A stretch of 64,000 bases of DNA, from the NCBI GenBank assembly GCA_050008535.1, contig JBEKML010000001.1, positions 194,246-258,245 of the forward strand. The letters run 5' to 3'. Position numbers and translations under genes: made by a program. This document shows positions 1 through 64,000 of this stretch, piece by piece (positions within the stretch are counted from its first letter, which is position 1; the number at the start of each line of letters is the position of its first letter). The stretch is from Minisyncoccia bacterium (GTDB lineage: Bacteria > Patescibacteriota > Minisyncoccia > UBA6257 > 2-01-FULL-56-20). Below the pieces are notes generated by a model that ran no database searches, had not been told where the DNA came from, and saw only the letters and a program-made list of their open reading frames with translations.

Positions 1-219
1 AGGGGTGAAGAACTAAGGCCAAAAGCATTCCGCAAGACCTATGAACCCCTGCGGCTCCATGGTTACATCGCTATTTTTGACGTTGAGAAAAACGTAAAAG
101 TCGTGCTCTACGGCAACGGAGCGATCATTACAAAACAAAATGGCGATACCGATACGTTCGTTGCGCTCAAAAATGATCTGCTTTGGGGCATGCGAGCGTG
201 TGATATCATAAAAGTATAA
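1..219 (+). CDS. 3' end of an unidentified protein-coding gene (partial, runs off the window start)
   Basis: Frame 1 is open from position 1 to a TAA stop at 217-219 (…KNDLLWGMRACDIIKV*); no recognisable domain. Confidence 0.3.
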   Translation, partial: RGEELRPKAFRKTYEPLRLHGYIAIFDVEKNVKVVLYGNGAIITKQNGDTDTFVALKNDLLWGMRACDIIKV

Positions 220-221
220 TC

Positions 222-653
222 ATGGGGAATTTTGGCTTCGTCTATGCGGTCGGCGCGGCGCTCACGTGGGGATTGGTGTACGCCTTGGACCAGAAAATAC
301 TTTCTGGCTCGTCGCCGCTCGCGTATCTTTTTATCAATTCGCTGTTCACGGCGATACTCGTATTGCCCTTTTTGTTTTTTGACGGCGGGTCAATAAAAAC
401 CATTTTTTCTTCCCGCGGGACCATCCTCTGGCTCATCGTCGCCTCCGTCGTTTTGGCGGCACTCGCCAATTTCCTCATCTTTTCCGGCATAAAAATATTG
501 GGCGCTTCGACGGCGTCCATCATTGAGATCGCGTATCCGTTCTTTGTAGTGCTTTTCAGCTTCATCATTTTCCGTTCAACCCCGAACATTTATTTTCTCC
601 TTGGCGGCGCGCTTATCTTTGTCGGCTCGATTATCATTATTAAATTTGCGTGA
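222..653 (+). CDS. small EamA/DMT-like membrane transporter (4-5 TM helices)
   Basis: 143-aa highly hydrophobic ORF with 4-5 predicted TM helices; ATG directly after the upstream stop. Confidence 0.45.
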   Translation: MGNFGFVYAVGAALTWGLVYALDQKILSGSSPLAYLFINSLFTAILVLPFLFFDGGSIKTIFSSRGTILWLIVASVVLAALANFLIFSGIKILGASTASIIEIAYPFFVVLFSFIIFRSTPNIYFLLGGALIFVGSIIIIKFA

Positions 654-669
654 TAGCGAACGGCCCGAC

Positions 670-700
670 TTGACATTTGTATTACACTTGTAATACAATG
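670..700 (+). promoter_or_regulatory. promoter-like TTGACA followed by a perfect 10-bp inverted repeat (TTGTATTACA-ct-TGTAATACAA); candidate operator for the downstream RHH protein
   Basis: Seen directly in the sequence, 5-30 nt upstream of the ATG at 706. Confidence 0.4.
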
Positions 701-705
701 GACTA

Positions 706-1038
706 ATGCCAGATGAAAGCAAGGATTATATTATAAATCTCCGCGTTTCCCGTGCGACGTACGATAAAATAAAGCGAAAGGCGAAAGAGAATCGGGAGAG
801 CATCTCGAACCTGGTCCGCAAAGCAATAGATGACAGCGCGGAGATCGTGAGCGATCTTTCGGGCGAACTGTTCGGCAAGAAAGATAAGTTTAAAGACGTC
901 ATCGGCTATCATAAGTCTAAGGCCGCGCAGGAATTGGAATGCGCGAAATGCGGCGCGAAGATCGCCGCGGGAAACATTGTCACGGTGGGCGAGACCGAGG
1001 GTGCAAAAAAGTACTTTTTCTGCGAGAATTGCAGGTAA
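706..1038 (+). CDS. ribbon-helix-helix (CopG-like) DNA-binding protein with a C-terminal CxxC…CxxC zinc ribbon
   Basis: N-terminal 'YIINLRVSRATYDKIKRKAKENRESISNLVRKAI' is typical RHH; C-terminal 'CAKCG…CENC'. Confidence 0.5.
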   Translation: MPDESKDYIINLRVSRATYDKIKRKAKENRESISNLVRKAIDDSAEIVSDLSGELFGKKDKFKDVIGYHKSKAAQELECAKCGAKIAAGNIVTVGETEGAKKYFFCENCR

Positions 1039-1041
1039 GCT

Positions 1042-2478
1042 ATGTTGTCTGAAAGACAGAAAAGCAGTTCTACGCTCGTTCGCTCATGGACGATCTCTTT
1101 CGTCGTCCTTAAACACCTCGTTTTCCATAAATTTACCTCGCTGAAACATGCGTCATTTGGCGAGCGTCTCAGGCGGGCATGCGAGAAGCTGGGCCCTGTT
1201 TTCATAAAACTTGGGCAAGTGCTCGCCACCCGCTATGATCTTCTCGGCCGTAGTGATTGCGAGGCGCTACACGGGCTCTTGGATGATATTGCGCCCGTTC
1301 CATTTGAAGAGGTAGTAGCTCTTTTTCAAAGTGATTTTCGTGAAAATCCGGACGAATTGTATCGGGAATTTCCAAGAATTCCTATTGCCTCGGCTTCCAT
1401 CGCGCAGGTCTATAAGGCCGTTGACCACGAGGGTCGGTTGGTCGCCGTCAAGGTTCGTCGCCCCGGTATCACAAGGACGTTAAAATCGGACATCGGCATT
1501 CTAAAGAAGCTTGTCCGCATCGCGGAGCTTTTCTCTTCTGATCTTCGTCACATCCGCGCCCGCGAAGTTCTTTCCCAGCTTGAATCATGGATTTTCGGCG
1601 AGGCTGATTTTATCCAAGAGACCGGCAATCTGCTCGCCCTTACTGAATTTTATTCCCAACGCGCCGCGAAGGGCGATGATTTTGCGGCAGCGATAGTATT
1701 TCCGAAGCTTTGGCCCGCACTTTGCTCCCAGAACATCATCACGATGGAATTTCTTGAGGGCATTCCGGCAACAAAGTTCAATAAGCAAATTGCCGGGCCG
1801 GCATACGATGAATATGTCTCCCTCAAAGCGGTACTTGGCGCATCGGTGCGTCCCTGGGTTGAGCGAGGCGCGTTCCTTTTCCATGCCGATCCGCATCCGG
1901 CGAATATCCTTATTATGAAAGGCGGCAAGGCGGGATTGCTTGATTTTGGTTTAACATCGTCTTTCAACAAGAAGGATTCAGAGCAGTTGTGCGACCTTCT
2001 TCTTGCGGTCTATACGCAGAACCTTGATCTTACCGTGCATCATGCGTTCGCACTGTGCCATGCTCCGGCAGTGCTTGAAACGCCGACATTACGGAAGGAC
2101 ATTGAAGAGTATCTTTTGAAAACCCGAACAAGTGGCTTCGGGTTCTGGTTTGTGGGGCTAATTCGCATCTTCGTGAAGCATCGGGTTCCTATGCCGCTTC
2201 AATTAGTTCTTTTGGGGCGCAACGTCGTTGTCGTCGAGGGGCTTTTCGAAACCGTTATTCCGGGGAAGACCACGCTTGAAGTAATGGGTGACGAATTACG
2301 TCGGGGGCTTTATCGGCGGATATTCGAGAACATAACAAGTATTGATGCCGGGCCGTTGCTTTATGCCTTAAGCGAAAAAATAAAGAAAAGCCCGGGACTC
2401 CTGGCGGGGCTTATCAACCGGTATTTTGAGGATCCGCTTCGGGCAGTGCGCGACTTTAGGGAAGCGGTTCGGATATAG
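1042..2478 (+). CDS. ABC1/UbiB-family atypical protein kinase
   Basis: Contains 'FIKLGQVLATRYDLL' and 'VAVKVRRPG', which are ABC1/aarF motifs. Confidence 0.8.
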   Translation: MLSERQKSSSTLVRSWTISFVVLKHLVFHKFTSLKHASFGERLRRACEKLGPVFIKLGQVLATRYDLLGRSDCEALHGLLDDIAPVPFEEVVALFQSDFRENPDELYREFPRIPIASASIAQVYKAVDHEGRLVAVKVRRPGITRTLKSDIGILKKLVRIAELFSSDLRHIRAREVLSQLESWIFGEADFIQETGNLLALTEFYSQRAAKGDDFAAAIVFPKLWPALCSQNIITMEFLEGIPATKFNKQIAGPAYDEYVSLKAVLGASVRPWVERGAFLFHADPHPANILIMKGGKAGLLDFGLTSSFNKKDSEQLCDLLLAVYTQNLDLTVHHAFALCHAPAVLETPTLRKDIEEYLLKTRTSGFGFWFVGLIRIFVKHRVPMPLQLVLLGRNVVVVEGLFETVIPGKTTLEVMGDELRRGLYRRIFENITSIDAGPLLYALSEKIKKSPGLLAGLINRYFEDPLRAVRDFREAVRI

Positions 2479-2506
2479 CGTGAATGATGCGCTATAATCT
2501 TCCTAT

Positions 2507-3136
2507 ATGGACAAGCTCTCCGAACTGCAGAAGCTTGAGCAAGAGATGGTCGCCGATGCTTCTCTTCCGCTCAAGCCGGCAAATTTGGTCTTCGGCGAAG
2601 GAAATGTTGATTGCGCCGTGATGTTTATCGGCGAGGGGCCGGGATTTAACGAAGATAAATTGAAGCGGCCGTTCGTGGGAAGAGCGGGACAGCTCTTGGA
2701 CGAACTTATTAAGGGCCTCGGCTGGAAGCGCGGGGATGTTTATATTACAAACATCGTGAAGCGCCGGCCGCCGGACAATCGTGATCCGTTGCCAGAGGAG
2801 ATCGAAGCATACAAGCCCTATCTTACAAAACAGATCGAAATCATTGATCCGAAAGTGATTGTGGCCTTGGGCCGTTTCGCGATGAACTATTTTCTGCCGG
2901 ACGCAAAGATTACGCGCGACCACGGGCGGATATTCAAAATCAACGAAAGGATTATTTTTCCCATCTACCATCCCGCCGCCGCATTGCGTTCTACTGAAAT
3001 GCTGAATGTTCTCCGCGAGGATTTTGGAAAGATACCTAAAATAGTGAAAGGGGAACTTGCGGTGGAAGTGACGGCACCTGCCGCAACCGCGTCGGCAAAG
3101 AAACCAATAAAACCAAAGCAGCCAAGCCTGTTTTGA
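2507..3136 (+). CDS. uracil-DNA glycosylase, family 4
   Basis: Contains 'GEGPGFNEDKLKRPFVGRAGQLLDELI' and 'ITNIVKRRPPDNRDP'. Confidence 0.8.
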   Translation: MDKLSELQKLEQEMVADASLPLKPANLVFGEGNVDCAVMFIGEGPGFNEDKLKRPFVGRAGQLLDELIKGLGWKRGDVYITNIVKRRPPDNRDPLPEEIEAYKPYLTKQIEIIDPKVIVALGRFAMNYFLPDAKITRDHGRIFKINERIIFPIYHPAAALRSTEMLNVLREDFGKIPKIVKGELAVEVTAPAATASAKKPIKPKQPSLF

Positions 3137-3150
3137 GGTATTATTAAGGC

Positions 3151-3498
3151 ATGGACTTCGCGCCGGTATACCTTGTGCAACGGTTCTTTTACCGTTTGGT
3201 GGATTTCTTCCGTCATTGGTACATCGATGGATCGCGCGCCGTCGGGCACCGTTTTATTACGGCACTTGAAGAAGCTGACCGCTCGCTCGCGGTAAAGATC
3301 ACCCTCCGTTATTTCTTCCGCCCGCTCTACGGGGACTACACGGTAGTCGGCCGTATCCTCGGCATTGTTTTCCGTACGGGGAGAATTTTGATCGGCGCCG
3401 TGGTTTACGCCGTGATCGCGGCGTTTTTCCTCCTTTTCTATTTGGCATGGCTTGCCGCGCCCATCGTCATTATTTTCTATGCCACAAGAGGCCTCTAA
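3151..3498 (+). CDS. small membrane protein (about 3 TM helices), hypothetical
   Basis: 115-aa ORF with a hydrophobic C-terminal half; immediately precedes the Clp-like gene. Confidence 0.4.
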   Translation: MDFAPVYLVQRFFYRLVDFFRHWYIDGSRAVGHRFITALEEADRSLAVKITLRYFFRPLYGDYTVVGRILGIVFRTGRILIGAVVYAVIAAFFLLFYLAWLAAPIVIIFYATRGL

Positions 3499-3535
3499 CA
3501 AGTACGAATTGTATTTTGACGATCCGCGGCTCCGA

Positions 3536-5995
3536 ATGACGGTCGCGGGAAGATTTGTCGTCCGCGTCATTACCTATGTCACCTATCTCGTCCTGTTTTT
3601 TGCCACAGGAACCCTCCTTATTTCCCAGATAAGGCCGTTGCAGTATCTCGGAATTTTTTTGGTGCTTTTTATCGTTGATCGTCTTGCCCACTGGGGCGAG
3701 GCGGATCTCCCGATCACGGAACTGCCGCGGGGCGGCCGGGTCAACCTTGCGAGCATTATGAAGCCATCCACTTTCTCCGTGATAGGACACGCTTTTGACC
3801 GCGGCCTTGTTACAAGGCAGGATTTTTTCCTTAGTATTACCGACCGCTTGATGGGACTTTCGCAAGTGGAAGAAGGCCTGCGCCGGCTCGATGTGAAGCC
3901 CGAAGAATTTAAGGCAAAACTAAAAGAATTTCTTTCAAGGCCGGTCCCCGCCGAGACCGTATCGCGCACGGAATATTTAAAGAGCGCCGAAGCGCTCGTG
4001 GTCGCGGCTTTCGGCGAAGCGCTCGCCGTCGGCCACCGCTTCATTGAGCCGAGCGATCTCTTTTCGGCGCTTGCGAAGATGAAAGCGGAGGCCGTGGACC
4101 GGCTTTTCAATATGTTCTCGATTGAAGCGGGCGATTTGGAAACCGCGCTCATTTTTTCTTTGAAAAAGTCGTTCTTAAGCCGCTTGCCGTCCGCGCTCGG
4201 CGAGTTTGTTTTTGAATCAAACCGGCACACGCGGCACCGCATCATGAATCGGGCGTGGACCTCGCGGCCGACGCCGACGCTCGACAAATACAGCACTGAT
4301 TTCACCGATCTTGCGCGTGCGCAGCAGATCGGGTTTTTGATCGGCCACGACGCCGAATACGAGCGGCTCGTGGAAACGCTCGGCCGTCCGGTGAATCCGA
4401 ATGCGCTCCTGATCGGCGAGCCGGGGATCGGGAAGGAAACCATCATCCAGCACCTCGCCTTCGCGCTTACCAAAGATATCGTGCCGAAAGCGCTCTTTGA
4501 TAAGCGGCTCGTGTCACTTGAGTTGCAGGACCTTGTGGCCGGCGCGTCGCCGGAAGAACTTTCCACGCGGCTCAAAAAGATCGTTGACGAAATTTACATG
4601 GCGGGGAATATCATCATTTATATCCCGGATATTCATAATCTGGTGCATACCTCCGGCACGGCCTATCTTTCGGCGGCGGACATCCTGATGCCGGTGGTGA
4701 AGAGCAACGCGTTCCCGGTGATCGGGGCCACCTATCCGAAAGAATTCAAGCAGCTTGTGGAGCCGCGGAGCGACTTCGTCGGCGCCTTCGAGGTGATCCA
4801 CGTGAACGAGGTAACCGAGGCGGAAGCGGGAAAGATATTGACGTACGAAAGTTTGATCCTTGAAGAAAAGAGCGGCGTCACCATAAGCTTTGGTGCCGTG
4901 AAGCGTGCGGTCGCGCTCGCGAAAAAATATTTCAGGGACAAGTTCTTGCCTTCAAGCGCGGAAGAGCTTTTGAAGACCGCGCTTGTGGATGCCGAGCAGC
5001 GCGGCGAGCATGCGCTCACCGCCGAGCGCGTGACCTCGGTCGCCGAGGCGAAGGCGCACGTGCCGATGAGCGAAGCAAGCGGCGCTGAAGCGGAAAAACT
5101 TTTGCATTTGGAAGACACCATCCATAACCGGCTTGTGGACCAGGAAGAGGCGGTCACGGCGGTCGCGGAAGCCCTGCGGCAATATCGGAGCGGCCTCGCG
5201 CGCAAGGGCGGGCCGATCGCAAGCTTCCTTTTTGTGGGGCCGACGGGCGTGGGCAAGACCGAACTCGCGAAGATCCTTGCGGGCGTGCAGTTCGGTTCGG
5301 AAAAAACGATGGTGCGCTTTGACATGACAGAATACCAAGACAAGGCAAGCTTCTTCCGTTTCATCGGCTCGCCCGACGGGGCGACGCGCGGGGCCTTGAC
5401 CGATGCCATCCATGACCAGCCGTACAGCTTGGTCCTCCTTGATGAATTTGAAAAAGCATTCCCCGATATTTTGAACCTGTTCCTGCAGGTCTTTGATGAC
5501 GGCCGTCTTACGGACAACCTTGGCCGCACCATCGATTTTACGAACACGATCATTATTGCGACTTCCAACGCGCATTCGGACATCATCAATGAATCGCTCT
5601 CGAAAGGGGAAAAAATGACGGACATCGCGGAATATCTGAAGAAGCGGCTCGTGGATGTATTCAGGCCGGAACTTTTGAACCGCTTCTCAAAAGTCATCAT
5701 TTTCAAAAATCTGGAACCGGCGCAGCTCGGGAAGATCGTGGAGATCAACTTGAAAGAACTGGCGGAGACCGTAAAAAGCCAGGGCATCGCGCTTGATTTT
5801 GGTCCGGAGGCCGTAGCGCAGCTTGCGAAGCTTGGCTATGACCCGGCGTTCGGCGCGCGTCCCTTGCGCCGCGTGATAGACGAAAAGCTCCGCTCTCCGC
5901 TCTCCCGCGCCATTCTTGGAAAGCAGATAGGGAAAGGCAGCCGCGTGAAGCTTGTTTTTAAAGACAATGCTTTCGATTTTGTGAACGAGGATTGA
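3536..5995 (+). CDS. membrane-anchored ClpC/ClpB-like double-AAA+ ATPase. Its NBD1 is degenerate, its NBD2 is intact, and it lacks both a ClpP-binding loop and a long M-domain
   Basis: N-terminus has 2 TM helices followed by Clp_N-like repeats; NBD1 has Walker A 'GEPGIGKET' but Walker B 'IIIYIPDIH' with no arginine finger; NBD2 has 'GPTGVGKTELAKILA', 'LLDEFEKAFPDILNLFLQVFDDGRLTD' and 'GARPLRRVI'. Confidence 0.8.
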   Translation: MTVAGRFVVRVITYVTYLVLFFATGTLLISQIRPLQYLGIFLVLFIVDRLAHWGEADLPITELPRGGRVNLASIMKPSTFSVIGHAFDRGLVTRQDFFLSITDRLMGLSQVEEGLRRLDVKPEEFKAKLKEFLSRPVPAETVSRTEYLKSAEALVVAAFGEALAVGHRFIEPSDLFSALAKMKAEAVDRLFNMFSIEAGDLETALIFSLKKSFLSRLPSALGEFVFESNRHTRHRIMNRAWTSRPTPTLDKYSTDFTDLARAQQIGFLIGHDAEYERLVETLGRPVNPNALLIGEPGIGKETIIQHLAFALTKDIVPKALFDKRLVSLELQDLVAGASPEELSTRLKKIVDEIYMAGNIIIYIPDIHNLVHTSGTAYLSAADILMPVVKSNAFPVIGATYPKEFKQLVEPRSDFVGAFEVIHVNEVTEAEAGKILTYESLILEEKSGVTISFGAVKRAVALAKKYFRDKFLPSSAEELLKTALVDAEQRGEHALTAERVTSVAEAKAHVPMSEASGAEAEKLLHLEDTIHNRLVDQEEAVTAVAEALRQYRSGLARKGGPIASFLFVGPTGVGKTELAKILAGVQFGSEKTMVRFDMTEYQDKASFFRFIGSPDGATRGALTDAIHDQPYSLVLLDEFEKAFPDILNLFLQVFDDGRLTDNLGRTIDFTNTIIIATSNAHSDIINESLSKGEKMTDIAEYLKKRLVDVFRPELLNRFSKVIIFKNLEPAQLGKIVEINLKELAETVKSQGIALDFGPEAVAQLAKLGYDPAFGARPLRRVIDEKLRSPLSRAILGKQIGKGSRVKLVFKDNAFDFVNED

Positions 5996-5998
5996 TCC

Positions 5999-6655
5999 AT
6001 GAAAATAAAGATCAATATTAACGTCAAGGTGGGCCGGGTCGTGAGATATCTCGTGCTGTCGGATCTTTTTTTACTGCTTGGCTGGGGGCTTATTGACCCT
6101 GTTTTTTCGGTTTTCATCATAGAGCGCATTGCCGGTGCGACGCTTATCACCGTAGGTATCGCCGCCGCCGTCTATTGGATATTGAGATCGGCCCTCGAAA
6201 TTCCCATCGCGAATTATCTCGACCGGACGCTGGGCGAGAAGGATGATTTTGTGGCGCTTGTGGGTGGGCTTTTCCTTGCGGGTTTTTCCGCGCTTGCGTT
6301 CAGCGCGATCAGTAAGGTTTGGGAACTTTACGTGGTCCAGATCATCCATGCGGTCGGCTTCGCTCTCTATCTTCCCTCGTGGTCCAGTATTTTCTCGCGC
6401 CACCTGGACCACGATCGTGTTTCTTTTGATTGGTCCCTGGATAGTACGGTTGCTGGCCTCGCCGCGGGCATAAGCGGTCTTTTTGCAGGGGTCGTTGCGG
6501 CCGAGTGGGGATTTGTTGCGGTCTTCGTCGCCGGCGGCACCTTTTCACTCATCGCTGCGTTCGTCTTGATGTTGGCGCCCAACCTCGTGCTTCCGAAGCC
6601 CACCGAAGCAGGTGTTCAAATGAAAGATAAGACGCCGGCCGCGACGGGGATGTAG
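5999..6655 (+). CDS. 6-TM membrane protein resembling half of an MFS transporter
   Basis: 218-aa hydrophobic ORF, tightly coupled to the Clp-like gene (4-nt gap). Confidence 0.45.
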   Translation: MKIKININVKVGRVVRYLVLSDLFLLLGWGLIDPVFSVFIIERIAGATLITVGIAAAVYWILRSALEIPIANYLDRTLGEKDDFVALVGGLFLAGFSALAFSAISKVWELYVVQIIHAVGFALYLPSWSSIFSRHLDHDRVSFDWSLDSTVAGLAAGISGLFAGVVAAEWGFVAVFVAGGTFSLIAAFVLMLAPNLVLPKPTEAGVQMKDKTPAATGM

Positions 6656-6673
6656 GGCGGGAATGCGAATACC

Positions 6674-8410
6674 ATGCCGAAAGTTTCCAATCAATCAATC
6701 GCCGAACTGCTCCGCGAGATAGGGGAATACCTTGCGATGCAAGAAGTGCCCTTCAAACCGCGCGCGTACGAGAAGGCGGCGGGCATCATTGAGGGGCTTG
6801 AAGAGGAAGTGGCGGATATCTATATGCGCGGTGGTTTAAAAGCGCTCGAGGAGATCCCGGGCGTAGGCGTTTCCATTGCAGAAAAGATAGAAGAATTTAT
6901 AAAGACCGGCAAGGTGAAGTATTACGAAGGCCTCAAAAAGAAGACCCCCGTTGATCTGGAGGGTTTGTCGCGGGTGGAAGGGCTTGGCCCGAAGTCGATC
7001 AAAAAGCTTTATCAAAAGCTAGGCATAAGCGATCTCGCCGACTTGGAAAAGGCGGCGAAAGCGGGAAAAATCGCAAAGCTTGAAGGATTCGGCGCGAGGA
7101 GCGAAGAAAAGATTTTGAAGGGCGTTGCATTCGCGAAAAGATCGGGCGGCAGGTTCGTACTTGGCTTTGTGACGCCGCAGATTCGCAGTATTGTATCGCA
7201 CCTTACGAAATTACCGGATGCTTCAAGGGTTACGGTCGCGGGCTCCGTGCGACGCAAAAAGGAAACTATCGGCGACGCGGATATCCTTATCGTTTCCGCG
7301 AAGCCAAAGATAGTTATGGACTACTTCGTTTCCATGCCGGAAGTGATGTCCGTGATCGCCCACGGCGATACAAAATCGTCGGTAAAGGTGAAGCCGGGAG
7401 TGAACGTTGATCTTCGCGTCGTGCCTGCGGAATCCTACGGTGCGGCGTTGAATTATTTCACCGGCTCAAAGGATCATAATGTCGCGTTGCGCCAGATTGC
7501 TGTGAAAAAGGGATGGAAACTGAACGAATACGGGCTTTTCTCCGTGAAGGGCGCCCGCGAAAAAACGATCGCCGGAAAAACAGAGGAGGAAATTTATAAA
7601 ATGTTCGGCATGGATTATATAGAACCGGAATTGCGCGAGAACACGGGGGAACTCCAGGCGGCGCAGGCGCACCGGCTGCCGAAGCTCATTGGATACGGCG
7701 ATCTGCAAGGTGATCTGCAGGTGCAGACCAATTGGACGGACGGCTCCGATTCCATTGAAGCAATGGCGAAGGCGGCCGCTGCGCAAGGGCTCGCCTATAT
7801 TGCGATCACCGATCATACGAAACGGCTTGCGATGACGCACGGTTTGGACGAAAAGCGGATCTTACAGCAGATGGCGGAGATAGACAGGCTCAACAAAAAA
7901 TTCGCGGGCAAAATAAAGATATTGAAAGGCAGTGAGTGTGACATTTTGAAGGATGGGACGCTTGACCTGCCCGCTTCGGTTTTGTCAAAGCTCGATGTGG
8001 TCGGCGCCGCGGTCCATTCGCATTTCAATCTCACGCGCGCCGAACAGACTGAGCGCATAAAACGGGCGATGGCGAACCCCAATGTTGACATTCTTTTCCA
8101 TCCAACGGGGCGCATTATCAATCGCCGCGAGGCGTACGAGGTGGATATGGAAGCGGTCATCGCGCACGCGAAGAAAACTGGCACCGTGCTTGAGATTGAC
8201 GCTTATCCCGACCGCGCCGATCTCAAAGATGAATATGTCCGCAAGTGCGTGGAAGCGGGCGTCAAAATGTCCATTGATTCCGACGCCCACTCGCCGACCC
8301 ATTTCCCCTATCTGGAATATGGTATCGCGCAGGCGCGCCGGGGATGGGCGGAGAAAGATGATATAATAAATGCCTGGCCGGTGGAAAAAATGAAAAAATC
8401 ATTAAAATAA
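6674..8410 (+). CDS. polX: DNA polymerase X family (Pol-beta-like core fused to a PHP phosphoesterase domain)
   Basis: HhH motifs, 'GSVRRKKETIGDADILI', and a C-terminal PHP 'ITDHT…'. Confidence 0.85.
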   Translation: MPKVSNQSIAELLREIGEYLAMQEVPFKPRAYEKAAGIIEGLEEEVADIYMRGGLKALEEIPGVGVSIAEKIEEFIKTGKVKYYEGLKKKTPVDLEGLSRVEGLGPKSIKKLYQKLGISDLADLEKAAKAGKIAKLEGFGARSEEKILKGVAFAKRSGGRFVLGFVTPQIRSIVSHLTKLPDASRVTVAGSVRRKKETIGDADILIVSAKPKIVMDYFVSMPEVMSVIAHGDTKSSVKVKPGVNVDLRVVPAESYGAALNYFTGSKDHNVALRQIAVKKGWKLNEYGLFSVKGAREKTIAGKTEEEIYKMFGMDYIEPELRENTGELQAAQAHRLPKLIGYGDLQGDLQVQTNWTDGSDSIEAMAKAAAAQGLAYIAITDHTKRLAMTHGLDEKRILQQMAEIDRLNKKFAGKIKILKGSECDILKDGTLDLPASVLSKLDVVGAAVHSHFNLTRAEQTERIKRAMANPNVDILFHPTGRIINRREAYEVDMEAVIAHAKKTGTVLEIDAYPDRADLKDEYVRKCVEAGVKMSIDSDAHSPTHFPYLEYGIAQARRGWAEKDDIINAWPVEKMKKSLK

Positions 8411-8931
8411 TGCCCACGCGTGTTCCTGCAGAATCTTTTGAGAAGCCTCCCACGAAAAAACAGGTGGTAGCGGGCTTCGTGGTCTACCGGCGGACAAGCG
8501 ACGGAATAAAATTTCTCCTCCTCTACCGCCGCGGCAATTACTGGAATTTTCCCAAGGGGCACTTCATGCCAGGCGAGCGGACGATGGACGTCGCCCTCCG
8601 CGAACTTGAGGAAGAAACGGGGATCAAAAAATCGGAATTGCGCATTATCCCGAACTTCCGCGCCTATGAACGTTTCTATTTCAAAGTTGGGAACCAGGGA
8701 ATTTACGACACCGTGATCTTGTTCCTCGCCGAAACACATCAAGTGGAGGTCCGCATCGTTCCACGCGAACACAGCGGTTATGGCTGGTTTCTCTATCACG
8801 ACGCCTTGAGTGTGGTCGGCAAGAAATACGGCGACACCCGCAAGGTGTTGCAACAGGCATCCAACTTCCTCCGTGCACGGAGCCGGGCGCACCGGCCGCC
8901 GCAGCGGCCCATGCATAGCGCGGGTCGTTGA
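8410..8931 (+). CDS. Nudix hydrolase
   Basis: Nudix box 'GHFMPGERTMDVALRELEEETGI'. Confidence 0.8.
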   Translation: MPTRVPAESFEKPPTKKQVVAGFVVYRRTSDGIKFLLLYRRGNYWNFPKGHFMPGERTMDVALRELEEETGIKKSELRIIPNFRAYERFYFKVGNQGIYDTVILFLAETHQVEVRIVPREHSGYGWFLYHDALSVVGKKYGDTRKVLQQASNFLRARSRAHRPPQRPMHSAGR

Positions 8932-9240
8932 CGCCGAGTCAGGTCAGGATATAGAATAACCTTGGAACCTTGAGGTGTTCCGCGTTATGCATATTCTGCG
9001 TGACGGTGTCCGTGTCCGTCTGTCCCTGAAGTGGGGTAGGGCGTACCTCGCGCAAGGTCCCTAGCGTTGCCTGATGGAAGGTAACGCGGCCCGAATCGGG
9101 CCCGCTATGCGAAGCGCGGCAACGCTAACCAGCTGATGGCCGCCTAGCAAAGAACGGCAATAGTACGGCGAGCAGTACAATCACAATTGCGCATCGCGGC
9201 GACAGAGGGGGTGGGACCTGTACCACCCCCTTTAAATTTC
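8932..9240 (+). ncRNA. unclassified structured noncoding region (candidate ncRNA) ending in a rho-independent terminator
   Basis: No ORF of 60 aa or more falls in this ~310-nt region. It contains nested perfect stems, e.g. CTAGCGTTGCC (~9061-9071) pairing with GGCAACGCTAG (~9118-9128) and enclosing GCGGCCCG-aat-CGGGCCCGC and GCG-aag-CGC hairpins. The terminal hairpin is GGGGGTGG…CCACCCCC followed by TTTAAATTT. Confidence 0.3.
9205..9240 (+). terminator. GC-rich hairpin plus U-tract (probably intrinsic, closing the upstream transcript or ncRNA)
   Basis: GGGGGTGGGACCTGTACCACCCCC followed by TTTAAATTT. Confidence 0.5.
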
Positions 9241-9584
9241 TACTTTACGAACGCTACTACTTTTTTAAATACTTCGGGTTCGTGTTCGGCGAGGTCGGCG
9301 AGTATCTTCCGGTCAAGCACCACCTTTTTCTTTTTGAGCGCGGCGATGAACTGGCTGTAGTTCATGCCTTCCGCGCGGACGGCGGCATTGATCTTCACGT
9401 TCCAGAGCTGGCGGAAGACCCGCTTTTTTTCCTTGCGTCCGCGGAATGCGTGCGTCCAGGCATGGAGGAGCGCTTCCTTTGCTGCGCGTTCTTTGGATTT
9501 GCGGCCCCAGCGGAAGCCCTTGGTGTACCGAAGGACTTTTGTGCGCCGCTTGTTGGCCATGGTTCCGCGTTTGACTCTTGGCAT
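9240..9584 (-). CDS. rplT: 50S ribosomal protein L20
   Basis: Begins 'MPRVKRGTMANKRRTKVL…'. Confidence 0.9.
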   Translation of the reverse strand: MPRVKRGTMANKRRTKVLRYTKGFRWGRKSKERAAKEALLHAWTHAFRGRKEKKRVFRQLWNVKINAAVRAEGMNYSQFIAALKKKKVVLDRKILADLAEHEPEVFKKVVAFVK

Positions 9585-9596
9585 ATCAAGTAGTGT

Positions 9597-9809
9597 TTAA
9601 TAATTTTTTAACGTTTTCATCGGGAAATTGAGCGAGCGGGTTTTCCGCTTGTTTCGGATCCCCTTCGCATTCGTCCGCGTACGAAAATGGCTCACCCCCA
9701 TCAGCCGGCGCACGATCTTCCCGTTTCGCGTAATCTTCACGCGTTTCGTAAGCGATTTATTCATCGGTTCAATAGAGGAAAGTGTACTACAATCCTTATT
9801 TTTTCGCAA
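9597..9809 (-). CDS. rpmI: 50S ribosomal protein L35 (the true start may be the internal Met at 9764)
   Basis: Contains 'KRVKITRNGKIVRRLMGVSHFRTRTNAKG'; the long form overlaps the infC 3' end. Confidence 0.75.
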   Translation of the reverse strand: MRKNKDCSTLSSIEPMNKSLTKRVKITRNGKIVRRLMGVSHFRTRTNAKGIRNKRKTRSLNFPMKTLKNY

Positions 9810-10302
9810 TCTGCACGCTCATGCCGTAGCCGCCGAAGCGGGGCTCGGAAAGCCGCTTATATTCTACGGGAATCATTTTCATGAAGTCCGCGAGTTTCTG
9901 CCGCGCCCAGTCCTTCATGCCTTTTTCGCGCCCGCGGAGGCGCATGTTGATCTCTACTTGGTACCCTTCGCCCAAGAACTCTTCAAGCTGCTTCAGTTTT
10001 ATCAAAAGGTCGTTCTGTGCGGCGCGCGCGCTGATCTGAACATGCTTCAGGCCGCCGCTCTTTTGTGCCAGCCGCTCCTTTTTTTTGCGTTTCGCCTCTT
10101 CGTAGCGGAACTTGTCGTAGCTCATAAGACGGGCGACGGGCGGCTTCGCATTCGGCGAAATTTCAATGAGATCAAGGCCTTCCTCCGGCCGTACCAAAGC
10201 GAGCGCCTTTTCGCGCGTGAGGACGCCGAGATTTTCTCCCTTGTCGTTTATGACGCGGAGTTCTTGCGCGACTATTTGGCTGTTGATTTTGGGGATGTGT
10301 AT
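9796..10302 (-). CDS. infC: translation initiation factor IF-3, probably using a non-AUG (AUA/AUC/UUG) start
   Basis: The frame is open upstream of the ORF-track start and encodes 'IPKINSQIVAQELRVINDKGENLGVLTREKALALL', which matches the IF-3 N-terminus; there is no in-frame ATG. Confidence 0.8.
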   Translation of the reverse strand: MHIPKINSQIVAQELRVINDKGENLGVLTREKALALVRPEEGLDLIEISPNAKPPVARLMSYDKFRYEEAKRKKKERLAQKSGGLKHVQISARAAQNDLLIKLKQLEEFLGEGYQVEINMRLRGREKGMKDWARQKLADFMKMIPVEYKRLSEPRFGGYGMSVQIAKK

Positions 10303-10392
10303 GGGAGTGGGTAAGCGAAAAGCCGATTCGAGAGCTTGCCTTTATTGTAGCCGGAAATCGCCATCCGTCAAAGTTCATTCATTTTCACCTCG

Positions 10393-10995
10393 TTGCCTGC
10401 TATAATGATTAAAACCATGGAAGAGGCTCCCATAACCCATCCCGGTGTTCCCACGGAAACCTATCATACCCTCGGAAAAAAAACCTTTTGGGTCTTTGTT
10501 TTGGAGCGGATACATACTTCGGCCGTGATTCTTCTTGTTGCCATATGCCTTTTTGCGGTGAAGGATCAGGCGTTCCTCAAGAATATCCCCCTGCTCGGCG
10601 ATCTGACCGGCTATATGAACGTGATCACATGGACCGTGTTCGGTATCTTTGCCGTCGCATTTCTTATCGTGCTCCTTATCGCATGGCTTATCTATGCGAA
10701 CTACAAATTTTCCTTGGGTGACGACGCGTTGAAGATTAAGCGGGGGGTTTTGAACAAAGAGGAGGTCGCCATGCCATACCGGCAGATCCAGGACGTTGAT
10801 ATCCAGCGTGACCTTGGGTTTCAGATGATGGGGTTGAGCAAGCTCGTGATTCTTACCGCCGGCGCGCCTGAGGAAAAATCAGGGGACGACCAGTCGGAGG
10901 GGATACTTCCTGCGCTCGATAAGGATCTCGCCGAGTGGCTCCAGGCAGAGCTCCTCAAGCGGGCAAATATTCAAAAAGTAACGGAGACTCGCTAG
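10393..10995 (+). CDS. membrane protein with a bacterial PH (bPH_2/YdbT-like) domain
   Basis: 2 TM helices followed by 'LKIKRGVLNKEEVAMPYRQIQDVDIQRDLGFQMMGLSKLVILTAG'. Confidence 0.55.
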   Translation: MPAIMIKTMEEAPITHPGVPTETYHTLGKKTFWVFVLERIHTSAVILLVAICLFAVKDQAFLKNIPLLGDLTGYMNVITWTVFGIFAVAFLIVLLIAWLIYANYKFSLGDDALKIKRGVLNKEEVAMPYRQIQDVDIQRDLGFQMMGLSKLVILTAGAPEEKSGDDQSEGILPALDKDLAEWLQAELLKRANIQKVTETR

Positions 10996-11062
10996 AACCA
11001 GGATAATATGTTTTGAAACGAGTACTCAGAAGGGCTCTTTTCAAAACACATTATCCTGGTTC
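10996..11062 (+). terminator. 24-bp perfect inverted repeat with a 20-nt loop; probably a terminator/insulator between the bPH gene and ssrA
   Basis: GAACCAGGATAATATGTTTTGAAA…TTTCAAAACACATTATCCTGGTTC, followed by a T-rich tract. Confidence 0.5.
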
Positions 11063-11103
11063 TAGCTTTCTTTCTCTCCTTTGATTATACTTGCCCTTAG
11101 ATT

Positions 11104-11415
11104 GGGGACGCACTGGCTTTGATAAAGGTAAGCCGTGGGTTTGCGGGCCGAGGGCAACGACGTAACCGTTGCACAAATACAACTGACAACTCCAAAGTTG
11201 CAGCTCCGGCGTTCGCTTACGCGTAATGCCGGGATCGGCGAGTCCGGGTTCCTTGGGCTCATCACCGGTCTTATATAAGGGGACTAGCCGTAGCGGACGA
11301 TCCTATGCTGCGCGCGAAAATCAGGATCGCTTTGCTAGTTCCTAACTAGACACGCCCGTCGACGGCCCATGCGTACTACCTTTAGACGAGGGTTCGATTC
11401 CCTCCGTCTCCACAC
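11104..11415 (+). ncRNA. ssrA: tmRNA (transfer-messenger RNA)
   Basis: 5' GGGGACG pairs with 3' CGUCUCC to form the acceptor stem; the T-arm is GAGGG-UUCGAUU-CCCUC; an internal frame ends …AAPAFAYA-UAA; CCA is not encoded. Confidence 0.75.
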
Positions 11416-11439
11416 CCCTTCTACTAATAAGAGAGTGCT

Positions 11440-12435
11440 TTACTGGCGATTTAATAGTTTTACTATCTTTATTATCACTGATGCGAAGAAGCAGGCGTAG
11501 AGGATCAAAAAACCGGACAGTATCAGTGCGCCAGCCAGATTTTTCACCACCCCACTTTTTTGAGATAGCGGTTTTTCTAACATAATTCCCCATCCGTATC
11601 GGCTGGTCGGAGCGTAGGCCGCATCTTTGGTGCCGTTCCCCAATGGATCGGCGGCGATCTCTTCGCCGGATTCCCCGTTCAATATTTTTTGCACAATCGG
11701 CGAACCCGCAATGTTGACGACATTTCCCGAAGAATCAGGATTTGTATGCGTAACGACCTGTCCTTTCCGGTCAACGACGTACAATGTCTCGTCCGGATCG
11801 ACATTGAGCCCTTGTAGCCAGTCGGAAAAATAAATATTTTTAACTTGTAGTATCAAGATCCCGGCAACTCTGTCTTTGTAGAGCGGATCGAGTATTGGGA
11901 AAGATATTCCGATCACGCTATAGGGGGAGGATTGGATCTTTTGATACGCGCTCGAAATATATGGTTCCGACGTGGCACCCCTCCCGCTTATAAACCAATC
12001 TTGGTAAGAAAAATCTCTTCCTACGGTTCCTGCAAGCAAGGGAGAGGCGGCCATCAAGGTGCCGCTCGTGTTTGTAATTATGACACGGTCAATGTACGGT
12101 TCGATGGAGGTGTCGAACATGGGATTGCTGGTATACGTCAGCGCGTCCGTCCAGTTTCCCGCCGTGATCCTTTGACGGAACAGGATTCGCTCGGAAAAAA
12201 TAGTGCCTACATCCACAAGGTGGGTAAGCCGCCCTTCCAGTTCAAGCGAAAGAAGGGAAACATCCGATTTGATGGATGGTTGATCTTCGCCGGCGTTATT
12301 GCCGGCGACAAAAACGAATGATTCAAGGATGAGGAGGGGAAGAATGAGAAATATCGCGATTATAGCGATGCTAACCCAGGGCTTGCGACTTGGCTTTGTG
12401 GCAATAGTAACGATGAGCTGCACTAATCTTTGCAT
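11440..12435 (-). CDS. membrane-anchored extracytoplasmic sensor-like protein (Cache/dCache-like fold, TM helix at each end, no output domain)
   Basis: N- and C-terminal TM helices flank a ~270-aa extracellular domain; the domain assignment is by resemblance only. Confidence 0.4.
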   Translation of the reverse strand: MQRLVQLIVTIATKPSRKPWVSIAIIAIFLILPLLILESFVFVAGNNAGEDQPSIKSDVSLLSLELEGRLTHLVDVGTIFSERILFRQRITAGNWTDALTYTSNPMFDTSIEPYIDRVIITNTSGTLMAASPLLAGTVGRDFSYQDWFISGRGATSEPYISSAYQKIQSSPYSVIGISFPILDPLYKDRVAGILILQVKNIYFSDWLQGLNVDPDETLYVVDRKGQVVTHTNPDSSGNVVNIAGSPIVQKILNGESGEEIAADPLGNGTKDAAYAPTSRYGWGIMLEKPLSQKSGVVKNLAGALILSGFLILYACFFASVIIKIVKLLNRQ

Positions 12436-12488
12436 CGCGATATCCCCGACGCCCCTTCATTCTAGCAAAACACGACGGCCTTATCTAT

Positions 12489-12920
12489 TTATTGTCCGGC
12501 GGCGAAGTTCGGAAGATCGGCGAAGAACTCATCCATGGTGGGATATATCTTTTCGCAGATGAGATAGAACACCTCCGGCTTTTCAATGGGACCGATGCTC
12601 ACCACCCTTTTCCCCATGCCGTAGCCCATGCCGGCTTCAAGGAGCGAAGAATGCCCTGTAGGCTGCAGGAGGATCACCACGTCGCTTCCTTTGAGTCCGG
12701 CGAGCTCGGCGTTAAAGACCCGCCTTATGTCCGGATCATTTTCCCAGTTCGCGAGCGCCTCGCCAAAGGTCTTTATTTCTTCAGCGACGGAGCGGCCCGT
12801 TGAAAGATTCGCTCCGCTTTCGAGGAAGGAATATACATCAAAGCCGCCCTTTGTAAGTTTCCCGGTCAGTTCTTCGACCACATCTCTGTTTCGCCAAGGA
12901 GAAGCAATAAAAAGTCTCAT
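12489..12920 (-). CDS. nucleoside 2-deoxyribosyltransferase-like (NDT/PF05014-like) protein
   Basis: N-terminal 'LFIASPW' and C-terminal 'VVILLQPTGHSSLLEAGMGYGMGKRVV' with the conserved Glu. Confidence 0.45.
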   Translation of the reverse strand: MRLFIASPWRNRDVVEELTGKLTKGGFDVYSFLESGANLSTGRSVAEEIKTFGEALANWENDPDIRRVFNAELAGLKGSDVVILLQPTGHSSLLEAGMGYGMGKRVVSIGPIEKPEVFYLICEKIYPTMDEFFADLPNFAAGQ

Positions 12921-12948
12921 GCATTAATTATAACAAACCGGCCATTTG

Positions 12949-13386
12949 CTAATCAACGGCACGCATCTCGCGCTCATGGGAGCGTTTTTTGATCGCTGCG
13001 CGCTTGTCGGATTTTTTCTTTGATTTGCCAAGGCCGAGTTCCAATTTTATGAAACCGTGCTTGAGGTAGGCGCGGAGGGGGATGAGCGTCTTGCCCCTTT
13101 CCTGAAGCGCGCCAGTCAAGCTTTTTACTTCCTCTTTGGTAAGCAAAAGCCGCCGCGAACGGTCCTCCTCGTAGTTTGCCGGGGCATTTTTGGGCTGGTA
13201 CGGGGGGATGTGGGCGTTCACAAGCCACGCCTCGCCGTTGCGGATCAAAACGCGCGCCCCCGCGATCTGAAAGTGGCCGCCTTTCGCGCTTTTCACTTCG
13301 TGCCCCAAAAGCGCTATGCCGGCCTCGTAGGTTTCCGCGATCTCGTAATCAAACCGCGCCCGGCGGTTCTCCGCGATGGTTTCCAT
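12949..13386 (-). CDS. smpB: SsrA-binding protein SmpB
   Basis: Contains 'IAENRRARFDYEIAETYEAGIALLGHEVKS…'; the start is assigned to the internal Met at 13386. Confidence 0.85.
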   Translation of the reverse strand: METIAENRRARFDYEIAETYEAGIALLGHEVKSAKGGHFQIAGARVLIRNGEAWLVNAHIPPYQPKNAPANYEEDRSRRLLLTKEEVKSLTGALQERGKTLIPLRAYLKHGFIKLELGLGKSKKKSDKRAAIKKRSHEREMRAVD

Positions 13387-13567
13387 ATCTTTATTATAGA
13401 ACGAACGTTGTATTTCACGCTTTTTTGGCTCACAATGAAAGAAATACGGACGGAGGAGCCAGGGCCGAGAGGATTGGTCCTTCGCTGTCTCCAAGGCGGG
13501 GGCAGCAGGTAGCTCTTCCGTCCACCCTCATTATGGAGGGTCTTCCTCCCAAGTCAAACTAAACGAA

Positions 13568-15295
13568 ATGAAGGAAAAAATCGTCAAAATTCTGCAGGGC
13601 ATTATTGGTCAGGATGCGTTTCCTCCGGACGTTTCCGTTCCTGAAAAAGAGAATTTTGGCCATTATTCCACGAACATAGCTTTGCGGCTTTCAGGCGGTG
13701 CCGGGGGTGCCGAAAAACCGCTTGCGTGGGCGGAGCGGCTCGCGGCGGAGATCAGAAAAGCCGCACCCGCCGGATTTTTTGAAAAAGTGGAGGCCGCGCC
13801 GCCCGGCTTCATCAATTTTTGGCTGAGTCCGGAAACAATACAGAAGAAATTCGGCGAGATCTCCCGCGAGGAATCATTTGGAACGAACGGGAGCATGAAA
13901 GGAAAGACCGTTATGGTGGAGTTTACCGATCCGAATCCTTTCAAGCTGTTTCATATTGGGCATCTGATGAGTAATACGATCGGTGAATCGCTCGCGCGAC
14001 TCTATGAGGCAGCCGGTGCCACGGTGAGGCGGGCGGATTATTACGGCGACGTGGGCCTCCACATCGCGAAGGCAATATGGGGAATGGAACAATTGGCCGC
14101 CGAACGGCCGGATGAAAAAGATGACGCTGCTAAAAAAATGGATTTCCTCGGTAGGGCATATGCGCTTGGCTCGCGCGCCTACGAGGAGAAGCCGGAAAGC
14201 AAGGAAGCCATTATTGAACTGAATAAAAAAATATACGAACGGAGCGATGCGAAGGTGAACCAGTGGTACGATGCCGGACTCGCATGGAGCTTGGCATATT
14301 TTGAGACCGTCTTTAAGCGGCTTGGAACGAAATTTGATGATTATTTTCCCGAGAGCGATGTTGGTAAGGAGGGGCTCGATTTGGTTCTCGCGCACAAGGA
14401 CATTTTTATGGAAAGCGATGGCGCCATTGTGTTTCCCGGCGAACAATACGGTTTGCACACGCGCGTCTTCGTGAATGCGCAGGGATTGCCGACATATGAA
14501 GCGAAGGAGCTTGGTTTGAACAGGAAAAAATTCAAGCTGTATCCTCTCGATCTTTCCATTGTCGTCACCGGCAACGAGATTGTGGATTATTTCAAGGTGC
14601 TTTTGAAAGCGATGGAGCTTATCATGCCGGAGGTCGCGGCGAAAACAAAACACGTAGCGCACGGGATGTTGCGGCTTCCGACGGGTAAAATGTCCTCGCG
14701 CACGGGCGAGGTTGTCACGGCCGCATCGCTCATTGATGATGTGAAAGCAAAGCTTGCGGAGTATGCGAGCGGGAAAATGGACCTCACGGCCGATGAGCGC
14801 GCCGCCGCCGCCGAGGTCATCGCGATCGGCGCCGTCAAATATTCCATTTTGAAGCAGCATCCGGGCCAGGATATCGTTTTTGATTTCGGGAAATCGCTTT
14901 CATTCGAGGGCGATTCCGGACCATATCTGCAATATGCGTACGCGCGCCTGAGAAGCATTCTGCGCAAAGCGGGAGGGGTCGGCGATACGACCGGAACCGC
15001 CGAGGCCGCCGACTTCGGAACGCTCACTACCGAGAACGAACTTATGCTTATGCGGAAAATATTTGCGTTTCCCGATGCGGTGCGGCGGGCGCAAGAGATG
15101 CTTGCGCCGAGCGGGTTTGTGGCATATCTCTACCAACTCGCGGCGGTTGCGAACAAATTCTATGAAACAACACCGATCTTGAAAGATGAAAACGTCGCGC
15201 GCCGCAATGCGCGCCTCGCGCTCGCCGCAACCGCCGCGCGCGTCCTCAAAAAAGGACTTGCACTCCTTGGAATCGGAGCGCTTGAGAAAATATAG
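13568..15295 (+). CDS. argS: arginyl-tRNA synthetase
   Basis: Class I HIGH-type 'FHIGHLMSNTIG'; length and overall architecture fit. Confidence 0.9.
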   Translation: MKEKIVKILQGIIGQDAFPPDVSVPEKENFGHYSTNIALRLSGGAGGAEKPLAWAERLAAEIRKAAPAGFFEKVEAAPPGFINFWLSPETIQKKFGEISREESFGTNGSMKGKTVMVEFTDPNPFKLFHIGHLMSNTIGESLARLYEAAGATVRRADYYGDVGLHIAKAIWGMEQLAAERPDEKDDAAKKMDFLGRAYALGSRAYEEKPESKEAIIELNKKIYERSDAKVNQWYDAGLAWSLAYFETVFKRLGTKFDDYFPESDVGKEGLDLVLAHKDIFMESDGAIVFPGEQYGLHTRVFVNAQGLPTYEAKELGLNRKKFKLYPLDLSIVVTGNEIVDYFKVLLKAMELIMPEVAAKTKHVAHGMLRLPTGKMSSRTGEVVTAASLIDDVKAKLAEYASGKMDLTADERAAAAEVIAIGAVKYSILKQHPGQDIVFDFGKSLSFEGDSGPYLQYAYARLRSILRKAGGVGDTTGTAEAADFGTLTTENELMLMRKIFAFPDAVRRAQEMLAPSGFVAYLYQLAAVANKFYETTPILKDENVARRNARLALAATAARVLKKGLALLGIGALEKI

Positions 15296-15320
15296 GAAAA
15301 TCTGGTATTTTGAGAGAATA

Positions 15321-18300
15321 ATGGTTCATAACGCAAAGGAGAACGGTCCCGATGTGCCGAAGCTGGAGGAAAAGACCCTGGAATTTTGGGACAAACATAA
15401 AACCTTCGAGGAAAGCCTGGAGAAGACCAAAGATGGCAAGCCGTTCACTTTCTATGACGGGCCGCCTTTTGCGACCGGACTTCCGCACTACGGACACATT
15501 CTTGCTTCAACAATAAAAGACGTCGTGCCGCGGTACCAGACGATGAAGGGGCGCTTCGTGCGCCGGCGGTGGGGCTGGGATTGCCACGGCTTGCCGATCG
15601 AGGAGATCGTGGAGCGGAAGCTCGGCATCTCCGGTAAGAAACAGATCGAGGAGGTCGGCGTCAAAAAATTCAACGAGACCTGCCGGAGCATGGTCTTGGA
15701 ATACGCCGCGGAGTGGAAAAAAATGATCCATCGCGTCGCACGCTGGGTGGAATTCGACGATTCCTATAAAACGATGGATGCGGGCTATATGGAATCCGTC
15801 TGGTGGGCGTTCAAGGAGATCTACAAGAAGAAGCTCGTCTATCAAGGAAGGAAAGTGCTTTTGTATTGCCCGCGCTGCGAGACGCCGATATCAAATTTTG
15901 AAGTGGCAATGGACAACAGCTATAAAGACGTGACGGAGGAATCGGTAACGGTGAAATTTCATTTGAAACCGGGGCAAGCATTCGGCGAAGGCGGCAAATA
16001 TCAAACAAAAGATACTGCATACATTCTTTCGTGGACGACGACGCCGTGGACGCTGCCGGGGAATGCCGCGCTCTACGTTGCTAAGGATATTGTTTATGTT
16101 GCGCTGCGGGCCGAGGGTGCCCCCGGACTTTATATCCTTTCGCGCGAACGCGTGAAGGCCGTTTTCGGAGATCAGAAAATCGAGATCGTGCATGATGATA
16201 TTAAAGGGAATGATTTGGTCGGTTTGAAATACGAGCCGGTCTTTGATGTACCCGCAATGGCATCGGATAAAGCTTTCCGTGTTTCTCTTGCTGATTTTGT
16301 GGCGACGGACGAAGGGACGGGCGTTGTACACTCGGCGGTGATGTACGGAGAAGAGGATTATGAGCTTGGTGTGCGTGAGGGGCTGCCTACGGTGCCGCTC
16401 CTCGACGAAAAAGGAAAGTTTAATGAAACAGCGCCGGAGTTGGTCCGCGGGATGTATTTCAAGGATTCCGAAAAAATCATTAAAGACGACCTGCAAAATC
16501 GTGGATTGTTGTTCAAGCGCGAGATGCACGCGCACTCGTATCCGTTCTGCTGGCGTTGCGGCAACGTGCTTTTTTACAACGCGATTCCGGCGTGGTTCGT
16601 GAATGTCCAGAAAATAAAACCGCAGCTTTTGAAATCCAATAACAAGGAGATCAACTGGTTCCCGGGGCATTTGAAGCACGGGCGCTACGAAAAGAGCGTC
16701 GAGGCGGCGCCGGACTGGAACATTTCGCGCAATCGTTATTGGGGAAATCCTATCCCGGCGTGGAAGTGCGTTGGATGCGATCGCGAGGAAGTGGCGGGCA
16801 GCGTGGAAGAGCTGTCAAGGCTTGCTGGCAGCGCGAAGAACAACTACTGGGTGATGCGGCACGGCGAAGCGGAGAGCAACATCTTTCACATTCTTGATTC
16901 GGGGCAGAGAAAATATCTGCGCCTTACCCCGCGCGGCCGGAAGCAGGCAGAGGATTCGATCGCGCGCTTCAAAAAAGAACTTGCGAAGAGCGGCCAGAAG
17001 ATCGATCTTGTGATTTCCTCCGACATCACGCGCACTGCGGAAACGGAAGCAATCGTCGCTTCCGTGCTGGATGGCGAGAAGATAAAGTTCGACGGGCGGC
17101 TTGAAGAGATCCACCTGGGGCCGACGCTCACCGGCTATCGCGATAAGAAATATCTGAACCTTTTCCCGACGTATCAGGCGCGATTTGAGAAACAGCCGGA
17201 GAGCGGGGAGTCGTTGCGCGATCTTCGGGCGCGCATGTGGGGATTTCTCGCGGAGTGTGAGGAAAAACACAAGGGCAAGAACATTCTGCTCATCACCCAC
17301 GACTATCCGACGTGGATGCTTTTCCATGCGGCGGAAGGATGGAGCGAAGAGCGGGCGATCGAGGAAAAGGAGAAGCAAAAAGATGACTTCATCGGCTTTG
17401 CGGAGATTCGGAAGCTTGATTTGAAGATCGTCCCGCGGAATGACGGCGGCGAGGTGGATCTGCACCGACCGTATATTGATGACATAATCCTCACGTGCTC
17501 TGCGTGCGGCGGCGCGATGAGGCGGACGCCGGAGATCTTTGATTCGTGGATGGAGGCGGGGTCAATGCCGTTCGCCGAGTATCATTATCCGTTCGAAAAC
17601 AAAAAACTCTTTGAGAGCCGGTTTCCGGCGCAATTCGTGGCGGAATACATCGCGCAGACGAGGGCGTGGTTCTATGTGATGCACGTGATTTCGCTCGTCT
17701 TGTTCGGCAAAGCGCCTTTTGATAATGTCGTCACCACCGGCACGATCCTTGCGGAGGATGGTTCAAAAATGAGCAAATCAAAGGAGAATTTTCCCGATCC
17801 GAAACTTGTGATCGAAAAATATGGCGCCGACAGCTTACGGTTCTATCTTATGAACTCCGTCGTGATGCAGGCGGACAACCTCAATTTTTCCGAGAAAGCC
17901 GTGGAAAATATATATCGGAAAGCGGTCGTCATCCCTTGGAACGTCTGCAAATTCTTCACAACCTACATTGATCCTGAGGAATTTTCTCCGGGAAAGCAGT
18001 CCATCGCCGGTTCCGTAAATGTGCTTGACCGGTGGATCGAAGTGCGGACGGCGGAGCTTGTGGAGAACGTGACCGAATATCTCTCAGCGTATGACACCGT
18101 GCGTGCGACAAGGACGATCCAGGAATACATTGATGATCTTTCCACGTGGTACCTCCGCCGCAGCCGCAAACGGAAGGACGCCGCGTTCCCCGCCGCGCTC
18201 TATAAAAGTTTGCTTGTGTTAAGTAAGATCATTGCGCCTTTCATGCCGTTCCTTGCCGAGGAAATTTACGGGAAACTGAAGCCATACGGTCGCGGGGTTT

Positions 18301-18875
18301 CTTTACCGGAATCGGTACACCTTGCCGAATGGCCCGCTTCCGACGTTTCCCTCGGCGCGGAAGAAAAGAAATTTCTTGAAGCGATGGCCGAAGTGAGACG
18401 CTTGGCAAGTTTGGGCCTTGCAAAACGGGCGGAAGCGGGCGTGAAGGTCCGGCAGCCGCTTGCGAAACTCATCATCAAGAGCGAAACCATGAAATTATCG
18501 GCGGCGGAGGAATTGCGCGGCGTTTTGGCCGACGAGGTGAACGTAAAAGAGGTTGTATTTGATCAAGCAATTGAAGGCGAAGTTGAACTTGACACCGCGA
18601 TCACGCCGGAGCTTCGCGAGGAAGGCGTGCTCCGCGAAGTGGCGCGGATGGCGCAGGAGCTTCGCCAGAAAGCGGGGTTACAGCCGAAGGACAAAATCGT
18701 TCTTTTGCTTGATCTTCCCGCCGAAGTTAAAAACGTCGTCGCAAAGCACGAGGCGGCTCTGCGTTCCGGGGTAGGAGCAAAGCTTATTGAGTACGGCAAA
18801 TCGGAAAAGTTTTCTGCCGAAGAGGCGACCAAGCTTGGGGGGCAAGAGGTCTGGGTAGGACTGCGGAAGATTTAG
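15321..18875 (+). CDS. ileS: isoleucyl-tRNA synthetase (archaeal/eukaryote-like type) carrying an inserted histidine-phosphatase domain
   Basis: HYGHIL and KMSKS motifs, 'WNISRNRYWGNPIPAW', and 'DSWMEAGSMPF'; the start is taken at MVHNAKENG (15321) to avoid overlapping argS. Confidence 0.9.
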   Translation: MVHNAKENGPDVPKLEEKTLEFWDKHKTFEESLEKTKDGKPFTFYDGPPFATGLPHYGHILASTIKDVVPRYQTMKGRFVRRRWGWDCHGLPIEEIVERKLGISGKKQIEEVGVKKFNETCRSMVLEYAAEWKKMIHRVARWVEFDDSYKTMDAGYMESVWWAFKEIYKKKLVYQGRKVLLYCPRCETPISNFEVAMDNSYKDVTEESVTVKFHLKPGQAFGEGGKYQTKDTAYILSWTTTPWTLPGNAALYVAKDIVYVALRAEGAPGLYILSRERVKAVFGDQKIEIVHDDIKGNDLVGLKYEPVFDVPAMASDKAFRVSLADFVATDEGTGVVHSAVMYGEEDYELGVREGLPTVPLLDEKGKFNETAPELVRGMYFKDSEKIIKDDLQNRGLLFKREMHAHSYPFCWRCGNVLFYNAIPAWFVNVQKIKPQLLKSNNKEINWFPGHLKHGRYEKSVEAAPDWNISRNRYWGNPIPAWKCVGCDREEVAGSVEELSRLAGSAKNNYWVMRHGEAESNIFHILDSGQRKYLRLTPRGRKQAEDSIARFKKELAKSGQKIDLVISSDITRTAETEAIVASVLDGEKIKFDGRLEEIHLGPTLTGYRDKKYLNLFPTYQARFEKQPESGESLRDLRARMWGFLAECEEKHKGKNILLITHDYPTWMLFHAAEGWSEERAIEEKEKQKDDFIGFAEIRKLDLKIVPRNDGGEVDLHRPYIDDIILTCSACGGAMRRTPEIFDSWMEAGSMPFAEYHYPFENKKLFESRFPAQFVAEYIAQTRAWFYVMHVISLVLFGKAPFDNVVTTGTILAEDGSKMSKSKENFPDPKLVIEKYGADSLRFYLMNSVVMQADNLNFSEKAVENIYRKAVVIPWNVCKFFTTYIDPEEFSPGKQSIAGSVNVLDRWIEVRTAELVENVTEYLSAYDTVRATRTIQEYIDDLSTWYLRRSRKRKDAAFPAALYKSLLVLSKIIAPFMPFLAEEIYGKLKPYGRGVSLPESVHLAEWPASDVSLGAEEKKFLEAMAEVRRLASLGLAKRAEAGVKVRQPLAKLIIKSETMKLSAAEELRGVLADEVNVKEVVFDQAIEGEVELDTAITPELREEGVLREVARMAQELRQKAGLQPKDKIVLLLDLPAEVKNVVAKHEAALRSGVGAKLIEYGKSEKFSAEEATKLGGQEVWVGLRKI
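16845..17450 (+). other. histidine phosphatase (PGAM/SixA-like) domain embedded within ileS
   Basis: Contains 'VMRHGEAESN' (the RHG motif), 'SSDITRTAETEAI' (the second Arg motif), 'GESLRDLRAR', and 'LLITHDYP' (catalytic His). It sits between the IleRS motifs 'GSVEELSRL' and 'DLHRPYIDD'. Confidence 0.7.
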
Positions 18876-18890
18876 ATAGGCGTTCGGAGC

Positions 18891-19877
18891 CTAAAGCGTG
18901 AGCCCCATTTTCTCTTTCACTTCCACGATCTTTTTCTCCGCGATTTTCGCGGCCCGCTCCGATCCTTTTTCGAGAATCCTTACAAGCGTATCTGGTTTTG
19001 CAGACAGCGCCTTCTTCTGCGCGCGGAATTCGGTGAAATGATCCACCACGATTTCCGTAAGCCGCTTTTTGAGCGCGGAATAACTCTGACCCGCAAATTC
19101 CTTTGCGATTGTCTGCGACTCCATATGCGTGAGCGCCGCATAGATTTCCAAGAGGTTCGTGAGCCCCGGCTTCTTTTTTGGTTCGTAGGCGATCTCCGAA
19201 CCAGAATCAGTGACTGCGCGCGCAATTTTCCGCCCGATTTCTTCCGGTGTATCGTCAAGGAAAAGACATCCCTCCGGCTGCGACTTGGACATTTTTTTCA
19301 ACGGGTCTTTTAAGCTCATCACGCGGGGCGTTTTGGTAAGCAACGCCTTCGGCTCGACGAACGTTTTGCCGAAGCGCGCATTGAACTTCCGCGCGAGCGT
19401 GCGCGCGAGCTCAAGATGCTGCAACTGGTCGTCGCCGACGGGCACCACCGCCGCATCGTAGAGCAAGATGTCCGCCGCCATGAGGACAGGGTAATCAAAA
19501 AGGCCGACATTGATGTTTTCCTGCTGCCGCGAAGATTTATCCTTGAACTGGGTCATCCGTTCCAACTCTCCCATCGGCGTTATTGTGTTCAAGAGCCAGG
19601 CAAGTTCGCTGTGGGCGGGAACGTGCGATTGTAAAAAGAGCACCGCTTTTTCAGGATCAATGCCGCCGGCCAGATATTCCGCAGTGACTTCCAGTATTTG
19701 GCCCCGTTTCTCTTTTGGATCGAAGGGTTCCGTGATCGAGTGAAGGTCAACCACAAAGAAATAACAATCGTATTTCCCGGAGTTTTGCAGGTCAACCGAA
19801 TTTTTGAGCATGCCCAAATAGTTGCCGATGTGCAATTTCCCGGAGGGCTGGATGCCTGATACAAGCACTGGTTTCAT
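18891..19877 (-). CDS. trpS: tryptophanyl-tRNA synthetase
   Basis: Contains 'QPSGKLHIGNYLG' and 'KMSKS'. Confidence 0.9.
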   Translation of the reverse strand: MKPVLVSGIQPSGKLHIGNYLGMLKNSVDLQNSGKYDCYFFVVDLHSITEPFDPKEKRGQILEVTAEYLAGGIDPEKAVLFLQSHVPAHSELAWLLNTITPMGELERMTQFKDKSSRQQENINVGLFDYPVLMAADILLYDAAVVPVGDDQLQHLELARTLARKFNARFGKTFVEPKALLTKTPRVMSLKDPLKKMSKSQPEGCLFLDDTPEEIGRKIARAVTDSGSEIAYEPKKKPGLTNLLEIYAALTHMESQTIAKEFAGQSYSALKKRLTEIVVDHFTEFRAQKKALSAKPDTLVRILEKGSERAAKIAEKKIVEVKEKMGLTL

Positions 19878-19933
19878 ACTTTGATAATATCACGATACAA
19901 AAACCCCCGCATCTGCGGAGGTTTTTGTTTTCG

Positions 19934-21871
19934 CTATATCTCGATGATGACCGGCAATATCATCGGGCGGCGCTTGGTCTTCGTGTAGACATACTGCCCG
20001 ACCTGGTCGCGGATCAACGTTTTCAGATAATCGGGTTCGATCTCGCGGTAGTTCGGCAGGCGCGACGTGAGGGCGCGGATGCGTTTGCGGACCTCTTCAA
20101 GCAACTCCTGGTTTTCTTTGAGATAGATGAAGCCGCGCGAGATGATGTCGGGATTCTTCAAAAGCCGGCCCTTGTCGCGATCCATTGTGATGATGATCAC
20201 GATCATGCCTTCCTGTGCGAGCGCGCGCCGGTCGCGCAGTACCACTTCTTCCACGTCGCCGACGCCGAGGCCGTCCACCATTACGTAGAATGCCGGTACG
20301 GTTTCTTTTGTGATGGTGAACGTGTCTTTGGTAAGTTCCGCGACTTGGCCGTTGTCCATGAGTAGTATGTTTTCTTTCGGGATGCCGATCTCGCGGGCCG
20401 AGATGCCGTTCGCCGCGCGCATGAAATAGTAACCGTGCACCGGCACGAAGAACTTCGGCTTCATGAGCTTCGTCACGAGCTTCACGTCCTCCTTTGGTGC
20501 ATGGCCGGAGGAGTGGATATCAACGAGGGCAGAATGATAAACGATCGCGCCCTGCCGCGCGAGGTTGTCTTTCACCGACTGCACGCTCCGTTCGTTGCCC
20601 GGAATGATGGACGAAGAAAGCACCATCGTATCGCCTGGCTTGATCCTGATGTGCCGGTGCTCGCCGTTGATGATCTTCATCAAGCTTGCATTGGATTCGC
20701 CCTGCGCGCCGGTGGAAAGAATGAGAAGCTTATCATCCCTTATTTTATTCGCCTCTTCGACGGGGACGATCGTGCCCTCCTTGGCCTTGATGAAGCCGAG
20801 CGTCTGTGCGATCTGGATGTTCGTCTTCATGGAATAGCCGGAGAGTGCGACCTTGCGGCCGATGCGCTCGCAGATCTTGATGATCTCGGCGATGCGTGTG
20901 AGGAGCGACGCGAACGTGGCGACGATAATGCGGCCCTCGGCCTGTTTGAAGATCTCCTCAAGATTTTTCTCTACGGTTTTTTCCGAAAGGGAATGGCCGG
21001 TCTTTTCGGCGTTCGTGCTGTCCACCATGAAAGTGTGGACGCCCATCTTGCCGATCTTTTCAAATTCATCAAGTCCCTGCGGCTCGTCGGCGTCGTTGTA
21101 ATCCACGCGGAAATCGGCGAAGTGGACCACGTTGCCGATGGGCGTCTTCATAAATATGCCCGTCGTCTCGGGAATGGTGTGCGGAACGCCGAAAAAGAGC
21201 GCGCTGAAATAGTTTGAGATCTTTATTTCATCGCCGTTCTTTATGGTGATCACGTTCATCTTCGGCGAGTTCGGGAAGTCCTCCTGGCGCTTTTCAATGA
21301 TCGCTTTTGTGATGGAGGTCGCATAGATCGGGGGATTGCCGAGCCGTTGCAGCAAGTGCGGCAGGGCGCCGATATGGTCGTAGTGGCCGTGCGTCAGGAT
21401 GATCGCCTGCACATTCTGCTTTTTCTTCTCCAAATAAGAGATGTTCGGGATGATATAATCGATCCCCGGCGTTTCTTCCTCCGGGAACTGCAAGCCGGCG
21501 TCGATCATCACGATCTCGTTCTTGTATTCAAGGAACATGCAGTTCCGTCCTATTTCCTCAAGACCGCCGAGCGGCACGAGGCGTAAAACGTCGCTGCGCC
21601 GTTCGTCATGGCTCTTATAGGTGGGAGGGCCGTCCTCCGGGCGCGGCTTGATCGCGGTTTTCGGCGTGTGCACGGGGCTCCCCGCTGAAGGAGCCCTGCC
21701 GCGTCCGCCGCGCCCGGGGCGTGCGGAACGCTGGCCGCCCATGGCTGGGCGCTGCTGTCCACCGGCCGAAGCCGGCCTCTGGCCGGGCGCAGCTGCCGGG
21801 CGAGGACGCAATTCCGGCGGCTTTATGTGGGGCCGATCTTTCCCGTCAGTTGATTCAGTTTTTCTTATCAT
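19934..21871 (-). CDS. rnj: ribonuclease J (metallo-beta-lactamase plus beta-CASP); the N-terminus is uncertain (an alternative GTG start lies at 21673)
   Basis: Contains 'LGGLEEIGRNCMFLE…HGHYDH…'; the longest frame adds a ~95-aa Arg/Gly/Pro-rich N-terminal extension. Confidence 0.85.
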   Translation of the reverse strand: MIRKTESTDGKDRPHIKPPELRPRPAAAPGQRPASAGGQQRPAMGGQRSARPGRGGRGRAPSAGSPVHTPKTAIKPRPEDGPPTYKSHDERRSDVLRLVPLGGLEEIGRNCMFLEYKNEIVMIDAGLQFPEEETPGIDYIIPNISYLEKKKQNVQAIILTHGHYDHIGALPHLLQRLGNPPIYATSITKAIIEKRQEDFPNSPKMNVITIKNGDEIKISNYFSALFFGVPHTIPETTGIFMKTPIGNVVHFADFRVDYNDADEPQGLDEFEKIGKMGVHTFMVDSTNAEKTGHSLSEKTVEKNLEEIFKQAEGRIIVATFASLLTRIAEIIKICERIGRKVALSGYSMKTNIQIAQTLGFIKAKEGTIVPVEEANKIRDDKLLILSTGAQGESNASLMKIINGEHRHIRIKPGDTMVLSSSIIPGNERSVQSVKDNLARQGAIVYHSALVDIHSSGHAPKEDVKLVTKLMKPKFFVPVHGYYFMRAANGISAREIGIPKENILLMDNGQVAELTKDTFTITKETVPAFYVMVDGLGVGDVEEVVLRDRRALAQEGMIVIIITMDRDKGRLLKNPDIISRGFIYLKENQELLEEVRKRIRALTSRLPNYREIEPDYLKTLIRDQVGQYVYTKTKRRPMILPVIIEI

Positions 21872-21897
21872 TTTTCTATTCTCTATTTATTATTTCG

Positions 21898-21981
21898 TGG
21901 GCAGGGAGGGACTTGAACCCTCATGACCTTGCGGCCACAGCGACCTGAACGCTGCGTGTCTGCCAGTTCCACCACCTGCCC
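21898..21981 (-). tRNA. tRNA-Leu (anticodon CAG), type II with a long variable arm
   Basis: Acceptor GGGCAGG/CCTGCCC, anticodon loop UUCAGGU, T-arm GAGGG-TTCAAGT-CCCTC. Confidence 0.8.
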
Positions 21982-22078
21982 AACCTATGAAACGGCGCTA
22001 CCGAACAGTAAGGAGGGATTCGTCATGGAAAGTTCATTGTAGCATGATCGATAGTAGCCTGTCAAATTCTTTTCAACG

Positions 22079-23722
22079 TTACTTCAAAACCCGCGCCGTG
22101 TTCAGGTACCATTCGCCTACTTTGCGGAATCGATCCGACGGATCGGGTAGGAACTGCGGCGTGATGCCCCTTATGCTCTTATTGGTCACATAAAGATAAT
22201 CGGGCGAGTAAAGAAAAATGGCGGGATTGTCTGCCGCGATCGCCAGTTCCGCATTCGCGAACTTCTGCGCCCGCGCCGCATCGTTCATTTCCATCCGCGC
22301 CGATTCTATGAGCGAATCGATCTTTTTGTTGTTGTAAATGGCGAGGTTGAGCCCGGGATAAAATCGTTGCGAGGAATCCCAGAAGGCATAGAGGTCGGAG
22401 CTCGGCCCAAGAACGTTTCCGAAAAGCAGCGATTCATAGCCGCGATTTTTTATGGTTCCACTGAGAAGATCTTGGGGGTTGTTCGTCACGATGTTCACTC
22501 TTACCCCTATTTTCTTCCACGCACCCTGAAGTTCCTCGGCGGTTTTCACAAGGAAGTCTATCTGCGGGACCATGAGGTTCACGACGAGCGGTACGGCGGT
22601 TTTTTGGATGGTTTTCGCGCGGAAGCCGTCCGTGCCCGCCCTCCAGCCTGCCGCATCAAGCGTGGCAGAGGCAAGATCAAGCGAGGTCGTCGTCATGATC
22701 GGGACAAAAGAAGGAGCGTCTTCCGGGATCGGGCCATAATCAGGTTTCCCTTTTCCTTGGAGCACGTTCGCGACGAGCGCGTTCCGGTCCACCGCTTCTC
22801 CAAGTGCTTCGCGCACCGCGCCGTCCTCTAATGGCAAGCTTTTGCTTTGGTTGAAGAAGACAGCATAGTAGCTCGGGGTCCGCCACGAGGAGAGATCATA
22901 GGGACGTTCAATGGTTGCGAGGGTTCCCGGTCCGAGATCGCCCATGCCGTCAATTTGTCCCGCATTGAAACTTTTAACGAGATCGGATTCGTTGCCGAAG
23001 AAGCGAAAATCAAAATGTTCAACGAGCGGCTTCGTGCCGAAATAATCGTCCCATGCTTGCAGGTGATATGCGGAGATCGCGCCGTCGGACCGCTTTTCAT
23101 AAGAAACAAATTCGTAAGGGCCGCTGCCGACCGGCTTCAGATTGTAATCGGAAAGGTGCCAATTGCCCGGCGGTGCATTCGCAAAGAGGTGCTTCGGCAA
23201 AATATAGAGATCGTTCAGGTTGTCGTTAAAGAAGGCGTAGGGATTTGCCAGGCTGAATTGGAACTCAAGTTCGCTTGTGCGGCTCACGGCGACCCCTTGC
23301 CAGCTTTGGAAAAGCGGGGATCCGGCATCCTTGCTTTGTATTGATTGCACGGTAAAGATCACATCGTCCGAGGTGAGCTTCTCTCCATCCTGCCAATGAA
23401 GATTTTCCTTGAGGCGTATCGTCCATACTCTCCCGTCGGGGGAAGCCTCAACCTTGTCTGCAATGTCATAAAGGTTGCTGTAGACCATTTTCACCAAACT
23501 CAGGTCGGTTTGGCTCATCGCCGTGATGGGGTTCACGTACTCCGGCTGGCCAACCATCCCTTCGGTATAGTCGCCGCCTGCCGCGGGAACGATCGTGGTT
23601 GCCTGGGCGGCGAGCATCCCCATCACAACAACAAAGCTCGTGAGAGAAAGCGCCGAAGCGGTCAAAAAGACGATGCGCTCAATCTTCGTAAACGCAAAAA
23701 ATATTTTCTTGAGTTTCTGCAT
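22079..23722 (-). CDS. ABC transporter substrate-binding protein, family 5 (oligopeptide/nickel type), lipo/TM-anchored
   Basis: N-terminal signal/TM segment followed by a ~520-aa SBP_bac_5-like body. Confidence 0.75.
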   Translation of the reverse strand: MQKLKKIFFAFTKIERIVFLTASALSLTSFVVVMGMLAAQATTIVPAAGGDYTEGMVGQPEYVNPITAMSQTDLSLVKMVYSNLYDIADKVEASPDGRVWTIRLKENLHWQDGEKLTSDDVIFTVQSIQSKDAGSPLFQSWQGVAVSRTSELEFQFSLANPYAFFNDNLNDLYILPKHLFANAPPGNWHLSDYNLKPVGSGPYEFVSYEKRSDGAISAYHLQAWDDYFGTKPLVEHFDFRFFGNESDLVKSFNAGQIDGMGDLGPGTLATIERPYDLSSWRTPSYYAVFFNQSKSLPLEDGAVREALGEAVDRNALVANVLQGKGKPDYGPIPEDAPSFVPIMTTTSLDLASATLDAAGWRAGTDGFRAKTIQKTAVPLVVNLMVPQIDFLVKTAEELQGAWKKIGVRVNIVTNNPQDLLSGTIKNRGYESLLFGNVLGPSSDLYAFWDSSQRFYPGLNLAIYNNKKIDSLIESARMEMNDAARAQKFANAELAIAADNPAIFLYSPDYLYVTNKSIRGITPQFLPDPSDRFRKVGEWYLNTARVLK

Positions 23723-23750
23723 GCGGATTGCTCTTTTTATCGGCGCGCCG

Positions 23751-23966
23751 TTAGTGTCGGCCGGCGAGTTGATATATGGCAAGTCCCACGAAGATCACGA
23801 TGAGCGCGATCGTCGCGTAGAAAACGATTTTTTCCATGCCGCGCCGTGCCTGGTAGAAGCCGCCGCCATCGCCGCCCAAAAGGCCCGAAATGCCCGATGA
23901 GCGTTCCTGGAGAAGGATAAGGACGATAATGGCGGTGGCAAGGATGACTTGAACGAGAAGGATCAT
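23751..23966 (-). CDS. secG: preprotein translocase subunit SecG
   Basis: 71 aa with two TM helices and 'LLQERSSGISGLLGGDGGGFYQARRGMEK'. Confidence 0.7.
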   Translation of the reverse strand: MILLVQVILATAIIVLILLQERSSGISGLLGGDGGGFYQARRGMEKIVFYATIALIVIFVGLAIYQLAGRH

Positions 23967-24335
23967 TTATGTTGCGAGATGAATAACGAAGTTGACGGCG
24001 CTTACAAGGAGCGTGGTAAGGAGAAGCGCCAGAATGGTTTCAATACTAATGCTTCCTCGCAGGATGTCAAGATGATTTGCGAGGATGGGGAGAAGGTAGA
24101 TGATGACGGCGTTCACGATGATGATGCCGAGGCCGAGCGTAAGGACGATGATGGGCCCGAGGATGAGCGTGAGGATCGGCTTCACGATGAAGTTCAGTAA
24201 TGCCAGGATAAGCGCGATGATCACAAGCTGGAGCCAGTTTGCGTTCAAAGTGAATCCTGGGATGTATTGGTTTGCGAGCCAGAGTGCGAGGGCGTTGCCG
24301 GCAATAATGAGGGCGATCCTTGCGAGCCAGTGCAT
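23967..24335 (-). CDS. 4-TM membrane protein (DUF360 / phage-holin-4-like family)
   Basis: 122-aa hydrophobic ORF. Confidence 0.4.
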   Translation of the reverse strand: MHWLARIALIIAGNALALWLANQYIPGFTLNANWLQLVIIALILALLNFIVKPILTLILGPIIVLTLGLGIIIVNAVIIYLLPILANHLDILRGSISIETILALLLTTLLVSAVNFVIHLAT

Positions 24336-24358
24336 GGTTCTATTATAGCAATTCCTGT

Positions 24359-24781
24359 CTACTTGGCCAAAAATTTCTCAATAAGGACGATATCCTTCAA
24401 ATCTTTTTCTCTTCCCGACGCTTTCTTCCATTTCAGAAGTTCTTCGAGCTGGACATACGGCACGCCATCAATGATCGCCGCATTCTTTATGAGCTCATTG
24501 GTGTCCGCATAATATAGATCGCCACATGAGTATTCCGACAAAATATCAACGCCGTCTCCTTTTAAAATCCTATCCGTGGAACCCCGTTGCCGTTTAGCTT
24601 GGCACTTCTCACATTCACACAGCTTCCGTCCTCTTTGTAGTAACTCCATAAAAAGATCTTCCGTCACGACAATATCAAGGTCATTCGCCTTACGAATCCC
24701 GAACGCTTCCATCGCGCCCCCCACGACCACATATTTCCCAAGTGGAAGACTTAACGCCCTCACTTTGTCTGAAATTTCCAT
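24359..24781 (-). CDS. minimal nucleotidyltransferase-fold protein (aminoglycoside/lincosamide-NTase-like)
   Basis: Contains 'GGAMEAFGIRKANDLDIVV' (the G[SG]…D.D motif). Confidence 0.5.
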   Translation of the reverse strand: MEISDKVRALSLPLGKYVVVGGAMEAFGIRKANDLDIVVTEDLFMELLQRGRKLCECEKCQAKRQRGSTDRILKGDGVDILSEYSCGDLYYADTNELIKNAAIIDGVPYVQLEELLKWKKASGREKDLKDIVLIEKFLAK

Positions 24782-24930
24782 GGCTAAAGTTTATCATATC
24801 CAAATCGACAACCGCATCGTCAATATCATACTTTAGAACAGCTGTGCACAGGCCTGGACGATCTTCGAACGATTTTGACAAAATCAGATTCTATGCTACA
24901 ATGTGGCCAGTCCTCGAGAGGAGACATTTC

Positions 24931-25230
24931 ATGAAATATCAGCTAGCGGGGGCCCAAAAGCCTCAAAACTGTCCGGCTTGGCTGACCCAAGAACACATGG
25001 ATCGGTGCGCAGCGGACTCCGATCTACAGCATGGCTGGGAGCCCAAAATCGGCGACTGGTACCTTTGCGAAGACTTGTATATGGTGTCACAGATCACCTC
25101 GCTGGAGAGTTATTACAGCGAAGGCGATGTCCGCGCGGTACTCAAGTCGGATCGCAGGAAAGATTCCCGCGGCCACTGGCCGTGCGACATCTACTTGCCG
25201 GAACCCGCCAAAGTCTCCGTTGCAGCGTAA
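24931..25230 (+). CDS. small Cys/His-containing hypothetical protein
   Basis: SD 'GAGAGGAG' lies 8 nt upstream of the ATG; the sequence carries no recognisable domain. Confidence 0.4.
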   Translation: MKYQLAGAQKPQNCPAWLTQEHMDRCAADSDLQHGWEPKIGDWYLCEDLYMVSQITSLESYYSEGDVRAVLKSDRRKDSRGHWPCDIYLPEPAKVSVAA

Positions 25231-25315
25231 GTCCGGCTCGTTCGTGCGTGACGCCAAGTACGCAATTCGAAGGCTTTCGGACGACCGCCTAATCGTAAAG
25301 TGCCGCCCACAACCA

Positions 25316-25348
25316 TCACCACCTTAGACGTGGTGATGAACATTTTTT
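25316..25348 (+). terminator. intrinsic terminator (TCACCAC-cttagac-GTGGTGA followed by a T6 run)
   Basis: Seen directly in the sequence. Confidence 0.5.
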
Positions 25349-25391
25349 GCGCACAGGACAGGATTCGAACTAACAATTTTTTGTATAAAGC

Positions 25392-26927
25392 CTACACTAT
25401 CTGGTCTAGTAAACTCCTCCCGCTCATGTCTGCGGGCTTTGGGATACCCATGGCTTCTAGGATGGTGGGGGCGACATCCGCGAGCGAGCCCGCTGTTTCT
25501 ACGTCGAGCGATTCGGCGTTCCCGAATTTTCTTCCTTTGTATTGTTCAACCACCAGGTAGAACGGCACGGGACTCGCGTCATGCTGGCTTTCGGGGAGTC
25601 CTGTCACGGGGCTGATCATCTCCTCAATGTTGCCGTGGTCGGCGGTGATAAAGAGAAGTGTGTCGGGATTTGTTGCCACTGTAAGGACGCGGGCGATCTC
25701 GCGGTCAATGACCTTCACGGCCTCAAGCGCGGCGTTATAGTCCGACGTGTGCGCGATCGTGTCGGGATTTGCGTAGTTTACCAGGATGAAATCGAAGGCT
25801 TTGTTCTGGATCGCTTCAACGAGGCGGTCGGTGACCGCCGTTGCCATCATTTCGGGATGTTCCTCGGGGTGCAGCCCGGAGGTTGAGGGGACAAGCGTCC
25901 GATACTCTCCCTGGAACGGCTGCTCACGGAGGCCATTGAAGAAATAAGTCACGTGCGCGTATTTATAGGTCTCCGCGAGCCGGAGCTGGCTCATGCCGCG
26001 GTCGGAGAATACTTTCCCGATCGGATTTTCCACCGCGTCGGCGGGGAAAGCGACGGGAACAGCGAACTGGTCGTCGTAGTGGCTCATGGTCGCGATATAA
26101 AGATTTTTAAAAGGCAACGTAGGGAATTTATCAAAGCCTTTCAGAATAAAGGAAGAAGCGAGCTGCCGGATACTGTCCTCGCGATAATTGAAAAAAACGA
26201 CCGCGTCGCCGTCCTGGATCTTTTTGTCGTCGGCAAAACGCATCGGCGGCAGATATTCCTCGGTGTTGCCCCCCTCATACGTCGTCTGGATGATGGGCAG
26301 GGGATCGTCCACCAAACGCCCCATCTGACCGGTTAGGGTTTGATACGTGGTTTCGGTCAGCCGCCAATTCTCATTGCGGTCCATCGCGTAATAGCGACCG
26401 ATGAGCGAAGCGAGATATTCACGAGGGACCTCGCTAAGAAAACTTTCAAAGGTGTGAGGCGGACTATCTTTCCCGTCCGCGAAAAGATGAAGGTTGATCT
26501 TCGGCACGTTCTCCTCGCGCGCCATTTTAATGAGCGCCTGGAGATGGTCAAGCGAGGCGTGCACGTTCGCTTTAGTAAGCAGCCCTGCAAAATTGATGGC
26601 AGAACCGTTCTCCCGCGCGTGTGCGCAGGCTGCTTTAAGCACCGGATTTTCAAAGAAGGTGCCGTCTTTGATGGCCATCGTGATCTTCGGGAAGTATTGA
26701 TAGAGCACTTTGCCGGCGCCAAGGGTAAGATGGCCCACTTCGCTGTTGCCCACTTCGCCCCAAGGGAGCCCTATCGCAATGCCCGATGCCTGCAAGCTTG
26801 TTACGGGATAATTTTGCCGGAGCCATTCAAAAGCCTGGGGTTTCACCACGTAAATGGGATTGGATTCGTTCTTGCGGCCGACGCCCCAGCCATCCAGGAC
26901 GATAAGCACTGCAGTTTTCTTCGCCAT
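25392..26927 (-). CDS. gpmI: 2,3-bisphosphoglycerate-independent phosphoglycerate mutase
   Basis: 511 aa with typical iPGM architecture. Confidence 0.9.
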   Translation of the reverse strand: MAKKTAVLIVLDGWGVGRKNESNPIYVVKPQAFEWLRQNYPVTSLQASGIAIGLPWGEVGNSEVGHLTLGAGKVLYQYFPKITMAIKDGTFFENPVLKAACAHARENGSAINFAGLLTKANVHASLDHLQALIKMAREENVPKINLHLFADGKDSPPHTFESFLSEVPREYLASLIGRYYAMDRNENWRLTETTYQTLTGQMGRLVDDPLPIIQTTYEGGNTEEYLPPMRFADDKKIQDGDAVVFFNYREDSIRQLASSFILKGFDKFPTLPFKNLYIATMSHYDDQFAVPVAFPADAVENPIGKVFSDRGMSQLRLAETYKYAHVTYFFNGLREQPFQGEYRTLVPSTSGLHPEEHPEMMATAVTDRLVEAIQNKAFDFILVNYANPDTIAHTSDYNAALEAVKVIDREIARVLTVATNPDTLLFITADHGNIEEMISPVTGLPESQHDASPVPFYLVVEQYKGRKFGNAESLDVETAGSLADVAPTILEAMGIPKPADMSGRSLLDQIV

Positions 26928-27100
26928 TGCTTAATTGTAGGGCATAAAACCGTGGGTTGCTATGGTGTCGCGCGGGTGCACGCGCCCTTCTTGAGAGCCA
27001 GAATAAAATTCTTCTTGCGGGGATTTTTTTCTGCCGTCCATTTAAAAAACTTGACAAAATGCGGTATTATGCTATATAATATATGCAGGAGACTTGAGAC

Positions 27101-27682
27101 ATGGAGAAAGCGACGAAGCAAAACGAGCTTTATATCGAGAACGTTTGGCTGCGCGTCCTTGTAGCGTGCGCCGGCGCGCTTTGCCTTACGTTTGTGGTGG
27201 TGGTGGCTTTTGGCGGCATCCGCTCCCTCGACCTCGTTGCCGAATTTCGGAACCTTCCCGCGTGGGGCTTGGTGCTCGCACTCTTGCTTCTCATCGGCAG
27301 CGTCCGCGGCTTTTTCGATTACCTTGGCACGAAAGAGTTCATTCTAGAGCCAGGGGGCGAAGAGATTCCCAAGCGGCGGAAAGGGAACTTCAGCCTTACC
27401 ATCGACCATTGCTTATCGCAGGAGGAAGCATTGAGAAGGGTTAAGCTACTCCTCGCCGAGGTCAAGGAACAGCACGCCGACCAGATCGATGCTCTCGAAG
27501 AGCAATGGGACGGCAACCAGGGAACCTTCCGCCTCTCCGTGAAGGGGTGCTCGGTTTCGGGGACGCTCACCGTTGGGCAGACGTACGTGGAGCTCGACGG
27601 GGATATCCCTTTCCCCGCCTCGTTGGCCAGAGGGAAAATCGCGAAAATCATTCGCGAACAGGCACGGCTACGGCTTGCCTGA
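27101..27682 (+). CDS. membrane protein (2 TM helices), hypothetical
   Basis: A TTGACA-N17/18-TATAAT promoter lies 50 nt upstream. Confidence 0.4.
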   Translation: MEKATKQNELYIENVWLRVLVACAGALCLTFVVVVAFGGIRSLDLVAEFRNLPAWGLVLALLLLIGSVRGFFDYLGTKEFILEPGGEEIPKRRKGNFSLTIDHCLSQEEALRRVKLLLAEVKEQHADQIDALEEQWDGNQGTFRLSVKGCSVSGTLTVGQTYVELDGDIPFPASLARGKIAKIIREQARLRLA

Positions 27683-27700
27683 GAAGATCGCGTCTTTACT

Positions 27701-27743
27701 GGGCGCGCAGGAGATCAGCGATGATCATTTGTCCTGCGCGCCC
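27701..27743 (+). terminator. 12-bp GC-rich hairpin (GGGCGCGCAGGA…TCCTGCGCGCCC)
   Basis: Seen directly in the sequence; the U-tract is weak. Confidence 0.35.
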
Positions 27744-27831
27744 GTTTGACTATTTACCCCGCTTCGCGTTATTATTTATTCATCAAAGAGTCATTGAGTA
27801 ATGATTAAAAAATTGAAAAATAATCACTATT

Positions 27832-29358
27832 ATGGGAATCACAACGGCATTTGTCGCGGTGGTCTTTCTTTTGGTCGGGGCTGTAACAGGGTACTTCGTT
27901 CGTCGATATTGGGCCGCTAGCCGCCTCGGGGGCGTCGAGGAAAGAATAAAAAAGAACCTCGCTGAGGCGGAAACCAAAGCGAAGGAAATCATTGTAGAGG
28001 CGAAGGACAAAGCCGCCTCGATTTTGGTTGATATAAAGAACGAGGAAAAAGAGCGGAGGAAGGAATTGGAAGCGCACGAGGGGCGGCTGGTTCGGAAAGA
28101 AGAGACGCTTGATAAGCGGTCGGATGAGCTTTCCGCGGGGGAGGGCAGGATTCGCGCGCGCGAGGAAGCAATGAAGGCGGAAGAGGATACTCTCGCTAAG
28201 AAAGAAGGAGAAATGCAGCTGCGGCTCGAAAAGATCGGCGGGCTTTCGGCGAATGACGCGCGGGAGGAGATCATCCGGCAGGCGAAGGAAGACCGGGCAC
28301 AGGATTTTGCGCAACTGGTCCAAAAAATGGACAAGGAAAACCACGACGAGATAGAGAAAAAAGCCGCGGAGATAATCACGACCGCGCTCCAGCGCTACGC
28401 CCGCTCTCACGTTTCGGAGATCACGACGACGCTGCTTCCTTTGGGCGACGAGGAATTAAAAGGGAAGATTATCGGCCGTGAGGGCCGCAATATAAGAGCA
28501 TTGGAACGGGCGACGGGCGTTGAATTTATCATTGACGAAGCGCCGGAGGCCATTATTATTTCCTCTTTTGACCCTTATCGCCGCGAGGTGGCGCGGCTTG
28601 CACTTGAGCGGTTGATCAAAGACGGACGCATCCAGCCGGCGAAAATAGAAGAGAAAGTGGAAGAGGCAAAAGCGGAGTTGAACAAGCGTACGCAGGAGAT
28701 CGGGGAGGCGGCGGCGCAGGACCTCGGCATTTTCGACCTGCCCAAAGAACTCCTACAGCTTGTTGGCCGGCTTCATTTTCGCATGAGCTTCGGGCAGAAC
28801 GTGCTTACGCACTCCGTTGAAATGGCATACATTTCCGAAATGATGGCGCGCGAGCTCGGATTGAATGCGGAGGTTGCAAAGAAGGGCGCATTTCTTCATG
28901 ACATCGGGAAGGCGATCGACCAGGAGGTGGAAGGCACGCACGTGGACCTCGGCATGAAGCTCCTCAAGAAATACAATATTGACGTGCGGGTGATCGAGGC
29001 GATGCAATCGCATCATGACGATTATCCTTATGCGCGGCCGGAGGCGTATGTGGTGACCGCGGCGGACGCGCTCTCGGCGGCACGGCCGGGCGCCCGGCGT
29101 GGGACGCTGGAGAACTATATAAAGCGCCTCGCCGACCTTGAGAAGATCGCAATGGAATTCCCGGGCGTCAAACAGGCCTATGCCATCTCCGCCGGCCGCG
29201 AATTGAGAGTTTTTGTGGTGCCGGAGAAGGTGGATGACTTCCGCGCGCTTGAGCTTGCCCGTGAGATTGCCAACAAGATACAATCCGAGTTAAAATATCC
29301 TGGAGAGATAAAAGTGAACGTCATCCGGGAGATCCGGGCGGTGGAATACGCCAGATAA
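27832..29358 (+). CDS. rny: ribonuclease Y
   Basis: N-terminal TM helix, a coiled coil, KH 'GREGRNIRALERATGVEFIID', and HD 'LHDIGKAID'. Confidence 0.85.
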   Translation: MGITTAFVAVVFLLVGAVTGYFVRRYWAASRLGGVEERIKKNLAEAETKAKEIIVEAKDKAASILVDIKNEEKERRKELEAHEGRLVRKEETLDKRSDELSAGEGRIRAREEAMKAEEDTLAKKEGEMQLRLEKIGGLSANDAREEIIRQAKEDRAQDFAQLVQKMDKENHDEIEKKAAEIITTALQRYARSHVSEITTTLLPLGDEELKGKIIGREGRNIRALERATGVEFIIDEAPEAIIISSFDPYRREVARLALERLIKDGRIQPAKIEEKVEEAKAELNKRTQEIGEAAAQDLGIFDLPKELLQLVGRLHFRMSFGQNVLTHSVEMAYISEMMARELGLNAEVAKKGAFLHDIGKAIDQEVEGTHVDLGMKLLKKYNIDVRVIEAMQSHHDDYPYARPEAYVVTAADALSAARPGARRGTLENYIKRLADLEKIAMEFPGVKQAYAISAGRELRVFVVPEKVDDFRALELAREIANKIQSELKYPGEIKVNVIREIRAVEYAR

Positions 29359-29367
29359 TTTTTTTAA

Positions 29368-30831
29368 ATGGATACCATCTTTAGCCATCCTGAAGTGCTC
29401 GCCATTATCGTCGGGCTGCCTTTGCTCGGCGTCATCGCCAAACTTTTCGGCGCGCCGTTCCGGCGGATCGCAAAATGGTATCTGTACATCTCTGTTTTCG
29501 CGGTGGTCATCGTGATGGATTCAATGTTCTTTCCTTTCATCGGCGGGAAGGATTATTTTTTCAGGTTCTCTATTGAATTATCGCTTATCTTTTTCGTCCT
29601 CGCGTGGGCGTTTGAGATGCGGGAGGGGGAGCTTGCGCAACTTTTGAAAACAACGTTCAAAAAGCCGCTCGTTATTGCGGTCACGGCGTTCGTTGTGATG
29701 GTTCTCCTTGCCTGTCTCTTTGCGTACGACATACATGCGGCGTTCTGGTCCAATTATGAACGCGGCGAAGGGGGTTTCCAAATGATCCATTATTATCTCT
29801 TTTTCCTGTTGCTCGTGCTTTTGCTGCGCACGGAAGGGGAATGGAAGAATATTTTCAGATTTTCACTTGTCGCCGGGGGGTTGATGATCCTCTATGGGAT
29901 TTTCGGGAACTTCCTCGTGGCGGGATTCATCAGCCCGTTTGCCGGAGGGGGTACGCCGGCGCCGGGGTGGCTGCATAAGATCATCGACCCTCGCTTCCAG
30001 GGATCGCTCGGGAACCCGGCGTACGTTGCGCCGTACCTTCTCTTTTCCATGTTTTATGCGGCCTATCTTTGGGTAAAACGGAAGAAAGGAGCCGTGACCA
30101 GCGCGCTTGTCCACATCGGCTACGCGGTGCTCATCGTGATTTTCTTGTTCTTTTTCATCCTCGCCCAAACGCGCGGTGCGTTTCTCGGTTTGGGCGCCGG
30201 CGTTTTTCTTTTGATGCTTTATCTTGTCATCGCCGGCCGCGGCACGCTGCGCAAATGGTCCCTTGTCGGGCTTATTCTTGTGATAGTAGCCGGCGGCACG
30301 GTGTTCTCATTGAGGAATTCTTCGTTGGTGCAAAGTTTTCCCGCGGGGCGCTTGCTGCAGATCAATTTTTCCGATGCGACCGCCCAAACGCGGTTTTGGG
30401 TATGGAACGAAGCGTGGAAGGGATTTTTGGAGCGGCCGATCCTCGGCTGGGGATTGGAAAATTTTGCCCCTGTTTACGATAAATACTTTGATCCGAGATT
30501 TTTCATCCCTGCCGCCCAGGGCATCGAAACATGGTTCGACCGCGCGCACAGCGTGTTCTTCGATTACCTTGCGGAGACGGGCGCGCTCGGCCTCTTGAGC
30601 TACCTCGGCATCTTCGCGGTGCTCGCATGGGAATTTTTCTTGGGAAAGAAGCGCGCGAACGATCGTACGTCGGCGGCGGTTTTGGAACGCGGGCTTATCC
30701 TTGCGCTCCCCGCGGCCTATCTCGTGCAGGGGGTCGCGATATTCGATGTCCTCCCTATGTATGTCAATCTCTTCCTCTTTATGGCTTTCGCCTGTTACTA
30801 TTTCTATCAAAACCATGGACAGAACGCTTAA
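29368..30831 (+). CDS. O-antigen ligase / Wzy-like polymerase family membrane protein
   Basis: About 12 TM helices with a Wzy_C-like loop region. Confidence 0.5.
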   Translation: MDTIFSHPEVLAIIVGLPLLGVIAKLFGAPFRRIAKWYLYISVFAVVIVMDSMFFPFIGGKDYFFRFSIELSLIFFVLAWAFEMREGELAQLLKTTFKKPLVIAVTAFVVMVLLACLFAYDIHAAFWSNYERGEGGFQMIHYYLFFLLLVLLLRTEGEWKNIFRFSLVAGGLMILYGIFGNFLVAGFISPFAGGGTPAPGWLHKIIDPRFQGSLGNPAYVAPYLLFSMFYAAYLWVKRKKGAVTSALVHIGYAVLIVIFLFFFILAQTRGAFLGLGAGVFLLMLYLVIAGRGTLRKWSLVGLILVIVAGGTVFSLRNSSLVQSFPAGRLLQINFSDATAQTRFWVWNEAWKGFLERPILGWGLENFAPVYDKYFDPRFFIPAAQGIETWFDRAHSVFFDYLAETGALGLLSYLGIFAVLAWEFFLGKKRANDRTSAAVLERGLILALPAAYLVQGVAIFDVLPMYVNLFLFMAFACYYFYQNHGQNA

Positions 30832-31447
30832 AGGAACCATCGCCGTAGTGATCTCCGCCTTCATCCTCTTTGTGGCGGTATATGGTTCATATATGCCGAT
30901 GCGGAAGGCCCAGATGTTTATCGGTACGCTTCAGAGTTTCCAGACGCAACCTCCTACCTCTCTCCAGAACCTTGAAGATCGCCTTTCGATCCCATTGGAC
31001 TATCCTTCTCCCATCGGCCAGGAGGAGCTCGTCCGAAATACGGCGAACAGCGTTTTGTCGCTGATCCAGCGGGGGACCGACGCGACGACTACCGCCGCCC
31101 TTATTAATTTCCTGGATGGCTATTATGACCCGATCATCGCGCAGGGCAAGGGGATGAGTTTTGGCCAGGACGTTTACCTTGAAGGAGCGGTCAATGAGAT
31201 TGCTTTTGTCCGGACCGGCGATCCGAGTTATCTGGGGAGGTCGCTGCAGTATTATCGCCAAGGTAATGCGCTCGGGCCCAATCGCCCACAGCCGCTCTAT
31301 GGGCTGTTTGATGTATATCGCACAATAGGCGACGTGACCGACACGCAAGCGATCGCGCAAAAGATCCTTACCAATTGGCCGATGGATCAGAGCATCCCTG
31401 GGGCCCTCGCGCAGTTTTTGGCAACGGTCAAGGCGGTGAAGAAATAG
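30815..31447 (+). CDS. membrane-anchored/secreted hypothetical protein
   Basis: N-terminal TM helix; no recognisable domain. Confidence 0.4.
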
Positions 31448-31454
31448 CGACACC

Positions 31455-32474
31455 ATGAAAAAAGCGCTCGTCACGGGGGTGACGGGCCAGGACGGAAGCT
31501 ACCTGGCCGAATTTTTGCTTAAAAAAGGATACGAGGTGCACGGCATCATGCGCCGGGCATCCACGTTCAATACCGGGCGATTGGAACAGATCTACCAGGA
31601 TCCGCACGTTGTGGGCGGGCGCTTTCATCTTCACTACGGCGATCTTGCGGATGCGAACACCGTGAGGCGGCTTCTCTATAAGATCCAGCCGGACGAAATT
31701 TATAACCTTGGCGCGCAATCGCACGTCCGCGTTTCTTTTGATATTCCCGAATACACCGCGAATATCACGGGACTCGGGGTATTGCGCATGCTGGAGGCGA
31801 CGAAGGATTTTGAGGAGCACACGGGGAAGAAAGTGAAGTTCTATCAGGCCTCAAGCTCGGAAATGTTCGGCGCGGCGCCCCCGCCGCAGAACGAGAACAC
31901 CCCCTTCCATCCGCGGAGTCCGTACGGTGTGGCAAAGGTATTCGCGTTTGATACGGTCAGGAACTACCGTGAGGCGTACGGGATCTTTGCCGCGAACGGG
32001 ATCCTTTTCAATCATGAATCGGAGCGCCGCGGCGAGACGTTCCTCACGCGAAAAGTAACCCGGGGGATCGCGCGGATCCTCGCGGGCCTGGATAAGAAAA
32101 TATACTTGGGGAACTTGGAGGCGCGGCGCGACTGGGGCTATGCGCCGGAATACGTGGAGGCAATGTATCTCATACTCCAGCAGCCCGAGCCGGATGATTT
32201 TGTGATCGGTACGGGGAAATCCCACTCGGTGAAAGAATTCGTTGAGGCCGCGTTCCGCGCGGTGGGCATTGAGGATTGGAAAAAATACGTTGAAATTGAT
32301 CCGCGCTATTACCGCCCCTCGGAGGTTGATAACTTGGTTGCGGACGCGACGAAGGCGAAGGAAAAGTTGGGCTGGCAGCCGAAGGTTGATTTTGAAACGC
32401 TTGTCAAAAAAATGGTGAAGCACGATCTTTTACAACTGGGGCTGCGCGACAAAGCGGAGGAGATAAAATTGTAA
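31455..32474 (+). CDS. gmd: GDP-mannose 4,6-dehydratase
   Basis: Begins '[36 protein letters not shown]'. Confidence 0.9.
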
Positions 32475-32549
32475 GGAGGCATTAACAGGGGACAAGGCCG
32501 CACGGACGTCGTGAGGCCTTGGTTATTTCTGAAGGTCTAGATTGGCAGA

Positions 32550-33578
32550 TCATTCTACGATGCAGTCCCATGTTTGGACGAGTGGTGCGAGCTCTTGCCA
32601 GAAGCTCTCTTCGATCTCCGCCTCGCCCGCAGATGTGTTTTCCAGGACTTGTTCGGGTGTCCGCGCGCCCGGTATCACGAGCCCAAAATGCGGATTGCGG
32701 ACGCACCACTGGATCGCTGCTGCCGCCAGCGGGATTTGATACCGCTGGCAGAGCGCTTTGATCTCTTCAATGCGCGCGATGAGTTCGGGGTTGTCGAAGC
32801 GACGTTCCTGGTAGCGTATTTCTTTTTGGAATCCGGTTGCAAGGATACCGCGCTCAAGTGCGTTCGCCGCAATGAGCCCCGTGCCGGACTTTTCTGCGGC
32901 GGGAAGAATATGGTCACGCGCCGACTGGTTGATCAAGCTCCATGCGCCGACCACGATCGCGGTGTTGAACTTCCCTGTAGAGATATAGGTTGTGGCAGTC
33001 TTGGAATCGTTCGCTCCGACGCTCACGAAATCGATCAAGCTCTGTTCTTGGAGCGATCGCATGGCGCCAAAAACACCTCGACTGCCCATGACCCTTTGGA
33101 TCGACTGGCCCATCGGATCGTGCAGGTGTACGAGACGAAACCGTTCGATCCCCAGCCGCTTCTGGCTTCCTTCGAAGCTGCGCATGGCGGCATCATAGGA
33201 AAAATCGTAATCGTCTCCTGGACGGAGATGCCCGATCTTTGTGGCCACCACCACCTCGTCTTGGAGCCCCGGATGTGTTCTGAAGGCCTGTCGTAGCGCT
33301 TCGCCAACGGTTTCTTCGGCAAATCCTCGCCCGTACCAAGGAGCGGTGTCGATGAATCGGATCCCTGCTTCGAGTGCCGCGAGGACGGTCGCTATGCCCA
33401 AGTCTCGATCCATGTAGTTTTTCCAGTTTGGACCTGGGCTATATTGTTCTATGGTTAGGTTCTGATCGGGGATACCGAGAGAACCCGTACCGAGCCCGAC
33501 GATGGGCACGGTGATATTTGTACCCGGCAATAACTTTGTCTGCATTGGGTGTCTCCTTTCTCCCTTCGTTTTATTCAT
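32550..33578 (-). CDS. aldo/keto reductase
   Basis: AKR-fold motifs. Confidence 0.8.
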   Translation of the reverse strand: MNKTKGERRHPMQTKLLPGTNITVPIVGLGTGSLGIPDQNLTIEQYSPGPNWKNYMDRDLGIATVLAALEAGIRFIDTAPWYGRGFAEETVGEALRQAFRTHPGLQDEVVVATKIGHLRPGDDYDFSYDAAMRSFEGSQKRLGIERFRLVHLHDPMGQSIQRVMGSRGVFGAMRSLQEQSLIDFVSVGANDSKTATTYISTGKFNTAIVVGAWSLINQSARDHILPAAEKSGTGLIAANALERGILATGFQKEIRYQERRFDNPELIARIEEIKALCQRYQIPLAAAAIQWCVRNPHFGLVIPGARTPEQVLENTSAGEAEIEESFWQELAPLVQTWDCIVE

Positions 33579-33626
33579 GCTGTTTATATCAATACACCAA
33601 TCGCAAAATTAGTCAATGAACACGGC

Positions 33627-33655
33627 ATTGACTAGAGCTACACTTTCATATATAA
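33627..33655 (+). promoter_or_regulatory. sigma70-like promoter TTGACT-N17-TATAAT, followed by a conserved leader (GCCAGCAGT…CTTGAGA…GAGAGGAGA)
   Basis: Seen directly in the sequence. Confidence 0.5.
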
Positions 33656-33707
33656 TTGCGCCAGCAGTCTTGAGATTTGACTTCGAGACTCGAGAGGAGA
33701 GCACGGC

Positions 33708-34493
33708 ATGCAGAAGGATTTTCTTGAGTTTGCCATTGAGGTGGCGGCGAAAGCGGGCGATGTGCTCTTGAAATATCATCGCCTGAGCCTTCGCGCGGAA
33801 TGGACCACCGCTACTCACTTTAAGACGCAGGCCGACGACGAGAACGACCGCCTTGCTCGTGAAGCGATTCGGGAAGCGTTTCCTTGTCATGGCATCCATT
33901 CGGAAGAAGGGGCGCCCGTGAATATGGGAAGCTGGTTCCGTTGGTATGTGGACGGCGTTGACGGGACGATCGGATTCCTATCGGGCCACACTAACCACTT
34001 CGCGTTTTCCATGGGGCTTGGCGACAGAAGCCGGCCGATCGTCGGCGTGGTCAACGCCGTTGGCCGCGGAGAGCTCTATACCGCCAAGCAAGGCGGTGGC
34101 GCGTTCTGCAACGGCAACCAGATTCACGTTTCCGACCTCGAGGACCTTCATCGGGTACTCATGGGCGTGGATTCGGGCAAGCACCATCGCACCGCGCATC
34201 TGCGCTACATGGAGCGCTTGCTCCAGCCGGACGGCATCGCGTGCCCAATGTGCACGGGCTGCGCGTCGGTGCCGCTTTGTCTTGTTGCGAGCGGCGTTCT
34301 GCACGCATATCTCGCGACGTCACTCGAGCCTGAAGACATGGCCGCTGCGGTCATCTTGATCCGCGAAGCGGGCGGGCTCGTAACCAATCTCGATGGGAAA
34401 GAGTGGCGGCTGGGAGACAGTTCGATCTTAGCAGCCAATCCTGTCTTACACGGGAAGCTGTTCCAGCTTCTTGGCCTGGGGAGGGCGTTGTGA
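33708..34493 (+). CDS. inositol monophosphatase family protein (IMPase/SuhB/CysQ-like)
   Basis: Contains 'WYVDGVDGTIGF' and 'HSEEG'. Confidence 0.75.
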   Translation: MQKDFLEFAIEVAAKAGDVLLKYHRLSLRAEWTTATHFKTQADDENDRLAREAIREAFPCHGIHSEEGAPVNMGSWFRWYVDGVDGTIGFLSGHTNHFAFSMGLGDRSRPIVGVVNAVGRGELYTAKQGGGAFCNGNQIHVSDLEDLHRVLMGVDSGKHHRTAHLRYMERLLQPDGIACPMCTGCASVPLCLVASGVLHAYLATSLEPEDMAAAVILIREAGGLVTNLDGKEWRLGDSSILAANPVLHGKLFQLLGLGRAL

Positions 34494-35062
34494 TCAACAA
34501 ACTTGTCGCGCCGGTGGCCGGCGCAATTGAAGAAGTGCTTCGGAAGTGGGGGAAGAGGGCGTTCTTCCAGAACTTCACGCTTCCAAATGGGGCGCCGCAC
34601 CGTTTCCTGGCGTTTGAGGGGATGACTACTCCTGCGATTATCCTCGCGATCACGTCGGATCAGCGGGTGATCGCCGTGCGGCAGTTCCGCTACGGCGCGA
34701 GCGCCTTCGTGCTGGAGCTTCCTGGGGGGTGTCCCGATCGGGAAGGAGAGCCTCCGGAAGAAACCCTTCGGAAAGAGCTCCGGCAGGAAACGGGGTATGA
34801 GCCGGGCAAGGTGATTGAGGTCGGAGGGCCGATGTGGTTCGAGCCGGCGTCGTACCGGACGCGATACCGCTGTTTTCTCGCCCTGGATTGCGTTCATGTC
34901 GGCGAGCCGGAGCCGGACGAGGCGGAGATCATGCGGGTGGAACTCTACCCGCTTCAGGAATGGATCGTCATGGTCGGCGACGGCACGGTCAACGACGACA
35001 AGACGATCGCCGTTACTATGCGGGGCCTCTCCCATCTCGGCTGGAAGCTCACGCTTACTTAG
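34490..35062 (+). CDS. Nudix hydrolase (ADP-ribose / GDP-sugar pyrophosphatase-like)
   Basis: Contains 'GGCPDREGEPPEETLRKELRQETGYE'; a GTG start overlaps the upstream stop. Confidence 0.7.
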   Translation: MINKLVAPVAGAIEEVLRKWGKRAFFQNFTLPNGAPHRFLAFEGMTTPAIILAITSDQRVIAVRQFRYGASAFVLELPGGCPDREGEPPEETLRKELRQETGYEPGKVIEVGGPMWFEPASYRTRYRCFLALDCVHVGEPEPDEAEIMRVELYPLQEWIVMVGDGTVNDDKTIAVTMRGLSHLGWKLTLT

Positions 35063-35155
35063 CGGCGCGTTTCCGGCCGCTTGAGACCTGTGTGGCGCAG
35101 GCTCGTATTCATCAACTAATGCAACGATAGCCAGGGTCGACGCCACCGACCCTGA

Positions 35156-36181
<1,026 letters not shown>

Positions 36182-36193
36182 TTATTTTCCGGC

Positions 36194-37093
36194 ATGAAAA
36201 AAACCATCGTTCTTTTGCGCGGCGGTTTGGGGAATCAGATGTTCCAGTATGCTGCGGGCCTGGGCATTGCGAAGAAAAACGGCAGCCGCCTTATGCTTGA
36301 CACCACCCTCCTGAATGACCGCTTTCCCCGGAGGCAGATCACGTTCCGGACCTATGATCTTGATATATTTGCGCTTACGCCCGAGTTCACCGCCCTGTCA
36401 AAAATTTCTTCCAGGGTTCCTGTGCCGGGATTATGGGCCGCCGCTGATCTTGTGTTGATAAAGCTCCGGGACGCGCTCGGTATTCGGCGGATTGTAAAGG
36501 AGAAACAAGAGCACTCCTTTGATCCAAACATATCCCGTGCCGGAGGCGATGTTTTTCTCTGGGGGTTCTGGCAGACACCGAAGTATTTCACGGAAGCCGA
36601 AATGGAGGTGCGCGATGCATTCCGCTTCCGCAACGCGCTCCAGGGAAAAGCGGCGGATATCGCCCGCGCGATCGAAAAGACCAATGCTGTCGCGCTCCAC
36701 GTGCGCCGCGCCGACTATCTCCTTCCAAAATATAAAGGCCTCTACGGCGACACCGACTCCGGTTATTACGAAAAGGCGGTGCGGTACATCGGAGATCGCG
36801 TGAATAATCCTGCATTATTCGTTTTCTCCGACGACATCGCCTGGTGTAAAGAACATTTTCATTTTTCATTTCCCACAACTTTCGTGGATCGTTCGTCCGA
36901 TGGCCCAGGAGGCGGTTTCCATCTGCAGCTCATGTCCCTTTGCAAGCACAATATCATCACGAACAGCTCGTTCTCCTGGTGGGGGGCGTGGCTCAATCGC
37001 AATCATAAAAAGATCGTCATCGCGCCGAAGCGGTGGACGCTTGCGTCCGGCGACGACGAAGATATTATTCCGGAGCGTTGGATAAAACTATAG
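36194..37093 (+). CDS. alpha-1,2-fucosyltransferase (GT11)
   Basis: Contains 'LLRGGLGNQMFQYAAG'. Confidence 0.75.
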   Translation: MKKTIVLLRGGLGNQMFQYAAGLGIAKKNGSRLMLDTTLLNDRFPRRQITFRTYDLDIFALTPEFTALSKISSRVPVPGLWAAADLVLIKLRDALGIRRIVKEKQEHSFDPNISRAGGDVFLWGFWQTPKYFTEAEMEVRDAFRFRNALQGKAADIARAIEKTNAVALHVRRADYLLPKYKGLYGDTDSGYYEKAVRYIGDRVNNPALFVFSDDIAWCKEHFHFSFPTTFVDRSSDGPGGGFHLQLMSLCKHNIITNSSFSWWGAWLNRNHKKIVIAPKRWTLASGDDEDIIPERWIKL

Positions 37094-37103
37094 CTATGGT
37101 ATT

Positions 37104-37997
37104 ATGACGGGCATGGACATAATGCGTCATCCGTATTTCAACACTCCGCGGCTCGTGGTGAATACGCGCGCGGCGCTTTTGGGATTCGCGACGGGGAAGT
37201 TCACATTGACGGAATGTTTATTCCTTTTGGCGAGAAAATTCAAAAACCCGGATACCCAGCGGAAGTTCATGGATTTGCAAAGGCGGGGCATAGCGAAGTT
37301 CATCGGCGAAGGCGGGAGCGTGAACCTTTACGGGCATGCGGTGTATCCTGTCACGGGGGACCCGGAGGAATCATTTTATTTGATTGACCAGATCGTCCGC
37401 CAGAACCAATATCGGACGGAGCTTATAAAAGACGGAGATGTGGTCATAGACGCCGGAGCCAACAAGGGAATTTTCAGCATCAAAGTTGCCCATGAGTTCC
37501 CTCACACCAAGGTCTATGCCTTTGAGCCGATCCACGAAACGGTGGTGGTGCTTAAAAAGAACGCGGCGCCCTATCCGAATATATTCTGTTTTGAGCTCGG
37601 CTTGGGAGACGTAAAAGCCTCAAAACCCATGATGGTGGATCCCGCGGGGCCCGACGGGAACCGGATGGCGGATGCGATCATTGATATGCCGGAAGACCCC
37701 GGCAGGAACGAAACGAGGAATGTTCCCGTGACGACGATCGATGATTTTGTAGCGGAGCACTCCATTCTCCACGCCGACTTTATAAAAATGGACGTTGAGG
37801 GATACGAGGGAAAAATATTGCTCGGCGCGGCAAAGACCATACGGCGCTACAAGCCGACCATAGTGATGTCCGCCTACCACAGCAAGCACGACGTGCAAGA
37901 ATTGCCCAGGATATTGGAAAGCATACAGCCGGGGTATCGCGTAAAGCTCGAAAAAAGGAACGAACTTGACTTTGTGTGCCAATATCCCAAACGATGA
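37104..37997 (+). CDS. FkbM-family methyltransferase
   Basis: Contains 'VIDAGANKGIFSIKVAHEFPHTKVYAFEP'. Confidence 0.75.
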   Translation: MTGMDIMRHPYFNTPRLVVNTRAALLGFATGKFTLTECLFLLARKFKNPDTQRKFMDLQRRGIAKFIGEGGSVNLYGHAVYPVTGDPEESFYLIDQIVRQNQYRTELIKDGDVVIDAGANKGIFSIKVAHEFPHTKVYAFEPIHETVVVLKKNAAPYPNIFCFELGLGDVKASKPMMVDPAGPDGNRMADAIIDMPEDPGRNETRNVPVTTIDDFVAEHSILHADFIKMDVEGYEGKILLGAAKTIRRYKPTIVMSAYHSKHDVQELPRILESIQPGYRVKLEKRNELDFVCQYPKR

Positions 37998-38824
37998 AAG
38001 ATTTTTTTAAAAGATATCAGAGGAAATTGTACCGGCTTTTGGTGCTGCCCTTTGCGAACCGGCGCTATATCCGGCAGCCGGCGCTTTTTGAATCGATCGG
38101 TCCCGCGGACCCCGCAAAACTCTTTGTTGTGACCGTCGCCTTCAATGATCCGGATCTCATCGTGCTGCATCGCGCAGCGTTGCAGAAATATCTTCGCGAC
38201 CCGCACGAATATTTTGTGTTTGATAATTCGAGCAACGAAGGCAAGGCGGAGGAGCTTAAGGCCTGGTGCCTCGATCATAAGGTAAATTACGTGCGGCTCC
38301 CTTTCAACCGTTACCGGACGAATATCCCTTCGGCGTCCCATTCGTTCGCGCTGAATTGGATATACCGCAATTTCATCCTGCGGTTCAAGCCGGCCATCTT
38401 CGGCGTGTGGGACTGCGATCTTTACCCCACGCATCCTGTTACGATCCGCCCGTATCTTGTTGAGCGCGATACGTGGGGCATCATCCGGAAGCAGAGGCCG
38501 GTCTTTCATCCCTGGCAGTCCGGACTTCACGTGTGGATCGGCTTGGCGTTCTTCCGGCTTTCGAAGTTCGCGCGGCGGGCGCCGAACTTTATGCCGCGGT
38601 TCGGGGTTGATGTGAGCGGGCGGATAGAGCTTGATCCGAAGGTCGCGGCGGCCTTCCCCGACCGGCAATATTTGGACGACCTCCTGCCTACGGAGATCGC
38701 GCCCCGCGCGGAAGTGTGGCGGAACGAAAATTTCGTACACTTCGGCGGTTCCGCCGATTTTCCGCCGGGCTTGGAAATAAAGAAACGGTGGATGAGGGAT
38801 GCGTTGGGCATTTCAAAAAAATAA
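37994..38824 (+). CDS. GT-A-like glycosyltransferase (hypothetical)
   Basis: Contains 'LFVVTVAFNDPDLIVLHRAALQKYLRDPHEYFVFDNSSNEG'; an ATGA overlap joins it to the upstream gene. Confidence 0.35.
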   Translation: MKDFFKRYQRKLYRLLVLPFANRRYIRQPALFESIGPADPAKLFVVTVAFNDPDLIVLHRAALQKYLRDPHEYFVFDNSSNEGKAEELKAWCLDHKVNYVRLPFNRYRTNIPSASHSFALNWIYRNFILRFKPAIFGVWDCDLYPTHPVTIRPYLVERDTWGIIRKQRPVFHPWQSGLHVWIGLAFFRLSKFARRAPNFMPRFGVDVSGRIELDPKVAAAFPDRQYLDDLLPTEIAPRAEVWRNENFVHFGGSADFPPGLEIKKRWMRDALGISKK

Positions 38825-38838
38825 GGGTATTGTTATCA

Positions 38839-39417
38839 ATGATGCAGGAATACATCAAAGAATCCATCGCGCTTGAAGAGGCGCTTGCGAAGGACCAGCA
38901 GCTTGCTGCATTTTTCACGGGTGCCGTGGATGCGGTATGCCGTGCGATGCAGGCGGGCAACAAGGTTCTCATCGCGGGCAACGGGGGAAGCGCCGCCGAC
39001 ACCCAGCATTTCGCCGCGGAATTCGTTGGGAAATACAAAATGAAGCGTGCGGCATACCCCGCGATCGCGCTTACGACCGACACCTCGTTGCTCACCGCGT
39101 GGAGCAATGATGAAGGATTTGAGGGTGTTTTTGAACGTCAGGTTGAAGCGTTGGGAAGGGCGGGCGACGTATTTTTTGGCATTTCAACCAGCGGGAATTC
39201 AGAGAATATCATCCGGGCGATCAAGGCGGCGAAACAAAAAAAGATCGTCGCGGTCGCCCTGCTCGGCGGCGACGGCGGCAGGACAAAAGAAATGGCAGAT
39301 CTTGAATTCATCGTTCCCTCAAGGAACACGCCGCGCGTTCAGGAAATGCATACGTTAATTTTGCACAGTATTGCCGAGGAAGTGGAAAAGAGGATATCTG
39401 GCGCGGCAGGGAGATAG
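38839..39417 (+). CDS. gmhA: SIS-domain sedoheptulose-7-phosphate isomerase
   Basis: Contains 'KVLIAGNGGSAADTQHFAAEFVGKY'. Confidence 0.75.
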   Translation: MMQEYIKESIALEEALAKDQQLAAFFTGAVDAVCRAMQAGNKVLIAGNGGSAADTQHFAAEFVGKYKMKRAAYPAIALTTDTSLLTAWSNDEGFEGVFERQVEALGRAGDVFFGISTSGNSENIIRAIKAAKQKKIVAVALLGGDGGRTKEMADLEFIVPSRNTPRVQEMHTLILHSIAEEVEKRISGAAGR

Positions 39418-39438
39418 CGGGATGGCGGCGAAGCACGT

Positions 39439-40218
39439 ATGAAACTGATTTCATTGAACACATGGGGCGGAAAGCTGTACGAACCCCTTATAGCCTTCGT
39501 TAAAAAAGCGGCGGAAACAACCGACATTTTTTGTTTTCAGGAGGTACATTTTTCTAAAGTGCCTCATCCGGAAATTTCGCAGATAAGGGCGAATCTTGCA
39601 TTTGAACTGAAGGGCGTACTTTCTGATTTTTTGATGGTCGAGCGGTTGGCGGCCAAGGGAAATCGTGTAAGCATTGAAGCAGTGAACAACAAGGTGAGAA
39701 TGGGCATAGTGATTTTTGTGAAGAAGCCGCTAGGCGTTCTTGAGAGCGGCGGATTCCGCACCTATGCGGAGGATCGAGAAAGCGCAAAAGAGAAGATAGA
39801 AGTGACAACCGGCAACTTCCAATTCGTAAAAATAAGAAGCGCCGGCGGAGCCTATTTCGTCGGCAATATCCACGGCGTGTGGCTGCCCGGTTCCAAGTCC
39901 GATACGCCCAAAAGAATAGAACAATCCGGCCGCGTGGAAGATGCTATGAAGGAGTTTTATGGCAAAAAAATTCTCTGCGGCGATTTCAATTTAGAACCCA
40001 AAACGAGAAGCATCAGCATGTTTGGGTTGGGCATGCGCGACTTGATCAAAGAATATAAAATTAAAACAACAAGGAACCGCCATTATGCGGACATGGAGAA
40101 GTATGCCGATTACATCGCCGATTATATATTCGTCTCTCCCGATGTCCGCGTCGCGGACTTCAGGGTTTTAATGGACGAGGTTTCCGACCACTCGCCGCTC
40201 CTGCTGGAATTTAGCTAA
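39439..40218 (+). CDS. endonuclease/exonuclease/phosphatase (EEP) family protein
   Basis: Contains 'LNTWGG…DIFCFQEVHF … SDHSPLLLEF'. Confidence 0.65.
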   Translation: MKLISLNTWGGKLYEPLIAFVKKAAETTDIFCFQEVHFSKVPHPEISQIRANLAFELKGVLSDFLMVERLAAKGNRVSIEAVNNKVRMGIVIFVKKPLGVLESGGFRTYAEDRESAKEKIEVTTGNFQFVKIRSAGGAYFVGNIHGVWLPGSKSDTPKRIEQSGRVEDAMKEFYGKKILCGDFNLEPKTRSISMFGLGMRDLIKEYKIKTTRNRHYADMEKYADYIADYIFVSPDVRVADFRVLMDEVSDHSPLLLEFS

Positions 40219-40325
40219 ATAATTTGACACCACCGCCATAGAATGCTATTCTATGGCCAGTAGTCTTTAGTTGAGAGCAAGCTGTTTTTCTAATCTGAAT
40301 CGTCTGAAGCGACGGAGGTGTTCCG

Positions 40326-41060
40326 ATGAATGCAGTCGAGTGTTTTGCGGCGTATCGGAAGAACGCCGCAAGGATTGAGGAACTTTTGGCTGGAATTTCC
40401 AGTGATTCGTTCCAGCCCGACAGAGTGATTCTGGCATGGGAAAGGGGCGGGTTGCTCGCGCCGGGATGGACCGACGAAGGGGCGCTCAGCCGCCTCTGGA
40501 TCAACGTCGCGGCGCACAACGCTGCGGTCGGACGGGTCGCCTTTTGCTTGAGCGGTGGTGATCCGTTCGCTACCGAGGGAGGCCTTGTCCACGATGCTTT
40601 CAAGCGCCGCGAGTGGGAGTTTGGCGAGGAAGCCAAGCGAAGCGGATCGGACCGCGCGGCTGTCAATCGCGGAGCCGAGCTGGCAGGCGGGACGTTTCTT
40701 CAGGACCTCGGCTTCCCCGATGATGTTGTTCGGGCTTCGAAGACCACGGGGGACCTCGGGCTCGACCTCATTCTCGCGGGCGGCGTCACTCTCGCGGAGA
40801 AGATTGTCTTCTACGCAGACTCCTGCGTTTCTGGCGATCAGATCGTCGGCTACAAACAACGGCTCGACGATCTCGCTCCTCAGTACGAACCCGGCGGGCG
40901 ATACGAGTTCCTGGCGGCTAGGTACCGCGAGAAGTTCGGCGGCCGGACCCATCGGCAGGTATGGGACAGCGTGGTGCTGCCGCTCGAGGAAGAACTGGTC
41001 AGAGAGCTGGGCTTCAGCTGCGAACCCAGCCAGCTCTACCAATACGCTCTCGCGTCCTGA
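40326..41060 (+). CDS. HD-domain phosphohydrolase-like protein (hypothetical)
   Basis: A strong SD 'GGAGGTG' lies upstream; the sequence has 'AAHNAAVG…GGLVHDAFK', which fits the H…HD pattern. Confidence 0.4.
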   Translation: MNAVECFAAYRKNAARIEELLAGISSDSFQPDRVILAWERGGLLAPGWTDEGALSRLWINVAAHNAAVGRVAFCLSGGDPFATEGGLVHDAFKRREWEFGEEAKRSGSDRAAVNRGAELAGGTFLQDLGFPDDVVRASKTTGDLGLDLILAGGVTLAEKIVFYADSCVSGDQIVGYKQRLDDLAPQYEPGGRYEFLAARYREKFGGRTHRQVWDSVVLPLEEELVRELGFSCEPSQLYQYALAS

Positions 41061-41092
41061 TCGCTCCAGTGTGGGACGCACAACACACAAGA

Positions 41093-41135
41093 TCGAGGGG
41101 CTGGATTCATTTCCGGCCCCTTTCGCGTTTTTGAA
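41093..41135 (+). terminator. intrinsic terminator (GGGGCTGG…CCGGCCCC followed by TTTCGCGTTTTT)
   Basis: Seen directly in the sequence; a TTGACG-N17-TACTAT promoter follows. Confidence 0.45.
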
Positions 41136-41214
41136 AGCTCTTGACGCCGTTTGGTGCGGTATATACTATAGGGTGGCAGTGTCGAAGCGCGATTTTTTAA
41201 ATTAAACCCCTTTT

Positions 41215-42243
41215 ATGATCATAGTAAGAGCACCCGCGCGCATCAGTTTTGTGGGGGGCGGCACCGACCTCCCCGCGTTTTACACGCAGTCGCCTGGCTG
41301 CGTAATTTCCACGGCCATCAATAAATATTCTTACGCGGTGGTGAACCGCCAGCCGCTCGCGCATGGGAAGGTTTCTGCGCGATACAGCACCGCCGAGAGC
41401 GCGGGCCACTCGCGGGAACTGAAAAACAACCGGATCCGGGAAGCGCTGCTCCATTTTGGCATTGAACACGATGTTGACGTCACTACGTTCTCGGACATAC
41501 CGATCAATTCCGGCCTGGGGGCATCTTCCAGTTTTTCGGTCGCCCTCATGAAGGCCCTCTTGCTTTTACAAGGGAAAGAAGCGGATCAGAGAGAGGTCGC
41601 CGAACTTGCCTCGCATCTTGAGATCAATCTCGTGAAAGACCCGATCGGTAAACAAGACCAATATGCTGCGGCATTCGGCGGGATGAAAGTGTTTCGGTTC
41701 AATCCGGATCATTCGGTTGATGTTGAGCCGGTATATTTGGATTACAAAAAACAATCGGCGCTCGAGGGCCACATCCAGCTTTTTTATACGGGGATAGCAC
41801 GCCTGGCGTCGTCGGTCCTTGCCGAACAGTCGGCGAACGCGCAAAAGAAATTCAGCACGTTCAAAGAAATGGCCGATCTGGTGCCTGAATTCAGGGCAAA
41901 ACTGCTTGCCGGGGATTTCCGGGGATTGGGGACTTTGTTGCATGCGGGATGGTTGAAGAAGAAAACGCTTGCTTCGAACATATCGAACTCCGTCATTGAC
42001 GATTTTTATGCAGCCGGCATGGATGCGGGCGCGTGGGGCGGAAAAGTGCTCGGTGCGGGCGGCGGCGGCTGTGTTATGTTCCTCACGCCAAATGGGCGGA
42101 AGCTGGCCGTGCAGAGCGCGGCGGCGGCGGTTGCGAAGAAGCACAACCTCGAGAATTTCATTGAGATACCGGTCCGGTTCGTCCAATCAGGAGTCGAGGT
42201 GCTTCTCGGCCATGATCAGGACAATGTGCCGCACCTTGCATAA
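41215..42243 (+). CDS. hddA: GHMP sugar kinase (D-glycero-alpha-D-manno-heptose-7-phosphate kinase-like)
   Basis: Contains 'IVRAPARISFVGGGTDLPAFY' and 'PINSGLGASSSFSVAL'. Confidence 0.75.
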   Translation: MIIVRAPARISFVGGGTDLPAFYTQSPGCVISTAINKYSYAVVNRQPLAHGKVSARYSTAESAGHSRELKNNRIREALLHFGIEHDVDVTTFSDIPINSGLGASSSFSVALMKALLLLQGKEADQREVAELASHLEINLVKDPIGKQDQYAAAFGGMKVFRFNPDHSVDVEPVYLDYKKQSALEGHIQLFYTGIARLASSVLAEQSANAQKKFSTFKEMADLVPEFRAKLLAGDFRGLGTLLHAGWLKKKTLASNISNSVIDDFYAAGMDAGAWGGKVLGAGGGGCVMFLTPNGRKLAVQSAAAAVAKKHNLENFIEIPVRFVQSGVEVLLGHDQDNVPHLA

Positions 42244-42251
42244 CCAGTTTC

Positions 42252-42851
42252 ATGGAGACCTATATAAAAAATTTCTGCGAAAAAGTCGTTGACGCCCTCC
42301 GTAAGATTCCCAAGAACGAAATCGCAAAGGCGATCAACATCATCCAGGCGGCGTATGAACGCAATGGACGCATTTACATTTTCGGCAACGGGGGATCGCT
42401 CGCCATTGCGACGCATTGGGTGAGCGATTTCAATAAGACGGTTTTCAGCCATCACTTGGACAAATCCACGCGGCGGTTCCAGGCGATCCGCCTCCCTTCC
42501 ACCGAATCGGAACTCACGGCCTGGGCGAACGACATTGGGTACGACATGGTGTTCGCGGGTCCCTTGAAGAACTATCTCCAGGAATCCGACGTGGTCATTG
42601 CCATCTCAAGCTCGGGCAATTCACTGAACATCGTGAAGGCGGTGGAGCTCGCGAAGGCCCGCCACATTCCCGTCATCGGCCTCTCCGGCTTTGACGGAGG
42701 AAAGCTGAACGAATTGGCCGACGCCAAGGTATTGGTATCCACGAAAAAAGGCGAGTACGAAGTGGTTGAGAGCGTGCACGGCACTATCCTCCATCTTCTC
42801 ACCAGATATTTCGGCGATTATTTTGACCACATGGCGAAGCAGCAGTCATGA
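42252..42851 (+). CDS. gmhA: second SIS-domain phosphoheptose isomerase
   Basis: Contains 'IYIFGNGGSLAIATHWVSDFNK'. Confidence 0.75.
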   Translation: METYIKNFCEKVVDALRKIPKNEIAKAINIIQAAYERNGRIYIFGNGGSLAIATHWVSDFNKTVFSHHLDKSTRRFQAIRLPSTESELTAWANDIGYDMVFAGPLKNYLQESDVVIAISSSGNSLNIVKAVELAKARHIPVIGLSGFDGGKLNELADAKVLVSTKKGEYEVVESVHGTILHLLTRYFGDYFDHMAKQQS

Positions 42852-43888
42852 AAAAAGTTTTGGTTACGGGAAACCAGGGGTACATTGGGTCAATTTTGAC
42901 CGAGTTGCTTCTGGCGCGCGGATACGATGTTGCGGGGTACGACGTGGGATATTATGGTGACTGCGACCTTGCTCCGGCGAAGCGGCCCGCGGCCCAGATA
43001 AAAAAAGACGTCCGGGATGTTGTTTCCGAAGACCTGCGCGGCATTCACGCCGTCATTCATCTTGCGGCGCTTTCAAACGATCCCTTGGGAGAGCTCAAGG
43101 CGGGGATCACCGAAGAAATTAACCTGAAAGCGACGGTGGATTTTGGGCGCTTGGCGAAAGAGGCCGGCGTGCAGCGCTTCGTGTATGTTTCTTCGCAGAG
43201 CATGTACGGCGTTGCGGATACGAGCCACGAGCTTGCGGAGGACGAAGCAGGGCCGTACGGCGTGACGGCCTATGCGCGCACCAAGTGGGATGCGGAGTGC
43301 GAACTTAAAAAACTGAACGACGCAAACTTCGCGGTGATCTGCATGCGGCCGTCCACGGTCTTTGGCGCGAGCCCGAACTTCCGGGCGGACATCGTTTTTA
43401 ATAATCTTGTAGGATCGGCCTACACGACCGGAAAAATAGAGATCAAAAGTGACGGGACGCCGTGGCGGCCCGTCGTGCACGTGCGCGACGTTTCGAACGC
43501 CTTCATTGCGGGACTTGAGGCGCCGCTGGAGCTCGTGGCAGGACAATCGTTCAACGTAGGCATTCCGAACGGGAATTATACCGTTCGCACATTGGCCGAA
43601 GCGGCGCAGCGCGCGGTGCCCGGGAGCACACTTGCCTTTACTGGCGAGCACGGCTCGGACTCTCGCACCTATCGCGTGAGCTTTCAAAAAATACTCACCG
43701 TGCTTAAGGATTTTTATAAGCCCGAGTGGGACCTGGATAGGGGCGGAAAAGAATTAATTGACTTTTTTAAAGAAATTCATTTTACTGAAGAGCAATTCAG
43801 AGGCCGCACCTGCAATCGTCTGAAGCAGATAAACAGCCTTTTGGAGCGCGGTGCTTTGGATCAGAACCTGCGATGGCTCAAACAATAA
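42848..43888 (+). CDS. NAD-dependent epimerase/dehydratase (SDR)
   Basis: Contains 'KVLVTGNQGYIGSILTELL' and a YxxxK motif. Confidence 0.75.
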   Translation: MKKVLVTGNQGYIGSILTELLLARGYDVAGYDVGYYGDCDLAPAKRPAAQIKKDVRDVVSEDLRGIHAVIHLAALSNDPLGELKAGITEEINLKATVDFGRLAKEAGVQRFVYVSSQSMYGVADTSHELAEDEAGPYGVTAYARTKWDAECELKKLNDANFAVICMRPSTVFGASPNFRADIVFNNLVGSAYTTGKIEIKSDGTPWRPVVHVRDVSNAFIAGLEAPLELVAGQSFNVGIPNGNYTVRTLAEAAQRAVPGSTLAFTGEHGSDSRTYRVSFQKILTVLKDFYKPEWDLDRGGKELIDFFKEIHFTEEQFRGRTCNRLKQINSLLERGALDQNLRWLKQ

Positions 43889-45078
43889 AACAAGCAGTTA
43901 TTCTTGCCGGAGGGAGGGGGACGCGGCTCCAGCCGCTCACGCTTACCCTGCCAAAACCCATGGCGCCGGTGAACGGCCGCCCCTTTTTGGAATACCAGAT
44001 CGAGCTCCTGCGTAAGAACGGCATCGAGGACATCGTGCTGCTTTTGGGGTATCTCCCAGAAAAGATAGTCGAGCATTTCGGCGACGGCAAAAAATTCGGC
44101 GTGCGCATCCGCCATTCGATTACCGACGTGGACGACGATACGGGCACGCGCCTCAAAAAAGCCGAGGCGCTCCTGGATGACCGCTTCCTTTTGATGTACA
44201 GCGATAATTATCTGCCGATCGAGCTTCGTAAAATGGTTGCGTTCCACGATGCCAAAGGGACGGCTGGAATGGTGACGGTCTATAACAATCGTGACGGCGG
44301 CGGGGAGTATGGCATAAAGAACAACGTAAAGGTGGAAGAAGGCGGGAGCGTCAGTTATTACGGCCCGGCGAGCGATGACCTGGCGCTGGCTAATGCCACA
44401 GATGTGGGATTTTTCATCATGCCGAAAATGGTCGTGCGGATGCTGCCGGACGAGAACTGCTCGTTCCAAAATACTGTCCTGCCAAAACTTGCGCGAGAAG
44501 GCCAATTGGTTGCCTACCGTACCGACCACCCGTATTATCCGATCACGTCGCTTGCTCATCTGCCCATTATTGAAAAGTTTTTGGAGCCGAAGAAAGTGAT
44601 CTTCCTGGACCGCGACGGCGTCATTAATAAAAAAGCCGCCGACGATGACTATGTGAAGCACTGGGGAGAATTCGAATTCGTTCCCGGAGCGGTGGAGGCC
44701 GTGAAACTTCTCACGGACGCGGGTTATCAGATTTATATTATCTCCAACCAGCGCGGGATTGCCCGTGGCCTGATGACTGAGAATGACCTTGCAGATATCC
44801 ATCGGCGGATGTTGGATGAACTTTCGCGTGCCGGCGGGCGTATCGCGGCGATCTATTATTGCCCCCACGGGAAGGAGGACAATTGTTTTTGCCGGAAGCC
44901 CAAGCCGGGAATGTTCTTTCGCGCCGCGCGGGAACACCATATTGATCTCACGAAAGCCGTGGCGATCGGCGACAGCGCAAGCGACCAAGCGGCCAGCGAG
45001 GCCGCAGGGTGCCGGACCATAATTGCCAAAGAAGGCGACCTCCTGAAAGTGATACAATCACTAATAAGAGAATTATGA
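43873..45078 (+). CDS. bifunctional fusion of D-glycero-alpha-D-manno-heptose-1-phosphate guanylyltransferase (HddC-like) and D,D-heptose-1,7-bisphosphate phosphatase (GmhB-like HAD)
   Basis: N-terminal 'VILAGGRGTRLQPLT' and C-terminal 'VIFLDRDGVINKK…YCPHGKEDNCFCRKPKPGM…AIGDSASD'. Confidence 0.75.
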   Translation: MAQTIKQAVILAGGRGTRLQPLTLTLPKPMAPVNGRPFLEYQIELLRKNGIEDIVLLLGYLPEKIVEHFGDGKKFGVRIRHSITDVDDDTGTRLKKAEALLDDRFLLMYSDNYLPIELRKMVAFHDAKGTAGMVTVYNNRDGGGEYGIKNNVKVEEGGSVSYYGPASDDLALANATDVGFFIMPKMVVRMLPDENCSFQNTVLPKLAREGQLVAYRTDHPYYPITSLAHLPIIEKFLEPKKVIFLDRDGVINKKAADDDYVKHWGEFEFVPGAVEAVKLLTDAGYQIYIISNQRGIARGLMTENDLADIHRRMLDELSRAGGRIAAIYYCPHGKEDNCFCRKPKPGMFFRAAREHHIDLTKAVAIGDSASDQAASEAAGCRTIIAKEGDLLKVIQSLIREL

Positions 45079-45926
45079 GAATTTTTGTTACGGGAGGGAC
45101 CGGTTTTGTAGGAAAGCATGTGGTTGCGGAACTACGGAAACGGGGCCATAAGCTCCTCATTCTTTCGCGCCAAAAAACAAAGAGCGGCCCGCGATCAACA
45201 TTTTTGCGCGGCGATCTTTCTTCCATAACGAAATGGCAGGGCAAACTTGCCCGCTTTAAACCGCAGGCCGCGATCCATATGGCATGGGAAGGGATCCCCG
45301 ATTACGGCCCGGAAATGAGTTTGAAAAATTTTTCCCAGGGTGTTGCCCTCATACGCGCCCTCGGCGAGGCAGGGTGTAAAAAGGTTGTTGCGGTAGGCAG
45401 CTGCTGGGAGTATGGAAGAGATTCAGGAAAGATCGGCGAAGATACCGATCCTCGGCCAACCAGCGCCTTTTCCGCAGCGAAGACCGCTCTGCACTGGCTG
45501 GGGAGAGAAACGGCGAAGGAATATGGCATGGAATTTGTTTGGGCGAGGATATTTTACGTCTACGGGCCGGGCCAGAAGGCTTCCTCGCTCATCCCGCATC
45601 TTATCGCGGACAAGCGCGTTGGCACTCTTCCTGTGGTAAAGAATCCGAACGGCGGCAATGATTTTGTGTATGTTGGCGACGTGGCCTGCGCGCTCCGCAT
45701 GCTTATTGAGAAAAAAACGCCGCACGGCATTTATAACATCGGTGCGGGACGCGTGACGGGCGTGCGCGAAGTGGCCCGCGCGGTGTACGGCAAGGACGTT
45801 ATCGCCCGGAAAGGGCTGGCGCGGGGATTTTATGCCGACATCGCGAGGATAAAAAAAGATGTTGGTTGGAAGCCAAGCGTTTCCATTACTGCCGGTGTCC
45901 GCGCGATGATGGATGTGCTATCATAA
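45075..45926 (+). CDS. NAD-dependent epimerase/dehydratase (SDR)
   Basis: Contains 'MRIFVTGGTGFVGKHV'. Confidence 0.7.
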   Translation: MRIFVTGGTGFVGKHVVAELRKRGHKLLILSRQKTKSGPRSTFLRGDLSSITKWQGKLARFKPQAAIHMAWEGIPDYGPEMSLKNFSQGVALIRALGEAGCKKVVAVGSCWEYGRDSGKIGEDTDPRPTSAFSAAKTALHWLGRETAKEYGMEFVWARIFYVYGPGQKASSLIPHLIADKRVGTLPVVKNPNGGNDFVYVGDVACALRMLIEKKTPHGIYNIGAGRVTGVREVARAVYGKDVIARKGLARGFYADIARIKKDVGWKPSVSITAGVRAMMDVLS

Positions 45927-45930
45927 CGCT

Positions 45931-46488
45931 ATGATTTTCCAAAAAACAAAGTTGGACGGTGTGTGGGTCGTCAAACTTGAGCCGCGGGTGGACGAGCGCG
46001 GCTTCTTCGTGCGCAACTTTGCAAAAGAGGAATTCGCCAAGAACGGCATTGACTACAATATCGTCCACATCAACCGCTCACTCAGCAAAATAAAAGGGAC
46101 CACCCGGGGTCTTCATTATCAGCAGGCGCCGAAAGCGGAGGATAAGATGCTGCAATGTTTGCGCGGCAGGATCTACTGGGTCGTCGTTGACCTGCGGAAA
46201 AATTCCAAGACATACGGGCAGTGGGTATCGGTGGAACTGACTCCCGAAAAGATGAACATGGTCATCTGCCCGAAAGGATGCGCGAACGGCATCCAGACGC
46301 TTGAGGACGATTGCGAGCTGCAGTATTTCGTCACTGAATATTATTCGCCGGAGCACGAGCGCGGTTTGCGGTGGAACGACCCCTATTTCGGCATTACGTG
46401 GCCCCTTGCCACGCCTGCGGTCATTTCCGAAAAAGACTCAAATTGGCCGCTCGTAGAGAAGGAGAATCTTCCGACGGTGACACTATGA
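45931..46488 (+). CDS. RmlC-like cupin sugar-nucleotide 3,5-epimerase
   Basis: dTDP-4-dehydrorhamnose 3,5-epimerase fold motifs. Confidence 0.75.
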   Translation: MIFQKTKLDGVWVVKLEPRVDERGFFVRNFAKEEFAKNGIDYNIVHINRSLSKIKGTTRGLHYQQAPKAEDKMLQCLRGRIYWVVVDLRKNSKTYGQWVSVELTPEKMNMVICPKGCANGIQTLEDDCELQYFVTEYYSPEHERGLRWNDPYFGITWPLATPAVISEKDSNWPLVEKENLPTVTL

Positions 46489-46493
46489 GTTTT

Positions 46494-47231
46494 TTATTTT
46501 TTTGAAGTATTTTTACAAACAACGATCAGTGTTTGATGTGTGCTTGGCCCCTCGGGAGCGACGGGAGCCATGGCGTGCAATTTCGTCATAACCGCGCTTG
46601 TGGCCCCGCGAGGCAATATTTTTTTCAGGAATCCCAACCGCCGTTTTAGGGTTCTTATCATCGGATGACGATAGAACGTTTGCCCATAAACGTTTTCGAT
46701 TGAAAAAAATTCGGCAAGGGAGGCGACAAGTTCCTTCTTGGTCAGTTCCTTTACGTGATTCGTATTCTTTATAGATCCGGGTTTTTCTGAAATGATTCTG
46801 TCGGGAGTGCTGATGATGAGCGTCCCATTCGGCTTCAGTACGCGCTTCAGCTCCGAAAGCATGGTGCCCTGGTTTATTACGTGCTCAATGGTTTCAAAAG
46901 AGACCGCTACGTCAAACTGCCCGCTTTTGAGCGGAATGGGCTTTTCGAAATCAACTTGCACGAATTCAACTTCGGGATAGTGCGCCTTCCCCCACGAAAG
47001 TGCGTGCTCGCTGCAATCCACTCCTACGACCCTCGCCGCTTTTTCCCGGAGGAGGTGCGATCCATAGCCGCTGCCACAAGCTCCATCAAGAACAACATCG
47101 GTCGGTTTTATAAAATCAAGCGCGAACGCATACCGCATTAGATGATCTTCAAAAAGTCCCTCTCCGCCGCCAACATCATAGCTTCTCCCCGTGGTTATTT
47201 TGGGATCAAGTTCTTTTATTGTCTTTTCCAT
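46494..47231 (-). CDS. class I SAM-dependent methyltransferase
   Basis: Contains 'VLDGACGSGYGSHLL'. Confidence 0.7.
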   Translation of the reverse strand: MEKTIKELDPKITTGRSYDVGGGEGLFEDHLMRYAFALDFIKPTDVVLDGACGSGYGSHLLREKAARVVGVDCSEHALSWGKAHYPEVEFVQVDFEKPIPLKSGQFDVAVSFETIEHVINQGTMLSELKRVLKPNGTLIISTPDRIISEKPGSIKNTNHVKELTKKELVASLAEFFSIENVYGQTFYRHPMIRTLKRRLGFLKKILPRGATSAVMTKLHAMAPVAPEGPSTHQTLIVVCKNTSKK

Positions 47232-47312
47232 ATCTTCTCTATTGTATTAGCGAACATGGGCGAAGACAAGACCATTATTGAAACGTGGCAGTAAAGAAAT
47301 TCTTGTGATATC

Positions 47313-47825
47313 ATGGGCGTGATGGAGGTTACAAAGACAAAACTTGAGGGCGTGCTTCTTGTGAAACCCGATATTTACAAGGATTTTCGCGGGAGCAATG
47401 TGAGCATCTACAACGAAGCGGACTACGCGGCGCAGGGCATCCCGGTCCATTTTGTTGAGGATAAAATTTCCGTTTCACTCAAGAACGTCCTGCGCGGCAT
47501 CCACGGGGATCCGGGCACATGGAAGCTCATTACCTGCTTGGAGGGAAGTATCTATTTGGTCGTCGTGAATTGCGACGAGAGATCAAAAGAATTCGGGAAA
47601 TGGGAATCGTTCACGCTCGTGGATGCGGATCGGCTACAGGTGCTCGTCCCTCCGATGTACGGCAATGCGCATTTGGTCTTGAGCGACCATGCAGTGTTCC
47701 ATTATAAGTGGTCGGAATATTACCATCCGGAGAAACAGTTCCGGTACTATTACAACGATCCGCGATTCAATATCCAGTGGCCGGTCAAGGACCCTATCCT
47801 TTCGCCCCGTGACGCGCAACCATAA
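47313..47825 (+). CDS. second RmlC-like cupin epimerase
   Basis: Contains 'KLEGVLLVKPDIYKDFRGSNVSIY…RGIHGD'. Confidence 0.75.
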   Translation: MGVMEVTKTKLEGVLLVKPDIYKDFRGSNVSIYNEADYAAQGIPVHFVEDKISVSLKNVLRGIHGDPGTWKLITCLEGSIYLVVVNCDERSKEFGKWESFTLVDADRLQVLVPPMYGNAHLVLSDHAVFHYKWSEYYHPEKQFRYYYNDPRFNIQWPVKDPILSPRDAQP

Positions 47826-47836
47826 TCATCAACCAT

Positions 47837-49009
47837 ATGAAACCAATAAAATATTATCTTGCGGAGGATACCATCGATAAAAAGGACATCGACGCGTTGG
47901 TCGACTGGCTCAAAAAATATCCGCGCCTTACGAAAGGTCCGCTCACGCCGCAATTTGAAAAGAAATGGAGCGATTGGCTTGGCCGGAAATACTCGGTCTT
48001 CAATAACTCCGGTTCTTCCGCCAATTTGCTCATGTTCTACGCACTCCTGCTCTCGGGGCGGCTGAAGAATAAAAAGGTCATCGTGCCGAGCGTCGGCTGG
48101 GTGACCACGATTGCGCCCGCGATCCAGCTCGGTTTTGAGCCGATCATGTGCGAGGCGGACAAAGATACCTTCGGGCTTGACCTTGACCACCTTGAAAAGC
48201 TTCTTAAAGAACACAATCCGGGTACGGTGATCATGGTGCAGGTGCTCGGCGTGCCGCACAAAATGGACGAGCTTATAAAGCTTAAAGAAAAATACGGGTT
48301 CATCCTCCTTGAGGATGCATGCGCGGCGATGGGGGCTTCATATAAAGGCAAGCACGTGGGCACGTTCGGCGACATGTCCAGTTTTTCCTTCTACTTTGGG
48401 CACCAGATTTCGACCATTGAGGGTGGCGCAGTTTCCACAGACGACAAGCAGTTCAACGATCTACTTCTTATGATCCGGAGCCATGGCTGGGGAAAGGACC
48501 TTGATCCCGCCACGCACCGCGCGCTTTTGGACAAGTACCAGATTGACGATTTCCACGCGCCATTCGTTTTTTATGAGCCGGGTTTCAATCTGCGCGCGAC
48601 CGACCTGCAGGCGTTCATCGGTATGCGGCAGGTGGACAAGATGGAATGGCTTATCGAACGGCGCGGCGCAAACCACGCGCTCTACACGCAGCTCTTGGGC
48701 CATCGCTTCGTGAGCCAGAAACCTCCGGCGGGGTCGGTTATCTGCAGCATCCACTTCGGGATGCTCGCGAAAGATGGCGCGGAACGGAAAAAGATCGTCC
48801 AGGCGCTGGAGGAGAACGGCATAGAAACAAGGATCTTTTCCGCAGGGAATCTGGGGCTGCATCCCTTCTGGTTTAATCGGTACGGAAAGTTTTCCGCGCC
48901 GATGGCGGACCGTATCCATTACAACGGACTTTTCCTGCCGAACCATCCGTCGCTCACGGAAGACGATATTCGGTTCATTGCCGACGTTGTTTTGAAGAGC
49001 GTGGCATGA
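47837..49009 (+). CDS. DegT/DnrJ/EryC1-family PLP-dependent sugar aminotransferase
   Basis: Length and motifs fit the family. Confidence 0.85.
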   Translation: MKPIKYYLAEDTIDKKDIDALVDWLKKYPRLTKGPLTPQFEKKWSDWLGRKYSVFNNSGSSANLLMFYALLLSGRLKNKKVIVPSVGWVTTIAPAIQLGFEPIMCEADKDTFGLDLDHLEKLLKEHNPGTVIMVQVLGVPHKMDELIKLKEKYGFILLEDACAAMGASYKGKHVGTFGDMSSFSFYFGHQISTIEGGAVSTDDKQFNDLLLMIRSHGWGKDLDPATHRALLDKYQIDDFHAPFVFYEPGFNLRATDLQAFIGMRQVDKMEWLIERRGANHALYTQLLGHRFVSQKPPAGSVICSIHFGMLAKDGAERKKIVQALEENGIETRIFSAGNLGLHPFWFNRYGKFSAPMADRIHYNGLFLPNHPSLTEDDIRFIADVVLKSVA

Positions 49010-50094
49010 AGATACTCTTCGTCCACTACAAGTACGACTATACCAACCGCTGGGAAAGGACCAAGCGGGGCTACCACGGCGACTATCATCTTTTTTATCT
49101 GCCGCTTCTTGAGATTGCGCGCAAAAGGGGACACGAGGTGCTTCCTTTTTGGATTGACGAGGTTATCGTTGAACGGGGGCGGGCGGGCATGCGCCAGGCG
49201 CTGCTCGAAACCATTCTTAAAGAGAAGCCGGACGTGTGCCTCTTTTACTCCGGCAACGAGGACGATTATATAAAGGCCCTTCCGGACATTAAGGCAAAGA
49301 GCGACACTGCCACCGTGTACAACGGCATGGACGACAGTTGGCGCTTTGACGATTCTTCCCGCCGCGTCGCTCCGTATTTTTCGTGGGTCGTGACATTGTA
49401 CGCCGGTGGAGTGTGGAAATACGCGAAGATCGGCTGCACGCATCTTGTAGCAACCCAAGTGGGAGTGAATACCGAGGCGTGCCGCCCTGTTCCTGGCCCG
49501 AAGGATATCGACGTGAGCTTCGTCGGCACCTGGAGCAAGCCGCGAGGGAAGATCATCCGGGATTTGCGGGGGGCAGGCGTGAATGTTTTTGTCCGCGGCA
49601 ACGGCTGGCCGGAGGGCGGCGTATCGCAGGATGAAATGGCGAGGATCATGTCGCACAGCAAGATCAGCCTGTCGCTCAATCCGCCGGCGTTCTATTTCGG
49701 CTGGCGGCCGATCGTCCGGCTTTTTCTCCGCCGGGCTTGGCTTGGGGAGGGCGGGTCTTCGTACAAGCTGGACATCCGGAATTTTTTCGGGAACCTCCGT
49801 TCGTGGTGGCAGAAAAAAATTCCCCAGATCAAAGCGAGGCATTTTGAAATTCCCGCGTTCGGGACGATGCAGATCACCCAGGACGCAGACAATTTGAAAG
49901 ACTACTATACTCCTGGAAAAGAAATTGTCATATATGCCGATACCGAAGATTGCGCGGAGAAGATCCGTTACTATCTTTCACACCCTGAAGAGCGCGAGGC
50001 GATCGCGCGGGCAGGATACGAACGCACCGTGCGGGATCACACCGTTGAAAAAAGACTGTACGATATGTTTTCCCGTATCGGACACCCGCTTTGA
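49006..50094 (+). CDS. CgeB-like (GT1 C-terminal domain) glycosyltransferase, hypothetical
   Basis: C-terminal 'CAEKIRYYLSHPEEREAIARAGYERTVRDHT'. Confidence 0.45.
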   Translation: MKILFVHYKYDYTNRWERTKRGYHGDYHLFYLPLLEIARKRGHEVLPFWIDEVIVERGRAGMRQALLETILKEKPDVCLFYSGNEDDYIKALPDIKAKSDTATVYNGMDDSWRFDDSSRRVAPYFSWVVTLYAGGVWKYAKIGCTHLVATQVGVNTEACRPVPGPKDIDVSFVGTWSKPRGKIIRDLRGAGVNVFVRGNGWPEGGVSQDEMARIMSHSKISLSLNPPAFYFGWRPIVRLFLRRAWLGEGGSSYKLDIRNFFGNLRSWWQKKIPQIKARHFEIPAFGTMQITQDADNLKDYYTPGKEIVIYADTEDCAEKIRYYLSHPEEREAIARAGYERTVRDHTVEKRLYDMFSRIGHPL

Positions 50095-50121
50095 CCCGCT
50101 TCGCGAAAATAGTATATTATA

Positions 50122-51078
50122 TTGCCATCCATGACTAAAGCGAAAAAAGTGCTTGTGACGGGCGGTGCCGGCTATATCGGCTCCGTTCTGGTGCCGGAAC
50201 TTTTGCGCGCGGGCCACGAAGTGACGGTGATCGATAATTTCATGTACGGCCAGCATTCATTGCTTGATGTGTGCCATTTAAACGTGCTTACGATTGTCCG
50301 CGGCGACGCGCGTGACGAGAAATTGGTGAAGAAACATCTGGAGGGCAAGGATTTTATCATCCCCTTGGCCTGTATCGTCGGTGCGCCCGCGTGCGATGCC
50401 GATCCCATTGCCGCTACGAGCATCAACCGCGATGCGGTGCTCATGCTTTTGAAATTGCGGACCCCGGAGCAAAAGATCATATTCCCAAACACGAACAGCG
50501 GCTACGGCCGGATGCAGGAGGGCGTTGCGTATTGCGACGAGACGAGCCCGCTTGAGCCGGTGTCGCTGTACGGCAAGCTCAAAGTGGAGACCGAAAAGGC
50601 GCTTCTTGCCGCCGGCAACGCGATCACGCTCCGCCTTGCTACGGTTTTCGGCGCAAGTCCCCGCATGCGTATGGACCTTTTGGTGAACGATTTCGTGTAT
50701 CGCGCGCTCGTTGACCGCACCGCCGTGCTTTTTGAACCGCACTTCAAGCGCAATTATATCCACGTGCGCGACGTTGCGCGGGCATTCATGCACGCGATGG
50801 ACCATTTCGATGCAATGAAGAACGAAACATATAACGTCGGTCTCTCCGACGCCAACTTGAGCAAGAGCGAGCTCTGTGCGGAGATAAAAAAGCACGTGCC
50901 GCACTTCGTGTACGTGGAATCCGCGATTGGCGAAGATCCCGACAAGCGTAACTATATAGTAAGCAACGCGAAGATAGAGGGGACGGGATTCAGGCCGCAG
51001 GTATCGCTCGCGGACGGCATTGCCGAATTGGTGAAGGCTTACCAGGTCATCCGGAAGAACGAATTCACAAATCTATAG
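50122..51078 (+). CDS. NAD-dependent epimerase/dehydratase (SDR)
   Basis: Contains 'KVLVTGGAGYIGSVLVPEL'. Confidence 0.75.
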   Translation: MPSMTKAKKVLVTGGAGYIGSVLVPELLRAGHEVTVIDNFMYGQHSLLDVCHLNVLTIVRGDARDEKLVKKHLEGKDFIIPLACIVGAPACDADPIAATSINRDAVLMLLKLRTPEQKIIFPNTNSGYGRMQEGVAYCDETSPLEPVSLYGKLKVETEKALLAAGNAITLRLATVFGASPRMRMDLLVNDFVYRALVDRTAVLFEPHFKRNYIHVRDVARAFMHAMDHFDAMKNETYNVGLSDANLSKSELCAEIKKHVPHFVYVESAIGEDPDKRNYIVSNAKIEGTGFRPQVSLADGIAELVKAYQVIRKNEFTNL

Positions 51079-52215
51079 TTTGACCATTGACGCCGCCACT
51101 GCGCGGACCACTTCCGTGTCAAATGCGCTCGGAAGAACGTGGTCGGCGTCGGGATGCTTCACGCAGCCGGCGAGCGCCTCGGCGGCGCGGAGGAACATCG
51201 TGCTCGTGAACTGCTTGACCCCGTGGTCCAGGGCTCCGCGGAAAATGCCGGGGAATGCGAGGACATTATTGATCTGATTCGGAAAATCGGAACGGCCGGT
51301 GGCCACAATGAAGGCGCCTGCCCGCTTTGCGGCGTCCGGCATGATTTCGGGAATTGGATTTGCAAGGGCAAGAACGATCGGCCTTTCGTGCATTGAGCGG
51401 ACCATCTCTTCCGAAAGAATACCGCCCTTACTTACCCCAATAAAGACATCGGCGTCCACGAGGATCTCTGCGAGGCCGCCCGCCGCGCCGCGCGGGTTCG
51501 TGATGCGCGCCAGTTCTTTTTTCTCCGGCGTAAGGTCTGCCCTTTTTTGGTGGATAGCCCCCTTGCTATCGGAGAGAACAATGTCTTTTATGCCGTATTC
51601 CAAGAGCAGCCGTGCGACCGCGGTCCCGGCGGCGCCTGCACCGCTCATCACAATGCGCGCCTCTTCCTTCGGAATAGCGCGCAATTTCAGTGCATTTATG
51701 AGAGCCGCGAGAACAACCACCGAGGTGCCGTGCTGGTCATCGTGCATCACAGGAATGGAAAGTTCCGCGCGAAGGCGCCGTTCAACTTCAAAGCAGCGCG
51801 GCGCAGAGATGTCTTCCAGGTTGATGCCGCCAAAGACCGGCGCGATGCGCTTTGTGGTTTCAATGATCTCCTCCACGTCCTGCGTGGCAAGGCAGATCGG
51901 AAAGGCATCAATATCCGCGAATTTTTTGAAGAGTATCGCTTTACCTTCCATAACGGGGATGGCGGCTTCCGCGCCGAGGTTTCCAAGCCCCAGGATCGCG
52001 GAGCCGTCGGAGACCACGGCGATCGTATTGTGTTTCAGCGTGTATTCGCGTGCGGACTCCGGATTCTTGCCGATTTCAACACTTACCTGCGCGACGCCCG
52101 GCGTGTACGCAAGAGAAAGATCGTCCTTGTTCTCGATGGGCACCTTGCTTCGCACCTCCAGCTTCCCATGATGCTTTTTGTGCAAAGCAAGCGCGTCTTC
52201 GTACACCTTATCCAT
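51073..52215 (-). CDS. NAD(P)-dependent malic enzyme
   Basis: Contains 'LSLAYTPGVA…'; the start is assigned to the internal Met. Confidence 0.85.
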   Translation of the reverse strand: MDKVYEDALALHKKHHGKLEVRSKVPIENKDDLSLAYTPGVAQVSVEIGKNPESAREYTLKHNTIAVVSDGSAILGLGNLGAEAAIPVMEGKAILFKKFADIDAFPICLATQDVEEIIETTKRIAPVFGGINLEDISAPRCFEVERRLRAELSIPVMHDDQHGTSVVVLAALINALKLRAIPKEEARIVMSGAGAAGTAVARLLLEYGIKDIVLSDSKGAIHQKRADLTPEKKELARITNPRGAAGGLAEILVDADVFIGVSKGGILSEEMVRSMHERPIVLALANPIPEIMPDAAKRAGAFIVATGRSDFPNQINNVLAFPGIFRGALDHGVKQFTSTMFLRAAEALAGCVKHPDADHVLPSAFDTEVVRAVAASMVKL

Positions 52216-52300
52216 GCAGTAATCATACCTTTGCGACCAGGAAGAATAAAGCGCGGCAGAGCTTGAAAAAATAAACCACATCAAGTATCCTTGTTCTGTT

Positions 52301-52912
52301 ATGACCAAAGAAGAGCTGATTGCGTTTGAGGCGGAGATAGCCGATATTTATTGCGCCGGGAAGATCAAGGCGCCTATCCACCTTTCCGACGGGAACGAGG
52401 AACCGCTTATTGATATATTCAAAAAGATCAAAAGCGACGATTGGGTCTTTTCTACGTGGAGAAGCCATTATCACGCACTCCTGCACGGCATCCCGAGGGA
52501 GCTTGTAAAGGAAGAAATTTTAAAAGGGAACAGCATTACGCTTTGCTTCCCGGAACACCGGTTTTTCACGTCGGCGATCGTGGGCGGCATTGTCCCCATC
52601 GCTGTCGGCACGGCGCTTGCAATCAAAAGAAAAAAGGAAAACCAGCATGTATGGTGTTTTGTCGGCGACATGACCGCCGAAGCGGGGATCTTTTACGAGA
52701 ACGTGAAGTATGCCGATAATTTCGGGCTGCCGATCACGTTTGTGATCGAAGACAACGATGTAAGCGTGGGAACGCCGACGGACACGGTATGGGGCTATGA
52801 CAAAGCGAAACAAAAGCCGGATTACCTTTCATGGAACCGGAGCAATATTATTTATTACCACTATAAGAAAAAATGGCCGCATGTCGGGGCGGGCAAATGG
52901 GTGACTTTTTAA
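52301..52912 (+). CDS. minimal TPP-binding E1-alpha-like subunit
   Basis: Contains 'FVGDMTAEAGIFYENVKYADNFGLPITFVIEDNDVSVGT' (GDG…N TPP motif). Confidence 0.6.
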   Translation: MTKEELIAFEAEIADIYCAGKIKAPIHLSDGNEEPLIDIFKKIKSDDWVFSTWRSHYHALLHGIPRELVKEEILKGNSITLCFPEHRFFTSAIVGGIVPIAVGTALAIKRKKENQHVWCFVGDMTAEAGIFYENVKYADNFGLPITFVIEDNDVSVGTPTDTVWGYDKAKQKPDYLSWNRSNIIYYHYKKKWPHVGAGKWVTF

Positions 52913-53449
52913 ATGAAATATTCCGAAGAGATAAAAAGAGCAATGGAGCTTCTCGCCGCGCACCCGCAGACGATCTTTATCGGCCAGAGCGTGGCATATC
53001 CGGGCAATGCGATCTACACGCTGCTCAAAGATGTTCCCGCCGAGAAGAAAATCGAGATGCCGGTATTTGAGGAAACGCAGATGGGCATTTCCATCGGGTT
53101 GGCGCTCGAGGGATACATTCCCGTGAGCGTTTTCCCGCGTTTCAATTTCCTTATTATTGCCCTGAACCAGCTCATCAATCATTTGGATAAGATCCCGCAC
53201 ATTTCCCAGGGGAAACTCAGGCCGAAAGTGATCATAAAGACGATGGTAGGGAGCGTCCGGCCGCTCGATCCGGGGATCCAGCACAGAAGCAACTTCACGG
53301 AGGCATTCCGGAGGTTCGGTGCCGATGTCGTCATTGAAGACCTCACGGAGCCCGAGATGATCTTTCCTGCTTATGAGCAGGCGCTTACCCGCAACGACGG
53401 AAAGTCGACCATTCTCGTCGAGTACGGCGATTACTATAACGAAAAATAA
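52913..53449 (+). CDS. minimal transketolase-like pyrimidine-binding (E1-beta-like) subunit
   Basis: Contains 'IFIGQSVAYPGNAIYTLL… EETQMGISIGLALEG'; its start directly abuts the alpha subunit's stop. Confidence 0.55.
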   Translation: MKYSEEIKRAMELLAAHPQTIFIGQSVAYPGNAIYTLLKDVPAEKKIEMPVFEETQMGISIGLALEGYIPVSVFPRFNFLIIALNQLINHLDKIPHISQGKLRPKVIIKTMVGSVRPLDPGIQHRSNFTEAFRRFGADVVIEDLTEPEMIFPAYEQALTRNDGKSTILVEYGDYYNEK

Positions 53450-53452
53450 TCC

Positions 53453-54457
53453 ATGGTTATCAGCAGAACTCCATTCCGTATATCGTTTTTCGGCGGAGGC
53501 ACCGACTACCCGGTGTGGTACCGGGAGCATGGCGGCGCCGTCCTTTCCGCGTCCATAAACAAATATTGTTACCTGACCTGCCGCTATCTGCCGGCGTTCT
53601 TTGACCACACCACAAGAGTGGTATGGTCGAAAGTTGAATTGGTGAAAAATTTTGAAGAGATCCAACATCCGTCGGCGCGCGAGACGATAAAATTCTTGGG
53701 CATCAAGGACGGCCTTGAAATCCACCATGACGCCGACCTGCCGGCCCGCTCGGGCCTTGGCTCAAGTTCCGCTTTCACGGTGGGGCTTTTGAATTCGTTG
53801 AATACCTTGCTTGGAAGGAGTTCTAACCGCAGGCAGTTGGCACTTGAGGCGATCCATATAGAACAAGAGAAGATAAAAGAGAACGTTGGTTCGCAGGACC
53901 AGGCCGCCGCCGCGTTTGGCGGATTGAACAAAATTACCTTTGGCGGCCCGGATCATTTTCGGATGGAACCAGTCGTCCTTAAGAAAGACAGCCTCCGGTC
54001 TTTTGAAGACCACATTATGCTGTTCTTCACCGGGCTTTCCCGGAACGCTTCGGAGGTCGCTGCGGAGCAGATCAGGCTCACCCCGCAGAAAGAAAAGGAG
54101 CTTACCGCCATGCGCAGTATGGTTGATACCGCCGCGGATTTTCTTAAACAAGGCAACTTCATCGATTTTGGCAGGCTGCTTCATGAAACGTGGCAGATCA
54201 AGCGTACGCTTTCGTCTCAGATCACCAATAGTTCCATAGATGAAATTTATGAGGCGGGGATGCGGGTCGGCGCCCTTGGGGGCAAGCTTTTGGGGGCGGG
54301 CGGCGGGGGATTTATCATGTTCTTTGTACGGCCGGAAGACCAGCCGCGCGTGCGGGAAACGTTGAAAAACCTTCTTTGCGTGCCCGTGAAGTTCGATCAC
54401 CGAGGCAGCCAGATCATCTTTAACAGCAACGGCGGGCATCCCGTGCGCTTGTCCTAG
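53453..54457 (+). CDS. second GHMP sugar kinase
   Basis: Contains 'ISRTPFRISFFGGGTDYPVWY'. Confidence 0.75.
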   Translation: MVISRTPFRISFFGGGTDYPVWYREHGGAVLSASINKYCYLTCRYLPAFFDHTTRVVWSKVELVKNFEEIQHPSARETIKFLGIKDGLEIHHDADLPARSGLGSSSAFTVGLLNSLNTLLGRSSNRRQLALEAIHIEQEKIKENVGSQDQAAAAFGGLNKITFGGPDHFRMEPVVLKKDSLRSFEDHIMLFFTGLSRNASEVAAEQIRLTPQKEKELTAMRSMVDTAADFLKQGNFIDFGRLLHETWQIKRTLSSQITNSSIDEIYEAGMRVGALGGKLLGAGGGGFIMFFVRPEDQPRVRETLKNLLCVPVKFDHRGSQIIFNSNGGHPVRLS

Positions 54458-55395
54458 TGCTCATGCCGAAGATCTCCATCCTCGTGCCCGTCAGGAACAG
54501 CGGAAAGTATCTTTCAGGAACGCTTGACACCGTGGTCAATCAAACGTTCACGGATTGGGAAGTGGTGATCAAGGACGGCATGTCCACCGATGACACGCTC
54601 GCGGTCGCGAAGCGGTATGCCGCGGCGCATCCGAACATCAAGGTCATTTCCGGGCCTGACGAAGGGTCCAACGATGCGGTCGTCCGGGCGTTCCGCGAAT
54701 CACACGGGGAATACGTCCTCATGCTGTGCGCGGGAGACGGCTACCTCACCGACCGCTGGCTCGAGATGTGCATTAGGGCGCTTGATGAGGATCCCGAGAT
54801 CTCGCTCGTGTGGGGCATTCCCTTTGATATGAGTGAAGAAGGAAAACTCCTGGGACCGCATTTCGCTTACGGGAATTTCCTCGGAAAGACGCCGGGGAAC
54901 ATGGGGCTTCTCAAGGAGCTCATAAAGCGGGTGGCTCACCCGTCCTCCTTTCTGCGTCTCGTGCGGCGCGCGAATTTACAGACCGTGCGATCGGTCGGCG
55001 GGATGCTCAAAAAGCGCGAAGTGCCGCAAAAACAGGATTGGTTCTGGTACTGGCTTGATACGGGCGTGCAATTCCCCGATGGCAATACCTGCATGAGCCG
55101 GCGCCTTTTTGAAGAACTGGTGGCGCCGCGCATGGGCGGGCCGTGGAAGCCGGGGACATGGACGAATTTCTATTTCAGCTTCAATACCCAGGGATATTTG
55201 GCGCGTTGTTTTCCTATTCCTGCAAGTTTCGCGAGGCTGACCAGGGGGAGGTTGAGCGATCAGCTGGTCGCGCGCGCCAATGTCGAACAAAGCGAATTTT
55301 TTGAAAAGCTCGCGGAATTCCGCAAGAAAATCAAAGCCCATCCCGAAAAAATGGTCTTCCGCGCGCGTTCCGGCGAACCGATCGCGGTAAAATAG
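54457..55395 (+). CDS. glycosyltransferase family 2
   Basis: Contains 'ISILVPVRNSGKYLSGTLDTVVNQTFTDWEVVIKDGMSTDDT'. Confidence 0.7.
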   Translation: MLMPKISILVPVRNSGKYLSGTLDTVVNQTFTDWEVVIKDGMSTDDTLAVAKRYAAAHPNIKVISGPDEGSNDAVVRAFRESHGEYVLMLCAGDGYLTDRWLEMCIRALDEDPEISLVWGIPFDMSEEGKLLGPHFAYGNFLGKTPGNMGLLKELIKRVAHPSSFLRLVRRANLQTVRSVGGMLKKREVPQKQDWFWYWLDTGVQFPDGNTCMSRRLFEELVAPRMGGPWKPGTWTNFYFSFNTQGYLARCFPIPASFARLTRGRLSDQLVARANVEQSEFFEKLAEFRKKIKAHPEKMVFRARSGEPIAVK

Positions 55396-55403
55396 TAAAT
55401 GCC

Positions 55404-56105
55404 ATGCTGTCAAAATTCAGGGAATTTCTCCACAGGCATCCGGGATTGCGGAACGGCATCCGCGAACTTCGCTGGCAGCTGAAAAGGATTCCGGTGATCA
55501 ATCGCGCCTCCATCGCCTTTGACGCGGCCTATTTCAAAGATGCCGGCGAGGAGCGGCCGAATGCCGACGTTCATGGCGGAGCGGACAAGTATTCCGAGGC
55601 CTACGCGAAGTTCATCGTCCCGCGAACCTACGGGCGGGTGCTTGACGTGGGATGCGGCCGCGGGTATCTCACGCGGCGCATTGCGCAGAATCCCCGCGTT
55701 GAGGCGGTCGTGGGGATCGATAAGATCGAGGATTTTGGGAGCCCTCATCCGAAGATAACCTATGTGAGCGAGGATCTGCCGCCGGCGGGGGATTTCCCCG
55801 GGAAGTTTGACGTGGTGGTTGCGAGCGAATTCGTTGAACACATTGCCGAGGAGGACCACAAAAAGATCGTGGCGAAAGCCGCCCGGGCGCTCAAGCCCGG
55901 CGGCATCTACATCGGCTCCACGCCGCACAACCCGACCAACTTCAAGACATTTTCCGGATCGCGGTTCCATATCCGCGAGTATAATGAAAAGGACCTTAAA
56001 AATATCCTTCAATCATTCTTTCACGATGTTCGCGTGACGGCGCTTCCGGAACATTGCCTTGTGTGGGAAGCGCGGCGCGCGATCACGAACCATGCCACCC
56101 GTTAA
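55404..56105 (+). CDS. class I SAM-dependent methyltransferase
   Basis: Contains 'VLDVGCGRGYLTRRIA'. Confidence 0.7.
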   Translation: MLSKFREFLHRHPGLRNGIRELRWQLKRIPVINRASIAFDAAYFKDAGEERPNADVHGGADKYSEAYAKFIVPRTYGRVLDVGCGRGYLTRRIAQNPRVEAVVGIDKIEDFGSPHPKITYVSEDLPPAGDFPGKFDVVVASEFVEHIAEEDHKKIVAKAARALKPGGIYIGSTPHNPTNFKTFSGSRFHIREYNEKDLKNILQSFFHDVRVTALPEHCLVWEARRAITNHATR

Positions 56106-56931
56106 GCAAAAACCGGTTATAAGCGTCATTATGCCCACCTATAACCGGGCGGGAGTGCTTCCGCGCGCGATACAGAGCGTTCTCGCGCAATCATTTTCCG
56201 ATTGGGAGCTCATTGTTGTTGACGACGCTTCCACGGATGAAACGCCGCGCGTGCTCGCCGAATTCGCGGCACGCGATCCGCGCATCGTGGTTGTGGGAAA
56301 CAAAAAGAACAACTATCCGGACATTTCAAAAACATTGAACGATGGCATGGCGAAGGCGCGAGGGAAATATATCGCGCGCCTGGACGACGACGATTATTGG
56401 GTCGATGACCGCAAATTGGAGAAGCAACTTTCTTTTTTGGAAAAACATCCCGATTATGTTGTGGTCGGCAGCGGCATGATTATCGTTGATGCGGCGGGCC
56501 GCGAGCTTTCCCGATATGCCAAAAGGGAAACTGACAAGGACATTCGGAGAACGGCGCTCTTTGCGAACCCGTTCTCGCACACGACCGTCCTTTTTCGGGC
56601 GGACGTGGCGCGCGCTGTCCACGGTTACGGCGATTGGCGCTATGCCGAGGACTGGGACCTGTGGCTCAAGATGGGGATGCGGGGAAAGTTCTACAATCTC
56701 CCGGAATATCTCACGGCCTATACCATGGCTGGCCAGAACAAATCTTTTACCTACCAGCGGGCGCAGAGCCGCATGATGCTGCAGCTTATCGCCGTGCACC
56801 GAAAGGAATATCCGGGTTTTTGGAGGGCGTATCTATTGAACGGCACACAATACCTCTATTCGTTCCTGCCGGTCGCGATCCGCCGCCCATTGCACGCTTT
56901 CCTCGTTGGCATCAAGCGCAAATTCTTTTAA
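56092..56931 (+). CDS. glycosyltransferase family 2
   Basis: Contains 'VISVIMPTYNRAGVLPRAIQSVLAQSFSDWELIVVDDASTDET'. Confidence 0.75.
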   Translation: MPPVKQKPVISVIMPTYNRAGVLPRAIQSVLAQSFSDWELIVVDDASTDETPRVLAEFAARDPRIVVVGNKKNNYPDISKTLNDGMAKARGKYIARLDDDDYWVDDRKLEKQLSFLEKHPDYVVVGSGMIIVDAAGRELSRYAKRETDKDIRRTALFANPFSHTTVLFRADVARAVHGYGDWRYAEDWDLWLKMGMRGKFYNLPEYLTAYTMAGQNKSFTYQRAQSRMMLQLIAVHRKEYPGFWRAYLLNGTQYLYSFLPVAIRRPLHAFLVGIKRKFF

Positions 56932-56940
56932 TATCCATTT

Positions 56941-57708
56941 ATGGAACAGCATAAAAAGAAAATAACGCAGGCATTCATTTTGGGAGCGGGACTCGGGACC
57001 CGCCTGCGGCCGCTCACCGACACGATGCCGAAAGTAATGGTCCCTATTAACAAAGAAGGGAAGCCGCTCCTTGAGCACAGCATAGAATGGTTGCGTGATC
57101 ACGGCATCACCGATTTCGTCATCAATCTTCATTGTCTGCCCGATGTGATCACGTCCCATTTCGGCGACGGCAAGAAATGGGGCGTGCATATTGCCTACAG
57201 CGACGAAACGGATCAATTATTTGAAACGGGCGGAGCATTTTGGAAGGCAGCGCCGCTTCTTCAAGACCAATTTCTTTTCATGTACGGCGATGAACTTCAT
57301 TTTATTGATCCGCATCCGCTTATTGAATCGCATTTTGAGCGGGATGATGCGCTCGCGACCATTGTGCTCAAGACCTCCGATATCCCATCGAACGGCGAGA
57401 TAGCCGATTTCGATGCTGCTACCCGGCGCATCACCCGGTGGCAGACGCGGCCACATGCCGTTACGGAGTATACGGCCACTAGCATGCTGAACGCCGGCTT
57501 ATACGCTTTTTCCAAGAAGATTTTGAACTACATTCCGCCTGCCACTCCCATCAAATTGGACGGGGAGGTCATCCCCCGGGCGTTTGCGGCCCACGAGACC
57601 TTGTACGCCTTTCCGACCAACGAATCCATTCTTGACATCGGCACGCCGGAGAAGTACGAAATCGCGAAACAATATTATCGCGAGTGCACGGCAGAGAAAG
57701 CGATTTGA
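56941..57708 (+). CDS. sugar-phosphate nucleotidyltransferase
   Basis: Contains 'AFILGAGLGTRLRPLTDTMPKVMVPI'. Confidence 0.8.
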   Translation: MEQHKKKITQAFILGAGLGTRLRPLTDTMPKVMVPINKEGKPLLEHSIEWLRDHGITDFVINLHCLPDVITSHFGDGKKWGVHIAYSDETDQLFETGGAFWKAAPLLQDQFLFMYGDELHFIDPHPLIESHFERDDALATIVLKTSDIPSNGEIADFDAATRRITRWQTRPHAVTEYTATSMLNAGLYAFSKKILNYIPPATPIKLDGEVIPRAFAAHETLYAFPTNESILDIGTPEKYEIAKQYYRECTAEKAI

Positions 57709-57733
57709 CAGTTAGTAGTAAATAATTTATTAT
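57705..57733 (+). promoter_or_regulatory. sigma70-like promoter TTGACA-N17-TATTAT, followed by the same conserved leader motif seen at 33656-33707
   Basis: Seen directly in the sequence. Confidence 0.45.
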
Positions 57734-57789
57734 ATCGCCAGCAGTACAGTAATTCAAAACTAAATCTTGAGACTTGAGAGGAGAAGGTT

Positions 57790-58605
57790 GTGGAATACAC
57801 ACAGTTCACGGAAGCCCTAAGGAGCTTATTCTTTTGGCTCATGCCGAACTATCTCGGTAGGGCTCATGAAGGGATAGGCGACAAGATTAAAAAAGACGGG
57901 ACTCCGGTCGGGAGTTTGGACCATCTGGCACTCGCGGAACTCCGGAGGGTCGTCCTCGAGTTCTTCCCTGATGACCGCACGGTCGGCGAGGAAGACGGAG
58001 CAAGAGCCGCTTACAGCGCCGAAGGCCAGCCCGAGTGGAACCTCGACGGACTTGACGGGACAGGGAACCGCCGTATGGGCACGAATTCCTACGGAGGAGC
58101 TCTTTCGCGGCGACGGGGGGACGAGGTCCTCTACGCCGCCATCTTCAGGCCTGTCGATCAGGCGCTCCGCGGAAACGGGTTTTTCTACGCGGAGCGAAAC
58201 AAAGGTGCCTGGCAGTGGTGTGAGAAGCACGGGATCTATCACCGTATCCACACCGCTCGCGAAAACGAACTTGAACGGCCCGTGGTGATGCTCGAGGGAT
58301 CGTCCAAGAAACTCTTCAGGCCCCCAGTGTCCGAACTGGGGAAAGTCATCACGGCGAGACCGAGCTTTTCGGCCTGCGTGGCCACTACCACTGTCGCGCA
58401 GGGTCGCGCAAGCGCCCTTGTCGCAGTGGACAATGCGCCGTGGGACAATCTCCCTGCGATTCTTTTCGTGAAGGAAGCCGGCGGGATCGTTACCGATTGG
58501 AACGGCGATCCGCTGACATTCCAGACCTGCGGCAACATCATCGCGGCGGGGAACGCGGCCGACCACCGCGCGATACTCCAGATTTTGAAAGGAGCAACAC
58601 CTTGA
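57790..58605 (+). CDS. inositol monophosphatase-family protein (paralogue of 33708-34493)
   Basis: Contains 'EWNLDGLDGTGN' and 'VGEEDG'; a GTG start with an SD 'GAGAGGAGAAGG' upstream. Confidence 0.65.
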   Translation: MEYTQFTEALRSLFFWLMPNYLGRAHEGIGDKIKKDGTPVGSLDHLALAELRRVVLEFFPDDRTVGEEDGARAAYSAEGQPEWNLDGLDGTGNRRMGTNSYGGALSRRRGDEVLYAAIFRPVDQALRGNGFFYAERNKGAWQWCEKHGIYHRIHTARENELERPVVMLEGSSKKLFRPPVSELGKVITARPSFSACVATTTVAQGRASALVAVDNAPWDNLPAILFVKEAGGIVTDWNGDPLTFQTCGNIIAAGNAADHRAILQILKGATP

Positions 58606-59627
58606 CCGACGAAACGCGCATAGAGCTGATCCACTGGCCGGGAGGTTTTATCACCCGCGCTGGAGGAACGCGAACAGGCGTGAAGCTCAATCGACCATGG
58701 CAAGTGCCACTGGTCCAGAACGAGTTCCCTCCGGAGCTCTTTGACCGGATCGCACAAGTCCTTCCGCCCGACTTCTTTGAAACGGACTCGGCAACGTCGC
58801 AGTTTGGCGGACGCGAAGCGATTCGAGGGCTTTTCGCCGCGATTGCGACTGCGGTCGGGGAGGCAAAGAAGTCCCTGCCGCCGTGCGCCCTCTGCAAGAA
58901 GTACGTAACCGCGAGCCCAGTAACGCTGGCGGAAACCGTGCCGCCCGGATGGAAGGTGGTCCGGAACGATTTCACGCCCCACTATTTCCACATCCTCGTC
59001 ATCCCGGCGATGTGTTGGGAAGAAGAAGTTCTGCGCCGCCTCGGAGGGAGGGAGAAGATCGAGGAGATGCTTCGAGCGGCAATGAGTGTCGTTTGGAGCG
59101 GCGAGGCGGCAGATATGAATTTCTGGCTCGGCGTCCACGTTGGGTATCTCGCAGGCCAGAACTTCCCTCATCCGCACATGCACGAACTCCAAACCTCGGC
59201 GAACCCGCCGCACGTAACGCGGTCATTGTGGGAGGAACTGCGGAACCTCCAAACCGACGAACGTGTTGTTGCGGAAACTCCCAAGTTCGTCGTTTCTGCG
59301 GGAGGCCTGCGTGCAGGCCAACTGCTCATCATGCCAAAGAGCTTCATGCCGATGGCCAGTCACGACTTGATCGCCGAGCTCGCGGAGCTCCTCGACAAGA
59401 TCGTCACGCTCTGCGGGAACAAGTTCCGAAGCATTCAGGGCCTGCCCCCGGACTTTCATCTCTCGCTCGGCTTCTGCAACGGCAACTTCCAGGGCGGAGA
59501 ATACGTCCCGCGGCTCAACAATCGGGGGTTCACGGAGAGCTACCCTCTGACGTTCGGCCTTGCGGACGCCATCCCATTCATCCTGCCTTGGCCGCACTGG
59601 GAAACGGCCGCGTATCTGAAGAGCTAG
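58602..59627 (+). CDS. HIT-superfamily (GalT/Apa2-like, two half-sites) nucleotidyltransferase/phosphorylase
   Basis: Contains 'FPHPHMHEL' (the HxHxH triad) plus an N-terminal half-site 'TPHYFHILVIP'; a TTG start overlaps the upstream stop. Confidence 0.5.
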   Translation: MTDETRIELIHWPGGFITRAGGTRTGVKLNRPWQVPLVQNEFPPELFDRIAQVLPPDFFETDSATSQFGGREAIRGLFAAIATAVGEAKKSLPPCALCKKYVTASPVTLAETVPPGWKVVRNDFTPHYFHILVIPAMCWEEEVLRRLGGREKIEEMLRAAMSVVWSGEAADMNFWLGVHVGYLAGQNFPHPHMHELQTSANPPHVTRSLWEELRNLQTDERVVAETPKFVVSAGGLRAGQLLIMPKSFMPMASHDLIAELAELLDKIVTLCGNKFRSIQGLPPDFHLSLGFCNGNFQGGEYVPRLNNRGFTESYPLTFGLADAIPFILPWPHWETAAYLKS

Positions 59628-59784
59628 CCAGCTCTTCGTCACTGCCCGCCACCGTGGTCATTACGACACGGTGGCGGCTTTACTTTTTTGGATCCCTTCT
59701 TGCGCTCCTTGTAATACTTTTTAGGTAATGCCCCCGCTTACTTGAAATTTTTTTGTACTTGTGGTTACATATGGGAACAAAGCT

Positions 59785-60510
59785 ATGGTCTCTGTCACGA
59801 AGGGCGTGGTCTTGGCCGGCGGCTCGGGAACGCGGCTTCTTCCGCTTACCCTTGAGGTTCCGAAGCCGCTTATCACCGTCAAAAAGACCCCGCTTATCAA
59901 CTATAACCTCTCGCTTTTCCAGAAACACGGCGTCCGCGACGCGAAGGTTATTATCCGGCCGTCGGACCGGAAGGAATACGACCGATGGCTCCGGGAATAT
60001 CAGGGCTCTTTCCCTGGCATGCGCATTGAGCTGGTAGAGGAACCGGAACCGATGGGGACGATGGGATACGTCTTTCGCCATCTCCGCGAATGGATGGGGA
60101 GCGAAAATATTTTTGTGACGAACGGAGACGATATCAAAGAGATCGACCTTGGTGCAATGGCCGCATTCCACGGCCGCGCAAACGTCCTGGCAACGGTTGC
60201 GCTCATGACGATGGAGAAACCGGACGATTGCGGGACGGTGCTTGTGAAAGAAGATAAAGTTGTGGAATTTGTGGAGAAAAAAACGGGCTTGCCGGCAAGC
60301 CCCGTTTCCGCTGGCATGTATCTCATTTCCCCGGCCGCCATCAAGCACATGGCGGGGGTGATCTCTCTGGAGAAAAAATTCCTTATGTTTGAAAAAGACT
60401 TTTTCCCCGTGCTTGCGGTGGAGCGCCAGCTTGGCGGTTTTGTGTGCCGGGGTGTGTTCTTTGATTGCGGGACCTTCGAGCGCTGGCACCAGGCGATACG
60501 GGGATCCTAG
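59785..60510 (+). CDS. sugar-phosphate nucleotidyltransferase
   Basis: Contains 'VVLAGGSGTRLLPLTLEVPKPLI'. Confidence 0.75.
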   Translation: MVSVTKGVVLAGGSGTRLLPLTLEVPKPLITVKKTPLINYNLSLFQKHGVRDAKVIIRPSDRKEYDRWLREYQGSFPGMRIELVEEPEPMGTMGYVFRHLREWMGSENIFVTNGDDIKEIDLGAMAAFHGRANVLATVALMTMEKPDDCGTVLVKEDKVVEFVEKKTGLPASPVSAGMYLISPAAIKHMAGVISLEKKFLMFEKDFFPVLAVERQLGGFVCRGVFFDCGTFERWHQAIRGS

Positions 60511-61985
60511 CCAACGGCCGCTGCGCTCGGCGGCACTATGATCCGTTTTATTTCTTTAAGGAGCGGTTCCCGGAACGCATAGAGGAGCCCGAAGTAAAGG
60601 AGGGCGCAGACCACGATGTTCGCGATCACATTTGCGCCCGCGACAAAGAGAAGTGTCGTTGCTGCGGCCATGAGCACGCCCGCAGTAATGATCCGTCTAA
60701 GGTGCGGCAGCACCTCGAACGGATTTATTTTCTTCATCGCATGCCAGAGGTACCAATTGGAAAGGGCCTGTGCGATGAGCGTTGCGGTTGCGGAACCTGC
60801 GATGCCGAAGAAAGGGATCAGGAGAAGGTCGAGCGCCACGTTTGCGCCCGCGCCAATCGCGGACGAAACGATCAGGCTTTTTTGATGGTTGTATGCGAAA
60901 ATGGCATTGCTTACGATCACGGCGGGATAATCAAAGAGCAGCGTGATCATAAGGATCTTGAAAGATAATCCGCCCGAGGCATATGCCGCGCCGAAGACGA
61001 GCTGCATGATCTGTGTGCCCAGGATCACGCCGCCCAGGGCGAGCGGCACAGAGGCGAAGAAGATAAAGCTCACCGTTCGCTCTAGCGCTGCGCGGAACCG
61101 TTCGTTGTCTTTGTTTGCGAGACGGGCGAACATGGGCAGGGTGCTTAATTGAAGGATGCCCGGGACGAGGTACATCAGCTGGATGATGCGGATGGCCGCG
61201 GAATAAATACCGACCTCTCCTGCGCTCCGCATCCAGCTGATGATCAGGATGTCGGTATTGGTAAGGAGCCCGCCCAGGGCGCCCGTTATGGCGAATGGCC
61301 AGGCAGCCTGGAGGATGGGGATGATACGCCGCGGGGCGAACGCAAAAAAAATCTTTTTGAGATATCTGCGCACAACATATGCCGCCACCACCGCCCCGAT
61401 CGCGGTACCTGCGACGTATGCCCACGTGAAGGCCAGCGGGGTGAGTGCGATGTGCAGGAATATGAATCCGGCGACCGTGATCATAAGGTTGGTGAAAAGG
61501 AAGATCGCGGCTTCCCACTCCATTTTTTCCATGCTGCGTATGAGCGACGAGAAGAATTCGCGCAAGCTGTCAAAGGTGAAGATGAGGACAACGAGCGGGA
61601 GAAGGACCTTTGCGCCAGGGAGCGTGCTGAACAAGGGAGCGACAAAAAGAACAACAAGAGCGATGAGCACGACGATGCACAGCTTCATGACGAACGTGGT
61701 CGCAAAAAGCGTTTCGCGTTCTTTTTCATCCGCCTTTGCCGATTCCCTGATGAGGATGGAGTTTACGCCCGGATCGACAAAAAGGGTGAAGAAGGCGGCA
61801 AGCGTTACGGCGTAAGAAAATACCCCGTAGCCGTTCGTGCCGAGGACGCGGGCTGCGTAGATAATAATGATCGCCTTGAGCGCCCGGCCGCCGAAATTGG
61901 ATACGGAGGCCCAAAAGGTGTTTTTGGCGATGGTCTGCTTCGCCGTCTTGTTCTCAAAAAGGAAGGACCTGATTTTCTTTATCAT
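60507..61985 (-). CDS. Wzx-type polysaccharide/oligosaccharide flippase (MOP superfamily)
   Basis: 492 aa with about 12-14 TM helices. Confidence 0.75.
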   Translation of the reverse strand: MIKKIRSFLFENKTAKQTIAKNTFWASVSNFGGRALKAIIIIYAARVLGTNGYGVFSYAVTLAAFFTLFVDPGVNSILIRESAKADEKERETLFATTFVMKLCIVVLIALVVLFVAPLFSTLPGAKVLLPLVVLIFTFDSLREFFSSLIRSMEKMEWEAAIFLFTNLMITVAGFIFLHIALTPLAFTWAYVAGTAIGAVVAAYVVRRYLKKIFFAFAPRRIIPILQAAWPFAITGALGGLLTNTDILIISWMRSAGEVGIYSAAIRIIQLMYLVPGILQLSTLPMFARLANKDNERFRAALERTVSFIFFASVPLALGGVILGTQIMQLVFGAAYASGGLSFKILMITLLFDYPAVIVSNAIFAYNHQKSLIVSSAIGAGANVALDLLLIPFFGIAGSATATLIAQALSNWYLWHAMKKINPFEVLPHLRRIITAGVLMAAATTLLFVAGANVIANIVVCALLYFGLLYAFREPLLKEIKRIIVPPSAAAVG

Positions 61986-61996
61986 CGTGCGTTATA

Positions 61997-62485
61997 ATGA
62001 AGGATATAATGGAAAGCCGTAAAAAGAAAATCATAGTTGCGGTGAGCGGCGGCTTCGACCCGCTCCACATCGGGCACGTACGCATGTTTGAGCACGCGCG
62101 GGCGCTGGGCAACGAGCTCGTGGTGATCCTCAATAACGACCATTGGCTTCAGAAAAAGAAGCATCATATTTTCATGCGGCAGGAAGAGCGCAAGGAGATC
62201 CTTGAGGCGCTCCGGCCGGTGGACCGCGTGGTGCTCACGAAGCACGGCCCGAATCCGGGCGACATGAGCGTGTCCCGCGAATTGCGCGCGCTTCGGCCGG
62301 ACATTTTTGCGAACGGCGGCGATAGGAACAAAAAGGACGCGGCGAATCCCGCATCGTCGCTTTATAAAGACATCGCGACCTGCAAGGAGCTTGGGATCAG
62401 AATGGTCTTCAAGGTCGGCCACGGCGGAAAAGTACAATCAAGCTCGTGGCTGCTTGAGAAATATGTAAAAAAGGCGAAGCGCTAA
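61997..62485 (+). CDS. cytidylyl/adenylyl-transferase-like protein (HldE domain II / TagD-like)
   Basis: Contains 'IIVAVSGGFDPLHIGHVRMF'. Confidence 0.7.
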   Translation: MKDIMESRKKKIIVAVSGGFDPLHIGHVRMFEHARALGNELVVILNNDHWLQKKKHHIFMRQEERKEILEALRPVDRVVLTKHGPNPGDMSVSRELRALRPDIFANGGDRNKKDAANPASSLYKDIATCKELGIRMVFKVGHGGKVQSSSWLLEKYVKKAKR

Positions 62486-63405
62486 AGCGTCCGAAGTACT
62501 CGTGCGATGCCTTCCCGTAGTTTGACTTTCGGTTCCCAGCCGAAAGTTTTTTTTGCGTGGGTGCCGTCGAGCGAGATGCGATAGACCTCGCCCTTGCGAT
62601 AAGGGGCGTAGATGGGGCGGCCCGGGAAATCGGTCTCGCGTTTCACTGTGTCAAAGATCATCTGATCGGTGATGAGTTTTCCCCAGCCGAGGTTCATGAT
62701 CTCGTTTTTCCCGCGGCGGAGCGCCACGAGGTTTGCCCGCGCGATATCCTCCACGTAAACATAATCCCGCGCCTTTGTGCCGTCGCCGAAGATGGTCGGG
62801 CGCTTGCCGGCCCTCATAAGGCCGCCGAAAATGGCGACAACGCCCGCTTCGCCCTTCGGATTCTGCCGCGGGCCGTAGATGTTCGCGTAGCGGAAAATGC
62901 AGTAATGGAAACCATACAGGCGGGCGTAGAATTTGATCACTTCTTCGCCGAGCTGTTTTGAGAGGCCGTAGGGAGAGAGTGTGACCGCCGCCTCGGATTC
63001 GCTTGCGGGAATGTGTTTCGGTGCGCCGTACATGGCGCCGCCCGTGGAGGAAAAAATAAATTTGCGCCGCGCGCCGCCCTGGCCGTACTCGCCGAATGCC
63101 AAAAGAATGTTCGCGATGCCGAGCACGTTCGTTTGGAATGTGGGGATGGGATCGCGGAGCGATTTCACCACCTCCGCGATCGCGGCGTGGTGATTCACGA
63201 TCTCCGGTCGTTCCTTCTTGAAAATGCGGTCCATTTCCGCGCGGTCGCGGATGTCTGCTTTGTAAAATTTCGCTTTTGGATTTACGTTTTTGCGGAAACC
63301 GGTAAGAAGATTGTCAATGACGGCGACGCGGTGCCCCGCGTGGATATAGGCGTCAACGACATGCGAGCCGATGAATCCCGCACCGCCGGTTACAATTATC
63401 TTCAT
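62482..63405 (-). CDS. NAD-dependent epimerase/dehydratase (UDP-glucose 4-epimerase-like)
   Basis: Contains 'MKIIVTGGAGFIGSHVVDAY'. Confidence 0.8.
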   Translation of the reverse strand: MKIIVTGGAGFIGSHVVDAYIHAGHRVAVIDNLLTGFRKNVNPKAKFYKADIRDRAEMDRIFKKERPEIVNHHAAIAEVVKSLRDPIPTFQTNVLGIANILLAFGEYGQGGARRKFIFSSTGGAMYGAPKHIPASESEAAVTLSPYGLSKQLGEEVIKFYARLYGFHYCIFRYANIYGPRQNPKGEAGVVAIFGGLMRAGKRPTIFGDGTKARDYVYVEDIARANLVALRRGKNEIMNLGWGKLITDQMIFDTVKRETDFPGRPIYAPYRKGEVYRISLDGTHAKKTFGWEPKVKLREGIARVLRTL

Positions 63406-63424
63406 GCTCCTTATTATATCCCGC

Positions 63425-64000
63425 CTATTCCGGATTTACGAAAAGCGATTTAATGGTCTTAAGGACGATGGCAAGGTCAAGAATGGGCGACCGGTTCTTG
63501 AGGTAATAGATGTCGTACTGCAGCTTCTGTTTCACGTCTTCCAGTGTCAGGTCGGCGCGGTAGTGGATCTGCGCCCAGCCGGTCACGCCGGGCGTGACCA
63601 AGAGCCGCATCTCGTAGAAGGGGACCTGCGTTTTTAGCCTTGCCACGAATTCCGGGCGCTCCGGCCGCGGGCCCACGAAGGAAAGATCGCCGCGGATGAT
63701 ATTCCAGAGCTGCGGCAGCTCGTCGAGGTGGGTCGCGCGGATGAACTTCCCGAACGGCGTGACGCGCGCATCGTTCTTGCCGGCCCACTGCGCGCCGTTG
63801 GTCTCGGCTTGGCCGTCTGCGGAGAGCGCAACCATGCTTCTGAATTTATAGAACGTGAACGGCGCGCCGTTTTTTCCGGTACGCTGCTGCCGGATGAGCA
63901 CGGGGCCGCGCGAGGTGAGTTTCACCATGAGCGCAATAAGGATTTCAAGGGGCAGAAGAACGACGCCAATGAGCACGGCGAAGAAGAATTCAACGGCGCG
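63425..64000 (-). CDS. polyprenyl-phosphate sugar phosphotransferase (bacterial sugar transferase family); partial, the N-terminus lies beyond the window end
   Basis: Contains 'GPRPERPEFVARLKTQVPFYEMRLLVTPGVTGWAQIHYR'. Confidence 0.8.
   Translation of the reverse strand, partial: RAVEFFFAVLIGVVLLPLEILIALMVKLTSRGPVLIRQQRTGKNGAPFTFYKFRSMVALSADGQAETNGAQWAGKNDARVTPFGKFIRATHLDELPQLWNIIRGDLSFVGPRPERPEFVARLKTQVPFYEMRLLVTPGVTGWAQIHYRADLTLEDVKQKLQYDIYYLKNRSPILDLAIVLKTIKSLFVNPE

Follow-up and report, generated by a model that had tools for sequence, protein, structure and literature searches.

An apparently intact histidine phosphatase domain embedded in the zinc knuckle of a patescibacterial isoleucyl-tRNA synthetase

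Aminoacyl-tRNA synthetases are among the best-studied enzymes, and the catalytic domains known to have been added to them handle editing. Class Ia synthetases carry folded domains in their connective-peptide (CP) loops, namely the CP1 editing domain and the leucine-specific domain of LeuRS. In both cases (CP nomenclature of class I synthetases as in PMC10485003 and PMC11685878), a whole fold occupies such a loop with the Rossmann fold undisrupted, and serves aminoacylation or editing. For isoleucyl-tRNA synthetase (IleRS), the NCBIfam model NF040702, which describes an IleRS with an N-acetyltransferase domain, is a curated precedent for an extra enzymatic domain. Histidine-phosphatase domains are fused to a tRNA-biology protein in TFIIIC tau55, as well as in Rv2228c-type RNase H / acid phosphatase proteins (NF005567); both are end-to-end fusions with different partners, neither of them an aminoacyl-tRNA synthetase. 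Other members of the superfamily—PhoE (YhfR of Geobacillus stearothermophilus), PspA, CobC, and GpgP (Rv2419c)—are free-standing metabolic enzymes of ~200 aa.

We analyzed a 64,000-nt stretch of DNA from an ultra-small Minisyncoccia bacterium (Patescibacteria/CPR), hereafter the window, whose IleRS carries a candidate phosphatase in a connective-peptide loop; like CP1 and the leucine-specific domain it is a whole fold that leaves the Rossmann fold undisrupted, but it belongs to an unrelated enzyme superfamily and has an active site of its own. The ORF finder listed a plus-strand frame at 15186..18875 (1229 aa). The start was set to the ATG at 15321 by a database protein (P0001) that is 100% identical over 1184 aa, placing ileS at 15321..18875 (+; 1184 aa plus stop); an earlier note on this DNA had recognized the long ORF and overcounted it by one residue (1185 aa). 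The product matched TIGR00392 (ileS) with 809 bits against a cut-off of 621.4, in two stretches with the insert between them. Pfam likewise found tRNA-synt_1 in two pieces flanking His_Phos_1 (aa 510-678), and Anticodon_1 with an E-value of 6e-25.

The nearest solved structures are those of Priestia megaterium IleRS2 (PmIleRS2; 8c8v) and yeast IleRS (8wnd). Except for the insert, the protein is collinear with these and the other type-2 entries compared (8C8U and 1ILE), sharing with them the HYGH, KMSKS, and CP1 editing motifs, two Cys4 zinc sites, and the C-terminal DUF5915 domain. In an alignment of 60 IleRS homologs, the HYGH class I signature (aa 56-59; 15486..15497, +) and the Thr-rich WTTTPWT motif of the CP1 editing domain (aa 238-244; 16032..16052, +) were invariant, and the KMSKS class I signature (aa 816-820; 17766..17780, +) invariant or nearly so. 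The insert leaves the synthetic, editing, and anticodon-binding parts intact, and by homology ileS (15321..18875) is the housekeeping IleRS gene, orthologous and of type 2, of a bacterium of the Patescibacteria (Minisyncoccia/Parcubacteria type). From this orthology and the conserved position at the argS-ileS locus—argS lies upstream at 13568..15295 (+; Pfam Arg_tRNA_synt_N, tRNA-synt_1d, DALR_1)—we infer that the protein isoleucylates tRNA-Ile. The acquired mupirocin-resistance synthetases MupA and MupB (NF000257 and NF000258) were rejected as identities, the protein reaching 681 and 657 bits where 1900 are required; they are of the same type-2 class, but different proteins.

The insert separates the two CxxC halves of a single zinc knuckle, which follows the editing domain in the connective-peptide region and lies ~30 residues ahead of the point where the Rossmann core continues. 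The first half (CVGC, aa 483-486; 16767..16778, +) matches C461/C464 of Thermus thermophilus IleRS (1ile) and 'CEGC' of PmIleRS2, and the second (CSAC, aa 726-729; 17496..17507, +) matches C502/C504 of 1ile and 'CPVC' of PmIleRS2, with C483, C726, and C729 invariant among the 60 homologs. Without the insert, the protein is collinear with PmIleRS2 417-574 and 1ile 419-574, the Cys pairs being aligned. In yeast IleRS, residues 494 and 498 bracket the site and correspond to query residues 504 and 712, such that ~205 residues replace a loop of about 3; where all solved IleRS have a loop of ~4 residues, that of the window has 208 forming a second enzyme. This bears out the suggestion of the earlier note that a short zinc-knuckle linker has been replaced. 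Its further claim of one contiguous, in-frame domain insertion rather than a neighboring gene agrees with the split tRNA-synt_1 match and with the motifs, all of which are in frame. An intein, self-splicing, or otherwise mobile insertion was rejected, as Pfam found only His_Phos_1 in the block, no Hint/intein or homing-endonuclease domain, and the block folds as a single PGAM domain.

The inserted domain spans aa 505-712 (208 aa; 16833..17456, +), with the Pfam His_Phos_1 (PF00300) core at aa 510-678 (16848..17354, +). This family was matched with 88.1 bits (E 7.7e-25) in the whole protein and with 93.1 bits (E 2.2e-26) in the excised interval 16845..17450, the cut-off being 21.7 bits. Profile-to-PDB comparison placed PhoE first (1ebb; E 1.3e-29), followed by PspA (1e-27) and CobC (5e-23). 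The AF2 model of the excised domain was of high quality (pLDDT 93.8, pTM 0.90; insert blocks at pLDDT 74-95 in the full-length model), and Foldseek matched it to PspA, GpgP, PhoE, and HFP with E-values of 1e-11 to 1e-13 (PspA, 4e-13), the first three at probability 1.00 and TM-scores of 0.66-0.73, as expected for a PGAM-type alpha/beta fold. Thus, profiles and fold indicate the insert to be a bona fide member of branch 1 of the histidine phosphatase superfamily (PF00300), of the PhoE/PspA/CobC kind. It shares with PhoE, PspA, CobC, and GpgP the fold, the R-H / R / E / H constellation, and a similar size; these enzymes stand alone, whereas members of the insert family are spliced into, or encoded just upstream of, IleRS, and carry H-x-x-P-x-W where the usual histidine phosphatases have H-G.

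None of the NCBIfam equivalog cut-offs for PspA, CobC, GpmB, dPGM, or SixA was reached: the protein scored 38.3 bits against 350 for PspA (NF045917), 44.5 against 162.9 for CobC (TIGR03162), 41.3 against 261 for GpmB (NF002901), 23.5 against 74.5 for SixA (TIGR00249), and 58.4 against 225 for dPGM_arch (NF038349). The Rv2228c-type model matched the insert with 48.6 bits in its phosphatase half, below its cut-off of 326. The histidine-phosphatase identity proposed in the earlier note holds on Pfam, the PhoE profile, the AF2 fold, and a full set of catalytic residues, while its label 'PGAM/SixA-like' is too loose, the nearest relatives being the small-molecule phosphatases PhoE, PspA, CobC, and GpgP. 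As dPGM_arch gave the best NCBIfam score of all, and some stand-alone homologs bear the submitter name 'putative phosphoglycerate mutase', one might take the insert for the cofactor-dependent phosphoglycerate mutase of the cell, joined to IleRS. We regard this as extremely improbable: both mutase models fall far short of their cut-offs, the profile and fold neighbors are phosphatases, and dPGM structures match just the N-terminal half of the insert profile. In addition, the same window encodes a cofactor-independent enzyme (iPGM) outside the feature, at 25392..26927 (-; iPGM_N, E 7.9e-54; Metalloenzyme, E 6.4e-62), so that the glycolytic mutase was rejected as the identity of the insert.

Alignment with PhoE placed the RHG motif (R513, the nucleophile H514, and G515; 16857..16865, +), R571, and H660 at the catalytic positions of histidine phosphatases, as the earlier note had supposed. 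The Arg and His of RHG were invariant in 116/116 close homologs and also occur in 92-93 of the 95 cluster representatives; R571, the second phosphate-pocket Arg (SSDxxR, here SSDITRT; 17031..17033, +), was found in 116/116 and 93/95, and H660, the second catalytic His (THDYP, of the H-x-x-P-x-W type; 17298..17300, +), in 116/116 and 94/95. The motifs quoted in the earlier note (RHG, SSDITRT, GESLRDLRAR, THDYP) all occur in frame, with one correction as to the general acid. E596 (RLxEIxLG, here 'RLEEIHLG'; 17106..17108, +), which pairs with the Glu of the PhoE segment 'LREIHLG' and is Glu in 111 and Asp in five of the 116 close homologs, is more likely to be the general acid than the Glu of the GES motif (GESLRDLRAR, E630 to R638; 17208..17234, +). 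E630 and R638 are both kept in 116/116, as are R513, H514, S567, R571, and H660, and E630 is a conserved pocket or structural motif.

Across the 95 representatives, the complete R, H, R, E/D, H set was retained in 90, at a mean pairwise domain identity of 30%. This pattern points to purifying selection on the catalytic residues of the insert, and the phosphatase domain is complete and apparently active. Five representatives (P0132, P0185, P0222, P0256, and P0274) lost at least one catalytic residue, as might be expected if the fold served to sense a ligand or as a structural spacer, in the manner of a pseudo-enzyme or regulator; given that the other 90 show a signature of retained catalysis at such low identity, a non-catalytic module is highly improbable for this family. 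By analogy with family chemistry, H514 would attack a phosphomonoester to form a phospho-histidine intermediate, R513, R571, and H660 would hold the phosphate, and E596 would protonate the leaving group before water frees the phosphate.

PF00300 was present in all 120 best homologs of the window IleRS, and the insert in 95 of the best 150 50%-identity cluster representatives, so that the search of related genomes proposed in the earlier note recovered insert-bearing synthetases. In GTDB, a locus search with flanking IleRS motifs as the query found 37 species genomes with the insert. An assembly chimera or frameshift, which has virtually no probability left, is ruled out by an identical protein on an independent contig, by >200 homologs with the same architecture (NCBI, JGI, ENA, and Logan), among them complete chromosomes of 0.83-0.90 Mb, and by a GC content (0.54-0.58) that is continuous across the insert. 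On these distributions, the insertion is a clade-wide trait of many Patescibacteria, inherited across a large radiation and not peculiar to the window genome. The earlier note had considered that the block could be a common, already annotated IleRS subdomain; it is indeed clade-wide and automatically tagged as PF00300, but full-text literature searches gave no description of an aminoacyl-tRNA synthetase with an embedded histidine phosphatase, in keeping with the novelty that the note had claimed.

Relatives whose IleRS is 55-68% identical lack the domain and have no copy within ~1.5 kb of their ileS. Because the distribution is patchy and close relatives do without it, the domain is dispensable to IleRS and accessory. 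Star-like neighbor-joining (NJ) trees were obtained for both the IleRS core and the phosphatase domain, making the 39 gain or loss changes of the insert an upper bound, and distances between inserts and between cores correlated moderately (r = 0.38). A second ileS on one contig had been suspected, L072 and the contig of P0012 both being 163,037 bp long, but was rejected (no blastn similarity; GC 47% vs 53%).

The same phosphatase also occurs outside the synthetase. In Staskawiczbacteria-type genomes it is a separate gene upstream of an insert-less ileS at the argS-ileS locus: at the split loci (L038, L040, and L082-L085), argS is followed by a His_Phos gene of 188-200 aa and then, after a gap of 1-5 nt, by an insert-less ileS of 946-987 aa. 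These stand-alone phosphatases, first met through genome loci L038 and L040, reached 183-205 bits with the HMM of the insert and have the same H-x-x-P-x-W type of motif, in the form H(E/Q)xPxW. When the insert alone was searched against a set of 5.8 billion proteins, IleRS fragments were returned and no stand-alone relatives. In the NJ tree, the stand-alone clade is tentatively nested inside the inserted copies. Other relatives have the phosphatase at a second site, ~75 residues after KMSKS, and some have two copies. The order (smpB)-argS-[His_Phos]-ileS is conserved at L081-L085 and L038/L040, and the window shares smpB-argS-ileS-trpS-RNase J synteny with L081.

Since the same family recurs in four architectures—a separate adjacent gene, the zinc-knuckle loop, the post-KMSKS site, and two copies—phosphatase and IleRS most probably function as a single physical unit. 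The insertion implies a phosphatase job tied to tRNA charging. That a large bacterial radiation has kept a second, unrelated enzyme within IleRS suggests an undescribed activity linked to the charging of tRNA-Ile, and at least three gene architectures re-create the link. Taken as a whole, the explanation that we somewhat favor is that of an embedded phosphatase, catalytic by analogy, forming a unit with IleRS, accessory to it, and acting on what we guess to be a nucleotide-type 2'/3'-phosphate. The split version, the deletion variants, and the double-domain variants provide experimental handles in nature.

The substrate is the part of this explanation on which we would wager least: a nucleotide-type 2'/3'-phosphate handled beside the synthetase is a guess, and a rather unlikely one. 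Candidates would be an adenine-nucleotide by-product or a tRNA 3'-CCA end whose phosphorylation or pyrophosphorylation prevents charging. Toxins are documented that block aminoacylation by pyrophosphorylating the CCA end of tRNA (bioRxiv 10.1101/2021.04.30.441581; PMC11559606). Some relatives' IleRS also contain NUDIX, GNAT, alpha/beta-hydrolase (serine hydrolase), and weak P-loop kinase-like modules, which were counted toward a nucleotide or RNA-end theme; GNAT occurs beside the phosphatase in P0263 and P0274. On the NF040702 model, which represents a different lineage and, as far as scores show, has no phosphatase, P0274 reached 292, P0263 257, and the window IleRS 274.7 bits against a cut-off of 1999. 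Two observations were counted against an RNA substrate: the substrates of the nearest characterized relatives are in every case small metabolites (phosphoserine, glucosyl-3-phosphoglycerate, alpha-ribazole-P, and a riboflavin intermediate), and the predicted pI of the domain is ~7.2, not basic as in many RNA-binding modules.

These same relatives—PhoE, PspA, CobC, GpgP, and HFP, closest by sequence and fold and all metabolite phosphatases—would also suit a broad-specificity small-molecule phosphatase (for instance, a phosphoserine, sugar-phosphate, or 5'-nucleotide phosphatase) with no mechanistic link to aminoacylation, which in a reduced genome is carried along by an essential gene with high, constitutive expression. 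A dispensable, patchily distributed domain would agree with this, and the mixed enzyme modules of related IleRS could simply reflect permissive loops. However, at least three independent IleRS-linked architectures plus duplications are hard to explain without a functional link, and the PspA, CobC, GpmB, and dPGM equivalog cut-offs are all unmet; we consider this possible, if on the unlikely side. Even if the role were purely metabolic, the zinc-knuckle loop and the post-KMSKS region would be permissive sites for insertion of whole enzymes, useful for engineering.

Returning to a function coupled to charging, its boldest form, which we consider unlikely, would have the IleRS of many Patescibacteria carry a built-in kit for the repair of tRNA ends, the phosphatase stripping acceptor-end blocks directly on the enzyme that has to use that end and the relatives' NUDIX, P-loop kinase-like, esterase, and GNAT modules joining it. 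Targets might include the 3'-phosphate or 3'-pyrophosphate added by toxSAS-type toxins, the cyclic phosphate left by tRNases, and N-acyl-aminoacyl esters. If so, the translation of these epibionts would be resistant to tRNA-targeting toxins of hosts, competitors, and abortive-infection systems. More generally, were the substrate a blocked 3' end of tRNA or an alarmone-like nucleotide, CPR bacteria, with a biology read mostly from genomes, would have a new level of toxin resistance or of quality control in translation.

A tethered phosphatase could instead act on protein, dephosphorylating IleRS itself or another translation factor and thereby undoing an inhibitory phosphorylation. Kinases of this sort have precedents in HipA and HipT, which target GltX and TrpS, respectively, and PGAM5, Sts-1, and SixA demonstrate that phosphoproteins can be substrates of the histidine-phosphatase fold. 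The insert has its full catalytic set, and a phosphatase tethered to the protein on which it acts would account for the obligate link to one synthetase. Yet we know of no IleRS-directed kinase, the conserved neighborhood (in the window, at L081, and at the split loci) is without a kinase gene, and there is no specific similarity to SixA, whose score is below its threshold, or to other protein-phosphatase subfamilies, which makes such a role very unlikely.

Finally, acetyltransferases, esterases, kinases, and phosphatases are classic antibiotic-modifying classes and appear as inserts in related IleRS, such that the phosphatase and the relatives' modules could be embedded antidotes that inactivate an IleRS-directed inhibitor or antimetabolite at its target. 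This is purely circumstantial, and to our knowledge no IleRS inhibitor bears a terminal phosphomonoester. While IleRS is often a natural-product target, e.g., of mupirocin, type-2 IleRS are intrinsically mupirocin-tolerant (PMC10485003), and we hold an antidote role to be highly unlikely. None of the PADLOC defense models matched the phosphatase.

Owing to whole-enzyme insertions, the NCBI pipeline names such IleRS only 'class I tRNA ligase family protein'. The window additionally contains a stand-alone NUDIX gene at 8410..8931; it was rejected as specific kin of the NUDIX modules embedded in relatives' IleRS, its similarity to them being confined to the Nudix box.

An ORF finder reported a single long reading frame at 15186..18875 of the forward strand (1229 aa), the first 45 codons of which (15186..15320) overlap the end of argS and lie 5′ of the real ileS start. 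Position 15295 is the end of argS, and a public collection contains an identical 1184-residue protein (P0001); we therefore assign the start of ileS to the ATG at 15321. Pfam splits the class I catalytic domain into two parts, one at aa 20-501 and the other after ~720, with Anticodon_1 and DUF5915 following; the NCBIfam ileS model TIGR00392 scored 809 bits (cut-off 621). HYGH (aa 56-59), KMSKS (aa 816-820), the WTTTPWT motif of the editing domain and the two Cys4 sites of IleRS are all present and invariant among 60 homologues. The full-length AF2 model (pLDDT 83.6, pTM 0.71; 74-95 over the insert) best matched Priestia megaterium type-2 IleRS (PmIleRS2), yeast IleRS and T. thermophilus IleRS (1ILE), all of which, unlike the window enzyme, lack a phosphatase-type domain. 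The IleRS itself is intact.

Between the two catalytic pieces, Pfam placed a His_Phos_1 domain (aa 510-678, E 7.7e-25 for the whole protein), as claimed in an earlier note based on reading the DNA unaided; the interval proposed there, 16845..17450, gave E 2.2e-26 and 93 bits (cut-off 21.7). The length of 1185 aa stated in that note, where 1184 is correct, was its sole numerical slip. Aligned to yeast IleRS, the window protein breaks at residue 504 (chain 494) and restarts at 712 (chain 498). When aa 506-711 were deleted and the remainder was searched against solved structures, it proved collinear with residues 417-574 of PmIleRS2 and 419-574 of T. thermophilus IleRS; a gap of four residues marks the point of deletion. 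On either side of the insert, the Cys pairs CVGC (483-486) and CSAC (726-729) match C461/C464 and C502/C504 in the Thermus IleRS and CEGC...CPVC in PmIleRS2, so that the block indeed occupies the position at which other IleRS carry a short zinc-knuckle linker. The HUP core of PmIleRS2 comprises residues 40-168 and 513-632 (PMC10485003); the insertion site (~480 in PmIleRS2) precedes its resumption by ~30 residues and therefore falls in the connective-peptide region. For ScIleRS, the terms CP core, ED/CP1, CP2 and CP3 are in use (PMC11685878), and we refer to the site, in broad terms, as the zinc knuckle of the CP2/CP3 region.

The solved proteins nearest to the insert by sequence are PspA, PhoE and CobC. 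A profile of 30 inserts recovered PhoE at E 1.3e-29, PspA at 1e-27 and CobC at 5e-23, with the RHG, SSxxR, LREIxLG and xxH motifs in register. Modeled alone by AF2 (pLDDT 93.8, pTM 0.90), the insert matched PspA, mycobacterial glucosyl-3-phosphoglycerate phosphatase, a riboflavin-pathway histidine-family phosphatase, PhoE and TIGAR in Foldseek. The insert belongs to branch 1 of the histidine phosphatases, as a genuine member of the small-phosphatase type. The PGAM/SixA-like label first attached to it is too loose; we reject a mutase or SixA given these sequence and fold neighbors and the NCBIfam equivalog models for dPGM, GpmB, PspA, CobC and SixA, none of which reached its cut-off for the window protein. 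A glycolytic mutase role would also be unnecessary, because the window has an iPGM gene (iPGM_N and Metalloenzyme domains; 25392..26927, −). The motifs originally listed were right; as a refinement, E596 of RLEEIHLG, not the Glu of GES, probably serves as general acid. IleRS and His_Phos are both well-known families, and the protein was found to belong to each.

All 116 close homologues keep residues R513, H514, S567, R571, E630, R638 and H660 unchanged and have E or D at position 596. Among 95 more diverse insert-bearing representatives, with a mean pairwise domain identity of only 30%, the R, H, R, E/D, H set is kept in 90. Catalytic residues are lost in the other five, and a pseudo-enzyme is a lesser rival reading for the domain as a whole. 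The pattern is that expected for a working enzyme and shows, at the level of sequence, that purifying selection has kept the histidine-phosphatase active site intact.

GC content is continuous across the inserted block. The earlier note had called for related IleRS of ~1.2 kaa with the same insert, and these were found: PF00300 occurs in all 120 best homologues (1120-1240 aa; 100% down to 54% identity), whose named hosts are Minisyncoccia, Paceibacterota, Jorgensen-, Lipton-, Doudna- and Saccharibacteria MAGs. When 1.84 billion cluster representatives were searched exhaustively with HMMER, the insert was present in 95 of the top 150, at identities down to 37%; the remaining 55 are proteins of 950-1080 aa without it. 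In GTDB contigs representing one genome per species, 37 of the top 80 loci are insert-bearing, including complete chromosomes of 0.83-0.89 Mb and genomes named Zambryskii-, Colwell-, Taylor-, Lipton-, Sungii- and Doudnabacteria. These three counts rule out an artefact or one-genome oddity. Insert-bearing and insert-less IleRS are intermixed at identities of 55-68% (e.g., loci L036 versus L048, both labeled Liptonbacteria), and at the insert-less loci no phosphatase gene was found within about 1.5 kb of ileS. Two Patescibacteria contigs from different assemblies (L072 and L081), one with an insert-less and the other with an insert-bearing ileS, are both exactly 163,037 bp long; they share no sequence similarity and differ in GC, so we reject two ileS copies on one contig and regard the equal lengths as coincidental.

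Two GTDB loci, L038 (Candidatus Staskawiczbacteria, 662-kb contig) and L040, matched only the phosphatase part of the query. In both, argS is followed by a free-standing 195-aa His_Phos gene (L038 2989..3576; L040 2995..3582) and an insert-less ileS of ~946 aa. Searching with this small protein returned 445 clusters of stand-alone homologues (186-231 aa), the named members mostly from Staskawiczbacteria or Parcubacteria. All three homologues looked up (L082-L085, 6001..~6600) lie in the order smpB(−)...argS, His_Phos, ileS (947-987 aa), one with an additional intervening ORF. These stand-alone orthologues between argS and insert-less ileS, from genomes of the Staskawiczbacteria type, measure 188-200 aa, and at the split loci the phosphatase stop and ileS start are 1-5 nt apart. 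The insert HMM gives the stand-alone proteins 183-205 bits, as much as genuine inserts receive, and they share with the inserts the family-specific motifs N-x-Y...RHGEA and H-(E/Q)-x-P-x-W. The window order, smpB(−), argS, ileS with insert, trpS(−) and RNase J(−), recurs in L081; by position, the insert-bearing ileS is therefore orthologous to the ordinary ileS, and the phosphatase lies either within ileS or immediately in front of it. The stand-alone clade appears tentatively to be nested within the inserts, which would imply fission; the neighbor-joining trees are star-like, and the 39 Fitch gains/losses on 209 tips are an upper bound only. The safe conclusion is that of an accessory module, widespread and dispensable, which was repeatedly lost or moved.

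Other relatives differ in architecture. The phosphatase sits instead ~75 residues past KMSKS in P0206, P0250, P0268, P0271 and P0277, at both sites (one copy each) in P0160, P0255 and P0257, and twice in tandem in P0217 and P0272. P0250 is encoded at L086 5001..8822, on a 268-kb contig (GC 42%), adjoining uvrB and uvrC. Further embedded domains comprise a NUDIX near the start of CP1 (P0183, P0185), a GNAT adjoining the phosphatase (P0263, P0274), a serine alpha/beta-hydrolase (P0271) and a weak P-loop AAA_18/33 match (P0218); the ~440 extra residues of P0247 had no Pfam match. None of these relatives falls into the NCBIfam IleRS-with-GNAT family. The split, double and second-site architectures render the functional question sharp and directly testable.

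Phosphatase and IleRS are thus recurrently linked at the genetic level; with fusions in three geometries and a neighboring gene that precedes ileS by 1-5 nt, a chance association is unlikely. The domain would hydrolyze a phosphomonoester via phospho-H514, acting with IleRS as one physical unit; that it is a protein phosphatase acting on IleRS is a lesser rival. As substrate we would guess, with little confidence, a nucleotide-type 2′/3′-phosphate, as the business end of IleRS is the tRNA A76 ribose, NUDIX and phosphatase in one protein would suit stepwise removal of a 3′-pyrophosphate, and toxins that pyrophosphorylate the tRNA CCA end and block aminoacylation are documented (bioRxiv 10.1101/2021.04.30.441581; PMC11559606; PMC11782079). 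Against this guess, the characterized neighbors of the insert are all metabolite phosphatases, the domain is not basic (pI ~7.2), and defence-system models had no match to the phosphatase. The main rival, a metabolic phosphatase merely riding on ileS, is itself somewhat doubtful; an embedded antidote to an IleRS inhibitor ranks below it.

Insert-bearing proteins are abundant in databases, automatically tagged PF00300 and named 'class I tRNA ligase family protein' or 'isoleucyl-tRNA synthetase'. Full-text literature searches yielded no description of a histidine phosphatase built into IleRS or any other aaRS, in agreement with the initial impression. What is new is the combination, i.e. an aaRS with a novel inserted catalytic domain, both halves being known families.

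Just upstream of argS-ileS lie a tmRNA gene (11104..11413, +; tag DNSKVAAPAFAYA) and smpB (12949..13386, −); a tRNA-Leu(CAG) gene maps to 21897..21981 (−). A 143-aa ORF (12489..12920, −) between a Cache-domain protein and smpB had no Pfam match. A PolX-type DNA polymerase gene (pol beta thumb/palm and PHP; 6674..8410, +) is directly followed by a stand-alone NUDIX hydrolase gene (8410..8931, +), and L082 has a NUDIX gene at the equivalent spot of the conserved neighborhood; we rejected a specific kinship of the window NUDIX with those embedded in other IleRS. Finally, ~31000..64000 holds a long run of same-strand ORFs with N-termini resembling NAD-dependent sugar epimerases/dehydratases, nucleotidyltransferases and glycosyltransferases, which, judging from the ORF list, is probably a cell-surface polysaccharide cluster.

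Follow-up and report, generated by a model that had tools for sequence, protein, structure and literature searches.

A Minimal Thiamine Diphosphate Enzyme of the E1 Lineage Encoded among Heptose-Nucleotide Genes and Its Possible Role in Sugar Branching

Introduction

Two short adjacent genes in a Minisyncoccia genome, with products that resemble the alpha and beta subunits of dehydrogenase E1, raise the question of what a thiamine diphosphate (ThDP) enzyme of this lineage does among genes of sugar-nucleotide metabolism. A preliminary description of the window (the whole stretch of 64,000 nucleotides that was analyzed) took the pair to be a functional, minimal split ThDP enzyme of a sugar-nucleotide pathway, a notion that is supported by conservation and by co-inherited partners. 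That the pair is a functional ThDP enzyme is highly probable. Since it travels with enzymes of 4-keto-heptose-nucleotide metabolism, its most likely role is to attach a short carbon branch to an unusual cell-surface sugar.

An Intact Pair of Half-Length Subunits

Alpha comprises a diphosphate-binding (PP) domain only, and beta an aminopyrimidine-binding (PYR) domain only (Table 1). The coordinates and sizes initially assigned to the two reading frames were verified, as was their abutting arrangement, with a TAA/ATG junction and zero nucleotides between them. Gene callers place the beta start on the same contig at Met11, giving a protein of 168 aa. The start at 52,913 is supported because Y3 is invariant and E6 near-invariant among homologues, and because of the junction found in natural fusions. 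The abutting arrangement of alpha and beta is therefore supported as well.

Table 1. Genes of the window discussed in the text, in order of position
Feature	Position	Strand	Remarks
GmhA, predicted sedoheptulose 7-phosphate isomerase	38716..39417	+	TIGR00441 gmhA 1.2e-61, 207 bits, cut-off 209
HddC-like nucleotidyltransferase fused to GmhB heptose-1,7-bisphosphate phosphatase	43873..45078	+	heptose nucleotide supply
DegT-family PLP enzyme, predicted ColD-type sugar-nucleotide 3-dehydratase	47837..49009	+	His for catalytic Lys
Extended SDR, predicted sugar-nucleotide C4-dehydrogenase	50122..51078	+	similar to PDB 6vo6
Malic enzyme	51073..52308	-	direct upstream neighbor of alpha, between the pair and the SDR
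Alpha subunit, PP domain only	52301..52912	+	203 aa, ATG start
Beta subunit, PYR domain only	52913..53449	+	178 aa, ATG start
GHMP kinase, HddA-like (heptose 7-phosphate anomeric kinase type)	53453..54457	+	supply gene
GT2 glycosyltransferase	54457..55395	+	Pfam Glycos_transf_2
Sugar-1-phosphate nucleotidyltransferase	56941..57708	+	Pfam NTP_transferase; NCBIfam HddC 4.7e-19

Half of each E1 subunit is present, in agreement with the original remark that the pair is far shorter than a full E1. The Pfam profile E1_dh matches alpha (3.7e-17) at profile positions 9-171 of 300 only, Transket_pyr matches beta at positions 15-167 of 174 (E 4e-5, under the gathering score), and the NCBIfam profile for PDH E1-beta matches beta along its N-terminal 138 of 327 positions. 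A Pfam search found no Transketolase_C domain in beta, nor is there one among the 120 beta homologues listed. That beta is a pyrimidine-binding domain only, as had been claimed, is borne out by this profile coverage, by the missing Transketolase_C domain and by the fold match. The pair matches TIGR03182 at 2.8e-29, with a transketolase match at 4e-6. The E1 equivalog cut-offs are not reached by either subunit (102 against 394 bits for alpha, 44 against 321 bits for beta), and with the transketolase NCBIfam, whose cut-off is 488, the score is 25 bits. A match to TPP_enzyme_C (3.7e-4) is under the gathering score, and the pair contains no TPP_enzyme N or M domain.

The AlphaFold (AF2) models, both of them confident (pLDDT 92.4 for alpha, 88.7 for beta), resemble the corresponding parts of E1. 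The best fold match of alpha is human PDH E1-alpha, and its TM-score against E1-alpha is 0.80 when normalized by the query and 0.46 when normalized by the target. Beta best matches T. thermophilus E1-beta (rmsd 2.4), with a TM-score against the N-terminal half of E1-beta of 0.85 query-normalized and 0.49 target-normalized. Other fold matches of beta include AzcB/AzcC, at query-normalized TM-scores of 0.60-0.63 and E ~1e-5, compared with 0.85 and 1.5e-10 for E1-beta, and a split transketolase of the TktN/TktC type at rank 48.

The cofactor motif of alpha is G122-D123-M124-x27-N152 (GDMTAEAG...VIEDN), which aligns to the GDG...N motif of human E1-alpha, the E1 family form being GDG-x(25-30)-N. 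It had been described as GDG...N in alpha itself, which needs correction to G-[D/E]-M-x27-N: position 123 is D in 49 and E in 33 of the 82 alpha homologues, with 27 residues between M124 and N152 in all of them. H27, H56, G122, M124, E150, D151 and N152 are invariant in these 82 proteins, and H194 is kept in 81. H194 lies in a conserved, family-specific C-terminal tail, P-H194-x-G-x-G...F203. In a pairwise alignment with human E1-alpha, from which the human numbering is derived, H27, R54, H56, D123 and N152 of alpha fall on His63, Arg90, His92, Asp167 and Asn196. Beta E53 aligns with human E1-beta Glu59 and is the predicted catalytic, cofactor-activating glutamate; together with R76, H90, D92, K93, Q123 and H124 it is invariant among 78 homologues. 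The TPP-binding and catalytic residues, whose conservation the preliminary description had singled out for checking, are invariant across the 82 alpha and 78 beta homologues. Human E1p has a second catalytic histidine, His263, and alpha lacks the E1-alpha segment that bears it. The profile alignments of alpha to E1-alpha stop at residue 163, before His194 of the PHxGxG motif, which may be a candidate to replace the loop His. It appears that alpha and beta would form one alpha2-beta2-type ThDP enzyme of the E1/transketolase lineage, cut to its catalytic core, in which the PP domain of alpha would hold the diphosphate and Mg and the glutamate of the beta PYR domain would activate the cofactor.

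Pairs with these subunit sizes recur in 322 species genomes as well as in at least 547 viral contigs, across bacteria, a few archaea and many phages; among the matches listed, alpha homologues are ~195-210 aa and beta homologues ~168-195 aa long. About 190 clusters were found at 50% identity with E<=1e-30, and at least 7,928 at 90% identity with E<=1e-40. In 77 of 81 non-redundant loci a homologue of ~200 aa lies beside one of ~178 aa, and beta is next to alpha in each of the 45 loci with full flanks (locus gene counts are tblastn-based). This adjacency far exceeds chance. Natural single-chain alpha-to-beta fusions of ~400 aa exist, phrog_34187 being one of them, and one homologue carries an intein precisely at the G-D-M motif. 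Besides the minimal pair, locus L086 contains an E1-like pair of intermediate length (296 and 301 aa) that shares 28% and 22% identity with the proteins of the window.

Automatic annotation names homologues "pyruvate dehydrogenase E1 component alpha subunit", which favors the idea that alpha and beta are either remnants of a disrupted E1 or transketolase gene or the E1 of a housekeeping pyruvate or acetoin dehydrogenase. This idea carries practically no weight against equal sizes across phyla and viruses, invariant catalytic residues, natural fusions, the conserved C-terminal tail, scores far under the E1 equivalog cut-offs and the missing Transketolase_C domain. It is further opposed by the lack of an E2/E3 neighbor: no E2 or E3 gene is present in the annotated ~27.8-64 kb of the window or among the recurrent neighbor families of the 81 loci. 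Fragments of a disrupted gene and missing cofactor residues, which the preliminary description had named as the findings that would overturn it, are excluded by the lengths kept across phyla, the invariant catalytic residues, the fusions and the intein at the cofactor motif; conservation, fusions and invariant residues led us to reject this reading.

Neighboring Genes and the Co-Inherited Cassette

Over 312 aa, the SDR shares 55.8% identity (E 2.7e-109) with PDB 6vo6/6vo8, the former of which we tentatively take, in view of the depositors' molecule name, to be C. jejuni Cj1427, a GDP-heptose C4-dehydrogenase (PMC10680097). The motif of the SDR reads TNSGYG, so that the Asp-Glu pair found in 4,6-dehydratases is missing. 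The gene at 47837 had been called an aminotransferase. A ColD-type 3-dehydratase is predicted instead, since the Schiff-base Lys is replaced by His (SFSFYFGHQISTIEGG; SFSFYFGHQ motif) and ColD is the best match: its best solved relatives are ColD/WbdK (2gms, E 8.6e-56), followed by the CDP-sugar 3-dehydrase 3bb8, and its best NCBIfam match is RfbH. The same replacement is found in 105 of 113 DegT-family genes of related loci, and the window copy is only 32% identical to that of the cassette (the genes recurring around the pair) in other lineages.

Several genes would supply the heptose nucleotide. GmhA is the predicted first heptose-supply step in the window. In the fusion protein, GmhB is matched on residues 240-388 (NCBIfam, 1.6e-51) and the nucleotidyltransferase on residues 6-230. 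The GHMP kinase matches NCBIfam HddA (1.1e-42, under the cut-off) and is 54% identical to the cassette kinase. The nucleotidyltransferase at 56941, a weak match to the HddC-like NTP-transferase of the cassette at 27% identity, probably mediates the activation step. The GT2 gene has homologues in 14 of 45 full-flank loci, its position being shared with the closest relatives, L006 and L008, and is a candidate transferase for the pathway product. The cassette's radical SAM gene is absent from the window. The preliminary description placed the pair between a GHMP kinase and SDR/aminotransferase genes; the kinase is indeed adjacent, but a malic-enzyme gene intervenes upstream, and the term aminotransferase did not hold. 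This split of the SDR from the pair by an opposite-strand gene is a point against our reading, as is the low identity of the 3-dehydratase to the usual cassette copy. Malic enzyme is found in 1 of 81 other loci; both the window and L008 have it within the cluster.

Co-occurrence with the SDR and DegT-family genes had been suggested as a check, and orthologues of the SDR are present in 40, and DegT-family genes in 38, of 45 bacterial loci with full flanks. These loci also contain the kinase (42), the NTP-transferase (39), a B12-radical SAM gene (36) and a SIS gene (16). Among 66 viral loci with full flanks, the SDR is found in 55, beta in 54, a DegT-family gene in 30 and the radical SAM gene in 17, compared with 6 for the kinase, 1 for SIS and 0 for the NTP-transferase. 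The viral gene content therefore indicates that the invariant unit is SDR plus alpha plus beta, acting on a pre-existing sugar nucleotide. In Herbaspirillum the pair is surrounded by GmhA, an HddA-like kinase, GmhB and an HddC-like transferase. The radical SAM enzyme, a frequent partner, is HpnJ/BchE-like and of the B12 type. The 3-dehydratase is missing from about one quarter of loci and the kinase from some (L004, L086), so the acceptor may differ by lineage. Some loci contain an Fcl-like reductase, which could consume the 4-keto group instead of alpha/beta. Literature searches combining heptose and thiamine with radical SAM, GHMP or capsule found nothing on this cassette.

Proposed Reaction

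In the pathway that we propose, the Cj1427-like SDR would oxidize C4, thus supplying a 4-keto acceptor, and the ColD-like PLP enzyme would strip the C3 hydroxyl to yield a 3-deoxy-4-keto sugar. Alpha/beta would decarboxylate a 2-oxo acid, most likely pyruvate, and pass the acyl-anion equivalent to the C4 carbonyl. Everything that binds E1 to a lipoyl/E2 complex has been lost, and the ThDP-bound carbanion would therefore be either released or passed to a carbonyl. The product would be a 4-C-acyl (acetyl) branched heptose with a nine-carbon skeleton, which neighboring glycosyltransferases would transfer after tailoring. We infer the acceptor, donor, regiochemistry and step order of this pathway.

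From context and analogy, alpha/beta probably acts on the 4-keto sugar nucleotide provided by the SDR. The chances are about even that it is a minimal E1-lineage carboligase that transfers a 2-oxo-acid-derived unit, probably C2, to C4 of GDP-(3-deoxy-)4-keto-heptose, and the more specific suggestion, a C2 branch derived from pyruvate and added at C4, is tentative, with chances a little short of even. A GDP- or dTDP-4-keto sugar had previously been suggested as the substrate. The 4-keto part of this stands, and a GDP-heptose derivative is most likely, rather than a dTDP- or GDP-hexose. A sequence of carboligase followed by transaminase, in which the new acetyl group would be aminated, was dropped on account of the His-for-Lys replacement in the DegT genes and their best match to ColD.

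Sugars of the caryose type are 4,8-cyclo-3,9-dideoxy-nonoses, and it is conceivable, though distinctly unlikely, that the full cassette of most carriers, with its GDP-heptose genes, C4-dehydrogenase, ColD-type 3-dehydratase, alpha/beta and B12-radical SAM enzyme, is the pathway to such carbocyclic nine-carbon sugars. The heptose would then provide C1-C7 and the pyruvate-derived unit C8-C9, with the C4-C8 bond made by alpha/beta; the 3-deoxy position would stem from the dehydratase and the 9-deoxy position from the methyl group of pyruvate, and the radical SAM enzyme would close the ring between C7 and C8. The window, having no radical SAM gene, would stop at an open-chain 4-C-acetyl or 4-C-hydroxyethyl heptose. 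No caryose producer is among the 120 homologues listed, few of which carry names.

Alternative Functions

Alpha/beta could act on the same 4-keto heptose nucleotide by a different ThDP chemistry, either by ketol transfer or cleavage, as in a transketolase-like shortening or extension of the side chain, or with pyruvate replaced as the donor by, for example, hydroxypyruvate or the 2-oxoglutarate that the ColD-type reaction releases, resulting in a longer or functionalized branch. Such an activity would be in keeping with a sequence and fold between E1, DXS and transketolase, and with relatives of YerE that take C4-C8 2-oxo acids; 2-oxo acids besides pyruvate would be at hand because ColD-type dehydratases yield, and Cj1427 consumes, 2-oxoglutarate. 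We nevertheless consider it unlikely, as the best matches are consistently pyruvate and branched-chain E1 (TIGR03182 at 2.8e-29, against transketolase at 4e-6). We also know of no precedent for bond cleavage at C4 of a pyranose-bound sugar nucleotide, which counts against it. Minimal two-subunit ThDP decarboxylases such as ComDE exist, and AzcB/AzcC are among the fold matches, raising the notion of a plain 2-oxo-acid decarboxylase that performs no ligation. Its substrate would be an alpha-keto acid borne on the sugar (an oxidized heptose side chain), or a small 2-oxo acid or aldehyde for cofactor recycling by a ping-pong SDR; the closest characterized relative of the SDR requires a 2-oxo acid co-substrate, and the cluster of the window, like that of L008, includes a pyruvate-forming malic enzyme. 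This is a minor possibility: the cassette has no recurrent oxidase for making a sugar alpha-keto acid, malic enzyme is hardly shared with the other loci, and beta is of the E1 rather than the ComDE/decarboxylase lineage (TM 0.85 against 0.61).

Alpha/beta might also operate ahead of sugar activation and, in the manner of a transketolase, supply heptulose or octulose phosphate for subsequent SIS isomerization, GHMP phosphorylation and nucleotidylation, by analogy with the octose pathway of lincomycin (LmbR/N/P/K/O). That the GHMP kinase comes directly after beta, in this window as in many loci, and that SIS isomerase and NTP-transferase genes recur would fit such a role. It is nonetheless very improbable, as viruses combine SDR, alpha and beta and yet have the kinase in only 6, SIS in 1 and the NTP-transferase in 0 of 66 loci. 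Furthermore, SIS, where present, is a good match to GmhA, and together with GmhB and HddC-like genes it makes up the usual route to GDP-heptose, making an additional ketose supplier superfluous.

Significance

The pair represents an enzyme of the E1 lineage reduced to ~380 aa, in two chains or, in phages, in one fused chain, and belongs to a very large family whose annotations go no further than "thiamine pyrophosphate-dependent enzyme", "PDH E1 alpha" or "unknown function". Should the pair prove to be a carboligase, it would be the smallest E1-type scaffold capable of acyloin chemistry, making it interesting for biocatalysis. The proposed reaction, if true, would constitute a new branch point in heptose glycobiology, and points to C9 sugars, branched or carbocyclic, that have gone unrecognized in Nitrospira, Burkholderiales, Pelagibacter and CPR bacteria as well as in the phages of these groups. 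If the caryose pathway is true, hundreds of phages with the SDR and fused alpha-beta would rewrite the heptose glycans of their hosts. The question is testable, since in vitro work has already brought together GDP-heptose, Cj1427 and a C3-dehydratase, all produced or purified (PMC10680097), and there are cultured carriers such as Herbaspirillum sp. DW155 and Massilia sp. LXY-6.

Comparison with Known Systems

Dehydrogenase E1 (PDH, BCKDH, acetoin DH) is closest by sequence and fold, and shares the ThDP/Mg ligands and the activating Glu. In contrast to E1-alpha of full length (~320-400 aa), the alpha subunit of the window lacks the C-terminal half with its regulatory and catalytic loops, and beta lacks the E2-binding domain; the pair cannot belong to a lipoyl-dependent complex. 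AzcB/AzcC, sulfopyruvate decarboxylase (ComD/ComE) and split phosphonopyruvate decarboxylases likewise consist of one PYR and one PP chain. Their chains of ~165-190 aa, however, are of the decarboxylase/POX lineage and act on small acids, with no link to sugar nucleotides.

The capsular heptose pathway of C. jejuni (Cj1427, the HS:5 C3-dehydratase, Cj1430/Cj1428) has in common with the window an SDR, a 3-dehydratase and genes of the HddA, HddC, GmhA and GmhB types. Cj1427 and a C. jejuni C3-dehydratase together yield GDP-3-deoxy-4-keto-heptose in vitro (PMC10680097). Unlike the proposed pathway, the heptose pathways of C. jejuni end in epimerases and a C4-reductase, and the word thiamine has 0 occurrences in the paper describing them (PMC10680097).

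E1-like pairs have been implicated in C2 branching with pyruvate as the C2 source in avilamycin (AviB1/AviB2) and paulomycin (Pau11/Pau12) biosynthesis (PMC4425429, PMC4753412). As in the window, adjacent E1-alpha-like and E1-beta-like genes lie inside a sugar pathway. These pairs, however, belong to actinomycete secondary metabolism and are thought to act on an already attached sugar. Pau11 (325 aa) and Pau12 (345 aa) are of full length, whereas the window pair is ~40% shorter and its beta has no C-terminal domain. The earlier claim that a minimal alpha/beta form is unusual thus holds for size and separate lineage, but not for the chemistry, as E1-like sugar-branching pairs were already proposed (PMC4425429).

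YerE is a single-chain, acetolactate-synthase-like flavoprotein of ~560-600 aa with TPP_enzyme_N/M/C domains, in contrast to the two chains of 203 and 178 aa of E1/transketolase lineage in the window. It joins a pyruvate-derived C2 unit to CDP-3,6-dideoxy-4-keto-glucose, and its relatives accept longer 2-oxo acids (PMC9306805). The window sugar is proposed to be a GDP-heptose derivative, whereas that of YerE is a CDP-3,6-dideoxyhexose. The shared logic of YerE, ErwE and MyGE, which act in the formation of yersiniose-type LPS sugars, and of the window pair would be that a sugar nucleotide is given a 4-keto group and made 3-deoxy, followed by ThDP-dependent acyl addition at C4. The preliminary description had suggested YerE-like action on a 4-keto sugar, and the co-inheritance of partners that would make the 3-deoxy-4-keto compound speaks for it, the catalysis itself being read from context. 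If the proposed pathway holds, alpha/beta would thus work as YerE does, on a different ThDP scaffold.

Alpha and beta form a conserved minimal enzyme

The alpha (PP-domain) and beta (PYR-domain) ORFs abut as claimed in the preliminary description, with the TAA stop of alpha followed directly by the ATG of beta. Alpha matches the Pfam E1_dh profile at 3.7e-17, covering just profile positions 9-171 of 300, and scores 102 bits against NCBIfam PDH E1-alpha, for which the cut-off is 394. In beta, Transket_pyr is matched (E 4e-5) over nearly its entire 174 positions, the match to PDH E1-beta is confined to the N-terminal 138 of 327 positions, and a domain profile search found no Transketolase_C domain, in agreement with the notion that beta is only a pyrimidine-binding domain. 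The GDG cofactor motif that had been ascribed to alpha is in fact G-D-M-x27-N. Confident AlphaFold models (pLDDT 92.4 for alpha, 88.7 for beta) align along their full length with E1-alpha and E1-beta but cover less than half of each target, and none of the solved structures among these fold matches has the minimal E1-type form.

Seven alpha residues (H27, H56, G122, M124, E150, D151 and N152) are invariant in 82 sequences, and R54 and H194 are each present in 81 of the 82. Position 123, the Mg-binding acidic residue, is occupied by Asp in 49 sequences and by Glu in the other 33 (loci L006-L085), Glu being the consensus of the Burkholderiales alignment. The spacing from this motif to N152 is 27 in every sequence, and the Met that follows position 123 never varies, whereas other ThDP enzymes have Gly there. 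Among 78 beta sequences, Y3, E53, R76, H90, D92, K93, Q123 and H124 are invariant. PDB alignments equate alpha H27, R54, H56, D123 and N152 with His63, Arg90, His92, Asp167 and Asn196 of human E1-alpha, and beta E53 with Glu59 of E1-beta; the human numbering was derived by us from the printed alignments.

A search with alpha returned 7,628 proteins at E<=0.001, the best 120 of which are nearly all 190-230 aa long, while the best 120 beta homologues span 167-199 aa. An exhaustive profile search yielded about 190 clusters (50% identity) at E<=1e-30, and a second profile at least 7,928 clusters (90% identity) at E<=1e-40. A relative is encoded in 322 of 185,579 species genomes, including Nitrospira, Burkholderiales (Massilia, Piscinibacter, Herbaspirillum), Pelagibacteraceae, Verrucomicrobiota, Cyanobacteria, Chlamydiae, Chloroflexi, CPR bacteria and DPANN archaea. 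Three alpha homologues (P0258/P0311/P0257) carry additional domains: in one, an intein is inserted immediately before, or exactly at, the G-D-M cofactor motif; a second combines a canonical GDG motif with an APH-family kinase domain fused at the N-terminus; and the third has an N-terminal extension containing LAGLIDADG. Of 81 non-redundant loci, 77 have alpha and beta side by side, as do all 45 whose flanks measure at least 8 kb in each direction; most gaps fall between -16 and +25 nt, and single-chain alpha-to-beta fusions of about 400 aa exist in nature (P0256, P0327, P0359). Alpha/beta is a real enzyme and not gene debris; the conserved lengths, the natural fusions and the invariant cofactor residues exclude the possibility, raised in the preliminary description, that the ORFs are fragments of a pseudogene.

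Gene neighbourhood in bacteria and viruses

By tblastn across 45 full-flank bacterial loci, alpha/beta is accompanied by a GHMP kinase (42/45), an extended SDR (40/45), an NTP-transferase (39/45), a DegT-family gene (38/45), a B12-binding radical SAM gene (36/45), a SIS isomerase (16/45) and a GT2 gene resembling window 54457 (14/45). The commonest orders are GT2-rSAM-kinase-alpha-beta-DegT-NTPtransferase-SDR and close variants; the Herbaspirillum locus has an HpnJ-like radical SAM enzyme and an Fcl-like reductase. The window kinase and SDR are orthologues of their cassette counterparts (median identity 54% and 56%), the SDR shares 72-90% identity with its counterparts in close relatives, and the radical SAM gene of the cassette is absent from the window. 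In one close relative, L086 (alpha 82% identical), a single sugar cluster contains two ThDP pairs: a mid-size E1-alpha/E1-beta pair of 296 + 301 aa, its beta with Transketolase_C, and a minimal pair of 205 + 168 aa, with no GHMP kinase near them.

The pair had been placed between a GHMP kinase and SDR/aminotransferase genes; the kinase is indeed directly downstream, but a malic-enzyme gene separates alpha from the SDR and, beyond it, the DegT-family gene. Malic enzyme converts malate to pyruvate, and its gene lies in opposite orientation between the SDR and alpha, overlapping the SDR stop by 6 nt and starting about 85 bp from the alpha start with the conserved MDKVY start, or about 20 bp with the gene callers' start. 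L168 and L169, metagenome contigs from the same organism, keep this arrangement. In relative L008 the cluster likewise includes a malic enzyme (72% identical), there placed downstream of the GT2 gene. Malic enzyme could supply pyruvate, although it is present in just 1 of 81 other loci.

Alpha relatives are also very common among viruses, with at least 547 IMG/VR contigs encoding one, many of them 50-350 kb long with about 31% GC. In 66 full-flank viral loci (median GC 31%), the SDR is found in 55, beta in 54, the DegT-family gene in 30, radical SAM in 17, the kinase in 6, SIS in 1 and the NTP-transferase in none, the usual set being SDR, alpha and beta, to which the 3-dehydratase and radical SAM genes may be added. 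By these counts the indispensable unit is SDR + alpha + beta, acting on a pre-existing sugar nucleotide, which argues against a role for alpha/beta upstream of the kinase. PHROGs treats the pair as a fused single family of unknown function, phrog_34187, with alpha at positions 7-199 and beta at 237-405. The phage-like contig L087 (ClpP, a homing-endonuclease-like gene, many small ORFs) has the order SDR-rSAM-alpha-beta-DegT-RmlC-like, with PRTase, PNP_UDP and PfkB kinase genes after it.

Features of the window and of locus L086 (window positions unless stated)
Feature	Position	Strand	Remark
tmRNA gene	11104-11413		tag peptide DNSKVAAPAFAYA
Class I aminoacyl-tRNA synthetase	15186-18875		Ile/Leu/Val/Met type, 1,229 aa
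tRNA-Leu(CAG) gene	21897-21981		
Start of glycan locus	29368-37997		well upstream of alpha/beta
Aldo-keto reductase	within 29368-37997		
Second heptose-nucleotide tailoring set	38716-47825		upstream of alpha/beta
GmhA	38716		upstream heptose supply gene
HddA-like kinase	41215		heptose supply; 35% identical to cassette kinase
HddC-GmhB fusion	43873		upstream heptose supply gene
Methyltransferase	within 38716-47825		
DegT-family gene	47837-49009		predicted 3-dehydratase
SDR	50122		
Malic-enzyme gene	51073..52308	-	immediate upstream neighbour of alpha
Alpha ORF	52301..52912	+	203 aa
Beta ORF	52913..53449	+	178 aa
GHMP kinase	53453		directly downstream of beta
Conserved ORF	58602-59627		341 aa
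L086 ThDP pairs	3991-5783 and 10001-11157 (in L086)		

Partner enzymes and proposed reaction

The SDR shares 55.8% identity with PDB 6vo6/6vo8 across 312 residues (E 2.7e-109); the depositors call the protein a "putative sugar-nucleotide epimerase/dehydratase", and we take 6vo6 to be C. jejuni Cj1427, a GDP-heptose C4-dehydrogenase. The tightly bound NADH of Cj1427 is re-oxidised by 2-oxoglutarate, and together with a C. jejuni C3-dehydratase the enzyme is reported to yield GDP-3-deoxy-4-keto-heptose in vitro (PMC10680097). The DegT-family gene had been taken for an aminotransferase, an identity ruled out by the replacement of the catalytic Schiff-base Lys by His, seen in 105 of the 113 DegT-family genes of the bacterial and viral loci (SFYYAHHMSTIEGG; window, SFSFYFGHQISTIEGG), and by its best match, ColD. 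The closest solved relatives of these genes are ColD/WbdK, the GDP-4-keto-6-deoxymannose 3-dehydratase (E 6e-52 and 8.6e-56), followed by the CDP-sugar 3-dehydrase E1; from its sequence, the window gene is predicted to encode a PLP-dependent sugar-nucleotide 3-dehydratase.

Alpha and beta together make up a minimal ThDP enzyme that offers no route for acyl transfer to lipoamide. The co-inherited enzymes would provide a 4-keto, often 3-deoxy, GDP-heptose as acceptor; alpha/beta would decarboxylate pyruvate or another 2-oxo acid and join the resulting acyl-anion equivalent to the keto-heptose nucleotide at C4. We infer this donor, acceptor and regiochemistry, and propose C4 addition because the acceptor chemotype is that of YerE and because E1-like proteins offer precedents for C2 branching. 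YerE adds a pyruvate-derived C2 unit to CDP-3,6-dideoxy-4-keto-glucose, and its relatives use longer 2-oxo acids (PMC9306805). The full-length E1-like pairs AviB1/B2 and Pau11/12 (325 and 345 aa for Pau11/Pau12) have already been connected with the C2 branching seen in antibiotic sugars, and a pau11 knockout abolished paulomycin production (PMC4425429, PMC4753412). It seems unlikely that caryose-type carbocyclic C9 sugars are the product of the complete cassette, HpnJ-like radical SAM enzyme included; caryose biosynthesis was described as unknown in a 2022 review (PMC9092360).

The surrounding locus

The first part of the glycan locus includes genes for a Wzy_C O-antigen ligase/polymerase-like protein, a GDP-mannose 4,6-dehydratase, an aldo-keto reductase (on the minus strand), an IMPase-family protein, an SDR, a GT11 (fucosyltransferase family) protein and an FkbM methyltransferase, a content indicating that the sugar cluster spans roughly 29-64 kb. 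The second tailoring set also holds a second SIS protein, two SDRs and two RmlC-like cupins, its methyltransferase gene lying on the minus strand. This makes it probable that more than one modified heptose comes from the cluster. Neither Pfam nor NCBIfam matches the conserved 341-aa ORF between IMPase-like and nucleotidyltransferase genes, but it contains an HPHMH motif that recalls HIT/GalT-type nucleotidyl enzymes. Gene calls include it in L168 and L169 as well, where it likewise lacks a Pfam match. Outside the sugar cluster, the catalytic domain match of the aminoacyl-tRNA synthetase is split by a His_Phos_1 (histidine-phosphatase) insert at residues 555-723.

Comparison with known systems

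Searches of PDB, NCBIfam, PHROGs and the literature consulted found no characterised family member. The dehydrogenase E1 is closest to alpha/beta in sequence and fold, yet alpha/beta lacks the full-length alpha, the beta C-terminal domain and the E2/E3 partners, and falls below the curated score cut-offs. The mode of action proposed for alpha/beta would be like that of YerE, whose defining architecture is absent. The AviB/Pau pairs share gene arrangement and lineage with alpha/beta but differ from it in size; the mid-size E1-like pair of L086 is just 28% and 22% identical to the window proteins. The ComDE/AzcBC decarboxylases share the design of two small chains but differ in lineage. We propose that alpha/beta belongs to a known kind of chemistry, the ThDP-dependent making of C-C bonds on sugar nucleotides, and that what is new would be the minimal E1-type scaffold and the heptose pathway in which it acts.
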